Shown here piece by piece: positions 1-64,000 of a DNA stretch of 64,000 nt. This DNA is from an uncultured virus (IMG/VR IMGVR_UViG_3300034072_001506) (lineage: Duplodnaviria; Heunggongvirae; Uroviricota; Caudoviricetes): IMG/VR virus record IMGVR_UViG_3300034072_001506; one strand, 5' to 3'. The position numbers were made by a program, and so were the translations under genes. The notes under the pieces are model-generated. The model worked only from the letters and a program-made list of their open reading frames with translations. It was not told where the DNA came from and searched no databases. Every line of letters starts with the position of its first letter. Within the stretch, counting starts at the first letter, position 1.

Positions 1-1
1 A

Positions 2-454
2 GTCAGAACCGCTGGTATAAAACATCCAGCCTAGACGATACCAACGATCAGCTTGAAGTGAAGGAACCATATCCAGGGTAAACTGGTTACCATTGTTAGT
101 AGCAGAGCTGACGAGGACAATTTTACCTCTGCTTTGATAAAGAGACCATTCACCCCAGCCTCCTCCAAAAGCTTCGCCGTTGGTAGCAATATATTTGCCA
201 TCCAGAGTGTTGCTACACAGGCATTCGAGTTCAACACTATAGGGTGCCGTAACCTTCCAGTTATTGCTATTCTCAGAAAATCTAATAGCCTGGGTTCCAT
301 TGAAGTTCATGTAATCAGACACTGTAGTGGGTCCAAAGGCGTTGTTCAAAGGAGCCTGTCCACCAGATACCAAATTGGTCCTCGCATTTGTCATACGCAG
401 GATCTGGTTGGTTCTAGTGGTAGTAGTATCGTATGGATGGTAGCTTAAAAGCAT
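2..454 (-). CDS. Virion/tail-associated protein, possible LamG/concanavalin-like domain (runs off window start)
   Basis: Not in ORF track; my translation from ATG 454 (TAATG overlap): MLLSYHPYD...MNFNGTQAIRF...YSVELEC...GEWSLYQ...DRWYRLGWMF, open to the window edge. Confidence 0.6.
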   Translation of the reverse strand, partial: MLLSYHPYDTTTTRTNQILRMTNARTNLVSGGQAPLNNAFGPTTVSDYMNFNGTQAIRFSENSNNWKVTAPYSVELECLCSNTLDGKYIATNGEAFGGGWGEWSLYQSRGKIVLVSSATNNGNQFTLDMVPSLQADRWYRLGWMFYTSGSD

Positions 455-1077
455 TATGGAGTCCCAACGGTTGGATTACCTACTCTAATGTAGGTACATT
501 TTGGTTCAGCGATTTGGCCTCTCTCGGAAATCGCGGTATAGGCGAACGAGTCAAAACCTTCAAAGTCTGGATCTGGACAATAGACAAGATTTAGTCCGTC
601 GTCGGTCAATCTCACAAACCCATTTTGAGGTTCTGACAATACGATTGGTTTACAGAAATAAGCCGCAAACAAATCTCCAGGGCGGGAGGCCCTGGTTCTA
701 GCACCTTGTTCATTTCTGATTTGAATGATATTTTCCGGCGGAAGAAACGGAGCAGTGGCCTCTCGTTCTATTATAATTCTGATATTCCCAGTCTGAGGAT
801 TGTTGAAGACAATCCTATCTCCAATGATTTCATAATCCTCATGAGTGATACCAAAATCATATGAAGCATTCACTAGGCGAAATCCATTTACGTAGATCTC
901 AACCCATTCTTTTATGAGATATGGCGTAAGAAAGAAGATTTCAGTAACAGGTTCGGGAAAGTCATCCTCTTGGATTACCGCGCCTCTTCTGATATTTTCC
1001 TGATTGATCTTGACGTTCAGATTAACAGTATCAACAAACGGTTGAACAAATCTGGCATTCAATAGTTCATAGTCCAT
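454..1077 (-). CDS. Virion structural protein with C-terminal Ig-like (Big_9-like) segment
   Basis: PQNGFVRL...LVYCPDPDFEGFDSFAYT motif; start MDYELL via TAATG coupling. Confidence 0.6.
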   Translation of the reverse strand: MDYELLNARFVQPFVDTVNLNVKINQENIRRGAVIQEDDFPEPVTEIFFLTPYLIKEWVEIYVNGFRLVNASYDFGITHEDYEIIGDRIVFNNPQTGNIRIIIEREATAPFLPPENIIQIRNEQGARTRASRPGDLFAAYFCKPIVLSEPQNGFVRLTDDGLNLVYCPDPDFEGFDSFAYTAISERGQIAEPKCTYIRVGNPTVGTP

Positions 1078-4000
1078 TAGCCGCCTCCAAGTAGCCACTT
1101 GGTACTGAAAAGAGAGCTTTCAATAATAGGGCAAACCAATCCAGTATCTCTTCTAATTATATAACTGAACTTACCCTCTGGCTGCTGGTATGGTTGAACC
1201 ACTAGCCCTGGACGCGCTCCTGCTTGTTCCGCTTCTTCCAGAGTATCAAATGCGCCAAGAGGTTGTAGATTTCTAACCATTAAGTCAGGAACAAAGTTAC
1301 CAACTGGAGCGAGAGCAGCATAGTCCACTAGCGTCTGAGCCACCGCTGATGTTCCATAAAAATGAGACTTGGTGCTGGGTGTAAATGCTGAAGTAATCGT
1401 CACCAACAAGGCAGACTGACTGGTTTCAAATAAACTCTGGCGAGTTATGCCTCTATCAGTTCCCTGGACAGCAATTGAACTCAAGAGAGTAATATTACCT
1501 TGGGTCTCAAGGTTATTACGGTCCCAAGCCATATCAACAAAGTCAAAACTCTCGTCGTGCTGCTTTGCCCATGAAGGATTACCTGTTATCATTACATCAG
1601 GTGATCCGTAGGAGAAGAAAGGAACAAAGTTACGTAAATCATTTTCGATCAGGTGGAAGAATTCTTTCTCCACAACTCTGATTTCTACAGAATACCCGTA
1701 GGCTGGTTCGAAAGCCTCGGAATTGTCGAATAGTCTAAAGGTATCCGAACGATGGTTGTCCCATGGAACAATATTCGAGACTGAAAAAGTATTACTTTCG
1801 TAGCTATCAGGAATACTCAATTGGGCGTCCAGGAGATCAAAAGACTCCTGCCATTGCCCTGGCGCAGCAGGAGTGGGCAGAAGAGCAAACGTTCTTTGCC
1901 AACGACTGCCAGGAGCAGGAGTTTCGCTCTCGGTTTCGGCATCATATCGTAGGGCAGATGAAGAATCAACCAACAGATGTGATAGAGCTGAAGAGACACC
2001 GGGATTAGCAGATTCAGTATCTAGATGATCATATTGATAATATTCCGGCGCAGTCGCATTTAGTTCCTGAAACGACAGAGTTTCATGCTCCATCCACATT
2101 GTATTGAGTAGATAGGTTTCTTGGGCCGCATCAAAATTGATACCAAGTGGAGGATCAACGTTTACTAGACCAAACTCGTATTCTTCGCCATCATCTAGAA
2201 GAACTTTGGCAAAACGATTTTCCCACAGGTTCTTAACGGTATAGGTAGCACGGACTATATCGCCATTTTTGACCAGAGGTCTAGCAGTCAACGCACCACC
2301 ATTTACCGTGAATTCCAGCCCGTCACCAAAGATCTCCACAGAGTATCCATCACTCAAACCAGAAATGGTAGCTTGGCCGTCAGCCTGGGTTGGAAAATCA
2401 GGAATACCAAGTCGAACAAATCCAAAGCTGACATTGTCTGGAGCGCCGTCAACTTGAGTTATACCAATGACCCTATAGTTGACGTTTGGTCCCATGAGGA
2501 TCGTGGAACGTTCATCAAACCACCACGAGCTCATTCGGTTATGAGTTATCTCAACAGTGTCACCAGCAGTCAACGTTGTGGGGAAGGTCAGCTGAGTTCC
2601 ATTCCTAGAAACTGAGGCATAGGTATAGTTGGGAAAATCATAGATACCAGTTTCCTCAACCACAATCGTACTTTTTGTATTCGTTCCAAGATAGTTCTGG
2701 AATCTCTGTGTATCAACATCTCTAGTAGCAGCGGTATTAATAGTCAGAGCAAACTGTGAGTCAGCAATACTCAACATGCTATAGTAGGACGTAGCACCGG
2801 GAGGGACATTGATAGTGACTCGGATTATGTCACCGGCATTCACCGGTGTTGTCCCGTCATAGGTCGCCCCATTCAACCTAGCAGTACCGTGGCTCACCGC
2901 AAAAGGAGCACTCACCACTCTTGGAGGAACAGTAACATCAAAAATGACCTGACTATTCAGGAATTGATTAACGATATTAGCCTGGGTGCTGAATGAGGCA
3001 TTCACATCAGCATTTACTCTAAAATCATAGGCAAAGTTACCAAGAACAACCGCAACTCTTTTTCGACCTTCTTGGCTTCTTGTTATGAGAGAAATTCTGT
3101 TTGAACTATTGAAAGTTGTCGCATCTCTCAAGCCGTTGACCAAAAGAGTAGTTCCTGGTGAGGCCACACATCTTAAATCACTTGCCTGTGTGGTAGCCAC
3201 CACTTCACCAGTTCCCACATCAACATTTACTGGAGCTCTCCATGTTGGAAAGCTAACTCCAGAGATCGGTGGGTTTGCTGGCACAGTCATGGTAAATTCG
3301 CGCATACGATGATGACTATACAGAACCCCTTGGTTCGTTTGCGCAAATGTGGCCTTTTGAGAAAAGGTTCTAGTCAGTGTTGGTGTAGGAGTTCCTACCA
3401 AATTGGTGAATACATCAACTGAAGGACTATCAGCGTATGTGACCGCAACTGAGGTATCTCGATACTCAGATATTGCCCAAGGAAGCTTGGCTCCCATGTT
3501 GACATCTCTCAGAAAGGTACCGTTTGCCGAAAAGACCTTGAGTATATACTCTTCAGTTACTGGAAAGACAAATTCATTCTTAAATGTAGTAGGAGCACCA
3601 ATAGTTGTTCCCTGATACACCGTTTCCAAGGTAGTGCCGTTTAGACGATAAATTCGTCCTGAAGAGCCACAAAACATTGCGGTGGTTCCAAGGGCAACAC
3701 CATATAGAATAGTATCGTTTGGTACCGGGATGATGGCAGAGGTGGTGAACATATCACTCAACACTCTAACGTAGTTTACACCACCTACATAAAGGTTAAT
3801 ACCATCACTGAAAATACTTTTGGCATCGGCGATTGGTGTTACTGTTTTGGAAATGGCTCCAGTATGCAGAATTCTGTGGATATGACCATCCACAAGAAGA
3901 ACATACATTTCCCAATTCAAAGAAGCACCATTATAAAGCTTGGTTATACCCTGTGGTGTATTATCAAGCTGAATGATTCGTCTAGGCAGGTCTTCACCTG

Positions 4001-4466
4001 GCTCATAGTAGACTGCGGTATTATTGGTTTCATTTAAAACAACTGCGGTATCTACTACTCTATTGGTATTTTGTAGAAAGGCTGTTAGGAGTCCTCTTTC
4101 GAAATTTTCGTTAGGTTCCCATCTTCTAGCCAAAAAAGCTTGTGAAACTGGAAAGTCAAACCAAGCTTTACCTCTGAATGCCCTGACTAGTTTTGGATTA
4201 TTGGTTGCTTCTCTGGTAACCACAGCAAAGTGGCTCTGAACTCCATCAAAAGTCCATGGTACGAAGATATAATTATCTGGACCTGGTGCTAAAACATCAA
4301 CAGCAATCGTATCTCCTATCACAAGATTGATAGGACGAGTCGTTACTACCTGTCCGTTTCTACGAACAGTGTATTCCGAACCAATTCCAATTGAACAGAC
4401 TCTATCCGCGGTAAACGAGGAAGTCACAATTGTATTGGGAGTCGCTGTAGAGATTGATCCAAACAT
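1077..4466 (-). CDS. Large beta-rich virion/tail structural protein (1129 aa)
   Basis: Long ORF, T/S/N/V-rich repeated beta-sandwich-like units, in late structural cluster. Confidence 0.6.
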   Translation of the reverse strand: MFGSISTATPNTIVTSSFTADRVCSIGIGSEYTVRRNGQVVTTRPINLVIGDTIAVDVLAPGPDNYIFVPWTFDGVQSHFAVVTREATNNPKLVRAFRGKAWFDFPVSQAFLARRWEPNENFERGLLTAFLQNTNRVVDTAVVLNETNNTAVYYEPGEDLPRRIIQLDNTPQGITKLYNGASLNWEMYVLLVDGHIHRILHTGAISKTVTPIADAKSIFSDGINLYVGGVNYVRVLSDMFTTSAIIPVPNDTILYGVALGTTAMFCGSSGRIYRLNGTTLETVYQGTTIGAPTTFKNEFVFPVTEEYILKVFSANGTFLRDVNMGAKLPWAISEYRDTSVAVTYADSPSVDVFTNLVGTPTPTLTRTFSQKATFAQTNQGVLYSHHRMREFTMTVPANPPISGVSFPTWRAPVNVDVGTGEVVATTQASDLRCVASPGTTLLVNGLRDATTFNSSNRISLITRSQEGRKRVAVVLGNFAYDFRVNADVNASFSTQANIVNQFLNSQVIFDVTVPPRVVSAPFAVSHGTARLNGATYDGTTPVNAGDIIRVTINVPPGATSYYSMLSIADSQFALTINTAATRDVDTQRFQNYLGTNTKSTIVVEETGIYDFPNYTYASVSRNGTQLTFPTTLTAGDTVEITHNRMSSWWFDERSTILMGPNVNYRVIGITQVDGAPDNVSFGFVRLGIPDFPTQADGQATISGLSDGYSVEIFGDGLEFTVNGGALTARPLVKNGDIVRATYTVKNLWENRFAKVLLDDGEEYEFGLVNVDPPLGINFDAAQETYLLNTMWMEHETLSFQELNATAPEYYQYDHLDTESANPGVSSALSHLLVDSSSALRYDAETESETPAPGSRWQRTFALLPTPAAPGQWQESFDLLDAQLSIPDSYESNTFSVSNIVPWDNHRSDTFRLFDNSEAFEPAYGYSVEIRVVEKEFFHLIENDLRNFVPFFSYGSPDVMITGNPSWAKQHDESFDFVDMAWDRNNLETQGNITLLSSIAVQGTDRGITRQSLFETSQSALLVTITSAFTPSTKSHFYGTSAVAQTLVDYAALAPVGNFVPDLMVRNLQPLGAFDTLEEAEQAGARPGLVVQPYQQPEGKFSYIIRRDTGLVCPIIESSLFSTKWLLGGG

Positions 4467-4486
4467 TTACGAATCCCACAAGAGGA

Positions 4487-4513
4487 TATTGGGGGAGTAT
4501 GCCTCCCCCAATA
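4487..4513 (-). terminator. Intergenic hairpin
   Basis: TATTGGGGGAG-tatgc-CTCCCCCAATA inverted repeat. Confidence 0.45.
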
Positions 4514-4516
4514 ATC

Positions 4517-5614
4517 TTAGCTGATACCACCACCTTGCTGTAGAACAAGGATACGCATACCGGTGTTGTTTACACCATTAGCCTGCATTGCCTTGTAAGA
4601 GCGAGGTGTGCTTTCACCATAGACAGTGAGAGGAACATCGGAGAACTGCGAAACAACGTCAGCAGAGGTGATGCCAATCATGTCTAGTTCATGTGGATAA
4701 CGATAACGTGAGGTATTCAGACGCGATGGGAAAGTAACAATATACTTGCCATCTTCGGATAGAGCCACCTGGTTCTGGGAGTTCAAAATACCTTCAGAGT
4801 CAGAAGTCGCAACGTCAGCCTCACGAATAGCACCTGGACGCAAAATATCCTTCTCACGAACAACGAACTGCCAGTAAAGTCCACCAATACCGTTAACACA
4901 GAATACAGGAGCCTTACCAGTGATAAGTGTTTCACCGGTCGTTCTATCAACTGGACGCTGAACCAGAACCCAGTTGAACGAGGCAGAGGTTTCAGTCGTA
5001 ATAGCATCTTCCCAAATACCTAGCCAGATACCGCGGTCACAGATGACCAGTCGATATGACATTGGATAAGCAGGGGAACCGTTAGCGCCTGGGGTAGCAG
5101 CAACACCGTTGGGGTTACCAGTGATGCGGCGAGGACGATTGATGAGACCCTTTTCCGTTTCATCGGTCTGTCCCTGCTGGCTATAAACACCAGATGCGTT
5201 CAGATTTTGAGTGCTGTAGGAACCGTTAGGTGACTTGTCAGCAATTGTAGCGCCTACGTTTCCGGAGAAGTTGAAATAAGCAATTTCACTACCCTGAACC
5301 GCACGATCAAGAGTAATTGTGCCGTTATCCATGAGCTGTAGAGGAGTAGCAACACTCATCCAAGCAAGCTGTGGGTTGACAACATTGAAGGCAACGCGCC
5401 AAGGCTGCTTTTCAGCAACTGAAGCCGCATTCAGTGGATCAACATCCTGACCAGCTTCGAGGATCACCTTGTAGCTATTGGTGACACTAGCTGCGCTGAA
5501 AGGATCAGCGGGAAATTTTTGAACAAAACCATTTGCGATCATGTCAGTTACGACTGCCGCAATAAGATCAGGAGCAGTCAAATATCCGTGACGCTCTACA
5601 ACAAAACCTGGCAT
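4517..5614 (-). CDS. Virion structural protein
   Basis: 365 aa ORF, GGGAGA RBS, CTAAATA motif upstream. Confidence 0.55.
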   Translation of the reverse strand: MPGFVVERHGYLTAPDLIAAVVTDMIANGFVQKFPADPFSAASVTNSYKVILEAGQDVDPLNAASVAEKQPWRVAFNVVNPQLAWMSVATPLQLMDNGTITLDRAVQGSEIAYFNFSGNVGATIADKSPNGSYSTQNLNASGVYSQQGQTDETEKGLINRPRRITGNPNGVAATPGANGSPAYPMSYRLVICDRGIWLGIWEDAITTETSASFNWVLVQRPVDRTTGETLITGKAPVFCVNGIGGLYWQFVVREKDILRPGAIREADVATSDSEGILNSQNQVALSEDGKYIVTFPSRLNTSRYRYPHELDMIGITSADVVSQFSDVPLTVYGESTPRSYKAMQANGVNNTGMRILVLQQGGGIS

Positions 5615-5645
5615 AATTTTCTCCCTATAAGAATGGGCTTTTTGT

Positions 5646-5652
5646 TATTTAG
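5646..5652 (-). promoter_or_regulatory. Putative late promoter CTAAATA
   Basis: Same heptamer upstream of several structural/lysis genes; resembles T4 late TATAAATA. Confidence 0.5.
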
Positions 5653-5678
5653 TGACAAACAGATATCAATTTAACTGT

Positions 5679-6431
5679 TTATGGTTCAACTGGCTCTTCA
5701 GCTGGTGCCGCTACTTCTAACGGTAGATAAGTGATTATCAGAGTAACAGGCCCTTCTGCATCATCTACTGATTCAACGGTAAAGTATATATCGTCAGAAG
5801 GAACTGCGTCGAAATTTGAAAATATCGAGAAGTTCCTGGATCTAAACCTAGATCCGTCAGACAATACCATTGACCCATCATCAACTAGGTGATCCTCCGT
5901 GGCCAGGAATTCATAGGGGTTGGATTCATCTTTAGTCACACTACCAAAGGCTTTGACTTTAACCGGACGGCTTACTTCAAGCTTTAGAACTATACAACTC
6001 ACCGCAAGTTCTAGAACAAACTCAACCGATTCACTTACGGGCAAGCTTTCAATATTATGAATTACAACCTGTCGAGTATTAAGTTGACCACCACCGGAAA
6101 CTTCTTCCCAAACACCATTTTTGCGTCCATAGGTTTTGCCATCTTCGGGCGCATCTTCCTTGATGGCGCCTAGACTCAACTCCTCCCAGGTAACTGATTC
6201 AACAGCATCTGGATTCTCTCTGGATGGAACAACGATTTCAACAACTTGCCAAATCTTGCTATCCTCGGTTGTGAGAACCAGCTGACCTAGCTTTAAATTG
6301 CTGATAGCAATTTGATCTCTAGTTTCAACGTTAGGGACAGATTTGAGTCCTCCCTTGACAAAAGTATCCTCTAATAGATAAAAAGTGCCACCACCTGCTG
6401 GGACAAGCTCAGAAGCAATCTGAAGTGCCAT
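5679..6431 (-). CDS. Virion structural protein
   Basis: 250 aa; DAPEDGKTYGRKNGVW motif typical of phage fibre linkers. Confidence 0.55.
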   Translation of the reverse strand: MALQIASELVPAGGGTFYLLEDTFVKGGLKSVPNVETRDQIAISNLKLGQLVLTTEDSKIWQVVEIVVPSRENPDAVESVTWEELSLGAIKEDAPEDGKTYGRKNGVWEEVSGGGQLNTRQVVIHNIESLPVSESVEFVLELAVSCIVLKLEVSRPVKVKAFGSVTKDESNPYEFLATEDHLVDDGSMVLSDGSRFRSRNFSIFSNFDAVPSDDIYFTVESVDDAEGPVTLIITYLPLEVAAPAEEPVEP

Positions 6432-6441
6432 AAAAGTCTCC

Positions 6442-7836
6442 TTATGGTGTTACGACCCAAGTTTCTGTAAACGTGGTGGAAGCCGGTTTGTTATCTGTTC
6501 TATAGACATAGAATGGAACAGCGGTTCCGTTTATGGTAACGTCGACCTGCAGCGGTCCACTCACACCCCAGAAGCTTCCTGTTCTGCCATTTGGAGCAAG
6601 AGCTGAGTCCCAACCACCTGGGCCGGGTTGACCGTTACCCTTGATATTTGCTTGTGTCATTAGACCATAGCTAACTGGGTAGGCATACCAACCATACTGG
6701 TCAACGCCTTGGCTCAAGGTAAACGTATTGTTTCTGCTTGCGCTTGTTCCTCTTCCACTCAGAGATAGAACAAACGCGCTCCAGTCGGTGGACGTAGGAG
6801 ATGGATTGACGTTGTTGGCGGTTGTTGGATGAGACGCTACACCAAAGAATGGGAAAATCTGAGGAGCAACAATGCTGACGTTTCTGGTAGCATTCAACGT
6901 GATACCACGTTCAGTGAACGTTGCTCTCACGGAACCACTAGTGTTGGTTGATACAACAGGAGCAGTCAGAACGTTATTGTTCAGAGTTCCAATGTTTCCG
7001 CTAGCAATAGACCAGGTAGCTTCGTTGGTTACCACACGAGTAGAACCGTCAGTATAAGTCACTGTGGCAGCATAAGTGCCGGTGCCTGCGCTGTTGATGC
7101 TTGTAGGTCCACTGACTGCCAAGCTCTGGATCTGAAGGGTTCTGATAAGCAGATTTGTCTGAGCCGTGTAGTTTCTGTTACCACTATCAACATAGTTGGC
7201 AGTGACAGTAATTGGGGTATCTACCAGAACATCAGCTGCTGTGAATACACCCTGAAGTGTAATCGTTCCGGCACTTGGAACTGACAAAATATATTCAGTT
7301 GGAATAACAGTTGTCGCCGTGCTCGTCAGCTGATCAATCAGCTCAACAGGCAAGTTGACGGTCTTGGTTCCAAATACCTGTGTAGGCGTTGGTTCAATGA
7401 ATTGGAAAGTCTTGAAATTGAGAAGATCATCAAGAATCTCTTCAATCATGTCACGGATTAGATCGTAGTCTACCACGCCAGCTGGTCCGGCTGGTCCGGC
7501 TGGTCCCTGTGGACCCGCTGGTCCACGCTCACCGGGATCGCCCTTGTCACCCTTGTCACCTTTGGGTCCCTTAGCAATAGTGGCGCTGTCTGTGAATTCT
7601 TGAATTCGCTGTATTGTCGCATCAACAATAGGGGTCGTTACACCAGTGAAGATCTTACCATCACCATTTCGAATAACAATTTCATTGATGGTAGCGGCGC
7701 CCTGTTGTGAGCTAACATTTTGAGCTCTAATTCGTTCAGCATTTTCCGCATCACGATTTGAAGGATCAAGATTAGGAGACTGGCCTAGTGTTGGAAGATA
7801 GGTTCCAGGATTTCCTGGCGTCGGGGTATCAGACAT
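6442..7836 (-). CDS. Fibre protein with collagen-like G-X-Y repeat and Ig-like (Big_2-like) domains
   Basis: [47 protein letters not shown]...ATWS. Confidence 0.75.
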
Positions 7837-7863
7837 CTCGATCTCCTTAGAGAGGATTTCTGA

Positions 7864-7870
7864 TATTTAG
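7864..7870 (-). promoter_or_regulatory. Putative late promoter CTAAATA
   Basis: Motif ~28 nt upstream of the 7836 start. Confidence 0.5.
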
Positions 7871-7877
7871 CTAAACA

Positions 7878-8141
7878 TTACTTCTTGGTTGTTGGTGCCA
7901 CAAAGGCTGGATTTGTTACTCTATGAAGAGCACCACAGCTAGCGCAATAGAAATCCACTGATCTGAATATCATGTTCTTGGATTCAAATAGAGTTTTGGT
8001 ATTACATTTGTGGCAGGTAAAATTCCAAGGACCAAGATGCATCTGTTGATTGACGTCTGTTACCATAGACACTGCGGGGCGTAAAGCTAGGTCTCCGCGT
8101 GATGACTGAACAGCGTTTGGAAAATGGATAATCTCACCCAT
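7878..8141 (-). CDS. Small zinc-ribbon protein
   Basis: CHKC...CASC; CTAAATA at 8180-8186 upstream. Confidence 0.6.
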   Translation of the reverse strand: MGEIIHFPNAVQSSRGDLALRPAVSMVTDVNQQMHLGPWNFTCHKCNTKTLFESKNMIFRSVDFYCASCGALHRVTNPAFVAPTTKK

Positions 8142-8273
8142 AGCTTACTCACTCTTTACTCCAGTAGGCTGCTCGCAAATATTTAGTGGCTATTTCTAGA
8201 TTGTGAACCACATACTTTGCTCCTGTCTATCTGTGATAACTTGACATCAAAAGAATCCAGCCGTAAATGATGT

Positions 8274-8668
8274 GAGCTTCGTTGGTAATCTGACCTATTA
8301 ACGGATTGCCTAATTCGGCACTGTGGACGAACTTGCGGTTCTAGCTTTGCTTACCAAGAAAGTTCCTACTTGTTGGAAATGACGAGGTTTAAAGAGTGTT
8401 GACGGGGTAGAGGACACCAAACACGTCTGTAGAGAAGCAAGGTTGCTTACTGGAGCCAGGACTTATTCCGCCAGTTATAAGCCAACCCCATAGGTCTTGG
8501 ATTCTGGAGTAGATGGGCGATAGGGACCAATTACTCTTACTCTACCCTATTATTCTTGCTCTAGGGTAAATAGCCCTGGTGCAGAGCAAGAATTCCTACT
8601 CGGTAGACTTAAAGATATTGCGTTTGATGCTAGACATCTAGTAGAGTTGGGTAAGAGAGGATTTACCC
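8274..8668 (+). ncRNA. Putative structured ncRNA or long structured 5' leader
   Basis: No ORF; TTGACA 8241 and TAAATG 8264 upstream; multiple nested helices with G-U pairs on + strand (see findings). Confidence 0.55.
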
Positions 8669-8908
8669 ATGCTCACCTTTTTGGCAAAGCTGATACTGAT
8701 CATCTGTGCAGGTTTATCAGGTCTGAGTTTCCTAATTTTTCTATTGTTTACCCTAGTAGCTGTTGTCATGTTGGTTCATGCTTGGATGGACCATGGACTT
8801 GATTTCAAGGATCGTTTGATGATGACCACAATCCTTGGATTCACAATCGCATGGGGTAGCCTGTTAACATATTTGGCCGGTAGCTTTACGGTGTATTGTT
8901 TGACATGA
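8669..8908 (+). CDS. Small two-TM membrane protein
   Basis: Two long hydrophobic stretches; GAGAGG RBS. Confidence 0.6.
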   Translation: MLTFLAKLILIICAGLSGLSFLIFLLFTLVAVVMLVHAWMDHGLDFKDRLMMTTILGFTIAWGSLLTYLAGSFTVYCLT

Positions 8909-9069
8909 AAAATATTGCTCTTTTGTGCTGCACCGCAATATAGGTGAGACAAGGAGTTCAAAATGTTTCTAGTAGAAGTCATGGTAACGTTCAATCTTGC
9001 TCTCGTTATCGCATACACCACATACGTCGCATATAATACCGGTAAACTGAAGCTGTCGCAGACTGAGGA

Positions 9070-10341
9070 TTGACATCACGTCCTTTCAGTGTAGAAATCA
9101 CACTGAAAGGAACGACTGTGGATCTTCTCAACCAAGTTTGGCGTGATCTTAACAACACGAAAATTTGGAAGAAAGCGCCCGACTCAATTCGCTCTCTTTA
9201 CCGAGAACATTATTCCAACTATCGCAGAATTCTGCCACAGGCTCGACCATTCAATCTGAGTAATCGAGCCTTGGAAGTTGCCTTAGAGATGAGCATGGAC
9301 GGTCCAAACAAAATGGCCGAACGTCTCTTTATGGCAAGGCTACCATTCCCTAAGGTTTGGATTGAACTAGACTTCCATGAGAGGGTCAGGATTGGCGAGA
9401 GACTTGGCATCGCTGGTCCTCTGGATGAAAGCGCCCCCAAACGTTTGGGATGGCTTCTCCAAGAAGATCCTGTGGATCAAAATCGATGGTCAGCAATTAC
9501 ATGGGCATCGGTTGATAATAACTCTCCAGTTCATGTCCCGCACCAAGGTGAAATGTTAACCAGTCCATCTACAGTGGCCTGGCTCGTTGATACTGCCAAT
9601 GAGAACCCTCCAGAAAAAGTTGGGATGGTCAACGGGATAGATAAATCATTCCTTGATGGGTATGTGGAAATCAGCGACAGTGCTGATGAGAAAATAGGCA
9701 AAGAAGCTTGGCGTTCGTTTGCGCATCTAGGCTGGGGATGGAAAGCCGCCAGTCTGAGTGAATCAACCATATCGAGTTTCTATGATCCCATGCGTCAACT
9801 AACAGTTGCTCCGCAGTTGCAGAACAGCATCAACGTTGGATGGGAACCTCTGAGCTATCAGATATGGAAACAGAACCTAGCCACCAGTGATATCAGAAAT
9901 CAGTATGTCACTACTGCTGTAGAATCTCGCGGCGATGTCCGCTTGTTGGTAACATTGTTGGCTTTGATCAACGAAGTTCCAACAATAGAAACTCCTTATG
10001 AGAAAAAGGGTAGTTTCACAGGATCCGGAGGAGCCATCCGCCGATACCTGACTAATAAAACCGTGACTATCAATATCCCTTCAAGGAAGCCGCTGAGACA
10101 AATCAGAAGCTTGTTTTCCAAAAAGATCAAAAGTCGGAAGGCAAGACACGAAGTTCGTGGTCATTGGAGGACGATTGTTCATAAACATGATCACTGGCGA
10201 AAAGAAACGTTACCCGACGGTACCATTGATCGTATTTTTATCAGCAAAGGCCAAGTTGAACGTGTCTGGATCAATAGCCATGAACGTGGAGACGCAGGTG
10301 TTGGCTATGTCAAGCACGATTACCAAGTAGAAAAGAAATGA
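9070..10341 (+). CDS. Hypothetical phage protein with basic C-terminal RHEVRGHWR...WINSHERG motif
   Basis: 423 aa ORF; start uncertain. Confidence 0.6.
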   Translation: MTSRPFSVEITLKGTTVDLLNQVWRDLNNTKIWKKAPDSIRSLYREHYSNYRRILPQARPFNLSNRALEVALEMSMDGPNKMAERLFMARLPFPKVWIELDFHERVRIGERLGIAGPLDESAPKRLGWLLQEDPVDQNRWSAITWASVDNNSPVHVPHQGEMLTSPSTVAWLVDTANENPPEKVGMVNGIDKSFLDGYVEISDSADEKIGKEAWRSFAHLGWGWKAASLSESTISSFYDPMRQLTVAPQLQNSINVGWEPLSYQIWKQNLATSDIRNQYVTTAVESRGDVRLLVTLLALINEVPTIETPYEKKGSFTGSGGAIRRYLTNKTVTINIPSRKPLRQIRSLFSKKIKSRKARHEVRGHWRTIVHKHDHWRKETLPDGTIDRIFISKGQVERVWINSHERGDAGVGYVKHDYQVEKK

Positions 10342-10580
10342 GCAATAAGCTAACACATGAACCCCATATCTTTAGGCTCACTCAGAGCTTCTTGCCGGGA
10401 GGTGGAGTCAACATCATCATAGTCAGCTTTGACGGATCCATAGTTCATATCCTAGAAAATGATGATTACTGGAATAATGAATTCAAATGCGGGGAAAATC
10501 GCATTTATGTCAAAGGACATTGGGATATCTTAGATAACAACATCTATCTGGGCCGCCGTATTGAGGGACAGTCGTGGTAG
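10338..10580 (+). CDS. Hypothetical protein
   Basis: ATGA-coupled ORF. Confidence 0.5.
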   Translation: MSNKLTHEPHIFRLTQSFLPGGGVNIIIVSFDGSIVHILENDDYWNNEFKCGENRIYVKGHWDILDNNIYLGRRIEGQSW

Positions 10581-10780
10581 AACATCCTTTTAGTAAAGTG
10601 TGGCCACACATTATAAAAACGCGCAAGGAAGTCTCAACCGCTGAGATCATGGATTGGGCATTTGAACGAGCTAATTCCATGGGCAAGGAACCCCGTGATA
10701 TCTATACCAGTTTTTCTCTGTTCCACTTTGGCTTCAATGACCGACAGATCGCCATGGAATTCAAACTCCGATTTGGTTGA
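10574..10780 (+). CDS. LFKL-WG family small protein
   Basis: FGFNDRQIAMEFKLRFG. Confidence 0.75.
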   Translation: MVEHPFSKVWPHIIKTRKEVSTAEIMDWAFERANSMGKEPRDIYTSFSLFHFGFNDRQIAMEFKLRFG

Positions 10781-10804
10781 CGTCCTGACCAACTATGCTA
10801 CCAT
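10777..10804 (+). promoter_or_regulatory. Host sigma70-type promoter
   Basis: TTGAC-N15-GCTACCAT. Confidence 0.5.
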
Positions 10805-10810
10805 GTTGGA

Positions 10811-11053
10811 ATGCGACAAGTCGATAGCAAATATCATCAGTTCCCTATAGCTTTTGATATACCAGAAGATCTGAACCGAATTATATCGCGAAACGAATTC
10901 AAATCTTGGAAAGAGGAATTGGGTCTTCGCTACAATTATGATTATATTGGCTTCACGTATCGTAAGAATGATGGCAGCAGCTCAGGTGTTGGTTACGCTC
11001 TGGCATTCAAAGATAAAGCAATAGCATTGCTTTTCAAGCTTAGGTTTTCATAA
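10811..11053 (+). CDS. LFKL-WG family small protein
   Basis: LAFKDKAIALLFKLRFS. Confidence 0.75.
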   Translation: MRQVDSKYHQFPIAFDIPEDLNRIISRNEFKSWKEELGLRYNYDYIGFTYRKNDGSSSGVGYALAFKDKAIALLFKLRFS

Positions 11054-11055
11054 TC

Positions 11056-11574
11056 ATGTCTAACTGGCAACATAGCAAATTCTTCATCCCTTTGAATGAA
11101 ATCACTCACCAAACGCAGAGAGGTTTCAGTATGAAGAAAGAGGTCTACGGTTGGTTGGATGAAAACAAGTGCTGGACCGGACCCGATTTGTGCTTTGTGA
11201 ACGATCCCGAAAATGCTCGTCCGTTTGAAAGATGGAGCAACGTGGATAACCATTGGGCTTTGATGGATTTCAATCATCCCCATATGGCTCACAAGTTCCT
11301 ATTAAAGTTCACCAATCTCAAACCTGAGCATTGCTACCATGCCAGGTTTTCTACTAGTTCAAACGGCGAAAACAGCATAAACGATATCTACTGTGGATTT
11401 GCTGCTGGGTTCATGGATCTAGCCAGGCAGGGTCTTGTAGAGGATATTGATTTCAGCTGGCTGGTGACTAAGATGAACCATGTGGACTCTGTTGACGATC
11501 GTCTCGAAGTGGTTTTTTCGTTCGTAGATCGTGATACTGCTCTTATGTTCAAATTAACATACGGTGGCCAATGA
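11056..11574 (+). CDS. LFKL-WG family, two tandem domains
   Basis: DFNHPHMAHKFLLKF and FSFVDRDTALMFKLTYGGQ. Confidence 0.75.
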   Translation: MSNWQHSKFFIPLNEITHQTQRGFSMKKEVYGWLDENKCWTGPDLCFVNDPENARPFERWSNVDNHWALMDFNHPHMAHKFLLKFTNLKPEHCYHARFSTSSNGENSINDIYCGFAAGFMDLARQGLVEDIDFSWLVTKMNHVDSVDDRLEVVFSFVDRDTALMFKLTYGGQ

Positions 11575-11798
11575 AAAGCGTTGGGTTATCGGTATTGGAA
11601 ATGCCCTATACCTTGAAGGTGTCCATCCATGATGATGAAACTTACGGAAATGCCGTAATTAAATGGCTAACCGATAATGGATTCAAATGGCGGAGAGATT
11701 ATGAATTTGACATGAATGCCGGTCTGTTGGGCTATTGTTCATTCAGCTTTAAATCAAGAAAACTCGCTATTTGGACGGCGTTGGTCTGGATATCATGA
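11571..11798 (+). CDS. LFKL-WG family (divergent)
   Basis: FSFKSRKLAIWTALVWIS. Confidence 0.65.
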   Translation: MKSVGLSVLEMPYTLKVSIHDDETYGNAVIKWLTDNGFKWRRDYEFDMNAGLLGYCSFSFKSRKLAIWTALVWIS

Positions 11799-12052
11799 AA
11801 CACTTTACAAACAGCGATTGGCTAAAAGTGTGTCCTTATCATGTTGGCATAACGGATACGCAAGAAGCTGATAGAGCAATAGATTGGTGCCTAGAAACTC
11901 TGGAGCCAAGGGAGTGGCATATGATAGAAAAAGCAGATTCTGCCAGTCCTAAATTTTCAAGATCCAATGGGCCCACCACTTATCTTTTCGTTTTCAAACA
12001 AAAAGATCATGCTGCCCTATTCAAGCTTATGTATTGGAAACCTAAATATTGA
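11795..12052 (+). CDS. LFKL-WG family small protein
   Basis: FVFKQKDHAALFKLMYW; ATGA-coupled start. Confidence 0.75.
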   Translation: MKHFTNSDWLKVCPYHVGITDTQEADRAIDWCLETLEPREWHMIEKADSASPKFSRSNGPTTYLFVFKQKDHAALFKLMYWKPKY

Positions 12053-12084
12053 TTTACTGAGAGACGGTAATCTATCTATGCGGT

Positions 12085-12357
12085 ATGAATACCGCAATCG
12101 ACTTGGATTTGAATCCCTCTTTTGAACACCTAGTATGGGTAAAGGTGGCCGGGCATCTAATGAGTGAATCGGCTCAGGACCAACGCGACCAGCTGGCTGA
12201 GTGGTTTCTGCGAAGCAATATAAAAGAAGAGGATATGGATAGCGTCTATACAAACATAGACGGATCCAAAGCAAGTTGGAAAGCGCAAACCACTCATATG
12301 GTATTTGCTTTCAAGGATCCACATAAGGCAGCATTGTTCAAACTTGCCTGGGGATAA
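12085..12357 (+). CDS. LFKL-WG family small protein
   Basis: FAFKDPHKAALFKLAWG. Confidence 0.75.
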   Translation: MNTAIDLDLNPSFEHLVWVKVAGHLMSESAQDQRDQLAEWFLRSNIKEEDMDSVYTNIDGSKASWKAQTTHMVFAFKDPHKAALFKLAWG

Positions 12358-12365
12358 GATAGAAC

Positions 12366-12596
12366 ATGGAAGAAATCTATGTAAAAACCCGCAAGCTGAC
12401 CATGGCTAATCTCGAGAATGTTAGCAAGTGGTTAGACGAAAACGCCACTGGACCAGTCAAGATCCGAGGTGCCCACTACCGGACGTTTATCCAGCAATAT
12501 TGCGGGGAAAACGATGGGAATAAAAAGATCCATGTTCTAAAAGTCAGTTTTTTCAACGAGACTGATGCTCGCCACTTTCTAATGGCGTGGGGTTGA
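12366..12596 (+). CDS. LFKL-WG family small protein
   Basis: VSFFNETDARHFLMAWG. Confidence 0.7.
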   Translation: MEEIYVKTRKLTMANLENVSKWLDENATGPVKIRGAHYRTFIQQYCGENDGNKKIHVLKVSFFNETDARHFLMAWG

Positions 12597-12620
12597 CAAA
12601 TCACCTCTTTCTGCTAAAAC
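12593..12620 (+). promoter_or_regulatory. Host sigma70-type promoter
   Basis: TTGAC-N15-GCTAAAAC followed by AGGAGG RBS. Confidence 0.6.
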
Positions 12621-12638
12621 AAAGTAGAAGGAGGACAC

Positions 12639-12890
12639 ATGGCAGACCTACGCGATATTCCTGAGATTTATCCACACACTGTGGAGCTCAAGCTCAAGGA
12701 TCTTGATCATAGGTATCCCGTAAGCCTAGCCGTGGTCAAGTGGCTCGAGGCCCACAAGATAATGAATATTGTGGACTTTCATCTCGAGATGAATTATGGC
12801 GTCGATCGCATTGCTGTCCTATTCAAGAAGAAAAAGCACGCCAAGACTTTCAAGGAAAACAAAAAGACCATTCGAGAGTCTGCGTTGTGA
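12639..12890 (+). CDS. LFKL-WG family (degenerate C-terminus)
   Basis: VVKWLE...VLFKKKKHAKTFKE. Confidence 0.6.
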   Translation: MADLRDIPEIYPHTVELKLKDLDHRYPVSLAVVKWLEAHKIMNIVDFHLEMNYGVDRIAVLFKKKKHAKTFKENKKTIRESAL

Positions 12891-13174
12891 TCCACCATGT
12901 CTACTCTCGGATAGGCCCAGGCGCAATTGGGTTGGAAAAAGTAAAAGAAATTGTCGCCTGGCTGAATGCTAGAAAACTGATCAAAGCCGATAGTATGACT
13001 GATCTACACTGGGGCAGAAGTCACTATTATTTTCGGCTCACTGGTAATAGTTTCAACCCAATATTCCACTCCATGGATCCGGATAACGGCAAGACCGATG
13101 ATCTCTTTCTACATCTATTTTTCACAGATGCCAAAGCAGCCATGTTGTACAAATTGACCTGGGGCGGGGAATGA
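12887..13174 (+). CDS. LFKL-WG family small protein
   Basis: FFTDAKAAMLYKLTWGGE; GTGA-coupled start. Confidence 0.75.
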   Translation: MIHHVYSRIGPGAIGLEKVKEIVAWLNARKLIKADSMTDLHWGRSHYYFRLTGNSFNPIFHSMDPDNGKTDDLFLHLFFTDAKAAMLYKLTWGGE

Positions 13175-13527
13175 AGGTAGCAAAGGGATCAACCATTGAT
13201 AGGCTTTTGGACAAGGTAGAAATAGCTCTACCCCATGATCAACTAGTTTTGAACAGAAACGTCCGTGTGACTGCTCCTGAGGCTCAACATCTTCTATTCA
13301 TGCCTGACCTGGGTCTTTGGTTTTCCAATCATGATCTCCATAGGGCCCCTAATCCTTCTGACCTATTGAATTGTCCTTATTATAACTTTGCCACCGAACG
13401 TCGAGTCCACAATATTCGAGGCTTGGGTTCAGTTGGTGGATGGGTCAAAGAAACCACGCATATCTATTTTTACTTCACCGATGCTAAAATGGCAATGCTA
13501 TTCAAATTAGCGTGGGGTGGCAAATGA
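13171..13527 (+). CDS. LFKL-WG family small protein
   Basis: FYFTDAKMAMLFKLAWGGK. Confidence 0.75.
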   Translation: MKVAKGSTIDRLLDKVEIALPHDQLVLNRNVRVTAPEAQHLLFMPDLGLWFSNHDLHRAPNPSDLLNCPYYNFATERRVHNIRGLGSVGGWVKETTHIYFYFTDAKMAMLFKLAWGGK

Positions 13528-13739
13528 CTAAGAAAGAATGGCCATACCGTGTTTGCGCCAAAGTTCATCAACTCAAATTCAAAGAAATGCTTGTTTGGCT
13601 TCATGAATCCGGCCACGTTCTCCATACTACCGTCAAGTTTGGAAAACAGTTTCGTCAAAAAGACGATCCAATTGTAAAACAGGAAGTTGGGTTCAAAGAC
13701 GCTGATCAAGCAATGTTGTTCAAACTAGCATGGGGTTGA
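13524..13739 (+). CDS. LFKL-WG family small protein
   Basis: VGFKDADQAMLFKLAWG. Confidence 0.75.
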   Translation: MTKKEWPYRVCAKVHQLKFKEMLVWLHESGHVLHTTVKFGKQFRQKDDPIVKQEVGFKDADQAMLFKLAWG

Positions 13740-13741
13740 AA

Positions 13742-14002
13742 ATGACGCCGCAACAGCAAGCAATGGCAAAAATCCTCCAAGTTACTTTATTCAAGCTAGC
13801 CGAGGAGATCCATCAAATTCTAGATCGTCTAAAGCAGACCCATCCCCAATCCAGGGATAAGTTCATCCAAATGGGTCGGGAAGTGGAAGCGGCGGTTGAC
13901 AAGACCTTAGAGGATTATCATAAAAACGGTAGAAACTTTTCAGTCCAGGAAATGGATAAAATCCATTCTGATATCGTTGAGATAAGGCGTATCCTTGGTT
14001 AA
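13742..14002 (+). CDS. Hypothetical helical protein (non-family insert)
   Basis: ORF lacking terminal motif. Confidence 0.55.
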   Translation: MTPQQQAMAKILQVTLFKLAEEIHQILDRLKQTHPQSRDKFIQMGREVEAAVDKTLEDYHKNGRNFSVQEMDKIHSDIVEIRRILG

Positions 14003-14285
14003 AGAACACTTTCAGGGAGTAGTGTGGACTCCGGTCCTAATCTCTAAGAAAGTCATGAAGACTAAAGATAGAACTGGATATGGACATGAACTTATCTTGA
14101 TTTCTCCGTCTGATGAAATCTGGTCATGGTTAAAAGATCATGTCAACGAGCTACAGGAGTCGTCCATATCCAAATGTGAATGGTGGTGGGATCTATCCGA
14201 TAACCCAGATTTAGTAAAATTTTGCTTCCGTGATCCAGCAGTTGCTCTCCTGTTCAAACTAGCATGGGGAGGCGATGTTGTATAA
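13995..14285 (+). CDS. LFKL-WG family small protein
   Basis: FCFRDPAVALLFKLAWGG. Confidence 0.75.
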   Translation: MVKEHFQGVVWTPVLISKKVMKTKDRTGYGHELILISPSDEIWSWLKDHVNELQESSISKCEWWWDLSDNPDLVKFCFRDPAVALLFKLAWGGDVV

Positions 14286-14610
14286 GATTGAATGGTATGA
14301 ATACGATCCTTTGAGAGTCAAAGTTTTCAATGGTATTGATTTCAATGTTTTTGTTCTACCAGAAAAAATGACTAAAGAGGAATTGGATCTCCAAAAGAAG
14401 AGACGAGCTAATCTTAGCCCTGGTGAAAAACTCAAAGAAGCTCTTCACGATGGCCTACTTTGTAATTGGAGAGCAACTGAACTCTACCCTTGGTTTGAAA
14501 AATATTGCCCAGGTTATAAAATTTCCTGGGCTGGCACCAACGATGTGTTCATTTTATTCGCTGACATAAACCACTTGGTTCTGTTCAAACTATCTTGGTG
14601 TCAGACATGA
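14275..14610 (+). CDS. LFKL-WG family small protein
   Basis: ILFADINHLVLFKLSWC. Confidence 0.75.
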   Translation: MLYKIEWYEYDPLRVKVFNGIDFNVFVLPEKMTKEELDLQKKRRANLSPGEKLKEALHDGLLCNWRATELYPWFEKYCPGYKISWAGTNDVFILFADINHLVLFKLSWCQT

Positions 14611-14825
14611 AGACCTGTATTCTACCATTTCATAAGGTGGCCGACTATGATTGTTATAGGGCGCCCAAAGTCCTATTGCGACAGGACATCAAAGATTGGG
14701 TGGAGGCCAACCAAGGATCCTATACCTGGTTGATAAACTCTGTGGCTGATCTAGAAGAATGGAGAGTTGCTTTTTCATTTGAAAGTGATGACCAGACGAT
14801 TGTGTTCAAATTGACTTTTGGTTAA
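14607..14825 (+). CDS. LFKL-WG family small protein
   Basis: FSFESDDQTIVFKLTFG. Confidence 0.75.
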   Translation: MKTCILPFHKVADYDCYRAPKVLLRQDIKDWVEANQGSYTWLINSVADLEEWRVAFSFESDDQTIVFKLTFG

Positions 14826-14846
14826 GGGTGGCTTCATAATGGCCAC

Positions 14847-15281
14847 ATGAGAATTTGTAAATCATATCAGGTAAAGTTCAAAGGCAAGCTGATAAATGTG
14901 GGTTCACCGGCCCAGGTTTCCTACTGGATCGTAGATGACGACGGTAAGCGGTTTGAGGTCAGCATTCCAAATCATCCAAAGATAATAGAAGCTTTTGAAT
15001 GGATGGACGCGAATGATTGTCTGCGTCACCTACAAAATATCAGCCCCAGTTATACCACCAATCATCTTGAAGTGGAAACTATCCAGCATTACAACGCAAT
15101 GCTTGAAGAAAACTCCTATAGTATTCCCAAGCAATATTGCGTATCAACTGGAAGTTATCGCGCTCATGTTCCTGGGCGTAAGAAGGTTCCGGAAAGAATG
15201 TTTGAGGCAACTTGGACCTTTTGGTCCAAGGAACATGCGGTAATGTTCAAGCTAGCATGTGGCGGTGATCTTGAGGATTGA
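14847..15281 (+). CDS. LFKL-WG family protein
   Basis: WTFWSKEHAVMFKLACGG. Confidence 0.7.
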   Translation: MRICKSYQVKFKGKLINVGSPAQVSYWIVDDDGKRFEVSIPNHPKIIEAFEWMDANDCLRHLQNISPSYTTNHLEVETIQHYNAMLEENSYSIPKQYCVSTGSYRAHVPGRKKVPERMFEATWTFWSKEHAVMFKLACGGDLED

Positions 15282-15506
15282 ATAGGCTGAAAAGCGTTGT
15301 GGATCCAGTAAGTCATTCCACTAACCGCTTTACAAAATCCACAACCTGTGTTTAAAACACAATATGGTTACAAAGATTCGGATACAGGGAAAGATAACGG
15401 CTCATAGAGTAGATCCTATCTCTGAACGAGTCGCACTACTCCCGTATAAGCTTATGGTCCTCAGTAGCCCTCACAGGGCAAAATTACAGCATTCTAGGGG
15501 GTCGTA

Positions 15507-15755
15507 ATGGCTTGGGCATGTGGTGGGGTTGGCACATCGGTGTGTGTCGATAAAAATTCAGACGCCTATTATGATATACTAGACATGGACGCTGACATTG
15601 ACGGATATCCCAAAATCAGTCTCCACCATCACGTAAAGGAGTGGTTTGGCGAATCCACCATGGATGATGACTGGTGGATAGATGACCTAGGCAATCTTTG
15701 GTTTGAATTCGCGACTCGCGGTGAAGCTTTGCTCTTTACCCTTGAATTCCTTTGA
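15507..15755 (+). CDS. LFKL-WG family (divergent)
   Basis: VKEWFG...FEFATRGEALLFTLEFL. Confidence 0.65.
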   Translation: MAWACGGVGTSVCVDKNSDAYYDILDMDADIDGYPKISLHHHVKEWFGESTMDDDWWIDDLGNLWFEFATRGEALLFTLEFL

Positions 15756-15789
15756 TTGACACTTGGGTTTCTGAGTGTATTCTAAACAA

Positions 15790-16113
15790 ATGGAACCAGT
15801 CGCAGTTATCTTTCAACATCACCTATTAGTGCCAATCGGCAACTGGCATGATTGCTTTGCGGCAAAGATTCGTAGTGACTTCCACGAATGGCTTCTAGAA
15901 AACGTGGGTTATGGATTTAGCTCACCAGTGGTTGGATGGGATAAAGACTGTCCATCTGTTGACAATAACTTGGTGACTTGGATCTGGTATGATGACCGTC
16001 GAAAAGGCATCGACGCAAGAAAGTGGAAAGTTCAAGGATTCAAGATTCTATTCCTAAACCCCAGGCACGCTACATTGGCGAAGCTTGCCTGGGGTGGGGA
16101 TGGTATCACTTGA
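15790..16113 (+). CDS. LFKL-WG family small protein
   Basis: ILFLNPRHATLAKLAWGG. Confidence 0.7.
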   Translation: MEPVAVIFQHHLLVPIGNWHDCFAAKIRSDFHEWLLENVGYGFSSPVVGWDKDCPSVDNNLVTWIWYDDRRKGIDARKWKVQGFKILFLNPRHATLAKLAWGGDGIT

Positions 16114-16549
16114 TAATGCCTGGTAGATAACGCTTACCCGTTGGTGGCAAAGTGAGCAATTGCTTACGATTGCTGATTCCGCTCTTTAGACCAAAACCAA
16201 TGTGAACCCAGCGACGACGTTCGTGAATCAACTGGTCGAATGTAAGACCCGATTGTGCGATTGCCATACAAACATCATAAGGCGTACCAAACGATGGACA
16301 AACAAAATCAACAGCAAAGCCAAACGAATGAGCTGAAGTCGTAACACCGCCCACAGCTCTATTCACTGCGTCACTACGAAAAGCAGAATTGATTCGTATC
16401 GGCCTATTACCTAGAATAGTGCGAATCTTTTCCATCTGCTGAGCCGTATGAGTCAGGTTCTGAAGTGTGATACCCGTTGGAATATTGGGAATCCCTGTTG
16501 ATGTTGTGGTCATCTCAGCAAGGCTAAAATGAGGGGTTAATTGAGTCAT
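16106..16549 (-). CDS. Endolysin, peptidase M15 family (Zn D-Ala-D-Ala peptidase fold)
   Basis: HFSLAEM...INSAFRS..VNRAVGG..SAH..G.AVDF...LIHE..WVHIG; AGGAGA RBS; CTAAATA at 16576-16582. Confidence 0.85.
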   Translation of the reverse strand: MTQLTPHFSLAEMTTTSTGIPNIPTGITLQNLTHTAQQMEKIRTILGNRPIRINSAFRSDAVNRAVGGVTTSAHSFGFAVDFVCPSFGTPYDVCMAIAQSGLTFDQLIHERRRWVHIGFGLKSGISNRKQLLTLPPTGKRYLPGIIK

Positions 16550-16598
16550 ACCGATCTCCTCTATGGGATTTCCCATATTTAGCCCTAATAAGTAGGGA

Positions 16599-16835
16599 GT
16601 GGACGATCAGTTATTCTCTTCCCATAATAATCCTAGACCCTTTAGGGTTGATTTACCCAATGTCATCCATCCATTGGATCACTATAGAGTCCGATGCTAT
16701 CTGTTATCCTTGGAGTGGCAGGAATTTGTTGATTGGATGATCTGCCCCTATTCAGTTGATCTGGCGGGGCAATATCAAGTTTGGTTTTCCGATATTGCGA
16801 AAGCTACATATTTCAAGTTATCGTTTTCTCTGTAA
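16599..16835 (+). CDS. LFKL-WG family small protein
   Basis: VWFSDIAKATYFKLSF. Confidence 0.7.
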   Translation: MDDQLFSSHNNPRPFRVDLPNVIHPLDHYRVRCYLLSLEWQEFVDWMICPYSVDLAGQYQVWFSDIAKATYFKLSFSL

Positions 16836-16851
16836 CAACAAAGGCTTGATC

Positions 16852-17052
16852 ATGGAATATCCATATACTGTAGAGATATCAACAGAGCATGATGACAGCG
16901 ATATTACGGACTGGTTAATTAGTAATGATATCGTTGCCCATAGGGACTACAAAGCCATTAGGTTGACGCATATTGACATCTATATGATTTACTTCAAAGA
17001 CGCCAAGAAAGCAATGTTGACCAAACTCAGATGGACAGGGGTCGGTTCTTAA
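16852..17052 (+). CDS. LFKL-WG family small protein
   Basis: IYFKDAKKAMLTKLRW. Confidence 0.7.
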   Translation: MEYPYTVEISTEHDDSDITDWLISNDIVAHRDYKAIRLTHIDIYMIYFKDAKKAMLTKLRWTGVGS

Positions 17053-17336
17053 TTACCAATCCATGTTAACTTGAACAGCATGGCAACCTTGGGATCTTCT
17101 ACTCCCACATGCCAGCTATTTTCTTTGATCTCATTCCATACCAAACGATAATACTCAGTCATAGACATAAGCCATTCATGGATATCATCTCTTACGAACC
17201 AACCACCACCATAATGTGGTCGTTCTCTTTCTATTCTTGAGTTCCCAGAGAGGGCGATAGTGGTTAGGCGACCGCCAACACAACCGTTCTTGGGTTCATA
17301 CCTATCTATTTCGACCCAGATCATAATATCTTCCAT
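17049..17336 (-). CDS. LFKL-WG family small protein
   Basis: VEDPKVAMLFKLTWIGN. Confidence 0.75.
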   Translation of the reverse strand: MEDIMIWVEIDRYEPKNGCVGGRLTTIALSGNSRIERERPHYGGGWFVRDDIHEWLMSMTEYYRLVWNEIKENSWHVGVEDPKVAMLFKLTWIGN

Positions 17337-17625
17337 TGAATCTCAAGGCAAACTTAACAGCATCTCTTTTTTCACGAAAGAAAAAGGTGAACAGATTACC
17401 GGTTCTCCACCATGCCACACTGCCATTGATTTCATCGTGCATATCAGGAATACTAGCTTCTAACCAATCCCATATCTCCCAAGAGGGCATGGGACCATTG
17501 TAGTCAGTATCTAATTCAAGTTCTTCTTCATTACGATTTTCTGAATAGGGAAGACAAACTTCAACCCACCCTTTACCACCTAGTGCATTTCGTGGCCCCA
17601 TAGCTTGATTGCCATGTTCTCTCAT
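17302..17625 (-). CDS. LFKL-WG family small protein
   Basis: FFFREKRDAVKFALRF. Confidence 0.7.
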   Translation of the reverse strand: MREHGNQAMGPRNALGGKGWVEVCLPYSENRNEEELELDTDYNGPMPSWEIWDWLEASIPDMHDEINGSVAWWRTGNLFTFFFREKRDAVKFALRFNGRYYDLGRNR

Positions 17626-17912
17626 TGACCGCCCCACAGGGTCTTAAAATAGACAGCATGCCTTGGGTCTTTGAACCACAGGGAAATCGTCTTAGAGGGG
17701 CTATCGCTGATAGAGTTCCAATTTACTGACCATCCCCACGTTTCGTTGTTGAAATCTACTTCTTCGATATCATTGAAGAAACGAGAATCAGGTGTAGGTC
17801 CGGCCACCTCCTCTAGGAGGGTCAAGGCATCACTTTTGAGTTTGATGTCCATGTTCCAATCTACGATTGCTTCTGACCGCACTACAATGAACGTTAGATC
17901 CGCTGGTATCAT
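17622..17912 (-). CDS. LFKL-WG family small protein
   Basis: LWFKDPRHAVYFKTLWGGQ. Confidence 0.75.
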   Translation of the reverse strand: MIPADLTFIVVRSEAIVDWNMDIKLKSDALTLLEEVAGPTPDSRFFNDIEEVDFNNETWGWSVNWNSISDSPSKTISLWFKDPRHAVYFKTLWGGQ

Positions 17913-18217
17913 ACTCCGGACCATGTTAGTTTGAACATCATCGCGGCGTTGTCGTCAAAGACTAACAAGGCATCTGGCATGGTGTCATGGGCCAAGATAT
18001 ACTCAACAGAGTTCTCGTCCATCCACTCCTTGATCTCATCACGCAGACAATACTTGAGTCGGATCATGCCGTGACCAACTCTCTTGAATTCATTGGACTC
18101 AGCAGTGTTGGACCACACGATATTGCCATCGAATTCAGGCTTCAAGATAGTGAACTCACTATGGTCAATAGCCCATGCGAGTCTACCATTGAGATATATC
18201 TGAGAGAATTCGGTCAT
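17909..18217 (-). CDS. LFKL-WG family small protein
   Basis: LVFDDNAAMMFKLTWSGV. Confidence 0.75.
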   Translation of the reverse strand: MTEFSQIYLNGRLAWAIDHSEFTILKPEFDGNIVWSNTAESNEFKRVGHGMIRLKYCLRDEIKEWMDENSVEYILAHDTMPDALLVFDDNAAMMFKLTWSGV

Positions 18218-18218
18218 A

Positions 18219-18596
18219 CTATAATCCCCAGGCTAGCTTGAACAGCGCAGCCATGTCTCGGTCCTCAGGCAAAAAGCCCACATGCCAGCCTGGTTCCATG
18301 TCATCGTTGGCATAACGGAACTCAAACTGATAACGACGTTCCAACCCTGTGTCTACCAGCCAATCATGAACTTCGTCCTTGAGACGAAAGAATCCATCCA
18401 TACCTTCCTTGTGACAAGGGCGTATGAGATCCTGAGGCTGATAAGGCCCATCAGGACGAGGACAGACGACTATCCTACAATCAGGGCCGTTGTAGAAGTC
18501 TCGAACGGTGTTGGCCCGCTTGTCGTTGACCTTGACCCAGATCAGACTACGGCCGGTTCGATCCAAAAGTCTAAAGGGGCGAGGGTGTTCTTCCAT
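18219..18596 (-). CDS. LFKL-WG family small protein
   Basis: EDRDMAALFKLAWGL. Confidence 0.75.
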   Translation of the reverse strand: MEEHPRPFRLLDRTGRSLIWVKVNDKRANTVRDFYNGPDCRIVVCPRPDGPYQPQDLIRPCHKEGMDGFFRLKDEVHDWLVDTGLERRYQFEFRYANDDMEPGWHVGFLPEDRDMAALFKLAWGL

Positions 18597-18615
18597 TGCC
18601 CCAACATAGCACCTA

Positions 18616-18819
18616 CTATGTCCAAGTCAAGGCAAACCAGATTGCGTCCTTGCGATCATAAAAATACCAATAGGTGGTGTCACTGGATCCAAAGTAGGCA
18701 TTGCTGAACTGACGTTTGAGATAAATCTCGCCCCAACCCATGAGCTCCGTTTGGTTCTGATAACCTTGGGTTCGAACTTTGTAGTGGAGTCCAGCTGTAT
18801 ATAAAACAAACTTGCTCAT
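18616..18819 (-). CDS. LFKL-WG family small protein
   Basis: FYDRKDAIWFALTWT. Confidence 0.7.
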   Translation of the reverse strand: MSKFVLYTAGLHYKVRTQGYQNQTELMGWGEIYLKRQFSNAYFGSSDTTYWYFYDRKDAIWFALTWT

Positions 18820-19064
18820 AACCAAGTCAGTTTGAACAGCACGGCGTGTCTGGGATCTTTGAAGTAGATGAACACATGCTCAGCGTACAAGGGAATATCG
18901 TGATACCACGAAGCTAGATTTTCATCTCTTTTGTAATGGTATTTGTGGCCAACATTGGTGTCTAGCCATTCTCTGATTTCTGGTCTGAAGACAAACCAGT
19001 CGCTGAGATCGCACTCAACTTTTTGTCGATGCACTATCAACTTGGTCCATGTTTCCCAAATCAT
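18816..19064 (-). CDS. LFKL-WG family small protein
   Basis: IYFKDPRHAVLFKLTWL. Confidence 0.75.
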   Translation of the reverse strand: MIWETWTKLIVHRQKVECDLSDWFVFRPEIREWLDTNVGHKYHYKRDENLASWYHDIPLYAEHVFIYFKDPRHAVLFKLTWL

Positions 19065-19342
19065 AGAAATATCAACTTGAACATAATGGCTTGGCTTCGA
19101 TCAGCAATCTCCAACTGCCACGACTCACAGGAGATAGGAGTCAAGACATAGCCGTTACTCAAGATAGAATGGGCATAGTCGGTTAGAAAGTAGTGAGCTG
19201 CCATGCGCCGTCTTGGCTGATGACGATCCTGATATCCCGATACCGTTGGACGGTCGCTTGGGGGATCACCATGTGAATACCATAACCAATTGAATCTGGA
19301 GCCAGTGAAGTCAATGTTGTGATCCAAATCAAAGACAACCAT
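19061..19342 (-). CDS. LFKL-WG family small protein
   Basis: IADRSQAIMFKLIFL. Confidence 0.7.
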   Translation of the reverse strand: MVVFDLDHNIDFTGSRFNWLWYSHGDPPSDRPTVSGYQDRHQPRRRMAAHYFLTDYAHSILSNGYVLTPISCESWQLEIADRSQAIMFKLIFL

Positions 19343-19344
19343 GA

Positions 19345-19644
19345 CTACATTCCACTAAAGGTCAGCTTGAACAACACGGCATCATCGGCAGTCCTAAAGG
19401 AGACCAAGATATCATCGCTCCAGAAATCAAAGGACTCAATACCCTGATGTTCCTCGATCCACTCCAAGTAGCCATTTGGTAGACTTTTTCTGCGAGTTGG
19501 GTAAGTGATCCAAATATTCCAAAGGTAGCCAGCTGATCGGTGGTCTTCAAGAAGTTCCTCTTGACGAGTCGTCTTGAAACTTTGGATTATACCTAGATGT
19601 CTTGTTATTGCATTTGGATCCGGAGACCAATCATCTGATTTCAT
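19345..19644 (-). CDS. LFKL-WG family small protein
   Basis: SFRTADDAVLFKLTFSG. Confidence 0.75.
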   Translation of the reverse strand: MKSDDWSPDPNAITRHLGIIQSFKTTRQEELLEDHRSAGYLWNIWITYPTRRKSLPNGYLEWIEEHQGIESFDFWSDDILVSFRTADDAVLFKLTFSGM

Positions 19645-19645
19645 C

Positions 19646-19900
19646 TCAACCCCATCTCAACTTAAACAATAGAGCCTGGTCTCTGGTCTTGAATCTAAAA
19701 ACAATGATACTGGGCTCTTCATCCATGTCTCTGATAAACCAAGCACCCCAGGTAGTGCCTTCGGCCACGAAGCCAGGAGTATCTTCACAGGTCACCGGCT
19801 CAATATTGCCCGCCAACCATTCCTTCATCTCTCTAGGGAGACGCCCATTTTCCAACTTAACACGAATAGTCAGGTTGGGGCTTTCCTTGTATTCAGCCAC
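19646..19900 (-). CDS. LFKL-WG family small protein
   Basis: FRFKTRDQALLFKLRWG. Confidence 0.75.
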   Translation of the reverse strand: MAEYKESPNLTIRVKLENGRLPREMKEWLAGNIEPVTCEDTPGFVAEGTTWGAWFIRDMDEEPSIIVFRFKTRDQALLFKLRWG

Positions 19901-19901
19901 G

Positions 19902-20117
19902 CTACCCCCAAGTCAACTTAAACAACATCGCGATATCATGGTCATGAAAACGGAAGACAATACTGGAGGAAGTAAACGCCCAATCCCAGTTATCACCACA
20001 ACGGTCATCCAACCATTTGACAAGCTGGGGGTCCAGATGATCACCACAACGCCATGGTGACTCACCATCAGATGACTCAACCATCACATTGTCATAGGAA
20101 ACCAATACGTCTATCAT
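19902..20117 (-). CDS. LFKL-WG family small protein
   Basis: FRFHDHDIAMLFKLTWG. Confidence 0.75.
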   Translation of the reverse strand: MIDVLVSYDNVMVESSDGESPWRCGDHLDPQLVKWLDDRCGDNWDWAFTSSSIVFRFHDHDIAMLFKLTWG

Positions 20118-20548
20118 CCCCAAATCAACTTGGCAAGCATCTGACGGCCACGGTCTGGAACATAAAGGGTCATTGGTTCACGACCCATTGAAATGAACTT
20201 GAACTCTTCTATGACCACGATATCACGTTCCTTACACCATTGATGAAACTCTTGCGATCTACTAAAATCTATCGTGAGCTCCATTTTCATGTAACCACGG
20301 GCCAAGAGGTCATCGATCGTCGTAATCTCTTCATTATCGGATTCGTCCCACTTGACTACCGTGACATTGAACTTCAACTTGAACTGTAGGGCGTATCTCT
20401 TGTCCCTAAAGATCACATTGAAGATAGTGTGACCTTTGCCATCATCACGATTACAACGGTTATAGTCTCCATGTCCTCTGTAAAGCACAAAGTCGTTGAC
20501 CTCTAAGAGGTCGTTGAATTCACTCGAGACATCAAAGATATAACTCAT
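20114..20548 (-). CDS. LFKL-WG family, two tandem domains
   Basis: IFRDKRYALQFKLKF and VPDRGRQMLAKLIWG. Confidence 0.7.
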   Translation of the reverse strand: MSYIFDVSSEFNDLLEVNDFVLYRGHGDYNRCNRDDGKGHTIFNVIFRDKRYALQFKLKFNVTVVKWDESDNEEITTIDDLLARGYMKMELTIDFSRSQEFHQWCKERDIVVIEEFKFISMGREPMTLYVPDRGRQMLAKLIWG

Positions 20549-20799
20549 TGACCACCCCAGGTCAGTTTGAACAAAACAGCTGAATCTGTATCCTCGAAAA
20601 CTATAAAGTTGTCCACTGGTCTACCGGCAAAACGATAATTCCATTGCCACTTTTGACCATCAGACCAACCACCGGTTCGCAACCCAGGCCCCACCTGCTC
20701 TATCAGCCAGTTGAAAACACTAGACTCCAATTGCCAACCACAAGTATAGGGCAAACGACATTCTGAGATTAAACGGCTGGATAGGCCGACCGGAGTCAT
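20545..20799 (-). CDS. LFKL-WG family small protein
   Basis: VFEDTDSAVLFKLTWGGQ. Confidence 0.75.
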   Translation of the reverse strand: MTPVGLSSRLISECRLPYTCGWQLESSVFNWLIEQVGPGLRTGGWSDGQKWQWNYRFAGRPVDNFIVFEDTDSAVLFKLTWGGQ

Positions 20800-21098
20800 C
20801 CCCACCTCAACTTGAACAATACCGCAATTTTGTGATCTTGCTCATGAAAGCAAACTACACGACGAGGGTATCTAACATACCAATGGTTACCAGCAGCCTC
20901 ACTCAACACCTTGGCCGCGCGACTATAACTCTTAATACACCACTGGCCCGGCTCTATGCTCTCTATTTCAGATCCAGCCGAAAGGTAAGTCAGTCCCTGA
21001 GCCTTACACCAATCTTTCCAATGACCCAAAGCAGTCACATAGGGATTTCCAGATCCCCACTCTACACCATCAGGTTCATTGATTGGAACATAAATCAT
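20796..21098 (-). CDS. LFKL-WG family small protein
   Basis: QDHKIAVLFKLRWG. Confidence 0.75.
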   Translation of the reverse strand: MIYVPINEPDGVEWGSGNPYVTALGHWKDWCKAQGLTYLSAGSEIESIEPGQWCIKSYSRAAKVLSEAAGNHWYVRYPRRVVCFHEQDHKIAVLFKLRWG

Positions 21099-21136
21099 AG
21101 CTTGATATAGATGATATCAAGCCCGCCTGTCAATTA

Positions 21137-21359
21137 CTAGGCAAAAGACAGTTTGAACAACATGGCATCCTGGGGGTCATTGAATTCCACCAAGAGGTCC
21201 TCAGCTAAAAGAACCTTGGTCAACCACACTATTACTCGCTGGGGAGTGGGGTTAACTGCACCCTTGGAAAAAACTAGGCCCCAGGAAATCATAAATCCGC
21301 CTGGCTTTGTCAGAAGCCAGCACGGGATCACGTTCGCCAATGAAAACTCGAGTCACCAT
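21137..21359 (-). pseudogene. LFKL-WG family member apparently frameshifted at a T6 run
   Basis: Coupled ATG 21359 frame stops early; motif EFNDPQDAMLFKLSFA lies in another frame; removing one T at 21268-21273 restores a single ORF. Confidence 0.5.
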
Positions 21360-21637
21360 TATTCACCACCAAATGTCAGTTTGAACAACATGGCATCATT
21401 GGCTTTGGCAAAGGAAACCAATACTGATCGACTCCAGGGCTCATAGGTAATAAGACCCTCACGCTCTTCAATCCACTCCTGAATACCTAGGACAATTTGC
21501 TCACTATACCGATCGTCAGAGATCCATATGGGCCAAACAGCGCCACAAGACCAATGATCTCTGAGAAGATACTCACGGCGTCGAGTAATACCCAGAAACC
21601 AGTCGTCTTCCATACTATCTTGTTGAGGAGATATCAT
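21359..21637 (-). CDS. LFKL-WG family small protein
   Basis: VSFAKANDAMLFKLTFGGE. Confidence 0.75.
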   Translation of the reverse strand: MISPQQDSMEDDWFLGITRRREYLLRDHWSCGAVWPIWISDDRYSEQIVLGIQEWIEEREGLITYEPWSRSVLVSFAKANDAMLFKLTFGGE

Positions 21638-21906
21638 CGACCACCCCACTTGAGCTTGAACAAAAGAGCACAATTGGCATCCACGATGTCTATTACCCAA
21701 TTGGGATGATAATAAGAAATTTCATAATAACAACCAACAGACTCATGACACTCGTCTGATAACCACCAATGCTGTGAACTACAACTGTCCTTGGGATAAC
21801 TGGGTCGATCAGTGGGGAATTTATAACTCACACGAACACAACCATAACTATCCCTATCCTTATCAGACCAAACAGTCTGATCCTCAGAGAGAATGACCCT
21901 ATACAT
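21634..21906 (-). CDS. LFKL-WG family small protein
   Basis: IVDANCALLFKLKWGGR. Confidence 0.75.
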   Translation of the reverse strand: MYRVILSEDQTVWSDKDRDSYGCVRVSYKFPTDRPSYPKDSCSSQHWWLSDECHESVGCYYEISYYHPNWVIDIVDANCALLFKLKWGGR

Positions 21907-22201
21907 TACACCACGTCAACTTGAACAACACTGCGTCACTGGACTCCCTGAAACCAAACAACACCCCAGTGGGCTCAAGAAGATGAAAATATCCCGTACT
22001 CTGAGGAGATACAAAATCATGGTAATATGCCCATGATGGCGTAAACTTATCTAACCACTCTATAAGATGGTCTCTTGGGTGAAATACTATGAACCAACAA
22101 CCCTCGGAGTCTCGACCCTGTTGCGTTTCCAAGAGATCAGAACCACCGCCTCGGCCCCAAGTCCTTTTTTCGGACAATATAGGAAGAACAACTTCATACA
22201 T
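21899..22201 (-). CDS. LFKL-WG family small protein
   Basis: FGFRESSDAVLFKLTWC. Confidence 0.75.
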   Translation of the reverse strand: MYEVVLPILSEKRTWGRGGGSDLLETQQGRDSEGCWFIVFHPRDHLIEWLDKFTPSWAYYHDFVSPQSTGYFHLLEPTGVLFGFRESSDAVLFKLTWCNV

Positions 22202-22236
22202 CAGCTCTCTATAGAGAACTCATAGATAGACTGTCA

Positions 22237-22485
22237 CTATTCATTACCAAACATCAACTTGAACAAGGTCGCAACACTAGGGGGACAATCCAATCTATAA
22301 TGAAACGTCCATGCCCTCCTGACAATATCCCACTCAAGGTCATACGACCAATTGCCATATCCCACATACTCGTCAAGCCATCTGGTGCGCTGTAAACCAA
22401 TCTCACCCTCATTGGCGAAATCATCCCTGGGGTCAGAAAAACTGTCTTTGGGAGACGGATCATGGCACACTACGGAGAACATCAA
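22237..22485 (-). CDS. LFKL-WG family small protein
   Basis: PPSVATLFKLMFG. Confidence 0.7.
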   Translation of the reverse strand: MMFSVVCHDPSPKDSFSDPRDDFANEGEIGLQRTRWLDEYVGYGNWSYDLEWDIVRRAWTFHYRLDCPPSVATLFKLMFGNE

Positions 22486-22808
22486 TTCACTCTATAACAA
22501 ATAGACTACCGACTGTCACTATGGAGAATGGTAGGCCCCGATGAGAACTCTAGTTGTTCTTTACTCAAACCCTCACCAGAGTTAGGGTTAATGGCTTCTG
22601 GAAAATTGGTGAATATGTTAACTATTTTTTAACCATTTTCTCTACTATCATTGGACTAAAGAACCACTGTTTTACTGGCTCTAGACACCCTGGAACACCA
22701 GTTTGAGATAAAGATAACCAAAAATAATTCTTTCAATAAGAAGACAGATTTAGGTGATTCTGACGCCTTTTTACTACTTTGAATAATTCACTCTGGACTA
22801 CCGAGTAT

Positions 22809-22916
22809 CACCACTGTGGACTACAGAGTGGTTACTCTAGTGGCAACTATAGTGGTCACTCTGGTTGCCACTCTAGTCTATACTCTAGTGGTCGCTCTGG
22901 TTATCACTACTGATGG
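22809..22916. repeat. Degenerate 12-bp tandem repeat (~9 units, consensus ~CACTCTAGTGGT) in putative origin region
   Basis: tactctagtggc/aactatagtggt/cactctggttgc/cactctagtcta/tactctagtggt/cgctctggttat. Confidence 0.75.
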
Positions 22917-23129
22917 ATTACTCAGGAGACCTCTAGACCAACTTTTAGATTTTGGTCAAAAAATTGACCCGCGCGAAATCGCGCTTTCTTGGATTTTGAA
23001 CCGTCTAGCTTTTTGTACCCCCACTATGGCAAAAAAGTAGTCTAGAATATCTCCACCAATCATCTTCAGTACGGGGAGATATTTTGTTCAATCAGGGGAG
23101 ACCAATTGGGTAGGATTCTGCATCTCCAG

Positions 23130-23405
23130 TTAGTGATTTGTATTGAGGAGACTGTTCAGTATTTGGAGGAATTCTTCTTTAAAGTATTCCTGGGAGTCTT
23201 CTAGGTATTGGGAGTATTCTTCCAAGTCCTGTTGTCCTGGTGGGTAGGGATAATCAATAGTCTTGTGGCCATGGACAATATCCCAGCAGTAATTTGCCAC
23301 TCTAGACCTAGCGAGTTTTTTCCTTGACTCTCTGTCTTGAATTTTCCACTCTGGCTCTTCCACTATATCGTCTAGGGGCAAACTGAGTTGTTGATTATCT
23401 TTCAT
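23130..23405 (-). CDS. Hypothetical protein
   Basis: AGGAGA RBS, 91 aa. Confidence 0.55.
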   Translation of the reverse strand: MKDNQQLSLPLDDIVEEPEWKIQDRESRKKLARSRVANYCWDIVHGHKTIDYPYPPGQQDLEEYSQYLEDSQEYFKEEFLQILNSLLNTNH

Positions 23406-23427
23406 TTGATCTCCTGTTTATTCATGA

Positions 23428-23459
23428 GTGAACCCCAGAGTGTTGTTCTGGGGTTCGCT
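23428..23459 (-). terminator. Hairpin after fibre gene
   Basis: GAACCCCAGA...TCTGGGGTTC. Confidence 0.55.
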
Positions 23460-23461
23460 CT

Positions 23462-24619
23462 TTAGTTGCGGAGGATGATTACCAGATCAGCGGACCAGCT
23501 GGGCGGAGTATCGGCCACTATAGCGAGATAGTCACCATACGCAATAGTTCTATCGCCGGCCACTGGGATGCTAATAGTTCCTAGGGTATCACCTACCGAC
23601 CAAGTAACTGTTCCAATAACCTGTCCGTTTTTCTCAATATCACGGGTCTGGGTTACTGTAGCGGGTTGAGTGGCTCGCACTCGTGAGTTTGAGACGCTAA
23701 TCGTGTAGGGTTGGAGAGCTGGGTTGAGAGGGATCTGAGTATTGTTTGCAGGGCCAACACCTGAGTAGCCTACCGCAATACTTTGCGTGGATGCCTTGGC
23801 GTCTAGTGCTGCTTGTAGACCCGTTACGTCTTGTATTGTGTGGGTATGGACCGCGGATGCTTTGCCATCAAGTGCCACTTGTAGGTTGGTTACTTGTGAG
23901 ATAGCAATAGAGCCCGTGGCGTCAAGTTTGAGATCCAGTGCTGCCTGGGTCGCAATACTAATTGGCTTCTGAGCATCACTCGTATTATTGACGTTGGTGA
24001 TGTTGAGAAAGCTCTTGACGTCAACGTCAGTTAGTTCGCCTGCAGTTCCCGCACCAGGACTTGTGCGACCCAACATTCTGGGGCCGGCGCTTAACTGGAT
24101 ATCAGCAGCCACATGACTGTGATTTGTTGATGCCTTGCCGTCCAGAGCTGTCTGGACTGCTGTACTGATTGGCTTCTGGGCGTCGCTGGTATTGTCCACG
24201 TTATTGAGACCAACCGCTGCCTTGTTGAGGGTTTGGAATGTTTTATCGCCTCTCCAATACTGAGCAGTGGTGCCTGGAGTAATGGCGTCTTCCTTGCCTG
24301 CCAGTGCCGAGACCGCCGCGTTACTCAAAGGCTTCAGGGCATCGCTAGTATTGTTGACATTCTCGAGTTCCAAGAATGTCTTGGCTTGGACCGCAGTCAA
24401 GTTTTGAATTGGTGCTGATGTGGATCCAGTTGCCCTACCAAGTAGACCGGCACCTGGACTTGTTAGTCCACTAGTTGTGATATTGCCTTGATCCACTTTG
24501 TTGTCTTGGGTCAAGTAGAGTTCGTCAAAGTTATTGTTTACTTTGATGAACGCATCACGCAGGCCTTCGCCGTCACCAGCATTGGCGCTGCTACCAATAT
24601 TGATAGTCTGCTTTGCCAT
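23462..24619 (-). CDS. Tail fibre/baseplate-attached protein with repeats
   Basis: N-term MAKQTINIG..ANAGDGEGLRDAFIKVNNNFDELY (like T4 gp9/gp10 N-termini); 3x V(N/D)NTSDAxKP(L/I)S; H.H repeats. Confidence 0.75.
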   Translation of the reverse strand: MAKQTINIGSSANAGDGEGLRDAFIKVNNNFDELYLTQDNKVDQGNITTSGLTSPGAGLLGRATGSTSAPIQNLTAVQAKTFLELENVNNTSDALKPLSNAAVSALAGKEDAITPGTTAQYWRGDKTFQTLNKAAVGLNNVDNTSDAQKPISTAVQTALDGKASTNHSHVAADIQLSAGPRMLGRTSPGAGTAGELTDVDVKSFLNITNVNNTSDAQKPISIATQAALDLKLDATGSIAISQVTNLQVALDGKASAVHTHTIQDVTGLQAALDAKASTQSIAVGYSGVGPANNTQIPLNPALQPYTISVSNSRVRATQPATVTQTRDIEKNGQVIGTVTWSVGDTLGTISIPVAGDRTIAYGDYLAIVADTPPSWSADLVIILRN

Positions 24620-24642
24620 TGTATTCTCCTTGCCCAGAGGCC

Positions 24643-27600
24643 TTAACTGATACTTCCGTCCGTGAGAGCAAGATTGCTCGAGACATTGATCTGGTTGTTA
24701 TCTGCGGTTGTAGTAACCACGCTGCTTTGATTATTATCCAGGTCGCCTGATAGATCCCAAATATTAGCGGCTACCTTGGTCAAGGTAACATTGGAAAATC
24801 TCGTGCGAGTAAAGCGACTACTTGGTGTATTGATAATCACGCTGGGTCCAGGGACTATCTCGGTTTGACCAGAGCCAATTTGAGTAATATGAATCTGAAC
24901 ACCAACATTTAACTGAACCGCTGAATTATTTGGAACCACTACCTGATTGGGTCCAGCGTTGGACCTACGAATATATGCTCCAGCGTCGCTGGCCTGGAGA
25001 GTATAGGAAGGTGTAGTTACTGGTGAGACCTTCATTCCCTGGGCATCAACTTGCTTTTGACCCACCCAAGTTCTTGTTCTGCTGAAGTATCGGAACAAGT
25101 AGAATGTCAGACCATTGGGAACAATATTGGGTGCCGTGCTGGAAATCCAAACAATAGGACCGCCCTGTGTTACTTGGAAGTTGACTTGGCGATTACCCAC
25201 AGAGTCCTGTTTGACCGCGATCAACAGTTCACTATAGAGTTCACCACTGGTATTCAGGGGTCCAGGAGCGTAGGAAGTTGCTTCTGGTGTTTTGATTGTC
25301 AGTGTTGCGGAGCCGGTGAGGTTTACCAAGAAGGTATTTCCCGATTTTGGATCAATAACACCATCGGGAACGACTTGGTTATCTTCAGTATAGCGGAGAA
25401 GGATACCACTCGCATTATAGTGACCCACGAAGTTACCTTCGTCAGGCTGAACATCATAAGCCAGTCTTGGTCCAAGAATAAAGTCTTGATCACTGCGTCG
25501 TTTGACACGAGTAAAAGACCATTCGCAATTTCCTTCTTTGTAGATCTTGCTGAACTCTCCATTGTAGTAGAAGTTTACATTGGTGAGTTCCAATCGGTTT
25601 TCTGCTCCGCCTGTATTGCTGTCCGCGATACTGTAGAGACCAACCGTATAATCCCTAATAGTATCAGGTTGCTGAACGGTTACTTGGACCCAAGGTGTCT
25701 TGAGGCTTTCACCCGCATTATTGGGATCGTCAATTGGATTGCCCTGCGGGTCAAGCAATAGGGTCTCGACGTTATTGCCTTCGTCGTCCTGATTGAACAA
25801 CAAAGTCACGCCTGGATCGTCTTCAAAAGCATCGTCGCCCGTGCTGGTCAGGAATTTGGGTCGCCCACCTTCCCACAAGGGAAGAGATGGATTGTTGATA
25901 TTCACGCTGTAGTTTTCTGGGATAATGGAACCAACATTCTCCATTATCAAAACACCACCATTGTGTTCAATACCTTTGAGTAGTGGTGCGCCCGATACCA
26001 AGGTAAAGCTTTCTGGGCTCAACTGTAGACCCGTCCATCCATTTTCAGGCAGACCGCAGTTTTGGAAGACAACTCTGTGTCCACCGGCAATCGTTGCGTT
26101 GTCAATTTTGCCCTGGATAGTACAGTTGAAAAAGTTCACATCTCCACCAAGTTGACCGTTAAGTGACATAACGGTCAAATCGCTTAGGGCTCCCTGTCCT
26201 CGCAGAAAAGAACAGTCCTTGAATGTGGCTTTTCCAACACCCCCAACAATTGCGAAAGTTGGCTGGAATATTGAACTGGGCTGGTCACTGGTATCAATGG
26301 TGATTTTGCTCATTAGCAAGGAATCAACATTGAATAGAATTTGGACATTGCCTTTGATTACAGAGTTGGTAGAACCAAAGAAGCCCTCAATGGCGATATT
26401 TCTCTTGTTCTGAACATCAACATTTTCCTGATACGTTCCACCCAATAGCATAATGGTATAAGTGGTAGTCGTATCATTATTGGGAATTTCACTCAATGCT
26501 TTGTTGATAGTCAGATATGGAGAGTTCAACGAGCCGTTGCCCGTTGAGTCATTTCCGTTCTTACCAACAAAAATGGTGTTCTGAATAGTCTGGAAGAACT
26601 GTTGTACCGATGACCAGACCAAAGTGTTACCTGGACCTTGTGTTAGGAATTGACCACTTGTGCCGCCTGTCGAAGGAAATAGCAGACCATTTAGGGTCAA
26701 AGAGGGTGCCTGTAGGGCCACAGCGGGCGCAGCTAGTGCCACGCTAGTTCCCGGACCACCATTTAGCGCAATGCCCGTCTGTGAAACTCTGATAGAGCTG
26801 GCCGGGGTTATCTCTTGGCTGTCAATCAAAACGCCATTGTTGCCAGAAGAGGTGATCCTGAAGTTCTGAACGTCTAAGTCGCCACCAAGTTGAGGTGTTT
26901 CATCGACCACAACTTCGATTAGGTTGTTGCGGAGTTGTGAAACTGTCAATCGCTTTGGTTGACTATCACTGGCAGCGAGAAAGATAAACTGATCTGCGTT
27001 GGTGATAATTGGTTCAGGGTCCAACTTGGTGAGGTCCAAGTTGACGGTTGGGGCTTCACCTGTTCCAGTTACCGTTATACCAATACCACCAGTGACACCA
27101 CTCACACTACCTGCACCAACTGGTTGCCAGGATAGGTTGGATCCCTGAGCTACCAGAGCAAATGCTCCAACGCCGCCTGGTGGGGCGAAGGCAGCGGATT
27201 GGTTGCTGGAATTACCGACGACAATAGAACCTTGTGCCAGGGTATGACCCAATAGACCATAGGAAATTGTTTGAGTTCCGGTTGCGATCAAGCGACCGTT
27301 TTGATCAAACGTAAAGGTTGGGAACACCAGATTACCAGTGCCGTTACCAATATTGATTCCTTGGATTGGCACGCTGACATCGCTCGCATGACCAGCCGCC
27401 CAAGTAATGGTGTGCTGGATAGCTTCATGTGATATCAAGCGACCCTTGGAGTCAAATGACAACCTAAAATCACCAAGATCACTGTTGTAGGATACTGGGG
27501 CCTGAATAGTATTTGATAGAGTAAAGTTGATTTCAAGTGTGGGGTCAGCCGCACCAACAATTACCGCGTTATCAAATCTATCACTCTGTCCAGCCGCGTC

Positions 27601-27771
27601 ACCAACAAAACTCAAACGAGTATTTTGAATTTTTGTCAGCTCATCACTGGCTTGAAACAGTGCCTGTTGAGTCGCACTGGTGTTGTCCCTAAAACCCTGA
27701 GATGAATTATTGACACCAGGGGTTGGGAACGTGACATTCAGGCTATTGGCTCTATTGCGAACGTCGCTCAT
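24643..27771 (-). CDS. Tail fibre/tailspike with probable beta-helix (depolymerase-like) region
   Basis: IFVGKNGNDSTGNGSLNSPYLTINKAL..GGTYQENV; PQLGGDLDV; C-term YTLQASDAG...WDLSGDL fibre domain. Confidence 0.7.
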   Translation of the reverse strand: MSDVRNRANSLNVTFPTPGVNNSSQGFRDNTSATQQALFQASDELTKIQNTRLSFVGDAAGQSDRFDNAVIVGAADPTLEINFTLSNTIQAPVSYNSDLGDFRLSFDSKGRLISHEAIQHTITWAAGHASDVSVPIQGINIGNGTGNLVFPTFTFDQNGRLIATGTQTISYGLLGHTLAQGSIVVGNSSNQSAAFAPPGGVGAFALVAQGSNLSWQPVGAGSVSGVTGGIGITVTGTGEAPTVNLDLTKLDPEPIITNADQFIFLAASDSQPKRLTVSQLRNNLIEVVVDETPQLGGDLDVQNFRITSSGNNGVLIDSQEITPASSIRVSQTGIALNGGPGTSVALAAPAVALQAPSLTLNGLLFPSTGGTSGQFLTQGPGNTLVWSSVQQFFQTIQNTIFVGKNGNDSTGNGSLNSPYLTINKALSEIPNNDTTTTYTIMLLGGTYQENVDVQNKRNIAIEGFFGSTNSVIKGNVQILFNVDSLLMSKITIDTSDQPSSIFQPTFAIVGGVGKATFKDCSFLRGQGALSDLTVMSLNGQLGGDVNFFNCTIQGKIDNATIAGGHRVVFQNCGLPENGWTGLQLSPESFTLVSGAPLLKGIEHNGGVLIMENVGSIIPENYSVNINNPSLPLWEGGRPKFLTSTGDDAFEDDPGVTLLFNQDDEGNNVETLLLDPQGNPIDDPNNAGESLKTPWVQVTVQQPDTIRDYTVGLYSIADSNTGGAENRLELTNVNFYYNGEFSKIYKEGNCEWSFTRVKRRSDQDFILGPRLAYDVQPDEGNFVGHYNASGILLRYTEDNQVVPDGVIDPKSGNTFLVNLTGSATLTIKTPEATSYAPGPLNTSGELYSELLIAVKQDSVGNRQVNFQVTQGGPIVWISSTAPNIVPNGLTFYLFRYFSRTRTWVGQKQVDAQGMKVSPVTTPSYTLQASDAGAYIRRSNAGPNQVVVPNNSAVQLNVGVQIHITQIGSGQTEIVPGPSVIINTPSSRFTRTRFSNVTLTKVAANIWDLSGDLDNNQSSVVTTTADNNQINVSSNLALTDGSIS

Positions 27772-27783
27772 GCGATCTCCCTT

Positions 27784-29988
27784 TTATTTGTCTCCCGGTG
27801 GAAACTTGTAGTATTTACTCTCAGACTGAAGACTGGTATCAAAAGTCGTAAAAGCAATCGTTGGTGTATCCAAGTTGTCAGGACCATCAAATGTCGTGAT
27901 TTCCGGGAATCCAAATTCAGTTCCATCAAAAGTGGTTGAAGCAAAACCATCACTAATGAGGAGATATCTGTCCACCTCTATTGTGATTCCTTGAAGGTCA
28001 TCATTTATACCAGCAGTATCGAGGGCTCTGACTATTGCTGGACCACTTCCTGCTCTGACATGAGCCAATTCAATGGCGCATTGGTATCCCAGGATAGTGT
28101 CGGGTCTGCCGCGTTCCTGTTCACTCATCATCCAGAGTGGCAAACCTTCTCGACCGGAGACCCCATACCCAGGAAGAGCTCCAGGCAATCTATTGTTGCG
28201 GTTTATGAGATCCGCCCTCAGATTCTTTACACTATTGGGATAGTAATTACTCATATTTTCGGTGAGGTTCCATTTGGGAATAGCCACAGGTTCCTGACCT
28301 GGATTGTATCTATTCAATGGTTCCTCTTGTCCAAGAGTATTGAAACCACCTGCGCCTTCCATGGGATCGAGAATTCCCAAATAGATCACATCGTAGAGAT
28401 GAACGCCCTCTGGGCTTCTTGCTCTTGCGCTGTGAACTTTGCCTATTCTCAACTTTGTTGGACGATGGTAATCCTTGAGACGATCAATTAGGTCACCTGT
28501 TTGATAGTTGATACCATTGGTTAGCAGGATCCTGAACTGACGGCTCTTGCCAAAATACTGATCGATTTCCCTATAGACTTGATCACGACCAAGAACCGTC
28601 AAGCGATCGGGTCCTTCCGCACCTGCTCTATTGACATATCTGACAATTTTTATTTCAGTGCCACTTGTTGGTATAGAACCAGATGGGAAGATAATAAAAT
28701 CCTCTCGCAATTCAGTTATCCTGGAAAGTGTTCCTCTATAAATTACGCCATCGAGGAATACATCAATACTATCACCAAGACGCCCTCTTGGGACTAGGAA
28801 TTTTGCGTCAGTGCCATTTCCAAAGTAAACTCTCTGACTTACCGAATAATCAGGTCTTGCTTCTGGCAAAGTTCCCCATACCCATTTGGCGATTTTCTGT
28901 CGTGCCGGGCCAGGGACATTGATCTGGAGACTGGTCACCGAGTCAGCAGCAAAGATCGACCTAATCGTAATGGAAAAGGTTCTCTCACTGGCAATTGTGG
29001 ATGGTCGAACCGCACCTGTCTCGTTATTGATGAAAACAACTCTGGCTTCCACAATGAATTCAAAGGTTCTAGTAACCGCCACATAGGGACATTTTCCAAT
29101 AATCAGGCCAGAAGAAGCATCCAGCAACAAACCTTCTGGTAACGGACGACTTCCTGGTGTGATAGTATAGTTGATGACTTGAGTTTCTGTCGCAGTTCCA
29201 GACGATACTTGATATTGAGGAACAGCTCTGACACCAAAGTGACTGGGATAAGTCTCAAAAGTAGAGCCCAGAGAACCCGCTGGAGTTTCCCAGCGAACCA
29301 CATCAGATAGGCGGGCATCCAGAACAATATCCTGGCCGATGGTGAGTCTGTAGACCTTCTCTGACGTTCTAGGAGATCCTTCTCCTCGAGGATTGCTCTG
29401 GAGATCATCTGGGTCTCGAGCATAGACTCTAAAGTAATAGTCTCCTGGAATATTATTGGTGATTGTTGGGGATCCAACTATTCTTCCAAACTGATCGATC
29501 TCTAGTCCATTTGGTAATCCACTTTGGGAGCCTGGTGGACCCCTGTAACCAACTGCTTTGAATTCAAGAGGATCCTGATCTGGATTCACTATATCCAGTT
29601 GAATGACCACATTGGATCCTCGATTTACTGATCCTAGATTCTGAATACCAGTAGGCGAAGACCAGCTTTGCTCCTCGTCACTTATGTCGACTATGAATCT
29701 AAAGCTTCTATCATAGGTTCTACTTGAGGATCGGAGAAATACTCTGAATACAACTGGATAGCTGTCTTGGTCTTTGGGTAGTGCTCTGACTGTACCTTGG
29801 ATTCTCAGGGTTCCTGCATTGTAGAAAAGTCCTGGAGGTAATTGTCCACCAATCAGTTCCAAACGATCCAAATCGTTTCTAGCATCTGGGGAGATTTCAA
29901 GACTAATAGATGCCTGATCGCCACGTCGCCAGGGCTGTCCATTGTTCAATAGATTTCCAGAAGGTGGTGAGAACCAAACAGCGACCAT
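27784..29988 (-). CDS. Virion/baseplate protein with three complete putative Ig (He_PIG-like) domains
   Basis: LPPGL/LPNGL/LPEGL units each followed by F.(F)RV...R.F/Y strands. Confidence 0.7.
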   Translation of the reverse strand: MVAVWFSPPSGNLLNNGQPWRRGDQASISLEISPDARNDLDRLELIGGQLPPGLFYNAGTLRIQGTVRALPKDQDSYPVVFRVFLRSSSRTYDRSFRFIVDISDEEQSWSSPTGIQNLGSVNRGSNVVIQLDIVNPDQDPLEFKAVGYRGPPGSQSGLPNGLEIDQFGRIVGSPTITNNIPGDYYFRVYARDPDDLQSNPRGEGSPRTSEKVYRLTIGQDIVLDARLSDVVRWETPAGSLGSTFETYPSHFGVRAVPQYQVSSGTATETQVINYTITPGSRPLPEGLLLDASSGLIIGKCPYVAVTRTFEFIVEARVVFINNETGAVRPSTIASERTFSITIRSIFAADSVTSLQINVPGPARQKIAKWVWGTLPEARPDYSVSQRVYFGNGTDAKFLVPRGRLGDSIDVFLDGVIYRGTLSRITELREDFIIFPSGSIPTSGTEIKIVRYVNRAGAEGPDRLTVLGRDQVYREIDQYFGKSRQFRILLTNGINYQTGDLIDRLKDYHRPTKLRIGKVHSARARSPEGVHLYDVIYLGILDPMEGAGGFNTLGQEEPLNRYNPGQEPVAIPKWNLTENMSNYYPNSVKNLRADLINRNNRLPGALPGYGVSGREGLPLWMMSEQERGRPDTILGYQCAIELAHVRAGSGPAIVRALDTAGINDDLQGITIEVDRYLLISDGFASTTFDGTEFGFPEITTFDGPDNLDTPTIAFTTFDTSLQSESKYYKFPPGDK

Positions 29989-30006
29989 GAAATATCTCCT
30001 ATCCCA

Positions 30007-30034
30007 TATTTAGCGGTTTCTAGGATGCTAAATA
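30007..30034. promoter_or_regulatory. Back-to-back putative late promoters
   Basis: TATTTAG 30007-30013 (minus) and CTAAATA 30028-30034 (plus) between divergent structural genes. Confidence 0.6.
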
Positions 30035-30057
30035 CAGGAGCCAACTTGGAGGATATC

Positions 30058-31293
30058 ATGGGAATCAGATTCAAAGGTCGTTTTATACCAAAGGGGGCGC
30101 TTAAGTTTGCCAACGTTCCTCCAGCTGCTCCAGTATTCATAACCGCTCCTAGCATTTCCCCTGTCTCTGGTATTTCTGGAGAAACCCTATTTACGGGCAA
30201 CGACGGGACTTTTACCAATGGTGTCATCACATCAAGACAGTGGTTGATCAATAATGTCGTAGTAGCTTCTGGACCCTCCTTTACTCCTCTTGTTCCAGGT
30301 TCACTAGTCTATAGAGTAACGGTTGTTGGAAACGGTGGATCAGTAGTTGGTGAATCCGCTGCGGTTACTGTTGATCCCGCTCCACCCCCAGTATTCACTG
30401 TTGATCCCAGCATTACTCCAACAGCAGGTATTGTTGGTGTAACCGCTTACACTGGTAATGACGGTGTCTTCACGGGCGGCAATGTTATCGCAAGAGATTG
30501 GTATGTGGGCACAGAGTTTGTTGGCTCTGGATCGACCATTACTCCTTCAATAGTTGGTAACCTAACCTATAGAGTAACTGTTCTAGGCAACGGTGGAACA
30601 ACTATTGCGAATTCACAGCCAGTCAGTGTTGAGCTTCCAGATCCTCCAGCGTTCACAAGAACTCCTAGCGTCACACCTTCTTCGGGTCTAATGAATGCCA
30701 CCTTTACTGCTGATCCCGGCGCGTGGACTGGTGCCACACGGGTGGTAAGAGAATGGCTTGTAAATGGTAGAGTTCTCGCTGGGGCAAACGACATCACGGT
30801 CGTTCCAATGAAGGTAGGCCAATTGGTCTATAGAGTCACCCTTTCCAACGCGGCTGGCACAGTGGTAGAATCGTCCACTCCAGTAACGGTAAATGTCAAC
30901 CCAGCAATTGCCCAGCCCCCCACATGGATTACTGGTTCGGGTTACTTTGGAAGCTTTGAAGAAGGAACGGAATTCTCAGAACTCTTCAATGCCAGCGACC
31001 CAAATGGTGGCGCTCTAGAATACAGTGTTATTGGTGGAACATTGCCACCAGGTCTCAGCTTGAACATTACAACTGGTGAACTATTTGGAACGATTGGTGC
31101 GGTAGAAGATACCACCAACTTTAATTTCACCCTCAGGGTAATGGATGAAACCAATCTGACCGCTGACCGTCAGTTTGAAATCCAGATCCAGAACGTCAAG
31201 AGCGATGTTTTCTGGGATACTCCAGAAGGTTCGCTAGGTGAACCTAGCGCAGGCTCACTATTCTCAACCAAACTAGCAGCTAGGTCGGTATAA
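30058..31293 (+). CDS. Ig-repeat fibre protein ending in the first three strands of an Ig domain
   Basis: Three PVF.T.PS repeats, one complete He_PIG-like unit, then VFWDTPEGSLGEPSAGSLFSTKLAARSV-stop; GGAGGA RBS. Confidence 0.75.
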   Translation: MGIRFKGRFIPKGALKFANVPPAAPVFITAPSISPVSGISGETLFTGNDGTFTNGVITSRQWLINNVVVASGPSFTPLVPGSLVYRVTVVGNGGSVVGESAAVTVDPAPPPVFTVDPSITPTAGIVGVTAYTGNDGVFTGGNVIARDWYVGTEFVGSGSTITPSIVGNLTYRVTVLGNGGTTIANSQPVSVELPDPPAFTRTPSVTPSSGLMNATFTADPGAWTGATRVVREWLVNGRVLAGANDITVVPMKVGQLVYRVTLSNAAGTVVESSTPVTVNVNPAIAQPPTWITGSGYFGSFEEGTEFSELFNASDPNGGALEYSVIGGTLPPGLSLNITTGELFGTIGAVEDTTNFNFTLRVMDETNLTADRQFEIQIQNVKSDVFWDTPEGSLGEPSAGSLFSTKLAARSV

Positions 31294-32417
31294 TGACAGA
31301 CATAAAATATGAAATCATCAGTGGCAGCCTTCCAGTAAATGTCACCCTAAATGAAGACACCGGTGAGATCATTGGTGATATTGACTTTGCCAACATTGGT
31401 CTAGGCCCAGAATGGGTAAGCCCCCCTTCTGGTAAGTTGGGTGATTTCCTTGAAGGTGATACCGTCAATATTACATTCAACGCAAGATATGGATCCAACG
31501 ACCAGTTGGCGCTAATGGGTGTGGTAAACAACGGAACCTTTCTACCAAGAGGCTTGGTATTTGATCCTGATACTGGCGTTCTCTCTGGTGTTTGTGCCGA
31601 CCTTCTAGCCGATGAAGCGATCGGCAACGTTGATCCCCCAATTTGGCAAACCAGATTTGGTACACTGGCAAATCTAGACGAAAGCGAAACAGTGAGCCTT
31701 TCAGTAGCCGCTACTGCCCAAGCTGGTAAAACGCTATCAAGATACGCTGTTGTTAGCGGCGGTCTTCCTTGGGGTCTTCAGCTTTCTTTTGAGACAGGTT
31801 CGATAACAGGAACCACCGCAGACTTGAAGAGTCCTGGTGTGACGATCGAAGTTCCAAAACTTCCAGCACCGGCGTTTGTTCATCCAGCAGGCAACATCGC
31901 AACCTACAATGAAGGTGAAAGTTTTACTGGATTGTTTGTAAATGCTACTCCAGCAGTTGATCGCCAGATGGTCAAGTATGTGATTACCAGAGGCTTCTTG
32001 CCGCGCGGTGTGATTCTCAATACTGTTTCTGGTGAGGTCTCTGGAACGATTGCGGAAATGCTCGGCATAGAGGAACCTCCCTTCCTCTTTACGGATCTCT
32101 ATCCAACGTTCTCTCCAGATGTTGTGGTAGACGGAGTAAGTCAGACTTCTAGCAATCTTGGCTCGTATTCTCGAGGAACGGCTGTTTCGGCTCAGTTCGC
32201 TGCTACTCCAACTGGCTCTAGAACTATCATGACCTATAGTTTAGAATCTGGTGGATTGCCTTTTGGTCTTACACTTTCTTCCACTGGATTGATCAGCGGA
32301 ACAATAAGTAATCAAGCAACGAATAGTGCGCCATCTGGCACATACAACTTTACCGTTAGGGTAACAGATAACCAGTATGGTTTTGCTACTCGATCTTTTA
32401 ACATTACTGTTCTCTAA
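31293..32417 (+). CDS. Putative Ig (He_PIG-like) repeat protein, four of five units lacking the final beta-hairpin
   Basis: Five LP.(G/N)(L/V)...G...G units; only the last has YNFTVRVTD...RSFNITV. Confidence 0.75.
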   Translation: MTDIKYEIISGSLPVNVTLNEDTGEIIGDIDFANIGLGPEWVSPPSGKLGDFLEGDTVNITFNARYGSNDQLALMGVVNNGTFLPRGLVFDPDTGVLSGVCADLLADEAIGNVDPPIWQTRFGTLANLDESETVSLSVAATAQAGKTLSRYAVVSGGLPWGLQLSFETGSITGTTADLKSPGVTIEVPKLPAPAFVHPAGNIATYNEGESFTGLFVNATPAVDRQMVKYVITRGFLPRGVILNTVSGEVSGTIAEMLGIEEPPFLFTDLYPTFSPDVVVDGVSQTSSNLGSYSRGTAVSAQFAATPTGSRTIMTYSLESGGLPFGLTLSSTGLISGTISNQATNSAPSGTYNFTVRVTDNQYGFATRSFNITVL

Positions 32418-32426
32418 GGAGTAATC

Positions 32427-33725
32427 ATGGCAGTTTTTCCTTTTACAATTAGAGCCACTGACTCTGAAGGCTCCTTTGCTGATCGTCAGTTCTCAATTAC
32501 TGTTCGCAATAGCCGAGTTGAGCGTTTTATGGCTGTTACGGGTGCAGATGCCTACACCAGCGCAGATGGCCAGTCCTGGGTCTTGAGAGCCGGTATGGGT
32601 GGTTCGTCATGTGCCTATGGAAACAATATGTGGCTGATTGGTCCTATCAGTATTGGTGGTCTACGTCGTTCAACAGACGGTGTGAACTATACATATATTG
32701 ATCCGGCCTCCATGACCTTTACCCACCTGAACGATCCAAGAACTGGAACCAATGCCGCTGGTAACCCAAGCATGTTCCTTGGTAGGATTAGTAAAATCCG
32801 ATTCTATAATGGTAGGTTCTGGTTCTGGCAGAGCCAGACTATTAACACCAGTAACGTGGGAAGACAGTCCCTCAGAGTGTGGTATTCGGAAAACGGCATT
32901 GATTGGTTTGGTCGTACACTTCTTCATAACAATAACAGTGCTACCAACTTTATCAACAACATGCAAAGCTCTGGTGAATTTATTACCGAAGACAATGGAA
33001 CCCTGTTTATTGGTTCAGCTGTAGGTGGTGGTTCTGATCCTATTCTACACCCTGATTTTGGAACAGGTGGAACACCTCTTGGTTTCCAGTCAACTGACAA
33101 CGGAAATACGTGGGCCCCGGTGCGCAGAGCCGGTCTTGCCAACTCTCTCAATCTCAACAACGCCAACATTACACTCACCAGAGTAAATGGATTCTATCTT
33201 GCTTACGGTATGAACAATAACTTTGGTTTTGGTACCCTATCCAACACCTATGCTTATAGCACAGACGGAAGCAACTGGACTCAGGGTGATTTCTCAGTTG
33301 GAACAGGTCAATCCGCAACCAATATTGCTAATCTGCTAAACGGAACTCGTCCGAACGGCTTTATCTATGCTAACGGTCTGATTTATGTTTCCATGGCAGC
33401 AACTGCTAGCTCAAGTCCTGGTTACCTACCAATGCTTGTAAGTGCCGACGGTATCAGCTGGACTCTGCGAACCAATATTATTGACTTCAGTCGTACCACT
33501 GGCTCAGGTTCTAACACAGGTGACTGGGGACGAGGAAATATCATTTATAGAAATGGTATTTTCCTACTAGCTCATCAGGGTGGTGGTTCAGCGGATACTC
33601 TAGGATCGGGCGGAGTAAGCGTTTTCAGCGGGGGTCTTCGTTTCTCGACCAACGGTAGCACTTGGACTACGGTAAACCGCTTTGACAATACTGCTACTCT
33701 TTTCCTAGACGCAGCAATGATCTAA
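32427..33725 (+). CDS. Fibre tip/adhesin-like beta-propeller protein with N-terminal Ig beta-hairpin
   Basis: Starts FPFTIRATDSEGSFADRQFSITV; repeated S.DG..W (BNR/Asp-box-like) motifs. Confidence 0.7.
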   Translation: MAVFPFTIRATDSEGSFADRQFSITVRNSRVERFMAVTGADAYTSADGQSWVLRAGMGGSSCAYGNNMWLIGPISIGGLRRSTDGVNYTYIDPASMTFTHLNDPRTGTNAAGNPSMFLGRISKIRFYNGRFWFWQSQTINTSNVGRQSLRVWYSENGIDWFGRTLLHNNNSATNFINNMQSSGEFITEDNGTLFIGSAVGGGSDPILHPDFGTGGTPLGFQSTDNGNTWAPVRRAGLANSLNLNNANITLTRVNGFYLAYGMNNNFGFGTLSNTYAYSTDGSNWTQGDFSVGTGQSATNIANLLNGTRPNGFIYANGLIYVSMAATASSSPGYLPMLVSADGISWTLRTNIIDFSRTTGSGSNTGDWGRGNIIYRNGIFLLAHQGGGSADTLGSGGVSVFSGGLRFSTNGSTWTTVNRFDNTATLFLDAAMI

Positions 33726-33730
33726 AGACA

Positions 33731-33760
33731 AATGAGCCGGGGTCTCGGCCCCGGCTCATT
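33731..33760. terminator. Hairpin between convergent genes
   Basis: AATGAGCCGGGG-tctcgg-CCCCGGCTCATT perfect inverted repeat. Confidence 0.75.
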
Positions 33761-33783
33761 GCTTCTCTGAGGGTCTCTGAGGA

Positions 33784-34437
33784 TCAATCCGTTTCGTTGG
33801 ATACTCTGGCTGCTTCTAGCTCGCTAATGAGCACGACACGCTCCGACGACCCGATATAATCACTCCAAGCCATCTTAAACAGAATCGCATCTTTGGTATC
33901 AGCAAAGTAGAAAGAGCCGTTAGTCCAACGCTGGACCCTATACCTATCATCGTTCAATAATGCTGGTCCGAACTGCTCTTTACACCAATCCTGCATCTCA
34001 GAAATATGGGCTGTTGAATAACCAGAACGATGTTTCGCTCGTCTTACAGGAACCCTAAAAGCTATACGGTATTTCTTAAAGAACAGTCGCTCTCTGGTGA
34101 TGACTTTTTCTCTCACCATTTGCTCAGTGTGATCTTTGTCAATTGGCTTTTCATATTCCGTGAAATTATCCTTGCCAATCGTCTCAGACAATAGGTCGAA
34201 AATAGCCGGGTCTTTGAAGAAAATGGTATAGGAAAGAACCGCAGATTTTGAAGTAAACCAACCGTCGTTGGCTGCAGATTCAATTCCACGCCACTGTTTT
34301 TCAAATTTGGAATTTAGGATCCACTCAACAATTTCCTGAGTAGGAACTTTCTTCTGGTGTTTGTATTTGCGGAGATTTATAACCAAACGATGATCATAAG
34401 TTTTGTAGTAAATCTTACGAGTAACCAATTCTTTCAC
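33784..34437 (-). CDS. LFKL-WG family, two-domain larger member
   Basis: IFFKDPAIFDLL and FYFADTKDAILFKMAWS. Confidence 0.7.
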   Translation of the reverse strand: MKELVTRKIYYKTYDHRLVINLRKYKHQKKVPTQEIVEWILNSKFEKQWRGIESAANDGWFTSKSAVLSYTIFFKDPAIFDLLSETIGKDNFTEYEKPIDKDHTEQMVREKVITRERLFFKKYRIAFRVPVRRAKHRSGYSTAHISEMQDWCKEQFGPALLNDDRYRVQRWTNGSFYFADTKDAILFKMAWSDYIGSSERVVLISELEAARVSNETD

Positions 34438-34446
34438 AAAATCCTC

Positions 34447-34713
34447 CTACCAGCGAAGCTTGAAAAGCTTCGCGTCTCGATCTTCGAAGAGGACAACGTG
34501 AAATTGAATGGCGGTCGATGGCCACTCTGAGCCCATGACCGTCTCAGGCCAGTATCTATACTGATTGGGAGAGCAGTTGCGATCGATCCAATCGCCTACC
34601 TCTCTTTGGTCTTCAAACTCTGGAAGATCCAACCAGAAATTATGACCCGCAAAATCCAAATACCGCCCTAGGTCTTTGGTTATAGGTTTTGAGTATTTTA
34701 CAATATGCGTCAC
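34447..34713 (-). CDS. LFKL-WG family small protein
   Basis: LFEDRDAKLFKLRW. Confidence 0.7.
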   Translation of the reverse strand: MTHIVKYSKPITKDLGRYLDFAGHNFWLDLPEFEDQREVGDWIDRNCSPNQYRYWPETVMGSEWPSTAIQFHVVLFEDRDAKLFKLRW

Positions 34714-34725
34714 ATCACCGTGTTA

Positions 34726-34986
34726 TTAGATGACGGTATGATTTGTCACTATATTTTCAAGGACGAACCTGATGGCGTCTATTTTTCTCTTGAACTCATA
34801 TCGCATATGCTCACCTTCAGAAAAGATATTCTGATAGGTCAATAGGTATTCGTCAGAAAACTCCTCACACCAACCATTCATCTCAAGAGCCCGTATGGTT
34901 GAAGTTTCATATACGCTAACCCAGTGGGGAAATATTTCATCATCCAAATGGATGTAGAAAAACGGTCTGTCTGGAAAAGATGTCAA
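34726..34986 (-). CDS. LFKL-WG family (divergent)
   Basis: YEFKRKIDAIRFVL. Confidence 0.6.
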   Translation of the reverse strand: MTSFPDRPFFYIHLDDEIFPHWVSVYETSTIRALEMNGWCEEFSDEYLLTYQNIFSEGEHMRYEFKRKIDAIRFVLENIVTNHTVI

Positions 34987-34999
34987 CTCCTGCTCTCCG

Positions 35000-35221
35000 T
35001 CAAAAGCTCAACTTGAGCAGCATCGCGCTCTGATGGTTTTTAAAACAAAAGCCAATTTGAAAATCTGTTGGGTCATGACCCAACAAACTCACAGAGACTC
35101 GATCTGGTGAAAATTGGTCTAGGACTGCTCTTTGAAGGACCAAAATACTTTCCTTGGAACCTTCAAAGAACACCCAGACGCCATCTTCCAATTCAACGGT
35201 GGCAGAGTAATTGGTCATCAA
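35000..35221 (-). CDS. LFKL-WG family small protein
   Basis: FCFKNHQSAMLLKLSF. Confidence 0.65.
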   Translation of the reverse strand: MMTNYSATVELEDGVWVFFEGSKESILVLQRAVLDQFSPDRVSVSLLGHDPTDFQIGFCFKNHQSAMLLKLSF

Positions 35222-35655
35222 TCACACCCACTACTTCCTCCACCACTATCGTAGGAACTTGAACCACTATCGTAGGAACTAGAGCCGCTGTCATATGAAC
35301 TTGAACCGCTACTCAGCCCACTGTAATAGGTATCCGAGAACCACGAAGTATCCACACTTGAGTCACCAGACCTGCGTGACGAGTCTGCGTAACTCGCTGA
35401 GCTGGTAGTCTTGGCCGACTTTGACGAGCCAGTAGGCTTAGACCGGTCGCGATTTCTACCACCTGGTCCAAAAGAACTTTGAGCCTTTACCTTAGCGACA
35501 TCTTTGGCAAAAGCCGAACGATATGCTGCCCTATCCTCTTTTTCAGCGCGAAGATTGGCCTGGCGCTTTTCTTCTTGTGCTGAAGCCATGCGATGGAAAC
35601 TGGCAATGACGACTAACACCAGACCAATACCTACAATAAACCAAAATGATCCCAT
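35218..35655 (-). CDS. Membrane-anchored protein with Ser/Gly-rich tail
   Basis: N-terminal TM; SGSSSYD x3 encoded by a 21-bp repeat at 35242-35304. Confidence 0.7.
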   Translation of the reverse strand: MGSFWFIVGIGLVLVVIASFHRMASAQEEKRQANLRAEKEDRAAYRSAFAKDVAKVKAQSSFGPGGRNRDRSKPTGSSKSAKTTSSASYADSSRRSGDSSVDTSWFSDTYYSGLSSGSSSYDSGSSSYDSGSSSYDSGGGSSGCD

Positions 35656-35702
35656 GATTCACTCCTTTGCTTTAGAGTAAATGAGTGATTCCTAGACGTC
35701 AA

Positions 35703-35909
35703 TTAATCGTCAGACACGTTGGACTTTTGGTTGGCGAGCAGGTATTCCAGATCAGCCACAGATACCTCGACCAGCTGGACGGCCTCGTTCTCAAAGAAAC
35801 CGTTGTCCTGTCCCTCGTCGGAGAAATGTGGGATCAGATATGTGACTTGGCGCGACGGTCCCTCAATGGCTCCTTTGATGCGCTCCTCAACTGTCTGTTT
35901 GCGAGGCAT
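35703..35909 (-). CDS. Hypothetical protein
   Basis: TAATG-coupled ORF. Confidence 0.5.
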   Translation of the reverse strand: MPRKQTVEERIKGAIEGPSRQVTYLIPHFSDEGQDNGFFENEAVQLVEVSVADLEYLLANQKSNVSDD

Positions 35910-37645
35910 TAAACTTCCTTCCAGCCCTGCGCCTCGAGGTACGCCTTGACTTCGTCCCAGGTGCCTTCGCTGCTGTAGCTGAAGCCGGTCTCAGGGTCTT
36001 CACCCTTGCGCTTAAAAACATCCTGAGTGATGTCATCAACATTCCAGTCGCCGCCCCACGTTGCCATGAGCTCGTCGAGCATCGCGCTGGGCAGATCGAT
36101 ATTGTCGATCAGCTTACCGTCGCGATCCAGGTAACCCATGCGGATCCTGATACCCGTGAAGTCCCGGCGAACGAACTGGAAACCAAGACCAGTGATCTGC
36201 GCTTCGCGGGGACGATAGCGATCATACCACCGGATATCCAGCGGTAGATTGGCTTTGTTGAGTTCGTAGGTTTCCCATACCTCTCGACAGAAGTCAGCCC
36301 ACTGATCGCCACTGTCGGCTTTGATCTGCGCTTCAGCTTTGCCCGGAGGGGGCGGAGGAGGGGCCACAGCAGCAGGAGCCGCAGGCAGCGGAGCAAAGCT
36401 ACCCGCACGAGCGTTCATAGCAGCAGGACCCCTCATGGGCGCCGGATGCCCAGGGTTATGCGCCGGGAATGGAGAAACGGGAGCAGGTTGTGGAACTGGT
36501 AGATCGAACGGAGCCGGATATGATGCTTCATCGTCGATGATTTCCAGATTCTCTCCCTCGTCCTCATCGTCGATATCCAGCATTTCACAAAGTTCAGCGT
36601 GGAGATCATCGTCCGTGTAGGTAAAATAATCGGTCAGAACCGTGTTACCATCATCGAAATGCTCATAGAGGAGCCAAATTGCGTGACTGCGCTCCAGCGT
36701 GACCCAGTTTCCGGCCTGGAGTTCTCGCTTGACCTTTTTGTCGTCCTCCCATGTGGAGTCACACTGGTCGAGACCTTTCAACCCGGCGGACCGTTGCGTA
36801 ATAAAAGCCGCCTGGACTGCGGGCTGGAGGTTGACCAATTCCGGCCATTGGCCGGCCATCAGAGGCAAAGCTGCCTGCATACCAGGCGCGTTGAACATGC
36901 CGCTGGGTGGTAGCTTGGGAAAACTAATGGGTGACATGACACCACCCGGTCCTACGCCGATCACATTGGTGTTGGGTCCCAGTGCTGCGCCCAGTGCTGC
37001 CATGAGATTTGCCGGACCACTAGCGGCGGCCGCCGCTGCCAATGCGCCTGGAGCCGGAGGAGTTGGCGCGACCTGCGGAGGGTTCCAATTGGGATCGAGT
37101 GCCGGAGGAAGCGGGGGATTGACTGGTGAGGTCGGTGTCTGAGGCGCTGGACCATTGCTGGTATCGTTGAGAAAATCTGTCAGCGTCTGATCGTGCTTGA
37201 AGCCGTATTTGGCCAGCGCAATGTGGATTTTCAGCACATTGTCGTAGGGAGAAGCAAAATCGTTCTCCTGGGTTTCGTCAGCCAGGTCATCGGGCAGACA
37301 GTGAAAAAACTGGAGGATCCATTGTTGGTGTTGGTCATGGACATAACCAGTGCGGTGCCAGCGATCCTGGGGCTCGAACACATAGCTGATACCAGTGGTC
37401 AGACCGTTCAGAGTATCCCCATGCTGGCTTATGCCGTAAACCCACTGGTCGCGCTCATAAATCCCACAATCCTCATCGTCACCGATAGTGTAGACTGTGC
37501 GGTTCAGTTTGCTATTGAAAAACTCACGAACGTTTTCGCCATTTAGAGAGAACTTCTGAACTCTCTTCCAGTCCTTTTCCGTAGTTGGAACGTTGGAACA
37601 GACGAAGTAATGGACGATTCGCTCTTTGATTTCTGCGCTACTCAT
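35909..37645 (-). CDS. Multi-domain hypothetical protein with Pro/Ala-rich linkers
   Basis: Long ORF; GGAGA RBS before MSSAEIK. Confidence 0.65.
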   Translation of the reverse strand: MSSAEIKERIVHYFVCSNVPTTEKDWKRVQKFSLNGENVREFFNSKLNRTVYTIGDDEDCGIYERDQWVYGISQHGDTLNGLTTGISYVFEPQDRWHRTGYVHDQHQQWILQFFHCLPDDLADETQENDFASPYDNVLKIHIALAKYGFKHDQTLTDFLNDTSNGPAPQTPTSPVNPPLPPALDPNWNPPQVAPTPPAPGALAAAAAASGPANLMAALGAALGPNTNVIGVGPGGVMSPISFPKLPPSGMFNAPGMQAALPLMAGQWPELVNLQPAVQAAFITQRSAGLKGLDQCDSTWEDDKKVKRELQAGNWVTLERSHAIWLLYEHFDDGNTVLTDYFTYTDDDLHAELCEMLDIDDEDEGENLEIIDDEASYPAPFDLPVPQPAPVSPFPAHNPGHPAPMRGPAAMNARAGSFAPLPAAPAAVAPPPPPPGKAEAQIKADSGDQWADFCREVWETYELNKANLPLDIRWYDRYRPREAQITGLGFQFVRRDFTGIRIRMGYLDRDGKLIDNIDLPSAMLDELMATWGGDWNVDDITQDVFKRKGEDPETGFSYSSEGTWDEVKAYLEAQGWKEV

Positions 37646-37706
37646 ACTCGATCTCCACAAAGATAGCCAATGGTCTAACACCTTATTCAAAAAGAGCAAG
37701 TGAGAT

Positions 37707-38012
37707 TTATGGCAAAATGGTGCGAGGAATACCGGTCTTTGGGTTCATGACGACGAGAATCTTTTTTCGATCCTCGAAGGCATCCACCTCAACGACCCAA
37801 GACTCATCATTTTCCTTGGTGACGATGCGAGCTGTTTTGGTTGGGCCGTCTATCTTAATAGCAAAATTGGCTAGACTCGTTAGAATCTCAAGCGTTCCAT
37901 AATCAGCATCAGGCATATGGCGCTGCCTGAGACGTTCATAGGCGTGGCGATATGGCTCGCGCTTTTTAGCAAGTGATTTGCGTTGCGCAGGGCTGAGCCT
38001 ATCTTCTCTCAT
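37707..38012 (-). CDS. Hypothetical protein
   Basis: ATGA-coupled ORF. Confidence 0.5.
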   Translation of the reverse strand: MREDRLSPAQRKSLAKKREPYRHAYERLRQRHMPDADYGTLEILTSLANFAIKIDGPTKTARIVTKENDESWVVEVDAFEDRKKILVVMNPKTGIPRTILP

Positions 38013-38800
38013 TTGACTTGCTTGGGTCGACGAAAGGAGGTCTTTGTGTCAAAACCAGCCTTATGGGCTTTGACAAGATCATCCTTGATCTCAACAATCT
38101 CGGGGCCATGACTCGCGAGGGCACCACCTACCCACTGGGCAATTTCCTGAAAGGCAGATACCGGGTCAAAGACTTTTTGGAAGTCCCAATCCTTTAGAGA
38201 ATCGCTGTTGGCGACCCAATCACTTTCCTCATTCTGTATACCTCTATTGCTTCGGTAAATCAGGGGAGCCAAAGCCAATTGAGGTTCCTTGTAAGTCACA
38301 CAAACGATTCGCTTTTCCAGTAAACACTTGAGAGCATCACCCTTGACATCTGTAGCCGCAAATCTTTCGTCCAGCTTTTGATAACCATAATGGCCATAGT
38401 AGGTCATGGTCTCGAGTCTCCAACCGCGTTCGGCCAGGAAATTGTTGAACTTTTCCTCATTCCAGAAACGATATTCGGTTTTGACCTCGTTTGGTTCGCG
38501 ACCCTCAATTACGGTGACGAAGATGCCACTGTAGATTTTACCACAGAAGATGATAATGGGCGAATACAATTGAACTCTGAGATCCGGTGTAATAAAACCC
38601 TGACGATACAGCGACCCCGCCTTAAAGGACTGGTCTTCATCCGTGTCGGGTCTTATAAAGAATGGGCTGGCTACATAACGACCAATCCGGTCCATGTCAG
38701 CGTTGGTAAGGCGGATTTCGTGCCGAACGAACACAATTCCCGGATCAATACCATAGGCAGATGCGCTATCGTAGTAATCTTTGCCGCCAATAATTCTCAT
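38009..38800 (-). CDS. Hypothetical phage protein
   Basis: 263 aa ORF in coupled run. Confidence 0.6.
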   Translation of the reverse strand: MRIIGGKDYYDSASAYGIDPGIVFVRHEIRLTNADMDRIGRYVASPFFIRPDTDEDQSFKAGSLYRQGFITPDLRVQLYSPIIIFCGKIYSGIFVTVIEGREPNEVKTEYRFWNEEKFNNFLAERGWRLETMTYYGHYGYQKLDERFAATDVKGDALKCLLEKRIVCVTYKEPQLALAPLIYRSNRGIQNEESDWVANSDSLKDWDFQKVFDPVSAFQEIAQWVGGALASHGPEIVEIKDDLVKAHKAGFDTKTSFRRPKQVK

Positions 38801-38945
38801 GGTTCTTCTCTTGTATCCACATAAACCGGCTGGGCAACATAACCCGCCTTGATGTCATTACTGGATAGCGGCTCAGTTGTAAACTGCTTTGAGTCTGGAT
38901 TCATGGTAGTCCAGAAAAGCCATCCGACCTGTTTGAGATTCCTGG

Positions 38946-39476
38946 TCATAGGTCTTTGACCAACTCCAGATATTGCTCTTCCGATACGTCAAGAACCGCT
39001 AGCCAAGTCTTAAAGTAAAAATCAAGTTCATCAGAGCGCGGATGTAAACCTTTGTGATAACGTAGAAAATCCTTGCGATTTTGGACTTTGTCAGCAATTA
39101 ACATCTGATTTACTGGAGCAAGAGGCGACAACTTGATAGGGTGCTTGGCATAAACATCAGTTCGACCAAAAGAGTCAGGACCCTTTTCAACCTTATTGCT
39201 TAGGAAAGCATTGGCGATATTGCGGTATTCCATTGCGTAAAGAACGACAAGTGGATTGAGATCGACACAATAATAAAAGTTGCCCCTCAGGTCACCGTCA
39301 GCTTGGAAAATTGGATGAACCGCGTAAGCTTCCATTGTTACTTCATCAGCGCCAATCCGCTTTAAAATCTCAATACCCTGATGGATATGATCGATGAGCA
39401 AGACGCCTGACCTCTTGGCCCTGTGTGAGCCATAATAGGCAGCAATCACTCGGTATCCAACAGTTTCGTAAATCAT
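38946..39476 (-). CDS. HD-domain (SpoT/Mesh1-like) homologue with HD replaced by HP
   Basis: RAKRSG..LIDH...IL..IG.D..T..A..VHPIFQAD...LIADKVQN parallels HD_4 motifs. Confidence 0.5.
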   Translation of the reverse strand: MIYETVGYRVIAAYYGSHRAKRSGVLLIDHIHQGIEILKRIGADEVTMEAYAVHPIFQADGDLRGNFYYCVDLNPLVVLYAMEYRNIANAFLSNKVEKGPDSFGRTDVYAKHPIKLSPLAPVNQMLIADKVQNRKDFLRYHKGLHPRSDELDFYFKTWLAVLDVSEEQYLELVKDL

Positions 39477-39664
39477 TTGATCTTTGCCATGCTGTAGAAG
39501 AATAGCCATACCAAAACCAAAATTGCCACTGAAGCAACCGGCATCAAAACGTAGAACAAGAAATCGGGATGCCTAGAAGCGAATACAGATACGCCAATCA
39601 ACGTAGCTAGTCCCACAATGACAAGCAAAGTTTGCTTGGTGGCCAGTATCGCTTCTTTGCTCAT
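39473..39664 (-). CDS. Small two-TM membrane protein
   Basis: Two hydrophobic segments, ATGA-coupled on both sides. Confidence 0.55.
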   Translation of the reverse strand: MSKEAILATKQTLLVIVGLATLIGVSVFASRHPDFLFYVLMPVASVAILVLVWLFFYSMAKIK

Positions 39665-40914
39665 TTCAGGGCTTCCCTAATCCGGTCGTTTGACTCTGAG
39701 ATTCCAAGAAGTCTCAAACAATCCCAGATAGGTGGGCTTGTCTTGCTTCCTGTGAGGGCCATACGCAAAGGTGCTATCGCTTTGCCCAGTTTAATGCCAA
39801 GACCCTCTGCGGCTCCATTTAGGGCATTCATGACGCCATCGTGGTTCCACTCGGCCTGTTCCAGAGACTCACGAACTCTGATGAGGACAAGCTTGTCCTC
39901 ATCAGACAAAGGCTCCGAGAGTTCAATAGGAGACTTGGCCCAAAGAAACATCATGCCGTCAACCAACGCATTCATGTCAGCAGACCGCTCCTTGAGCGAG
40001 TCCATGGCGCCGAGAATCTTGTCGAAGGGCGGGGTTTCAACGCCTCGCTTGTGAAGCTCAGGAAGGATCTTCATGGCCAGGTGATGCGACGGCGTCTGCC
40101 TGATATAGTGGCCGTTGATGTGCGCGAGCTTTTTCTTGTCAAGCCGCGCAGGGTTGCGGCCCACATCCTTGATGTCGAACCACTCCACTGCCTGCTCCAG
40201 GGAGAAGATTTCGTCGTTGCCGTGGCCCCATCCCAGCTTGGCCAGATAGTTGACCATTGCCTGGGGCAGGATGCCCATTTCCTGATAGTCTGTGACGGCT
40301 GCGGCGCCTGTGCGCTTGGATAGCTTTTTGCCGTTCTCGTCCATGATCAGCGGAATGTGACCATAAGCTGGGATGGGCCAACCCATGGCACGGTAGATGC
40401 TCATTTGGCGGAAGGCGTTATTGAGGTGGTCATCGCCGCGGATCACGTGGGTTACGCCCATGTCGTGATCATCAACCACGACAGCCAGCATATAGGTGGG
40501 CGTTCCGTCCTTGCGGAGGATCACAAAATCGTCAATATCCTGGGGCCACGTCACAGTGCCCTGAACGAGGTCGTTGATCGTCTGAGAGCCTTTGATACCC
40601 TTGATCCGGATTGCTCCATCGTCCAGGTATGCGTCCTGGCTGTTGAGCAACGCCATAGCGACTTCAACATGGCGATCCTTGTTGGCGCTTTGATATTTGG
40701 GGTGCTCGTCTGCATTCAATCCCAACCAGGCCATTCCTGCGTGGATTGCGCTGACTGCCTCTGGGGTGTTTCGCTCCTTGTCAGTGTCTTCGATACGCAG
40801 GAGAAACTTGCCTCCCATGCGCTTGGCGTAGAGCCAGTTGAACAAGGCAGTGCGAGCTCCTCCAATATGGAGGTAGCCCGTGGGCGATGGAGCAAAGCGT
40901 GTCACAATAGTCAT
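39661..40914 (-). CDS. gltX: Glutamate--tRNA ligase (compact form)
   Basis: RFAPSPTGYLHIGGARTALFN, LRIEDTD, VIRGDDH, KKLSKR, anticodon domain LRMALTG. Confidence 0.95.
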   Translation of the reverse strand: MTIVTRFAPSPTGYLHIGGARTALFNWLYAKRMGGKFLLRIEDTDKERNTPEAVSAIHAGMAWLGLNADEHPKYQSANKDRHVEVAMALLNSQDAYLDDGAIRIKGIKGSQTINDLVQGTVTWPQDIDDFVILRKDGTPTYMLAVVVDDHDMGVTHVIRGDDHLNNAFRQMSIYRAMGWPIPAYGHIPLIMDENGKKLSKRTGAAAVTDYQEMGILPQAMVNYLAKLGWGHGNDEIFSLEQAVEWFDIKDVGRNPARLDKKKLAHINGHYIRQTPSHHLAMKILPELHKRGVETPPFDKILGAMDSLKERSADMNALVDGMMFLWAKSPIELSEPLSDEDKLVLIRVRESLEQAEWNHDGVMNALNGAAEGLGIKLGKAIAPLRMALTGSKTSPPIWDCLRLLGISESNDRIREALK

Positions 40915-40966
40915 AGGGCCACTCTGCATTCAAAGTGGGTCCTTGTCTACCGCTTTGTGGATCGCG

Positions 40967-41221
40967 TTACAGCGAGTTCACATTATCCCCAATGAACTCG
41001 TCACTGTCCTCGAGATCACCCTCGGGTGTGAGAAGCCAGCTGGTCAGAATCAGACCATTGTTGCCATATTCAACAACATAGATGTCACCAGCCGCGGTTG
41101 GGATCTCGTTGAGGAGATCCTTGGCTTCCCGATGCGCAAGCTCTTTGCTATTGACCTGTTCAATCACCCCACTGTTGGGGATAAAAGCAGCAAACATCGT
41201 AATCTCCGATCCTTGTTCCAA
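40967..41221 (-). CDS. Hypothetical acidic protein
   Basis: ORF downstream of promoter at 41229-41260. Confidence 0.45.
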   Translation of the reverse strand: MEQGSEITMFAAFIPNSGVIEQVNSKELAHREAKDLLNEIPTAAGDIYVVEYGNNGLILTSWLLTPEGDLEDSDEFIGDNVNSL

Positions 41222-41228
41222 CTCATTA

Positions 41229-41260
41229 GAGTTAGCATAGATAGGTGGGTCGTCAACCAG
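41229..41260 (-). promoter_or_regulatory. Early promoter cassette
   Basis: CTGGTTGAC-N15-GCTAACTC. Confidence 0.55.
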
Positions 41261-41292
41261 TTTCCTAGTTGACGACCCAGCAAACTGCCTTT

Positions 41293-41613
41293 TTAGCTGT
41301 TGCTAACGCGCACCGCTGCCACACCGTCCAGCGAGGGCGACAGCGCCAGCCAGCCGCGCTTTGCGTCCACCAGGCCGACCTTCTGACCAGCGACCAGGTT
41401 CAGACCGTCGAAACCGCGCAGGCTGAACTTGACCGACGAAACATCCTTGCGCGTCAGCTTGAGCAGCTTTTCGCCCTTGGGGAGAGCTTTGCCGCAGACC
41501 CGATCGGTGGGCTTGATCATGAGGATGCCGTCTTCCATCTTGACGCGGACCTTGGTAGCGTCCTTGACAAAAACCTGGGTTGCGGCTGCATTCAGGTTCA
41601 AAGTGACTCGCAT
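41293..41613 (-). CDS. Early basic beta-rich protein, paralogue of 54404-54778
   Basis: NLN...ATKVRV...DG.L..KPTDR....LPKGE.L..L..K....F...GW.AL. Confidence 0.7.
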   Translation of the reverse strand: MRVTLNLNAAATQVFVKDATKVRVKMEDGILMIKPTDRVCGKALPKGEKLLKLTRKDVSSVKFSLRGFDGLNLVAGQKVGLVDAKRGWLALSPSLDGVAAVRVSNS

Positions 41614-41650
41614 CTTGTTTCTCCTAGTTGCCTCAGCGCCCTGTGCGCTT

Positions 41651-41693
41651 CCGATAAACCAGTTCTAGCAGAAACAGGATAGATGTCAACCAG
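41651..41693 (-). promoter_or_regulatory. Early promoter cassette
   Basis: CTGGTTGAC-N15-GCTAGAAC. Confidence 0.7.
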
Positions 41694-41766
41694 TATTTTG
41701 AATAAATAGGTGTGCTTCGCGGGATTGCCGTCCCCAAGCACTCTAATAGGAAAGGACCCTATCAGC

Positions 41767-42441
41767 ATGTCTACTTATCAACCCTTCATCTACATCATCG
41801 GCTGGACTGATCTCAATATCTGGTATATCGGAGCGCGTTATGCTCGTGAAACCCAGCCTATTGACTTGTGGACTACTTATTTCACCAGTAGTAAACACGT
41901 TGAGGAAGTTCGCGAACATTGTGGAGAACCAGATTACTTTGAGTCATTTGTAATGCCTGATCATGATGTGGTTCGAACGTTAGAAACAGCAATCATCAAA
42001 GAATTCGAACTACACAAAAATACACGATGGCTTAATAAAGGTTGTTTTAAAACCTATCATGCGTCGCCTGAAGAGAGATCAGAGATGATGAAACGACATT
42101 TTGAAGATCCGGCGGCTTTGGAACGCAACAGAGCAAAGAGACGTGAAGTCAATAGTCGTCCTGAAATCAGAGAAATGCGCCGCCAGAGCGCAGAACGACT
42201 AAATTCTGATCCAAGTTATAAGAAATCTTTGAGCGATGGGCAGAAGCGACGATGGTCTGACGCAGATAGACGGGCTGAGTTTTCTCTTAAAAGTAAAGAA
42301 TTCAGCAACCGACCTGAAGAAATACAGGCTCGGAAAGATCGTGCCGCTGCTTTATGGGCAGATCCTGTCTATCGGGAAAAGATATCAGCTAGAGTGAAGG
42401 AAAGCTGGGAGAAGCGACGTTTGAAGAAGTCTAGCCAGTAA
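41767..42441 (+). CDS. GIY-YIG-like free-standing (homing-type) endonuclease
   Basis: FIYIIGW...WYIGARY...YFTSS...E...WLNK; basic helical C-term repeats; ATAAATA at 41702. Confidence 0.7.
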   Translation: MSTYQPFIYIIGWTDLNIWYIGARYARETQPIDLWTTYFTSSKHVEEVREHCGEPDYFESFVMPDHDVVRTLETAIIKEFELHKNTRWLNKGCFKTYHASPEERSEMMKRHFEDPAALERNRAKRREVNSRPEIREMRRQSAERLNSDPSYKKSLSDGQKRRWSDADRRAEFSLKSKEFSNRPEEIQARKDRAAALWADPVYREKISARVKESWEKRRLKKSSQ

Positions 42442-42453
42442 GGTCTATCCAGG

Positions 42454-42708
42454 CTACTGTTGTTCCCAAGAGTAGCCAAATTCTCCACAATTACGATCGA
42501 TGGAAAGCAGGGCCTCTTCTGCCGTGAATTCACCCGCATTTACACTGTTGATGTTAGCAGCAATAATCGCCCGACAATTCTTGGGCAGACCGGTTTCTTC
42601 GCCATAAGTCGGGAACTGGTTAGTGTCAGTCGGACTGCAGATGTTTTCGCATGCCGAGAGCGACAAGCCAACGGAGATGATGGCCAGGTTCAGGGTAAAA
42701 CGTGCCAT
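42454..42708 (-). CDS. Putative lipoprotein
   Basis: Signal peptide with lipobox LSAC; AGGAGA RBS. Confidence 0.6.
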   Translation of the reverse strand: MARFTLNLAIISVGLSLSACENICSPTDTNQFPTYGEETGLPKNCRAIIAANINSVNAGEFTAEEALLSIDRNCGEFGYSWEQQ

Positions 42709-42751
42709 GTTTCGATCTCCTTGCTCTGCAGCGCCGATCGCTGCGTCCATG

Positions 42752-42788
42752 TTCTGGTTTTAACAGAACTGGTGGAGGAGTCAACCAG
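42752..42788 (-). promoter_or_regulatory. Early promoter cassette
   Basis: CTGGTTGAC-N15-GTTAAAAC. Confidence 0.65.
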
Positions 42789-42808
42789 TTTTTCACCAGT
42801 TTTGAAAA

Positions 42809-43189
42809 TTAGGTGACTGGTAGTGCTTTGGGGCGACCGTCATCACCAATGTGGACAAACACATACATGGCTTCACAGACCTTGGTCTCAACCCCTGTGC
42901 AGCCTGCTAGCGCATAGGTGCAGACCATGACGTGCATAGACGTCCGGCCTTCCTTTTTGATGTCTGCGTAGATCACGACCTCATCGCCAACCTTGACCGG
43001 GGCCATGAACTTGAATCCCTCGACTGCCACTGTTACTGTTCGACCACCCGCTCGTCGCTTTGTGACTGCACCTGCGGCTAAGTCCATCCATGACATCAAT
43101 GTTCCTCCAAAGATATCTCCATCTGGATTAGTATCACCTGGCATTGCAGTGAGAATACGGGTTGGCATACGGGTTGGAAGGTTCGTCAT
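42809..43189 (-). CDS. Acyl-CoA thioesterase (hotdog fold, YciA-like)
   Basis: MPGDTNPDGDIFGGTLMSWMDLAA...VTVAV..F..PVKVGD...GRTSM. Confidence 0.9.
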   Translation of the reverse strand: MTNLPTRMPTRILTAMPGDTNPDGDIFGGTLMSWMDLAAGAVTKRRAGGRTVTVAVEGFKFMAPVKVGDEVVIYADIKKEGRTSMHVMVCTYALAGCTGVETKVCEAMYVFVHIGDDGRPKALPVT

Positions 43190-43238
43190 ATAACAATATT
43201 AGATAGACGCACTAGGAGCCGTCAATATAATAAGAGAT

Positions 43239-43892
43239 ATGACAACCCATCTTTACATCAAACGTCACAAGATTACCGGACTAAAGTATTTTGGTAAGAC
43301 TCGCAAAGACCCATATTCATATCTTGGATCGGGGAAATATTGGATTCGTCATATCAAACTCCATGGGAAAGAATTTGTTGAGACTGAACAAGTCTGGTCC
43401 TTTGATGATCTCAACGAATGTTCTAGATTCGCTATAGAATTTTCCAAATCCAACAATATTGTTGAGTCTGACCTTTGGGCTAATCTCAAAATAGAGAACG
43501 GGTTGGATGGGGGATCCTTCCCAACCGGCAAACCATTATCAGTTGATCATAGAAACAACATTTCTATGAAGTTAAAAGGTCGTAGGTTTTCAAAAGAAAC
43601 TTTGGACAGGATTTCAGAGAAGCTTTCTGGTAGGACATTTTCAGAAGAGCATCGTAAAAATATATCAAAATCTTGTCAAGGGAAGCCTAATCCACCAGTT
43701 TCTTTAGAGACCCGTAAAAAGTTGTCAGAGAGTAGGATTGGTAAAAAGCACTCCCAAGCTACCATAGAAAAACTGTCTCTTAAGAAGAAAGGAGAAAAGA
43801 ATCCGTTCTTTGGAAAACGGCATTCAGAAGAAACAAAGAAGAAAATGTCAGAGTCGGCCAAACTTCGTAGAGCTGCTCAGCCCAATAAATAG
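43239..43892 (+). CDS. GIY-YIG homing endonuclease with NUMOD3-like repeats
   Basis: LYIKRHKITGLKYFGKT...YLGSG; SEEHRKNIS, HSEETKKKMS, NPFFGKRH. Confidence 0.85.
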   Translation: MTTHLYIKRHKITGLKYFGKTRKDPYSYLGSGKYWIRHIKLHGKEFVETEQVWSFDDLNECSRFAIEFSKSNNIVESDLWANLKIENGLDGGSFPTGKPLSVDHRNNISMKLKGRRFSKETLDRISEKLSGRTFSEEHRKNISKSCQGKPNPPVSLETRKKLSESRIGKKHSQATIEKLSLKKKGEKNPFFGKRHSEETKKKMSESAKLRRAAQPNK

Positions 43893-43896
43893 TAGC

Positions 43897-44205
43897 ATGA
43901 CAAAGCCAACTGATCCTCGCACCATTCTCCGTGAATCCATTGACCGTGTTGACGAACTCATGGGCTTCAAGCATCCATTTAGCTTTGGACAGAAGACCCA
44001 GCCAAGTGATCAAGAGATTGAGGCAAAGGCTCAGCAACGCCTGCAGAATGTTGCTGCGCGGGCTAATGACGAAAAGAAGTCTTATGGATTTCTCAAGACC
44101 CTGAAGAGCAGAGTATTTGGTAAAAAGATCCCTGATTACCAGAAAGCCCCTCGTTCTCTTGAAGATCGTCTAAAAGCTATCGCGGATCGAGCAAGGAACT
44201 CTTAA
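43897..44205 (+). CDS. Hypothetical late protein
   Basis: ATAAATA at 43885-43891 directly upstream. Confidence 0.5.
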   Translation: MTKPTDPRTILRESIDRVDELMGFKHPFSFGQKTQPSDQEIEAKAQQRLQNVAARANDEKKSYGFLKTLKSRVFGKKIPDYQKAPRSLEDRLKAIADRARNS

Positions 44206-44996
44206 TCCCCTATTGATTTACGACGTCTCTGGGTCTCCAGGATTATGTTGGCAAATTGTATGCTAGCATCGTGCCCTGCATGTTGAGGCCCCGCTCGCTC
44301 GCTTGGAACAATCTTTTTTCTCAATTCAAAGGCTGCGTTCCGGAGTAGAGAATTTCTGCGGTGGGCTTCGAGAACAGGTGTCCAGTCTCGTTCTGCTATA
44401 AGCCTACTGATTAGCAGGGAATCGTAATCCGTATTTGATGATTGGTGTGATGTCAAGGTCATCACAATCAGAGCTACTTGAATCGCTTTTGCTCTGTCAT
44501 CCAGGGTGTCATCTGATTTGACAGCGCGGATCTTGTCAGCTGCCTCTTTTAGTCTGTTATCATGATCCTTTACACTCCAACCAACCGCTTCCCCGATATT
44601 CTGGATTTTGAGATGATTTTTGCTCAAGAATACATAAGGAAAATCTGGCTTGATCTCCCCTAAGCGGTTGAAAATAGATTCATGAATCCAAAACAGTTCT
44701 AGATTTTCTCCCAACCTCAAACCTGGAGTTTTCTCTAGCTCTGTGCTATTGAATTCGTCGCCTGATTTGATATTCAGTGAGGTTTGCTGGTTGAATATTT
44801 CAAGAATTTCAGGAGAGTCATCAACAAGGAGGTTCCCATAATCATTATAGGATCCTTTGATCAGAGTGCTGAATGGCTCAAAGAAGTCGCTGCGGCCTTG
44901 AATAAAGGATGGCCCCTTGAGGACCATTACATAGGCTGTTTCACCCTCGCTGATTTCAACACCAGAGAGGCCGCACGATTCACTCCAACTTCCCAT
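44202..44996 (-). CDS. Hypothetical protein
   Basis: 264 aa, MGSWSESCGLSG..I...GSYNDYG. Confidence 0.6.
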   Translation of the reverse strand: MGSWSESCGLSGVEISEGETAYVMVLKGPSFIQGRSDFFEPFSTLIKGSYNDYGNLLVDDSPEILEIFNQQTSLNIKSGDEFNSTELEKTPGLRLGENLELFWIHESIFNRLGEIKPDFPYVFLSKNHLKIQNIGEAVGWSVKDHDNRLKEAADKIRAVKSDDTLDDRAKAIQVALIVMTLTSHQSSNTDYDSLLISRLIAERDWTPVLEAHRRNSLLRNAAFELRKKIVPSERAGPQHAGHDASIQFANIILETQRRRKSIGD

Positions 44997-45059
44997 AATA
45001 CCTCGACAGCTTTATAGACATGCGGTATCTATAAAGCCGTCGATCACTAGAGGAGTATA

Positions 45060-45440
45060 TTATTGTGAATCAAAATCAGAAGATTGATACTTCTTCTGAA
45101 GGTAAGCCAGAACTCGCCGTTCCTCGGCTTCAATCTCCTTGGCTGTCAACGCCGTCCATTCGGAGAAAATAAGGGACATGAAGAGGAGAAGCCACATCAC
45201 CGCAGCGAAGATCAGCATAGTGGGATATATTACTGACAGCGTCTCCTCAATGCGGAGGGCCTGTGCAGGGGTCTGAGGGTCTTCAAACCCGTATTCCCCC
45301 AAGGACCAGACCATGGCAAAGGTCATTGGGAATATGACCAATAACCACCTGGCTGTCTTCCAAGCCCTGCTCGCGCATTCTCGAAAACTCGGTACATCAT
45401 CGGGTCGCATTGGTTTCTCCGTCATCAAATGATGCTTCAA
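45060..45440 (-). CDS. Two-TM membrane protein
   Basis: Two hydrophobic segments. Confidence 0.55.
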   Translation of the reverse strand: MKHHLMTEKPMRPDDVPSFRECASRAWKTARWLLVIFPMTFAMVWSLGEYGFEDPQTPAQALRIEETLSVIYPTMLIFAAVMWLLLFMSLIFSEWTALTAKEIEAEERRVLAYLQKKYQSSDFDSQ

Positions 45441-45592
45441 TAATTGTTGGCTTTATGTTCCTTCATCCAACCGCGGTCCCACGCCTTATAATCGTCTGAA
45501 CCTTTGGTGAATGGATTGTCTTCCCGTTCCTTGCTGTTGTGGTAATCGCTACGGCCCAGCTTGACCCTGGGATTGGGAGCCTTACGCATCAT
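45437..45592 (-). CDS. Small protein resembling the Rmf-like fold (not in ORF track)
   Basis: MMRKAPNPRVKLGRSDYHNSKEREDNPFTKGSDDYKAWDRGWMKEHKANNY; AAAGGT RBS. Confidence 0.5.
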   Translation of the reverse strand: MMRKAPNPRVKLGRSDYHNSKEREDNPFTKGSDDYKAWDRGWMKEHKANNY

Positions 45593-45610
45593 TCACCTTT
45601 ACTTCTGCGA

Positions 45611-46006
45611 TCACGCGGTTGCCCCAGAGGCCAGCCGACCCATGTTCTTGATGTTGTCGCCCAGCTTTGCCATCATCAGCTGATTCTTGAAGCTTTTGAC
45701 AAAGTTGGGGTAGACCTCCTCGATGGCCGGATATTCGCCGTCGCTGCCCCGTGTGGCAGAAATCTGACGATATCCCTTGTCGCGAATCTTCTTGGAGGTC
45801 AGATTCTGAAGTTCATGAGCGCCCCAGCGACCGGGATTGTACTTGAAGGTCAGAGCCTTCCGAGTATCTGCGCTTTCAGGACGACGACCCCAAAAGTTGT
45901 AGAGCTGACCCTCAACCTCGACCCAGCCCCAAATCTTATCGGAGCCCTTCTTTCCAGCATCCGGGTCCTTACACCACAGAAACGCCTTAATCGTGAAATC
46001 AACCAT
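45611..46006 (-). CDS. WGR-domain-like protein
   Basis: SDKIWG...NFWGRR...KKIRDKGY; AGGAGATCG RBS. Confidence 0.6.
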   Translation of the reverse strand: MVDFTIKAFLWCKDPDAGKKGSDKIWGWVEVEGQLYNFWGRRPESADTRKALTFKYNPGRWGAHELQNLTSKKIRDKGYRQISATRGSDGEYPAIEEVYPNFVKSFKNQLMMAKLGDNIKNMGRLASGATA

Positions 46007-46054
46007 GCTCGATCTCCTTTCAATGCTCTTATCTAGCATGAATAGGAGAACTGT

Positions 46055-46363
46055 CTAGTCCTTTTTGGAGCGGAGTTGTTCGCGCGCCCTCCGGATAGCA
46101 GTAGGGAGGTCAAGTCCCTCCTCTTCCCTGAGCTTGCGGACGAGTTCGACCTCGCGCTTGATAGCTTCACGGTCGATGGGGCGGAAGGGCACATATTCAG
46201 CGCCCTGCTCCTCGGCCCAAAGCTTGGCCAGACGTTCGGCGTCAGCAAGATTTTCAAAATGGTCCCAATAGGCCTCGCGATCCATGTATTCGCCCTGACC
46301 CCAGATCAAGGTGGGAAGAAAGAGACCGTGGCCAGTTTCCTGAACTTGGACAATCTTGCGCAT
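46055..46363 (-). CDS. Hypothetical early protein
   Basis: Behind promoter cassette. Confidence 0.55.
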   Translation of the reverse strand: MRKIVQVQETGHGLFLPTLIWGQGEYMDREAYWDHFENLADAERLAKLWAEEQGAEYVPFRPIDREAIKREVELVRKLREEEGLDLPTAIRRAREQLRSKKD

Positions 46364-46377
46364 ATCAATCTCCGTGT

Positions 46378-46423
46378 CTGCCTATAAACCAGATTTAGCA
46401 GAACTGGTGAATATGTCAACCAG
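46378..46423 (-). promoter_or_regulatory. Early promoter cassette
   Basis: CTGGTTGAC-N15-GCTAAATC...TAGGCAG. Confidence 0.7.
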
Positions 46424-46424
46424 A

Positions 46425-46718
46425 TTATCCCCACTTCAACTTGAAATAAACGATTTCACTTTCCATTGACTGATGCAGGACCACCAATGCCTGTCGAGAT
46501 TCTAATAGATTCAATAGGGTTTGTTCCTTATTTTCATCTGACCAAACTCTATTGGGGAGATCATGAAGCCAATCAACAAGCTGGCAGCACTCGTCTTCTT
46601 CGAGGTTGGGTCGAGTATAGATCTCAACCATGGCCTCATCTACTTCTGAGGCCTTGAAATCTTTTTCCACCTGATCCAAGATCTTTCGCAGGTTCTCCAA
46701 ACTGTAACGGTCATCCAT
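46425..46718 (-). CDS. Isolated LFKL-WG family member
   Basis: LVDWL...EIVYFKLKWG. Confidence 0.65.
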   Translation of the reverse strand: MDDRYSLENLRKILDQVEKDFKASEVDEAMVEIYTRPNLEEDECCQLVDWLHDLPNRVWSDENKEQTLLNLLESRQALVVLHQSMESEIVYFKLKWG

Positions 46719-46725
46719 TACTATA

Positions 46726-48829
46726 TCACCGATTGGCCAAATAATTGCGCCAGCTTTCAATCTCTTCGGCAGTCTTGGCTTTGGTGCGAATGGCAAAGAG
46801 ACGACCAGCATCTATGGCAATCAGAAGGTCCACAAAATCTCGCCAGGTGTCAGGGTCATGACCCAACCACTTGGCGGCTGCTCGTGCTTGATGTTCCATT
46901 TGCCAATGATCTCGTTTTACAACAGCCTCTGCGGTTTGTAGATCTTGACGTAAATTAGACTCTTCAACACCCTCGGGGGTTTTAGACATGGCCGTTATTC
47001 CATAGCACTTTTGCTGATCTTCTTACCGCTCTGGGGTCCACCTCTGAGATAGTCAAATGTTTTCCAATCAGCTGAGTGCTCAGTTTTACTCTGGTCGTCC
47101 CACGTGATGATGGTTGTACCTGCGCCAGTTTGCTTTTCGTCAACTTGGAAACGAATGTTGGTCCAACCAATACGCTCCAAATGCGCAATAGCTTCTTCAC
47201 GGGTTTGCCAAGCATATGAGAGACCATTCCTGACCCCTCCTGCACCAACATGCTCGCTACCTGAAAGGCTTACGGCTAGGACTCTTATCATGCGCTTCTA
47301 GCCTTGTGATATTCCAGGGCCTTTTCAGGTGTGCTAAGACCTCGTATGTCTCCCTCACTTATGTGGGAAAATAGCTTTTGGTTGTTTGGGAACCAAAAGT
47401 CCACCCCATAGACCATTGTACTATTCCCCATCAACCCGCCACCACCGGAGGCATGCCGTATTGTCCCATATCCGGCCTCGCCCATGCCCATGGAGAACAT
47501 AACAAAGTCACCGGGCTCATAAACCGTTGGTTTCGACTTACTTACTCGCCTGATCAGCTCGAGGATAGTTTCATCAGTGAGGTTGGCAATTCCAACCTCA
47601 TTCAAATATTCTCTGGCGACTTCCAGCTGTTCATTTTTCATTGTCTCGGTCCTTGAAGGTGTTCTGGTAGATAGGATGTTCCCACCATTCGCCACGATGA
47701 TACCATTTTTCTCGCCGCTTGGAATCGTCCAAGACACGCTGGATATTGGGACCACGGGTCCCAATCGACCATCCAAAAATGCTGAAGAACCCTTTCCAAA
47801 ATGATCCCATCACACTACCTCAAACTCTAGCTTTGATAACTTCTGGGCAACTGATTCCGCAGTGACTTGGTTTTCATAGTCAAGTCCTAGCTGTTTGAGA
47901 CCATATTTGTGTAGACGCTCAACAGCGTCATCCTTATTGGTCAGTTGACCAATACGTTCCACAATGAGAATTCGCCACCGGTTAAAGCCAATATTGGCCT
48001 TTGAACGTTCATAACCGGGGGTCTCATTACTATGCCAGATATTCACCATAACTGTCTCTCAAGTGCTCGAGGAAAAATTCCCAGTCGGCTTTGTGCCAAT
48101 CGCAGGGCATTGAATAGAGATTATTCTTCCAGGTATGGTATTCACCTGAACTTCTGTCCTTTCGAACATGGGCGGGCTGATTGATCAGCTTGTAACTGCC
48201 ATCCTCGAAATCAAATCCCTTGCCCTCAAGGCCATTCAGCATAAATGCTTCGGCCTCTTTGGGTGTCATGCTCACAAAGAGATCATACTGGACAAAATGG
48301 ATAGAAGGAGTTCTACTCATATCCGGGCTTGCCTTTGAAATACTTTTTCAGCATATCCTGCATGAAATCACCATGTGGACTTTTGTTTTCCGCTGCCTTG
48401 AGTGCTTCAAGCTCAATCTTGGTTCGATTAGCTTCTTCGAGCAGCTTGTGGACTTCCTTGAGCCATGAGCGCTTCACAGTCAGCTTTGCTTCTGGATCGC
48501 CTTGTGTGGCGATCCTCAGGGCTTTCATGTCAATTGCCATTGGATAACTCCTCAAGGTAGCCGTCCCGTGTGACCTTCCACTCCTTGAATGTGGAATCAT
48601 CGGGGTTCTTGATCGCGAGAATGACGTCACCGGCGACTGACATATCGCCGATCATCTCTGCCAGCAGCGCCAGCTCATCCGAAGGACCATCGTCGATCCT
48701 GAGAATCTCTGATTCGCTGTCATTGAGGATGATTGCCGCGTCCTGTATCGTGAGACCCAGGGCCGTGCGAACCGCGTAGAGGGGCGGAATCTTAGTCAAT
48801 TGACCGGTCACCATCGACGCTTTCTCCAT
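46726..48829 (-). other. Run of coupled small hypothetical genes (46726-46989, 46995-47291, 47288-47641, 47631-47813, 47810-48049, 48030-48320, 48313-48540, 48530-48829)
   Basis: Contiguous minus-strand ORFs with short overlaps. Confidence 0.5.
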
Positions 48830-49118
48830 AGCGACGGGCCCACTTCTCGCACTTGGCTAGCAGGATCGCGCAGATTTCTTCGTTGGTCGTCTCTGGCCGG
48901 TGGACGAAGATCGCGTCCAGGGCGCAGGCGATGATATCAATGCTCTCGCCCACAACACCATCAGAACCCTCATCAATACCTTGCTCAACCTTGTCGACCT
49001 CTTCGTAGAGCTCAACAAGTTCGCTTTCAGTATGACGAGCAATATCCCTCAGGACTCGACCATTTTGGATCAGCCCTGAGAAATACCGTACGATATCGAT
49101 GGGATCATGTTTGTTCAT
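48792..49118 (-). CDS. MazG-like nucleotide pyrophosphohydrolase
   Basis: HTESELVELYEEV...VVGESIDII acidic helical signature. Confidence 0.6.
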   Translation of the reverse strand: MNKHDPIDIVRYFSGLIQNGRVLRDIARHTESELVELYEEVDKVEQGIDEGSDGVVGESIDIIACALDAIFVHRPETTNEEICAILLAKCEKWARRYGESVDGDRSID

Positions 49119-49154
49119 ACCATAAAGTAGCATGAACAGGAAGAGTGTCAATTA

Positions 49155-49463
49155 CTAAAAGCGACCTGCTGCCTCATCCTTGAAGGCGCGGACGATGGCC
49201 AAAAACAGCGCTCGATTCAGTTCGACTTCAAAATCGAACGGGGCCAAGTTGTTATAGCTAGTCGACCGACGAGTGAACCTGATCTTACCGTTCCGAGCAT
49301 GGGCTTTTCCTACCCAGCTGAAAAGCTGATTGCGATTGGGTCCCTGTGCCACCGTAACGATGACTTCTTTGCCCTTGATAACTTCACCAAAGGTGACATC
49401 ACCTTCCTGGAAAACTTTGGTTTCAAAGGTTTCGAGCAATGTCTTGGCGTGCTTCATGGTCAT
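49155..49463 (-). CDS. Hypothetical early protein
   Basis: Behind promoter cassette. Confidence 0.55.
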   Translation of the reverse strand: MTMKHAKTLLETFETKVFQEGDVTFGEVIKGKEVIVTVAQGPNRNQLFSWVGKAHARNGKIRFTRRSTSYNNLAPFDFEVELNRALFLAIVRAFKDEAAGRF

Positions 49464-49481
49464 TGGGATCTCCTGTTCTGC

Positions 49482-49525
49482 TCCGATACACCAATCATAA
49501 CAGAACAGGAGATCTAGTCAACCAG
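49482..49525 (-). promoter_or_regulatory. Early promoter cassette
   Basis: CTGGTTGAC-N15-GTTATGAT. Confidence 0.65.
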
Positions 49526-49527
49526 TT

Positions 49528-49815
49528 TTAGGAGGCGCGCGACGCGATCCGCCACACAGTGTTGCGGCTCAGACCGAGAACTTCAGCCAGGGTGCGGTAA
49601 TCCTTGGCCATGTTTTCGTTGACCGCCTGGTCACGAAGTGACCGACTACCACACACCCCCAGCTTGGAGGAGCGAGTTTTACCAGTCAGGCTATGCCCAC
49701 CGTTGGCGCTCGTCAGTCGGTTATACACCGTCTTCTGCGGGAGACCATACCGCTCTGCCAGTTCCTTGATGGAAGCACCGTTGCGGTATTCTGCGAGGGC
49801 GATCTTGGCGTTCAT
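49528..49815 (-). CDS. Double HTH DNA-binding protein
   Basis: SIKELAERYGLPQKTVYNRL and YRTLAEVLGLSRNTVWRI. Confidence 0.75.
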   Translation of the reverse strand: MNAKIALAEYRNGASIKELAERYGLPQKTVYNRLTSANGGHSLTGKTRSSKLGVCGSRSLRDQAVNENMAKDYRTLAEVLGLSRNTVWRIASRAS

Positions 49816-49834
49816 CTGTATATCTCCTGGTTGT

Positions 49835-49878
49835 TGCCTATGTCTTTGGTTTTAACAACCTGAGATTGTGAGTCAACA
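49835..49878 (-). promoter_or_regulatory. Early promoter cassette
   Basis: TTGAC-N15-GTTAAAAC...TAGGCA. Confidence 0.6.
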
Positions 49879-49889
49879 CCAAAAGCTTA

Positions 49890-50195
49890 TCAATCCATCC
49901 AGAGATAGCCGTTGGGAACCGCAATAGCATTCTCAGAATCAGGACGATCTTCATCATCGTCCATGTGCTGATCATACTCGTCCTCTTGGATCACACGAAA
50001 CCCTGGCAGGTCCGAGTCATAATCCTCGGGGCAGAAATATGCGTCCCAGTTGCCCAGAAAATGTCCGTTATCGTAAATGTCAAGCGCGATTTCATTGCGC
50101 AAACCCGAATAGTCTCCATGACCGTTGTCAGCTAGACGTTTGATCAGCTCATCCGCATAACGCAGGGTTTCTTCAGATGCCTCTTCAATGAACAT
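49890..50195 (-). CDS. Highly acidic hypothetical protein
   Basis: ~28 D/E vs ~6 K/R in 101 aa (hand count). Confidence 0.6.
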   Translation of the reverse strand: MFIEEASEETLRYADELIKRLADNGHGDYSGLRNEIALDIYDNGHFLGNWDAYFCPEDYDSDLPGFRVIQEDEYDQHMDDDEDRPDSENAIAVPNGYLWMD

Positions 50196-50250
50196 TTCAA
50201 ACTCCGAATTATATTGACAGATATCGTAGTGACATTGTTATCTTCAGTCT

Positions 50251-50757
50251 ATGAAAGAATGTACTAAATGTCACCAGACAAAGTCAATGTCTGAATTTTA
50301 TAAATCAAAGCTAACCCAGTCTGGCATTGCTTCTTGGTGCAAGACTTGCACCAAACAGGCAGCCAAATCTGGTTTCAAAGATTGGAAACTTAGGAAGTAT
50401 TATGGCATAACAGCTGAGCAATTCAGGACTATTCATGATTCACAAAAAGGTCTTTGTGCTATCTGCAATAGGCCCAATGTAACTGACAAGCAGGCACTAA
50501 GCGTTGATCATTGTCACAAAACTTTGAAGATTCGAGGATTATTGTGTGCGAATTGTAATCGAGGACTTGGGTTGTTTCAAGATAATCCCATGTTGATGGA
50601 ACGCGCGGCAGATTATATCAAGAATCCACCAGTCTCAGATTTGTCCTTTTCAGAACCCCGACCCATAAAAAGAGACGACGCACAAATGATGTTCGACTTT
50701 ATGCTTTCGAAGCAAAATCAGGGTCGAGTGTCAAAAGCGGATGGCCCAAGTTCCTGA
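50251..50757 (+). CDS. Endonuclease VII-family (His-Me finger) free-standing endonuclease
   Basis: QKGLCAIC...LSVDHCH....IRGLLCANCNRGLG; N-term CTKC..CKTC. Confidence 0.85.
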   Translation: MKECTKCHQTKSMSEFYKSKLTQSGIASWCKTCTKQAAKSGFKDWKLRKYYGITAEQFRTIHDSQKGLCAICNRPNVTDKQALSVDHCHKTLKIRGLLCANCNRGLGLFQDNPMLMERAADYIKNPPVSDLSFSEPRPIKRDDAQMMFDFMLSKQNQGRVSKADGPSS

Positions 50758-51235
50758 CATATTCGTCATTCCGACATTCAGAATTAATCAATTCTGAACA
50801 CGTCTTACAGTAGTAGGCTTGGGTAGAGTGGTTATACCAATAGGCTCCCGGAGCCTGACAGGCCGAGCGATTACACCGCTGTCCCTTTTCGCCCTTTCCA
50901 GGCAGGTCTTCTTTGGTGATCTGCAGGTTATCCATATAGGCTTTGCTCATCCTGACGCCGTTGCGGTCGATGTAGCTGCCGTCCTCCTGGTAACCTTCCT
51001 TGATCTTGCCCGTAGCGCCAGCAATGTGTTCAGCGGCCTGTGCCGACCGATTGGAAACGATGGGGCGGGCTTGATTCTGAGCCGACGTAGTAGCACGGCC
51101 ATTGGAGCCCGGCATGAGACTTTTGAAGCGAGCCGTTGCTTCACGCTTTTCCTGGCGTTCCAGCTTCATTTGTTTGAAGCTCTTGTTTCTGAAGTTCTTG
51201 GAAAGCTTGCCCACGGGTATTCTCCTTTGATCCAC
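50699..51235 (-). CDS. Hypothetical protein with Cys cluster
   Basis: CNRSAC...YYCKTC; promoter at 51241-51272. Confidence 0.55.
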   Translation of the reverse strand: MDQRRIPVGKLSKNFRNKSFKQMKLERQEKREATARFKSLMPGSNGRATTSAQNQARPIVSNRSAQAAEHIAGATGKIKEGYQEDGSYIDRNGVRMSKAYMDNLQITKEDLPGKGEKGQRCNRSACQAPGAYWYNHSTQAYYCKTCSELINSECRNDEYVRNLGHPLLTLDPDFASKA

Positions 51236-51275
51236 GTCACCAGATTAACAGTATTATGGCGTTCGTCAACCACTT

Positions 51276-51611
51276 TTAGGTGCTGCTGAGCTCATAAGCG
51301 TAGCGACGTCCTGCCTTGATAACGATGATTGCCTGAATGCGTTCCATCTCAGGATCCCAAAAGAGAATCGAACCAGCGTCGGCCTGATGTATGGGCCGTT
51401 CTTCGCCGTTGGGATTGCGACATTGGCGACCCAGGTCTCCCTCAGTCTGGAAGTAGAATGTTTCCGTCGTCTGATGGGGCTTTGCGTTATTGAAAACCTC
51501 CAGATCGGCAACATTCACACGATCATAAGCATAAGCGTAGTGGGTTTCGTTGCTTTCCCTGACAATCTCCGTGTCAAGGACAGGAAGGGTTGCTACGTCG
51601 ATCTTCTTCAT
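51276..51611 (-). CDS. Hypothetical early protein
   Basis: Behind promoter cassette 51626-51668. Confidence 0.55.
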   Translation of the reverse strand: MKKIDVATLPVLDTEIVRESNETHYAYAYDRVNVADLEVFNNAKPHQTTETFYFQTEGDLGRQCRNPNGEERPIHQADAGSILFWDPEMERIQAIIVIKAGRRYAYELSST

Positions 51612-51719
51612 TTTTCTTCCTTATTTGCCTATAACCTGTTTTTATACTCAAATTGGTCATCGTCAACCTATTATTGATATTAATGAATCCTTTCCCTATA
51701 ATGGGATCGAGGAGATTTT

Positions 51720-52037
51720 ATGGCTGATACTACCGCAAATGACCAGGCATTTATCAAAATATCAAAAGAGCTTCATTGCCTGCGTAATGATCTAGCCGCC
51801 TTGTCTGCTGTCCAGTATACCAATTTAAGGAATACGTCGCTAAAGGGCCTTAGAACCGATGCGGTTCATAGTGAAAATTACAAGGGGCTAGGGAAGATTA
51901 TTGAGCTTATGAGCAGTGAAGTCAAAATGCGAGAAGCTCTTGAGCAATTGAGAGAGCGAATCCATAAACTAGAAGACCTCTCAGACGTTTACATGAGAGG
52001 CGGCGACATAGTGGCCGCTAGATTAGCTCAAGAATGA
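51720..52037 (+). CDS. Hypothetical helical protein
   Basis: GAGGAG RBS. Confidence 0.5.
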   Translation: MADTTANDQAFIKISKELHCLRNDLAALSAVQYTNLRNTSLKGLRTDAVHSENYKGLGKIIELMSSEVKMREALEQLRERIHKLEDLSDVYMRGGDIVAARLAQE

Positions 52038-52343
52038 TCAGAACTCGGCCAGATGCGCGAACTTGCCTCTGGGGTTCATGATATTGTTGTATCGGTCCTT
52101 ACAGCGATAGGACTTCCGCTTGCCCTTGATAATAGGAGGGCAGAACTTTTGCTGGTAGGTCTTCTTGACGATCTTGCGACCGCAGCAAGCGCACTCAATT
52201 GTGGCTCCTACTTCCGCACGACCATTCTCGTGGAATCGGTCGTTCATCCTGCTCCGCTCCTTGTCACGTCGAGCGAGCTCCATCTCACGGATTTCATCCG
52301 CAAAGTCGTAGGAATCATCCAAGTGTTCGGCCATCTCACCCAT
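52038..52343 (-). CDS. Hypothetical Cys-containing protein
   Basis: CACC...KFC...CKDRY. Confidence 0.55.
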   Translation of the reverse strand: MGEMAEHLDDSYDFADEIREMELARRDKERSRMNDRFHENGRAEVGATIECACCGRKIVKKTYQQKFCPPIIKGKRKSYRCKDRYNNIMNPRGKFAHLAEF

Positions 52344-52542
52344 TGGCGATTTCCCTTGCCATCTGCGCTGCTGCGAGCTTGCGCTGGGCCTCGCGGATCA
52401 TCTCCGCAGGCGCACCCATTGCCTTCATGGTTTCGATGACCTTGGCAGCAGCCTCAAGGCGATCCTCACCGGCTTTGATATCAGCCAGTTCTCCAGCAAA
52501 TGTCTTCGACTCGTTCTGGGTTACCTTACGTGACATTGCCAT
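52336..52542 (-). CDS. Hypothetical early protein
   Basis: Behind promoter cassette. Confidence 0.55.
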   Translation of the reverse strand: MAMSRKVTQNESKTFAGELADIKAGEDRLEAAAKVIETMKAMGAPAEMIREAQRKLAAAQMAREIANG

Positions 52543-52553
52543 TCCCTCTTTGC

Positions 52554-52596
52554 TGCCTACTCACCTGTTCTAGCAGAAACAGGACAGTAGTCAACC
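52554..52596 (-). promoter_or_regulatory. Early promoter cassette with hairpin
   Basis: TTGAC-N15-GCTAGAAC; CCTGTT..AACAGG; TAGGCAG. Confidence 0.7.
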
Positions 52597-52598
52597 GA

Positions 52599-52991
52599 TC
52601 AGAAGCCTTCCAGATCAATTTGTGTGACGCGATGGCTGAACTTGGCCCGCAGTGTGGGACCCATGCGATCCCAAAAACTCACGTGGTTTCCGTCAGCCTT
52701 GCACCATTGCTTGGTGGGAAAGATGAGAATATTGCGGAATCTCAAACTGTCCATTTGGGCAATAAAGCTGGTGAATTCAACGTGGCTCAGATTTTCCACA
52801 CCAGTGACCACAGTGGCCATCTTGTCATCAAAAACCGCATCACTGCGAGAATCCTCAACACGATGCTCGCAGTTTTGTGACGACAGTAAGTCACTGATTT
52901 CTTGAGGAGATGCGTGAATGATCTCAATCTTCATCGCATGACCACTGCAGGTCTTACAGATCTTTGCCAGTGCTTCAGCGTTGACTTTCAT
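52599..52991 (-). CDS. Hypothetical protein
   Basis: 130 aa ORF. Confidence 0.5.
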   Translation of the reverse strand: MKVNAEALAKICKTCSGHAMKIEIIHASPQEISDLLSSQNCEHRVEDSRSDAVFDDKMATVVTGVENLSHVEFTSFIAQMDSLRFRNILIFPTKQWCKADGNHVSFWDRMGPTLRAKFSHRVTQIDLEGF

Positions 52992-53003
52992 GATTCATTT
53001 GCC

Positions 53004-53354
53004 CTAGCAAAATTCACCGGCATAGAAATGGAACCCATCATCGATCCATTCATTGCCTTTGATAGCTCTCTGGGTCCTGGGCGGAAGCCCATCCTTACCC
53101 ACGGTATTGCGGGTTTGACCAACCATGGTCCAGAACTCCTCGGAGGTGTACGGGACCCCATATTCGTTGACGATCTCCATGTTGGGCGTCATCATGGACA
53201 ACACATTCTTCCAGATGTCGACAGTCTTGAAGTTCTCGCCCTGGAAGGAAAAGGTCCAATCATAGGAAGCCTTGCCAATGTGAACATCGTTGGATACCTT
53301 GCGACCAGTGGTGGAATCGATCGAAGTTTCCCGAAGGTAAAAGTTGGTTCCCAT
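53004..53354 (-). CDS. Hypothetical phage protein (MGTNFY...HIGKAS..W.F.F)
   Basis: Behind promoter cassette 53371-53414, AGGAGA RBS. Confidence 0.6.
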   Translation of the reverse strand: MGTNFYLRETSIDSTTGRKVSNDVHIGKASYDWTFSFQGENFKTVDIWKNVLSMMTPNMEIVNEYGVPYTSEEFWTMVGQTRNTVGKDGLPPRTQRAIKGNEWIDDGFHFYAGEFC

Positions 53355-53437
53355 CGTTGGATCTCCTTGTTGCCTATAATCTGGTGATAGCATGGAATCC
53401 TTTTGAGTCAACCAATTCTTACTCTGGTTTCTGTGAA

Positions 53438-53612
53438 AGCTTCCATATAATAAAAGCTACTATGGTTCACAACTAAATGAACAACGCTGATTTGCAGGTT
53501 ACCAGACGCTACCCGCCAGCGGGTAGACCCTGATAACATGAATAGCAGAGATATTCAATTAAGAAGTGACACATAGGCGCGCTGGCTCTCCTGTATCCTC
53601 AGGAGAGCAGCG
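53438..53612 (-). ncRNA. Structured intergenic RNA or terminator cluster
   Basis: Four to five adjacent hairpins, G-U pairs favour minus strand. Confidence 0.35.
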
Positions 53613-53622
53613 AAGCTGAAGT

Positions 53623-54189
53623 TTAGTCAGAGGGCAACGTGCGACCCACATAGGACAGGGGCATCAGTAGATGCTCCGTTGGATCCAGCAGCGTCTCTGG
53701 GCGCTCGTTGACCCATTCCACCACATCCTTGGTACCAGGCTTATGGAGTTCCAAATGAAGCATCGACTGTGGGCGACCCTTGTCCTCGATCAACACAGGG
53801 GTCACATGCCCAATTATTTCACCAGCTTCGATACGGTCACCGGGCCAATAGTCATAAAGAGGATTGATCTCACCATATACTACCACCCCACTTTCGCCCT
53901 CAAGCAATACCGCCCAGGTATTATGCCACCAGGGGCTAGGAGGGGTTGCGTGGGCTCCTGTAAAGGGGACAACTGCCACGACCACACTGAATTCGACCGC
54001 GGCCACAGGTGTGCCCTCTGGGCAGTATAGATCAACTCCCTCATGATAATGATGTTTGCGCTTATAGCCAAACGACCCAGGATGATCAGGCCCCACAGGA
54101 ACGCCAGTGTTACCTGGCTCAAAGGTGCGAAAATCCTCACTACCAAGACTGGGGTGAAGATTCATGGAAGGAAGAGGATTATACCACAT
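53623..54189 (-). CDS. M23 family peptidase
   Basis: HEGVDLYCPEGTPVAA...VYGEI...GEIIG...LHLEL. Confidence 0.85.
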   Translation of the reverse strand: MWYNPLPSMNLHPSLGSEDFRTFEPGNTGVPVGPDHPGSFGYKRKHHYHEGVDLYCPEGTPVAAVEFSVVVAVVPFTGAHATPPSPWWHNTWAVLLEGESGVVVYGEINPLYDYWPGDRIEAGEIIGHVTPVLIEDKGRPQSMLHLELHKPGTKDVVEWVNERPETLLDPTEHLLMPLSYVGRTLPSD

Positions 54190-54225
54190 GCCTCCCACTA
54201 GTTGGGTTCTCTCTTTAAGTCAAGA

Positions 54226-54253
54226 CAATGGGCGCTATTTCTAGCGCCCATTG
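54226..54253. terminator. Hairpin
   Basis: CAATGGGCGCTA-tttc-TAGCGCCCATTG. Confidence 0.7.
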
Positions 54254-54403
54254 GGTTGGAGTGATTCTATTCCTAAGCTCTATAATATCCGATCTCAAAG
54301 TTTGCTACGCTACGGCCAGTTCATATTTTAATAACCCTTGTTGTGATTTCTAAATCAACGTCTACACCCTGGAGACTAGCAGGTTACACCAGGGCGTCAA
54401 CCG

Positions 54404-54778
54404 TTACTTGGAAGAAATGCTGCCGCCGCTCTGCTTGCCGTCGGTGGCCGACCGCGAAGCGTTGTAGAATGCCACCTCATCAGCAGTGGCAGCGCGCAGG
54501 GCGATCCAGCCATGCTTGCCAGTGACCGTGAGGAACTGAAGACCGTCGCCGACATTGGCGGCTTCGGCAACTTCCGAGGGAATGGTAAAGCGGAGCGCGC
54601 GGACTGCCTGCTTCTTGATGCGCAGTTCAGCGAGCATCTCACCCTTGGGGAGGCCCACAGCCGACTTGCGATCGGTGGGACGAACCTGCAGGGTGCCGTC
54701 CAGAACCCGGATGCGAACCTTGGTAGCTTCGCCCATGAGAGCCGAAGCGTTCTTGTTGAGATTTACAGTCTTGCCCAT
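54404..54778 (-). CDS. Early basic beta-rich protein, paralogue of 41293-41613
   Basis: NLNKNA...ATKVRIRVLDGTLQVRPTDR...LPKGEML...GWIAL. Confidence 0.7.
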   Translation of the reverse strand: MGKTVNLNKNASALMGEATKVRIRVLDGTLQVRPTDRKSAVGLPKGEMLAELRIKKQAVRALRFTIPSEVAEAANVGDGLQFLTVTGKHGWIALRAATADEVAFYNASRSATDGKQSGGSISSK

Positions 54779-54794
54779 TTTCGATCTCCTTGTC

Positions 54795-54838
54795 TGCCTA
54801 TTCACCAGTTCTAGCAGAACTGGTGAGGATGTCAACCA
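54795..54838 (-). promoter_or_regulatory. Early promoter cassette with perfect 11-bp hairpin over the -10
   Basis: TCACCAGTTCT-gct-AGAACTGGTGA; TAGGCAG; AGGAGATCG. Confidence 0.75.
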
Positions 54839-55119
54839 AGTTTTCGAGCAAGCCAGGGTGAAATGCGACGACCAGCTTTGCCCACGGGAATCATACCGCC
54901 CCATTCGACCTTGCCAAAAGAGTCAATGGTCCGAGGATCCTGTCCATACCACATGCCGCGAAAGCCCACACGCTGCGGACGGCGGCTCTTTGTCTGCATG
55001 GGGCACGAGGTGCGGTCGATCTGTCCGACGACAACCAGTGTGCCGCTGCGACATTCCCGACCCGGTCTGAACAGACGAGCAAGCTGGACGGTCGCGGGTA
55101 TTGTCTTTGTGTGTTTCAT
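54832..55119 (-). CDS. Hypothetical basic early protein
   Basis: Behind promoter 55140-55172. Confidence 0.5.
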   Translation of the reverse strand: MKHTKTIPATVQLARLFRPGRECRSGTLVVVGQIDRTSCPMQTKSRRPQRVGFRGMWYGQDPRTIDSFGKVEWGGMIPVGKAGRRISPWLARKLG

Positions 55120-55173
55120 ATCATTCTCCTTTCTGGATTCAGGTATAACACCAGAAATCTAGGAGTCAACTGA

Positions 55174-55698
55174 TTACCAGAACCGCCTTTTATCGTAAAA
55201 TCTTTTGGGATCAGTCAACCGAATGGTCTCGCGAGTCTCGCCCTCATTGAGGCGCTCATAGCTTTCGCAGACATATTGAGGGTTCATCGACACTGGAACG
55301 ATCGGTGTTGAAACCTTGTCCATGCCACAATCTCGATACTGATGCCGAAGTTCGTTGTTATAGCGATCTCGCCATGTTCCGTCGGGCATTTGATACATCA
55401 TTGCGGCACAAAGACTTCTGCCCTTTTTATCCACTCCAACACAATTAAAACAGGTTTCACACAATTTCTTTCGTGCCGGTCCTCGATAGACCGTTTGAAA
55501 GCAACGGCAGGCCTCACACCAAAGTGTGGATTCACGTGGGTAACCAGTCTGCATTGCCTGATTGCAGACTTTACAGCGTGGCTCAAACGGTTCGGACAGG
55601 GAGTTGGGCAAAGGCCTATCGCTTGTGACCATAAGATCCTCCCGTTGTCGGCGGCGTTCTAGCCGCCTTTTACGACTTCTCCTTCCCCGCAGTGTCAT
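55174..55698 (-). CDS. Cys-rich (zinc-binding) hypothetical protein
   Basis: CKVC, CEAC, CETCFNC. Confidence 0.55.
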   Translation of the reverse strand: MTLRGRRSRKRRLERRRQREDLMVTSDRPLPNSLSEPFEPRCKVCNQAMQTGYPRESTLWCEACRCFQTVYRGPARKKLCETCFNCVGVDKKGRSLCAAMMYQMPDGTWRDRYNNELRHQYRDCGMDKVSTPIVPVSMNPQYVCESYERLNEGETRETIRLTDPKRFYDKRRFW

Positions 55699-55976
55699 CA
55701 GTCGTTGAAAATCATGATCTGCGGGCCGCCCAGTGCGCGCCCAAAGTTATCGACCTGACGGAACATCCAAGCCTCGATATCGCCGGGCTCGTGATGGGCT
55801 TCTTCGCGAATCACATCGAACAGGCAAAACTTGCGAGTTTCGCGCTTGCCGACGACTTCAAAGGTTTCATAACGGAGCAGGCGATTGATGTCGATCTTGA
55901 CCGACAAACACGAAGCTTCCGAGCTCAGGACCTGCGTTGCCTTGTTCCAAGTGAAGTCATCGATCGAAAGCTTCAT
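55698..55976 (-). CDS. Hypothetical early protein
   Basis: Behind promoter cassette. Confidence 0.55.
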   Translation of the reverse strand: MKLSIDDFTWNKATQVLSSEASCLSVKIDINRLLRYETFEVVGKRETRKFCLFDVIREEAHHEPGDIEAWMFRQVDNFGRALGGPQIMIFND

Positions 55977-55991
55977 AACGTCTCCTGTTCT

Positions 55992-56036
55992 TGCCTACTC
56001 ACCTGTTCTAGCAAAAACAGGAAACGAGTCAACCAG
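55992..56036 (-). promoter_or_regulatory. Early promoter cassette with hairpin
   Basis: CTGGTTGAC-N15-GCTAGAAC; CCTGTT..AACAGG; TAGGCA. Confidence 0.7.
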
Positions 56037-57659
56037 TTTTTGGACCAACTGCCCTTGACAACAGATCGTTGATGTTGACCTTGGAGATAGCCTTTGGCTG
56101 AATCTGGCTGGGGGTTGATTCAACGTTTTCAATCCAAGCATCCAGGCCATCGACAGTTTCTAGTGTATCACCAAGCTGCTGACAGGTTTGTTCGGCTTCT
56201 AGCATCCATTCGGCTACCTGTGATAGATGGTAGCTATTCATGTATCGCTGTGATGAATCCGTGACCCCAGGACAATTGATTTTACCGTCCTTGATCTGGA
56301 TTCTGAACATCACGTTTTCGAGGCGTCTGTCACCAAACGAATATCCGTTCAGCAGAGCCTCTTCAACTGGACCGTCATCGGTCATGATAACTAAAGTCAT
56401 CCTACTACTCCAAAACTAATTGGCCGCTTTCTACTAAGAGCATGAATGCCGGCTGTGGTCAAGTAGTAACTGGTCCCAGAGGGCTTCATAAAGCCCCGCC
56501 CAGCGAGGCTTCTACAGATGACGTGCTCAGGTGTATTTGTTGGCGTGAAGGTGTTCTGTGTTGCGGATTTCTTCTTGCGAAGACCCAATGTAATCTCGCA
56601 AATTTCCTGCTCGATCTTAGTCAAGGGTAGCCGTCTTGACGCTCGCTTTGTGGAAACCCTTGAGGCTTCGCCGATGACTTTGTAAATTTCTTCGCCGGCT
56701 TTGATATTTTGATCCCGGCACCACCCTACCATCTGCGCTTTGGTCTGACAACCATGACCGATGACGGGCGACCACTTACCGTTAATTTGTCGCCCGACTG
56801 TTGGCTTCGAGGGCTTCGATGTCGTCAAGTCCTTCAAGGAGCCAAACGAGGGTAAGTTCGTGATCTCCGCGATGGACCTGCTGGTGCTCATATAAAACAT
56901 CCTCGATCGGGTAGAGCGATTGATTGTTATTCAAAAAGTTTCGCACGGAGGGCGGTAGCTGATCGAACGCTGCCATGTCAATAGCACGGCCCTCCTGCCA
57001 GAGGTTGCAGGTTCCCGTCTGGAGAGCAGGAGCGTCAATGCTCATCATTCTCATCGGAAGGTGAACTCTCCAATTTGCTGCTTGAGCTGCTGGATCCCCT
57101 GTTTGGTCAACTTCCAGCCATTGCCGACCACTTCCACATGGCCCTTTTCCTGCAGTGAGAGGATCAGCGGACGGTCCCTGAGGAGACGACGTTCCCAGTA
57201 GTTTTTGGGAGCGGTAAAGCGAGTGCCGCGAAGCCCAATGATTCGACGGGCCAACTTGACCTCTTCGCCATTCATAGTCCGGTTCATGCGCGGTCTCCTC
57301 GCAGGTCGCTGGCATTGATTCCGGCACCATAACGAACCCGCATGGCCCAGTTGCCAACTTGCTTGAAAAAGCTGATGTTGTGGTTGAGGGCATGACGCAG
57401 CTTGCGGCGATCCAAGGACCGCGCCCGACGCTTGCTTCCAGAACGTTTGTTAGCCATTGTGTTCGACCTCATAATACTTGCTAATCGCAAAGCCATTGGA
57501 AGAGGCAGTGATGGTAGCACTGTGGTCCAGGTGTGTGTTCTTCCGATCAGAAAAATACCAATATTCCCTGTCCATAAAGGGAGAGGAAAAATGGTAAGCA
57601 AGACCATCTGCTGTTAGCAAAGCCTGTGCTTCTTCGCGTGTATCAACAAAAACAACCAT
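56029..57659 (-). other. Run of small hypothetical early genes (56029-56400, 56397-~56732, 56782-57054, 57051-57287, 57284-57457, 57450-57659)
   Basis: Coupled minus-strand ORFs downstream of promoter 57675-57720. Confidence 0.5.
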
Positions 57660-57674
57660 TACCGATCTCCTCCT

Positions 57675-57720
57675 CTGCCTATATTCTGGTGATAGCATCG
57701 CACCAAAATAAGTCAACCAG
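57675..57720 (-). promoter_or_regulatory. Early promoter cassette
   Basis: CTGGTTGAC-N15-GCTATCAC...TAGGCAG..AGGAGATCG. Confidence 0.7.
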
Positions 57721-57897
57721 AATTAGACAAAGATCGCGAGACCACCCAGAACTGTGGCGGATATCATGAGACCAAGCGAAACACGGCCCCAGAAAGCCTC
57801 TTCAGCGTAACCCGAAAAAGGCATATGACCGCTGGCATGTTCAGCAGCCATATAGCCCCCAATCAAAGCCAAAATTGCCAAAGCGGCGAGGATTCCA

Positions 57898-58581
57898 TTA
57901 ACCATGTGCGATCTTTGCCAAGAGGACTTGATCCAGGAGATCGCGCTCTTTGTCAATGACTATGACGTCACAGGACGAGACAGTGGGGCTAAGGTTAGTT
58001 TCGTTCTTGGTCTGACTTCTACGAGTCTTGAAGGTTTTGATCTTGATGGTCCCGGCGGGTGTGATGGCCGTGATGTGGCCAAAGCGAGTGCTTATGTTCC
58101 CGCTGATACCAACCGGAGCCATGACCAACTGTCCCACCTCGAGCTTGACGCCAAAATGGTCAAAGATTACCTTGGGTTCAACCTTTTCTCTCTTGGTGGT
58201 TGTGAAAACCCACTTTGTGGAATCTAGATTGAAGTGGACAATGCCCTTGATGCCGTCACCGTAACGGATAGCACCAACAATCACATTGTCGCGGTCATCA
58301 AATACCAGCTTGATGTCTGTGTTTGCGGTGAGGATATCACCCCCAACCGTGCGATTCGTTTGATACAGGTCTGCCATTTCCTTGGCGCTGATATCCCACC
58401 TGGCGATTGTTCCTGCCCGAGCACCATGAGTGAATTCAACATGAATGAACTTTCCAGCCTCCAGGTGTTCAACGATCTTTTTGATCAGATGAGCTTGTTG
58501 GTGACATTCGGATGCGATATAAGGGAAAACGGAATTGAAAGTTTTCCCTTCATAATCCCGGTTGTTGACGATGAAGCTCAT
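57898..58581 (-). CDS. Hypothetical protein
   Basis: 227 aa coupled ORF. Confidence 0.6.
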   Translation of the reverse strand: MSFIVNNRDYEGKTFNSVFPYIASECHQQAHLIKKIVEHLEAGKFIHVEFTHGARAGTIARWDISAKEMADLYQTNRTVGGDILTANTDIKLVFDDRDNVIVGAIRYGDGIKGIVHFNLDSTKWVFTTTKREKVEPKVIFDHFGVKLEVGQLVMAPVGISGNISTRFGHITAITPAGTIKIKTFKTRRSQTKNETNLSPTVSSCDVIVIDKERDLLDQVLLAKIAHG

Positions 58582-59090
58582 TCAGCTTCTCCCAAGATCA
58601 CCTCGATGTCAGCAAGCCTGTTCTTCAGAGACTCATAGTCAACCCGTGAAGGACGCCACTGGGGATCAGAGAGCTTGCGACGCGCCAAATACGCACCGTC
58701 AGCGGCCTTGATCGAAGCTTCGGCCGTCTTGTGCTTGGTGATCAGCTTGACAATCAGATCACGCAACTGCGCGATGGTGCGAAGCTTGATGCCTTTGCCT
58801 AGCCATGCCCTGGCCTTGGTCTCGGCAGCTTCCCACTGGGCGTTTTCCTCATCCAGCTTTTCATCAAAAGGAAGCTGGGTGGGAAAACCGTCAACGCTCT
58901 TGCTGACATAAAAAGGATCAGAATGATGCCTGGTCGCGATTACCTTGACCGCACCACGCGAGACATGATCAAGCCGGCGAGCGGTTTCCCGATCCGCCGA
59001 CCTCACATACTGATTGAGCTGTCCAAGCCAAAGAATATCACCCTGGTTGAACGCATCATGCGAGATGCTGATGATGGTATGGTAACCCAT
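58578..59090 (-). CDS. Hypothetical protein
   Basis: AGGAGA RBS. Confidence 0.6.
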   Translation of the reverse strand: MGYHTIISISHDAFNQGDILWLGQLNQYVRSADRETARRLDHVSRGAVKVIATRHHSDPFYVSKSVDGFPTQLPFDEKLDEENAQWEAAETKARAWLGKGIKLRTIAQLRDLIVKLITKHKTAEASIKAADGAYLARRKLSDPQWRPSRVDYESLKNRLADIEVILGEAE

Positions 59091-59101
59091 ATTAAATCTC
59101 C

Positions 59102-59251
59102 TTAGAGAAAATCCATGAAGCTGTCGACGAGATCAGCCTCCAGGACGAACATCAGGGTGTCGCTGTCAATGTCGAACTTGGCGCACGTTTTGGCTTCCGC
59201 ATCGTCATCATCGGTCAGCGAAAGATAATACTTGACGATTTCTTCTTCCAT
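59102..59251 (-). CDS. Very small acidic protein (not in ORF track)
   Basis: MEEEIVKYYLSLTDDDDAEAKTCAKFDIDSDTLMFVLEADLVDSFMDFL; TAATG-coupled. Confidence 0.55.
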   Translation of the reverse strand: MEEEIVKYYLSLTDDDDAEAKTCAKFDIDSDTLMFVLEADLVDSFMDFL

Positions 59252-59487
59252 TAGAGATCCTCCAGGTCCGAGGGTTTGAGAACAACTTCCAGGGTCTGAT
59301 AACCCTCTATGTTGTCGGTGAATTCGACGATGAGATTTTCCTTGTTCTCATCCATGTAAATTGAGCAAGGGTGGCGACCCCAGCCGATCCGATCCTTGAG
59401 TTCCAAAGACGCCCAGGCTTTATCACCGGCCGCTTTCTTGAGCGCTCGGTGTTGCTCAATGGTCGAGATTACGTCGGACAGTTTCAT
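59251..59487 (-). CDS. Hypothetical protein
   Basis: AGGAGG RBS. Confidence 0.55.
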   Translation of the reverse strand: MKLSDVISTIEQHRALKKAAGDKAWASLELKDRIGWGRHPCSIYMDENKENLIVEFTDNIEGYQTLEVVLKPSDLEDL

Positions 59488-59496
59488 GACGCCTCC

Positions 59497-59814
59497 TTAC
59501 GAGAACTTGGCAGTGATGTAGATGTCGACGGGACGATGCTGATCGTCCCGCAGCGTTTCGTCCACGATGAAACCGGGCGAACAACCGCACGAGCAGCCGG
59601 CAGTCTGCGACCACTTGATGCGGCCCTCCAGCTCAGGATACTGGTTGAGCAGAATCGAGCGATAGAGGTCACGAGGACGATTGCGACGCTTGAGAATGTT
59701 GGAGAGAATGCTCTCACCCTGTGTGAACACATAAGCGCGCGAACGCTTGTTCCATTCCCGATTGTTCGAACCGGCGTGGCGTGCTTGCTTCTTTGCTTTA
59801 ACAATCTCGAACAT
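59497..59814 (-). CDS. Hypothetical early protein with WSQTAGCSCGCSPGF motif
   Basis: Behind promoter cassette. Confidence 0.6.
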   Translation of the reverse strand: MFEIVKAKKQARHAGSNNREWNKRSRAYVFTQGESILSNILKRRNRPRDLYRSILLNQYPELEGRIKWSQTAGCSCGCSPGFIVDETLRDDQHRPVDIYITAKFS

Positions 59815-59830
59815 TCCGATCTCCTCTGTC

Positions 59831-59875
59831 TGCCTATAACCCAGTTCTAACAGAAACTGGTGAGGTGTCAACCAG
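59831..59875 (-). promoter_or_regulatory. Early promoter cassette with hairpin
   Basis: CTGGTTGAC-N15-GTTAGAAC; CCAGTT..AACTGG; TAGGCAG. Confidence 0.7.
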
Positions 59876-59884
59876 TTTTTGGAA

Positions 59885-60385
59885 TCAATCGCTCCATTCC
59901 ATCCGACGCCGGTGCGACCGTTCGAGGTCGAAATCATTGTTGCGGTTTGCGAACGTAGCGAGATCCAGCTGGTGGATGCGACCACCAAACTGGGGCTTGA
60001 TCCGGACCGTCTTGGCCGTGATCCGCTCAATAGTGCCCAGGTAGTCGAAGTTAAAGGAATCGTAGATCGCGGTGTCGCCTTCGGCGAAACGGATATCAAC
60101 GTCCTTGTAATCGCCATAACGGCCGGTCAGGTGAATAGTGGTCTTGCCCTCATCATTCTTACCAAGGCGGTAGAACATACCAGTGGGCTGACCACCATAA
60201 GTGTGACCGTGCCGAACATGCTTCTTGCTCACGATGGGCAGAGGGGCTTCATAGCCCACATAATCCTTGATCAGCGCGAGCGCGTTGTCGAACTGGTTGG
60301 AGTCAGGATACAGGCGGATGCCACCGTCCATATTGAACTCAAACTTCTCGAGAACCTGGATTGCCTGTTCGATCGTGAGAATCAT
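59885..60385 (-). CDS. Hypothetical early protein
   Basis: Behind promoter cassette. Confidence 0.6.
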   Translation of the reverse strand: MILTIEQAIQVLEKFEFNMDGGIRLYPDSNQFDNALALIKDYVGYEAPLPIVSKKHVRHGHTYGGQPTGMFYRLGKNDEGKTTIHLTGRYGDYKDVDIRFAEGDTAIYDSFNFDYLGTIERITAKTVRIKPQFGGRIHQLDLATFANRNNDFDLERSHRRRMEWSD

Positions 60386-60400
60386 AATATCTCCTGTTTC

Positions 60401-60445
60401 TGCCTATACACCAGTTCTAGCAGAAACAGGAGAAATGTCAACCAG
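60401..60445 (-). promoter_or_regulatory. Early promoter cassette
   Basis: CTGGTTGAC-N15-GCTAGAAC; TAGGCAG. Confidence 0.7.
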
Positions 60446-60618
60446 ATTTGTGTCGCCAGGCCATTTCTCGACCGTAGGCGTTCCCAGCAATGGCTGATGC
60501 CACAATCATCCCAAACCCGGCAGAAAGCCATCCAAAGTAAACGAGCAGAATTACGAATCCAACCTCGACCAGAGATAGCTTGTAACTGAAAATAACCTGG
60601 TCGAGTGTCATAATTTCC

Positions 60619-60924
60619 TCACTGAATCTCGTTTTCATACTTCTTTAGCATTTCAGTGAAACGGTCAACCGCTTTTTGATCTCCGCGGGTCTGTGCCGAG
60701 GAAATGGTGCCTTTGATCTTTTGGATCATAGCAATCATACTGAAAACAGTAATGACATCGCCGTGGGATTTGACGTTGAATTTGCCTTTGCCATACGTTT
60801 TGTCAAAGGTTTGCTGGACCATGTCAACGGACAGGGCTCCGGCCCCGCCCGTTATCGTGTGGTTTGTGTGATCGGACTTGCCGATGCCCAGGAGCCAATT
60901 GTCTTCACGCTTCCAGATGCCCAT
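60619..60924 (-). CDS. Hypothetical protein
   Basis: AGGAGA RBS. Confidence 0.55.
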   Translation of the reverse strand: MGIWKREDNWLLGIGKSDHTNHTITGGAGALSVDMVQQTFDKTYGKGKFNVKSHGDVITVFSMIAMIQKIKGTISSAQTRGDQKAVDRFTEMLKKYENEIQ

Positions 60925-60935
60925 GAGAGGTCTCC

Positions 60936-61376
60936 TTACCGGCGTCGACCATTGCCGAGAAAGGTCTTCAGTTCGTTCATGAACACGGTCGGCGCCGTCT
61001 TGGGATCATTCTCGAGAGCTTCCTTGACCTTGCGACCAAACTGGTCGGCTTCGGCCTGGATACCATCCAGATACATCTTGCGTTCGAAGTCCTTGTCTTC
61101 CTGGCTCATCGCTTCAGCGGGAATGGGCTTGCCGCCGACCGTGACGTAGCGGGTGCGCTTGCCGTGATGGATGATCTTGAGGAAACCAAAATGGGCAGCG
61201 GCTTCGACTCGGCGCACGGCGTTGGGATTTCCAGTGCCGCTCGTGCCCCAGATTGCCGTGGTAGCTTCGGTCATGGTGATCTGGGTCTTGCCCCGGATGG
61301 CCATATAGTTTTCGACATGGGCAGCAATCTCTGCTGCCTTCTGTGCCACCGACGACATTTCGTTCCAGTTTGCCAT
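60936..61376 (-). CDS. Hypothetical early protein, possible winged-helix
   Basis: ITMTEATTAIWG...AVRRVE..A.FGFLKIIH.GKRTRYV. Confidence 0.55.
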   Translation of the reverse strand: MANWNEMSSVAQKAAEIAAHVENYMAIRGKTQITMTEATTAIWGTSGTGNPNAVRRVEAAAHFGFLKIIHHGKRTRYVTVGGKPIPAEAMSQEDKDFERKMYLDGIQAEADQFGRKVKEALENDPKTAPTVFMNELKTFLGNGRRR

Positions 61377-61395
61377 GATTCGATCTCCTTGTGTG

Positions 61396-61440
61396 TGCCT
61401 ATGTCCTGGTTCTACATTCTGGTGAGGAGATGTCAACCAG
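61396..61440 (-). promoter_or_regulatory. Early promoter cassette
   Basis: CTGGTTGACA...GTAGAAC; TAGGCA; AGGAGATCG. Confidence 0.65.
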
Positions 61441-62103
61441 ATTTTTCCAGAAATTAGCAGGCCCTGCGACGGGCCACACGGACCAACCTGTTGCGTTTGC
61501 GGTCCTTGGTCTTGCAGCCCTCGTTGACTTTTCGAGACCCCTCACAGGGCGCTTCTTGAAGCCTCAGATATCCGAGACTGTCTATGCTTTCTCGCGAAAG
61601 CTGGCGGTCTCCGTTGAACTCGATCCAAAGCATTTAAAATCTCCTGTCTTTAGCGGATGAAATCAGCCGCATCGTAGAGACCTAGGCGGTTTGCGATTGC
61701 GCACAGGTCCGCCAACTGCTCGTCGAGAGCCCGCTGGGTCTGACGGAACTTGGGAATGAGCTTCATGTCCTCAGAAATGTCGAAAGCTCGCTGGTGCTGC
61801 TGACCAAACAAATGACGGGCAACCGCCGCGTCCTTGGCAATGGCCTGAGCTTCCTCTGGGCTTCCTGCTGAATAGCTGGTGGGGGCTTTCTGTATGATTG
61901 AATTCCTTACCAGCTTCGGGAGATGTTGATCTTGATGGTGAGCGGGCGAGCCGTTTCATCAGGATCACTCATTATGTTGATGATTTCCTGCTCCAGAAGC
62001 TGAATAGTAGGACCACTCGCCACCACTTCTCCTGCTTCATCGATCGCCTGATATTCAAGTTCAACAATCATAGCCTTCATGGTGTTTCTCCTCATGTTGA
62101 TAT

Positions 62104-62562
62104 TCAGGTGATAGCACGATTCACCAGTTTGTCAACTAGATCCTGGAGGCTGATTTGTTCCTGAAGTTCAGCGTAATCGGAATGGAAAACAACCTGCGCG
62201 TTACCTTTGCGAACCTTGTGATGCGGCACTTTATAGACCGACATGAACATCACTTCTTTGAAGCGTTCCGCTTTGGCCTGCATTTTAATCAAGCCCTCAA
62301 CAGGGAACCAAGCCTCCAATTGCTCAATGCTTTCAAAAGCACAGAACCATTTCTTACGCTCACCAATTTGCCAACGATAACGCTCGTATCCAGGGAGGTG
62401 ACGTCCTGCCCAAAACTTTTGGAGATTGCCATCATATTCCGGGCTGGGGTGCCAGTTATCACCAGAATTGTCACCAATCAATGTTTGGCGGGCGCAATCT
62501 GTCCCAAAGCCGAGGGTATAACAACCCTCGGCCATATCGTTTTCAAGGCGATAAACGAGCAT
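62104..62562 (-). CDS. Hypothetical phage protein
   Basis: MLVYRLE...HPSPEYD...CAFESIEQLEAWF; TAATG-coupled. Confidence 0.6.
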   Translation of the reverse strand: MLVYRLENDMAEGCYTLGFGTDCARQTLIGDNSGDNWHPSPEYDGNLQKFWAGRHLPGYERYRWQIGERKKWFCAFESIEQLEAWFPVEGLIKMQAKAERFKEVMFMSVYKVPHHKVRKGNAQVVFHSDYAELQEQISLQDLVDKLVNRAIT

Positions 62563-62846
62563 TAAAGCTTGTGAACCAGCTTGGTGAGAGCAATAGCTTC
62601 GTCCAGCGTCTTCACCGAACCCACTTCCCAACCCTCGATGTTTCCAGAGGTGAGAACCAGCGCGTCCCGGTCCGTAAAGTCGATCCGGACAATCGGGGCA
62701 GTCCATTCATAAATCGAAACATGGCGCGCCGTCCCGGCCTTTTCAAAATAGGACCGGATCATAAACCTGAGAGCAGCCGGAACAGTCTTGAATTCCCGAT
62801 CGGACGAATTCCCATACGGGCTGTTGGGTTCTGCGAGAATCTGCAT
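62562..62846 (-). CDS. Hypothetical early protein
   Basis: Behind promoter cassette. Confidence 0.55.
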   Translation of the reverse strand: MQILAEPNSPYGNSSDREFKTVPAALRFMIRSYFEKAGTARHVSIYEWTAPIVRIDFTDRDALVLTSGNIEGWEVGSVKTLDEAIALTKLVHKL

Positions 62847-62864
62847 GTTCGATCTCCTTTTTGC

Positions 62865-62909
62865 TGCCTACTCACCAGTTCTAACAGAAACTGGTGAGCA
62901 GTCAACCAG
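62865..62909 (-). promoter_or_regulatory. Early promoter cassette with 10-bp hairpin
   Basis: CTCACCAGTT-N8-AACTGGTGAG; TAGGCAG. Confidence 0.75.
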
Positions 62910-62913
62910 AAAA

Positions 62914-63252
62914 TCAATTAACAGAGTTAGCCGTCACCTGTTCGCTACCCAGTTCATTTTCCATAAAACGGATAATATGCCGGGTGGCAGTTTCGAACTG
63001 TGATTGGGTCGCATAGGGGCCCAGCATGACCCGAATATCAAAGCGGTCATTGCGCATATGGTTGCGCTCTACGGTGCTTCCTTGGACTTTGTCACCAAAT
63101 CGAGACCGCGCAAGGTCCTCAATCACCTGCCTGGTCTTTTCCTCAAAGCCCTCGGGAATGTTGCCAACCGTCAGCACGACTTCTTCAGGGCTACCGGACA
63201 GGAAGAATACCGGATCATTGGCATTCTTCAATTCAACGTAACTGCGATTCAT
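62914..63252 (-). CDS. Hypothetical protein
   Basis: GGAGGA RBS. Confidence 0.55.
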   Translation of the reverse strand: MNRSYVELKNANDPVFFLSGSPEEVVLTVGNIPEGFEEKTRQVIEDLARSRFGDKVQGSTVERNHMRNDRFDIRVMLGPYATQSQFETATRHIIRFMENELGSEQVTANSVN

Positions 63253-63271
63253 TTTATTCCTCCGGTTTTAA

Positions 63272-63667
63272 TCAAGCAACCTGAAGGCGACCTGAGATGT
63301 CAATCCCGCGGCGGTGCTCTCCACTGAGCAAACCCTGCTCAACTGCCGCGTCCAGGATAATCTGATCCATGATGGGCTCAACAACCTTATGGACTGCGGT
63401 CCAGTTGATACGCCGCTCGCGTCGGCCACCGACATCAAACGAGCCAACACTGATGTTGAAGATCCGACGAATCAGAGGTCCGCGATTTCCACCACCGTTG
63501 TTGAAAATGTCGTAGTAGGCGTTGGAGGCCTGACGGAACTTCTCGAGCCGGCGATTGCGACCACGGGGCGATTCAACCGCGCCTTGTTCCGGGATCATGG
63601 CGTTGAGGCTTTCAACGAACTCCTGATGCGTGCCGTTGTGACCCCAGTAGGAATTGATTTTTTCCAT
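63272..63667 (-). CDS. Hypothetical early protein
   Basis: Behind promoter cassette 63692-63729. Confidence 0.6.
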   Translation of the reverse strand: MEKINSYWGHNGTHQEFVESLNAMIPEQGAVESPRGRNRRLEKFRQASNAYYDIFNNGGGNRGPLIRRIFNISVGSFDVGGRRERRINWTAVHKVVEPIMDQIILDAAVEQGLLSGEHRRGIDISGRLQVA

Positions 63668-63732
63668 TGCCGATCTCCTTGCTACTTTCTATCCACGGTT
63701 TTAGCAGAACTGGTGGAAGAGTCAACCAGTTT

Positions 63733-63903
63733 TTAGTAGCTTTCCCGACGGGCATCACGAGCCCCTGCCAGATAGGCTTCCTCAAGAGCTTCTTTGATCT
63801 GCCAGACCGACAGTTCATGGAAGTCAAGCGAGTCGCTGTTGCGCGCTTCCAGGGTATCGAGTTCCAGGTGCTTCTGTGCGATCTCTGCCAAAATTTCGTC
63901 CAT
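63733..63903 (-). CDS. Small protein of a widespread phage family (recalled as DUF6900-like)
   Basis: IAQKHL.LDTLE.RNSDSLDFHELSVW.IKEALEEAY.AG. Confidence 0.65.
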   Translation of the reverse strand: MDEILAEIAQKHLELDTLEARNSDSLDFHELSVWQIKEALEEAYLAGARDARRESY

Positions 63904-63925
63904 GTGCCGATCTCCTGCTGGGTTT

Positions 63926-63970
63926 TGCCTATAGACCAATCATAACAGAACAGGTGAAGATGTCAACCAG
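63926..63970 (-). promoter_or_regulatory. Early promoter cassette
   Basis: CTGGTTGAC-N15-GTTATGAT; TAGGCA. Confidence 0.7.
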
Positions 63971-64000
63971 TTTTGGCACCCAAAATTTTGGTTCCTATTC

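Follow-up and report, generated by a model that had tools for sequence, protein, structure and literature searches.

Sequence comparison suggests that three virion proteins of giant phages may plug into one another through the strands of an Ig-like unit

The strands encoded by three consecutive genes, here called A, B and C, suggest that their products may plug into one another, in a 64,000-nucleotide stretch of DNA from an uncultured Caudoviricetes virus (IMG/VR record IMGVR_UViG_3300034072_001506), referred to here as the window. Tentatively, and with slightly less than even confidence, we read A, B and C as a virion-appendage cassette that is conserved in Atu_ph07-like giant myophages and transcribed as one, and whose proteins would be joined by beta-strand complementation, including that of units of B by an N-terminal hairpin of C, and not by covalent continuity. 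A, with its conserved N-terminus, its Ig repeats and a single complete He_PIG unit, would serve as anchor and stalk; B would form a shaft whose He_PIG units are devoid of their last two strands (F-G), and C would be an Asp-box propeller that may bind a receptor or a glycan. The C-terminal 28 residues of A (strands A-A'-B) would fold with the N-terminal 31 of B (C-D-E) as one unit, a step well supported by comparison and, in our judgement, very probable. The invariant hairpin of C would then give F-G to the F-G-less units of B, including the A/B junction unit; this second step is our best reading of the data, though at somewhat less than even odds. One shaft would thus bear several propellers. 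We infer the physical A/B and B/C contacts, as well as their stoichiometry.

Gene A (30058..31293, plus strand, 411 amino acids) begins with an MGIRF anchor at the N-terminus, followed by three PKD-like Ig repeats and by a He_PIG unit that is complete, and ends in a half unit. The start at 30058 is the best choice, with a Shine-Dalgarno sequence (GGAGGA, 30048..30053, plus strand) 5 nt before the ATG, and relatives start likewise, the MGIRF N-terminus being conserved. The complete unit (residues 285-382; 30910..31203) matches positions 2-100 of a unit HMM of 100 positions, built from 21 complete units, with an iE of 1.3e-35. The tail that follows (residues 384-411; 31207..31290), with strands A-A'-B only, matches positions 9-32 of an HMM of truncated units with an iE of 0.84, which is weak when taken alone; the C-terminal sequence of A is VFWDTPEGSLGEPSAGSLFSTKLAARSV. 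Gene B (31293..32417, plus strand, 374 amino acids) comprises a head half unit, three F-G-less units and one complete unit. Residues 5-31 of its head (strands C-D-E, residues 1-31; 31293..31385) correspond to unit-HMM positions 39-65, and the F-G-less units cover positions 6-65 only (unit 2, residues 40-102; 31410..31598), 3-66 only (unit 3, residues 114-177; 31632..31823) and 4-66 only (unit 4, residues 192-255; 31866..32057), whereas the terminal complete unit (residues 282-373; 32136..32411) covers positions 7-95. Gene C (32427..33725, plus strand, 432 amino acids) combines a nearly invariant head (residues 1-33; 32427..32525), made of an F-G-like hairpin and a short linker, with an Asp-box (BNR-like) beta-propeller body (32526..33722). 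B and C are separate genes: the TAA of B lies at 32415-32417, and C has its own Shine-Dalgarno sequence (AAGGAG, 32416..32421, plus strand) ahead of its ATG at 32427. A hairpin with a 12-bp stem between C and a convergent gene (33731..33760) likely ends the A-B-C operon as a bidirectional terminator.

The three incomplete pieces fall into consecutive, non-overlapping positions of the unit (~4-32 for the A tail, 38-66 for the B head and 72-98 for the C head, where they correspond to residues 3-29 of C), and the same registers recur in relatives: B heads at unit-HMM positions 37/39 to 62/66 in 11/11 B proteins, C hairpins at 71/72 to 98/99 in 12/12 C proteins, and, with the HMM of truncated units, A tails at 8/9 to 32/33 in nine of ten A proteins, the alignment of the tenth (L004a) being shorter and stopping at position 18. 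The A tails are individually weak with this HMM (iE 0.015 to 5). In a six-frame scan of the 64-kb window with the unit HMM, covering all stop-to-stop frames of at least 40 amino acids, the B head and the C head obtained iE values of 5.6e-4 and 1.3e-4, and unit matches were confined to A, B, C and a 734-residue neighbour. Both A (49.7 bits; E 5.3e-13) and B (88.6 bits; E 3.7e-25) exceed the gathering cut-off of 24 bits of Pfam He_PIG (PF05345); C has no He_PIG match. Full He_PIG coverage is found only in residues 285-382 of A and 282-373 of B, while the B head and the three internal units end at unit-HMM position 65/66. The first-pass annotation had described A as ending after A-A'-B and B as starting at C-D-E, B as carrying four F-G-less units before a complete one, and C as an F-G-like hairpin on a propeller; all its statements on the sequence hold, and chance is a remote explanation of the pattern.

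At the A/B junction, the stop and start codons form a TAATG overlap (31291..31295, plus strand), in which the TAA of A (31291-31293) and the ATG of B (31293) share one base, B being in the -1 frame of A. An overlap of 1, 4 or 8 nt is present in all 17 split cassettes, and we propose that it couples the synthesis of both proteins translationally. The break lies at one common strand boundary in 17/20 cassettes, and all 14 B homologues (34-100% identity) start at the common C strand; the A/B split is thus confirmed as real, ancient and selected, and not an error. In P0095, P0074/L009 and others, A and B are fused and the junction unit lies in a single chain; as the halves are contiguous there, A tail and B head belong together and would, with good support from this comparison, be two halves of one He_PIG unit, as had been claimed at first. 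A fused reading frame in relatives had been set against that claim. Such a fusion does exist for A and B, in a distant lineage only, but there, too, the units have no F-G and a pair of C genes comes after them, so that the shared-domain reading is strengthened rather than refuted. The protein P0072, by contrast, speaks against the hairpin reading at this joint: it begins with C-D-E-F-G, which indicates that the A/B joint itself needs no hairpin in trans.

Twenty distinct A-B-C cassettes were found on giant-phage contigs, sometimes duplicated within a genome, and two cultured phages carry them: Agrobacterium phage Atu_ph07 (gp239-gp241) and Sinorhizobium phage Phosso (XYS97786/85/84). Both resemble the window in the A-B-C cassette, the tail/head split and the hairpin, with a B of ~30-35% identity to that of the window and a C of 33% identity in Phosso (residues 1-174) and 53% in Atu_ph07 (residues 1-57 only); they differ in that the cassette does not adjoin the gene of the 734-residue He_PIG protein. 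Baseplate genes do not adjoin the cassette in these two phages either. The virion proteome of Atu_ph07 contains gp239, gp240 and gp241, that is, A, B and C (PMC6102473, Data_Sheet_1), as three separate mass-spectrometry entries of 15.8, 36.3 and 43.7 kDa; the passages of that description consulted report capsid-associated whiskers besides tail fibres and do not mention the A/B split (PMC6102473). No DNA match to the window was found in the phage collection, no PHROGs family for A, B or C, and no solved close relative of the 734-residue neighbour or of B (best match PDB 4m03, E 0.003); in the literature searched, outside subscription journals, neither the cassette nor strand complementation or He_PIG in phage fibres was found.

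The head of C, with strands predicted by AlphaFold2 at residues 3-11 and 17-25, is far more conserved than the remainder of the protein: mean pairwise identity is 0.87 for residues 1-33 vs 0.36 for the rest (39 sequences, 741 pairs), 22 of the 33 head columns are at least 90% conserved, and the F strand is invariant on both faces (T7, R9 and T11, together with F4 and F6). The fraction of identical codons at conserved residues is similar in head and rest (0.42 and 0.40; 66 pairs), that is, synonymous sites are equally diverged, and selection therefore acts on the protein of the head. This comparison rules out recombination or an RNA/DNA element as the source of the conservation, and such strong protein-level selection speaks against its being a vestige of recombination. 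The sequences support the view that the hairpin may act like a docking adaptor. The body of C has seven Asp-box-like motifs (S-x-D/N-G-x-x-W/Y), six of them one residue shorter than the canonical Asp-box, S-x-D-x-G-x-T-W, and its AlphaFold2 model (pLDDT 73, pTM 0.77) is related by Foldseek to sortilin Vps10p, GH74 and Ycf48 with a probability of 1.00, but with TM-scores of only 0.25-0.47. PF13088 is precomputed for 6/39 C homologues, and C of the window has no Pfam match at E <= 0.1. The first-pass annotation had also envisaged exchangeable tips, which found no support: in a metagenome scan all 14 hairpin-led ORFs bear the same propeller body, none a different one (the remaining 17 motif matches being internal F-G strands of ordinary units), and the closest relative, a complete 436-kb genome, has a single C gene. 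No B-C fusion was found among longer proteins, a weak evidence of absence; P0071 alone surfaced, and is a fibre protein of similar propeller blades.

Hairpin-led propeller genes follow every F-G-less array of visible context, including the distant fused L009. The three cassettes whose F-G-less units number 6, 8 or 11 have two C genes each, and the 17 with 4 or 5 have one each (Fisher p = 0.0009, relatedness not corrected for). F-G-less units occur in arrays of 3 to 19 within single chains, and each array terminates in one cis-complete unit. In the AlphaFold2 monomer of B, confidence is 65-85 for the F-G-less units vs ~90 for the complete one, the only one in which the C strand is formed. F-G-less units retain all the hydrophobic core positions seen in complete ones (120 F-G-less vs 47 complete units), and their socket positions are not clearly better conserved than those of complete units. 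Trp is enriched at the LP-x-G position (52/130 F-G-less vs 4/51 complete units), where it could close the open face of the F-G-less units with no partner needed. A Glu salt bridge considered specific to F-G-less units was dropped, since the complete units of A share that Glu. A complex prediction with A 285-411, B and C 1-40 scored 0.05 vs a mark of 0.32 and gave no answer, being uninformative either way.

Several explanations of these data have to be weighed. A non-functional split, whether an error of sequencing or assembly, a pseudogene in decay, or a polyprotein produced through programmed frameshifting at A/B and read-through of the stop at B/C, would be compatible with the -1 frame of B and with the common frame of B and C in the window, where one TAA and three codons lie between them; it is nevertheless extremely improbable, as the split recurs in 17 cassettes of 30-90% protein identity from independent assemblies, both cultured phages among them. 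A frameshift is also contradicted by a TAG four codons upstream of the ATG of B, in B's frame, and by the lack of a slippery heptamer common to the junctions, read-through by C's own strong Shine-Dalgarno sequence and by the many cassettes in which C overlaps B or lies out of its frame, and a polyprotein by the separate Atu_ph07 virion entries (PMC6102473). Alternatively, the junction unit alone might be completed in trans, by A-A'-B from A, C-D-E from B and F-G from C at 1:1:1, the other F-G-less units being self-sufficient five-strand modules. Gene order and HMM registers indeed yield exactly one unit from three pieces that are all chain termini, and the junction unit of P0072, with C-D-E-F-G in cis, needs only the A tail to be complete; the Trp enrichment suggests that internal F-G-less units cope alone, and B heads have no Trp at that position (14-sequence alignment, by eye). 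We consider this arrangement unlikely, however, because the fused junction unit of L009 resembles the remaining F-G-less units, with two C genes downstream, C-gene number tracks array length and not junction number, and B heads fit the HMM of truncated units at least as well as that of complete ones. Moreover, the plug of a single socket could co-evolve with it, and need not be near-invariant beside an A tail and a B head of average conservation (0.57 and 0.56).

The F-G-less units may instead be a stand-alone shaft repeat, with open faces buried by oligomerisation (e.g., a trimer) or by neighbouring units, and the hairpin of C may dock elsewhere, either by edge-strand augmentation on the complete unit that ends B or on a different protein of the virion. 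The long single-chain arrays, always with one complete cap, the retained hydrophobic pattern, the enriched Trp and the moderate AlphaFold2 confidence of lone F-G-less units agree with this reading, as do the adjacency on the mRNA of the B C-terminus and the C N-terminus, and variants of B that carry a binding domain of their own at the C-terminus (P0006, P0008 and P0012), of which P0012 may share a contig with the C homologue P0050 (longest 7440 bases each). Yet it would make a coincidence of the match between the missing positions 67-100 and positions 72-98 of C, and it fits poorly with the unformed C strand in the monomer model and with the correlation of C-gene number with array length; on balance we find it rather unlikely. 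Strand complementation by the C hairpin, our preferred reading, could extend to a virus-encoded donor-strand complementation without chaperone or usher, in which F-G-less He_PIG units are sockets and the C hairpin a universal plug of ~30 residues, giving a bottle-brush shaft of 4 to about 20 propellers with a split-domain joint to the anchor, that is, a fibre from one Ig unit spread over three genes. We regard this extension as less likely than not. Several observations speak against the preferred reading itself: the 19-unit array of P0072 would demand many plugs, this lineage has four sockets but one C gene, sockets do not account for the single cis-complete unit ending each array, socket positions are not clearly better conserved in F-G-less units, the enriched Trp could cover the open face, and the cassette is away from baseplate genes in both cultured phages.

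Chaperone-usher pili (Pap/Fim) are built by donor-strand complementation, with beta-strand donation between subunits. As in those pili, acceptor Ig-like units here lack C-terminal strand(s) by register, another subunit has an N-terminal extension that corresponds in sequence to what is missing, and the putative insertion would result in a non-covalent fibre; unlike in them, what is lacking is a pair of strands (the F-G hairpin) instead of a single one, and the acceptors are in tandem in one chain, with the donor on a propeller protein and in a virion setting. No chaperone or usher Pfam family was detected among the 20 window proteins scanned. Branched phage adhesion devices with multiple receptor-binding proteins are exemplified by CBA120 TSP1-4 and G7C gp63.1/gp66, and a conserved N-terminal anchor with a variable C-terminal receptor binder is a general rule among phage receptor-binding proteins. 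C resembles such proteins in its conserved N-terminus and variable body (0.87 vs 0.36), and the cassettes resemble such devices in being duplicated within genomes and in having homologues that are virion components, but the anchor of C is a 30-residue hairpin homologous to the repeat strands of its partner. None of A, B and C contains the T4 gp10-like family PF07880, of which a weak match is seen only in the neighbour at 23462-24619. He_PIG (PF05345)/cadherin-like Ig arrays of bacterial adhesins, such as the SraP modules of PDB 4m03, give the best solved match to the B profile; they differ from the present case, where most units lack F-G, one is divided over two genes, and the setting is a phage virion.

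If borne out, and judging by the literature searched, the cassette would be the first natural case known to us of a virus that routinely encodes a single small beta-sandwich unit over gene borders. The analysis also corrects annotation, both in where Atu_ph07 gp240 starts and in virion proteins labelled "hypothetical", and since two cultured phages carry the cassette, the proposal is directly testable. If true, sequence alone would have sufficed to define a tag of 30 residues together with its socket, and plug and socket could become a protein-assembly tool. Should only the folding of A tail with B head hold, a split-domain joint that is conserved and whose stop overlaps the next start would still exemplify co-translational assembly; and if the contacts are as proposed, these giant phages would have a new route to assemble and multiply receptor-binding modules.

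The window derives from the genome of a giant myophage and encodes a tail sheath (phrog_12249, 5.7e-94), fibre proteins and a T4 gp9/10-like protein. Three neighbouring co-oriented genes, here referred to as A, B and C and together as the cassette, are flanked by the divergent gene of a 734-aa He_PIG protein and by a convergent gene. Gene A (30058-31293, +) starts with MGIRF as in relatives and is preceded by a GGAGGA Shine-Dalgarno; the ATG of gene B (31293-32417, +) shares one base with A's TAA, namely its last; and gene C (32427-33725, +) begins 9 nt after B's TAA, the spacer containing AAGGAG, with a 12-bp-stem hairpin 3' of C. He_PIG is recognized by Pfam in A (49.7 bits) and B (88.6 bits); C gave no Pfam match, and none of the three matched PHROGs. 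A 1042-aa protein with a pectinesterase-like (beta-helix) region (24643-27771, -; Pfam 1.3e-06) and tail-protein PHROG matches, and a 385-aa protein combining phage tail repeats with an N-terminus like that of T4 gp9/10 (23462-24619, -), look by sequence like a baseplate/fibre cluster adjoining the cassette.

Several other features of the region can be mentioned. A 145-aa protein (35218-35655, -) has a hydrophobic N-terminal segment and a C-terminal SSSYDSG repeat ending in GGGSSGCD; the tail of its counterpart on the related contig L001 is likewise Ser/Gly/Asp-rich. The G+C content is 0.53-0.54 at 36000-38000 and 40000-42000 vs. about 0.45 in adjoining stretches, and the first of these contains a 596-aa Pro/Ala-rich ORF (35909-37699, -) with no family match. 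A class I Glu/Gln-tRNA synthetase-like gene (39661-40929, -; tRNA-synt_1c 2.2e-77, plus an anticodon-binding domain) has two homing-endonuclease-like ORFs just downstream (41710-42441, +, and 43239-43892, +; NUMOD3 3.5e-21; phrog_314); a search of the window for tRNA genes gave none.

The distribution of Ig-like strands over the cassette was followed with a 100-position HMM built from 21 complete units of its family (strands A-A'-B-C-D-E-F-G). Residues 1-31 of B correspond to positions 39-65, its three internal units are limited to positions 3-66, and its last unit spans positions 7-95, while residues 3-29 of C correspond to positions 72-98; these registers are constant within 1-2 positions in all B (11/11) and C (12/12) proteins examined. 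The last 28 residues of A match weakly when taken alone (iE 0.015 to 5), and with a truncated-unit HMM the A tail covers positions 8/9 to 32/33 in nine of ten A proteins, the alignment of the tenth (L004a) ending at position 18. The strand-by-strand description of these ends and units in the first-pass annotation is correct. In a six-frame scan of the whole window, unit matches are confined to A, B, C and the 734-aa neighbor. The latter (27784-29988, -) contains three He_PIG units, all of them complete, ends in a conserved sequence (...KYYKFPPGDK) and lies divergently beside the cassette in the window, L001 and L003-L006; its homologues in phages Atu_ph07 and Phosso are away from the cassette and annotated as serine proteinase or S8 peptidase, and no Pfam peptidase domain was found in the protein.

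The trio recurs with unchanged borders on a 436-kb viral contig (L001; B 90% identical). With further loci, taken from collections of viral and metagenomic sequences and from the cultured Agrobacterium phage Atu_ph07 (490 kb) and Sinorhizobium phage Phosso (469 kb), the number of distinct cassettes comes to 20. Several genomes harbor a tandem pair (L003, L004, L006 and L017), and L005 is arranged A-B-C-B-C. In 17 cassettes, a split at one and the same strand boundary separates A from B; in L009 the two are fused, and the remaining two cassettes (L014, which lies at the end of a contig, and L005b) show no A. In every split cassette (17/17) the A stop overlaps the B ATG by 1, 4 or 8 nt. Frameshifting at this junction was considered and rejected, since there is no slippery site common to the A/B junctions and a TAG closes the B frame 4 codons upstream; termination-reinitiation coupling is the simple reading. 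Across cassettes, B and C are separated by 9-17 nt or overlap, often out of frame, which indicates that they are separate proteins. Judged by these comparisons, the cassette is a conserved arrangement and no accident, and it is highly improbable that it represents an artefact or a polyprotein.

A full HMMER search with B returned 3544 matches, mostly ordinary He_PIG arrays, and some of them are long single chains sharing a common plan: they start like A (MRIxGxKP...), continue with several complete units and then 9 to 19 units devoid of strands F and G, and close with exactly one complete unit. In one such protein, P0095, the B head aligns at residues 501-526, which belong to the F-G-less unit at 466-526, the first in that chain, so that the A tail and the B head correspond to the two halves of one unit. 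Either the split arose by gene fission or the fused form by fusion. F-G-less units constitute a distinct type of repeat. P0086 is a B protein that opens with the head and contains 14 F-G-less units, and P0072 begins with C-D-E-F-G; breaks at the B|C strand boundary are thus recurrent and also affect a unit that keeps F-G. The only fused form with visible context (L009) is followed by two hairpin-led propeller genes. Three B homologues (P0006, P0008 and P0012; 509-544 aa) bear an additional C-terminal domain immediately behind their last complete unit, CBM-like in two of them and F5/8 type C (PF00754) in P0012; the longest contig is of 7440 bases for both P0012 and the C homologue P0050, which may share it.

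The body of C contains seven Asp-box-like motifs. Its AlphaFold2 model (pLDDT 73, pTM 0.77), with an N-terminal hairpin formed by strands 3-11 and 17-25, retrieved Asp-box and other beta-propellers with Foldseek (sortilin Vps10p, GH74, Ycf48; probability 1.00, TM 0.25-0.47). The hairpin is nearly invariant: a MAVFPF-type N-terminus is found at the same start in 39/39 C homologues (25-100% identity), conservation reaches 90% or more in 22 of the 33 N-terminal columns, and residues 1-33 have a mean pairwise identity of 0.87, vs. 0.36 for the rest. Gene conversion or an RNA signal can be ruled out as the cause, since synonymous sites are equally diverged (fraction of identical codons where both sequences have the same residue: head 0.42, remainder 0.40; 66 pairs from 12 genes), and conservation therefore reflects selection on the protein. 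Both faces of strand F are invariant, unlike ordinary F-G hairpins of the family, with B's last units varying at those positions. In complete genomes of relatives, C-type genes are restricted to cassettes, the closest relative having one. All 14 hairpin-led ORFs in a metagenome scan carry a propeller, the other 17 motif matches being internal F-G strands of ordinary complete units. Of the hairpin-bearing, exchangeable tip protein first proposed, the hairpin as an adaptor is likely, on its identity and protein-level selection, whereas exchangeable tips are not supported, given the uniform propeller.

As for assembly, the chain ends of A and B, from overlapping cistrons, would fold together as one unit. 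Strands A and B of an Ig domain usually pair with E and D, and those of the A tail would thus pair with strands E and D of B. The comparative evidence for this joint is strong, and the shared A/B domain of the first-pass annotation is very probable given the registers and the fused P0095. The hairpin of C could then be donated to the F-G-less units of B: these miss positions 67-100 and C carries 72-98, which fits such a donation, as do the retention of all hydrophobic core positions in these units and the AlphaFold2 monomer of B, in which a C strand is formed only in the complete unit. Conservation is also far higher in the plug than in its sockets, which would be expected of a plug that must fit several different ones. 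Furthermore, two C genes are present in all three cassettes with 6, 8 or 11 F-G-less units and in none of the 17 with 4 or 5, which have one each (Fisher p = 0.0009, uncorrected for relatedness).

Against donation, every array terminates in a cis-complete cap, four sockets are matched by a single C gene, and Trp occurs at LP-x-G in 40% of F-G-less vs. 8% of complete units, where it may cover the open face. Self-sufficient or oligomerising F-G-less units, with the hairpin docking elsewhere, are conceivable, if rather unlikely, and a single junction domain built from three chains is more doubtful still. Filling of several F-G-less units by C hairpins, which would give a branched structure, is suggested tentatively, at somewhat below an even chance. 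The interpretation offered in the first-pass annotation is thus supported in part.

The published virion proteome of Atu_ph07 contains homologues of A, B and C (PMC6102473, Data_Sheet_1): gp239 (15.8 kDa, 3 peptides), gp240 (36.3 kDa, 2 peptides) and gp241 (43.7 kDa, 6 peptides). The A homologue gp239 was recorded in 10 gel bands (1, 4-12), including 5 and 6, where gp240 and gp241 peak (PMC6102473); smearing or SDS-stable complexes could explain this. The deposited start of gp240 (L011 9409-10500; Atu_ph07 record 187408-188499) is, by sequence comparison, too late by about 25 codons: the conserved C-D-E head, MTTLPSPYPIKYSLINGELPEG..., is restored from an ATG lying 75 nt further upstream, which overlaps the gp239 stop (ATGA). 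No mention of a split or of strand complementation was found in the available part of the Atu_ph07 paper (PMC6102473), and the literature listings searched gave no description of either in phage fibres.

The logic of the cassette resembles the donor-strand complementation of chaperone-usher pili, but two strands per unit are lacking instead of one, and no chaperone or usher family was found among the 20 window proteins scanned. It is also like the conserved N-terminal anchor of phage receptor-binding proteins, and a gp10-like adaptor is absent from A, B and C. By their definitions, neither system includes the cassette, which is a novel variation on known modes of assembly and can be tested in two cultured phages.
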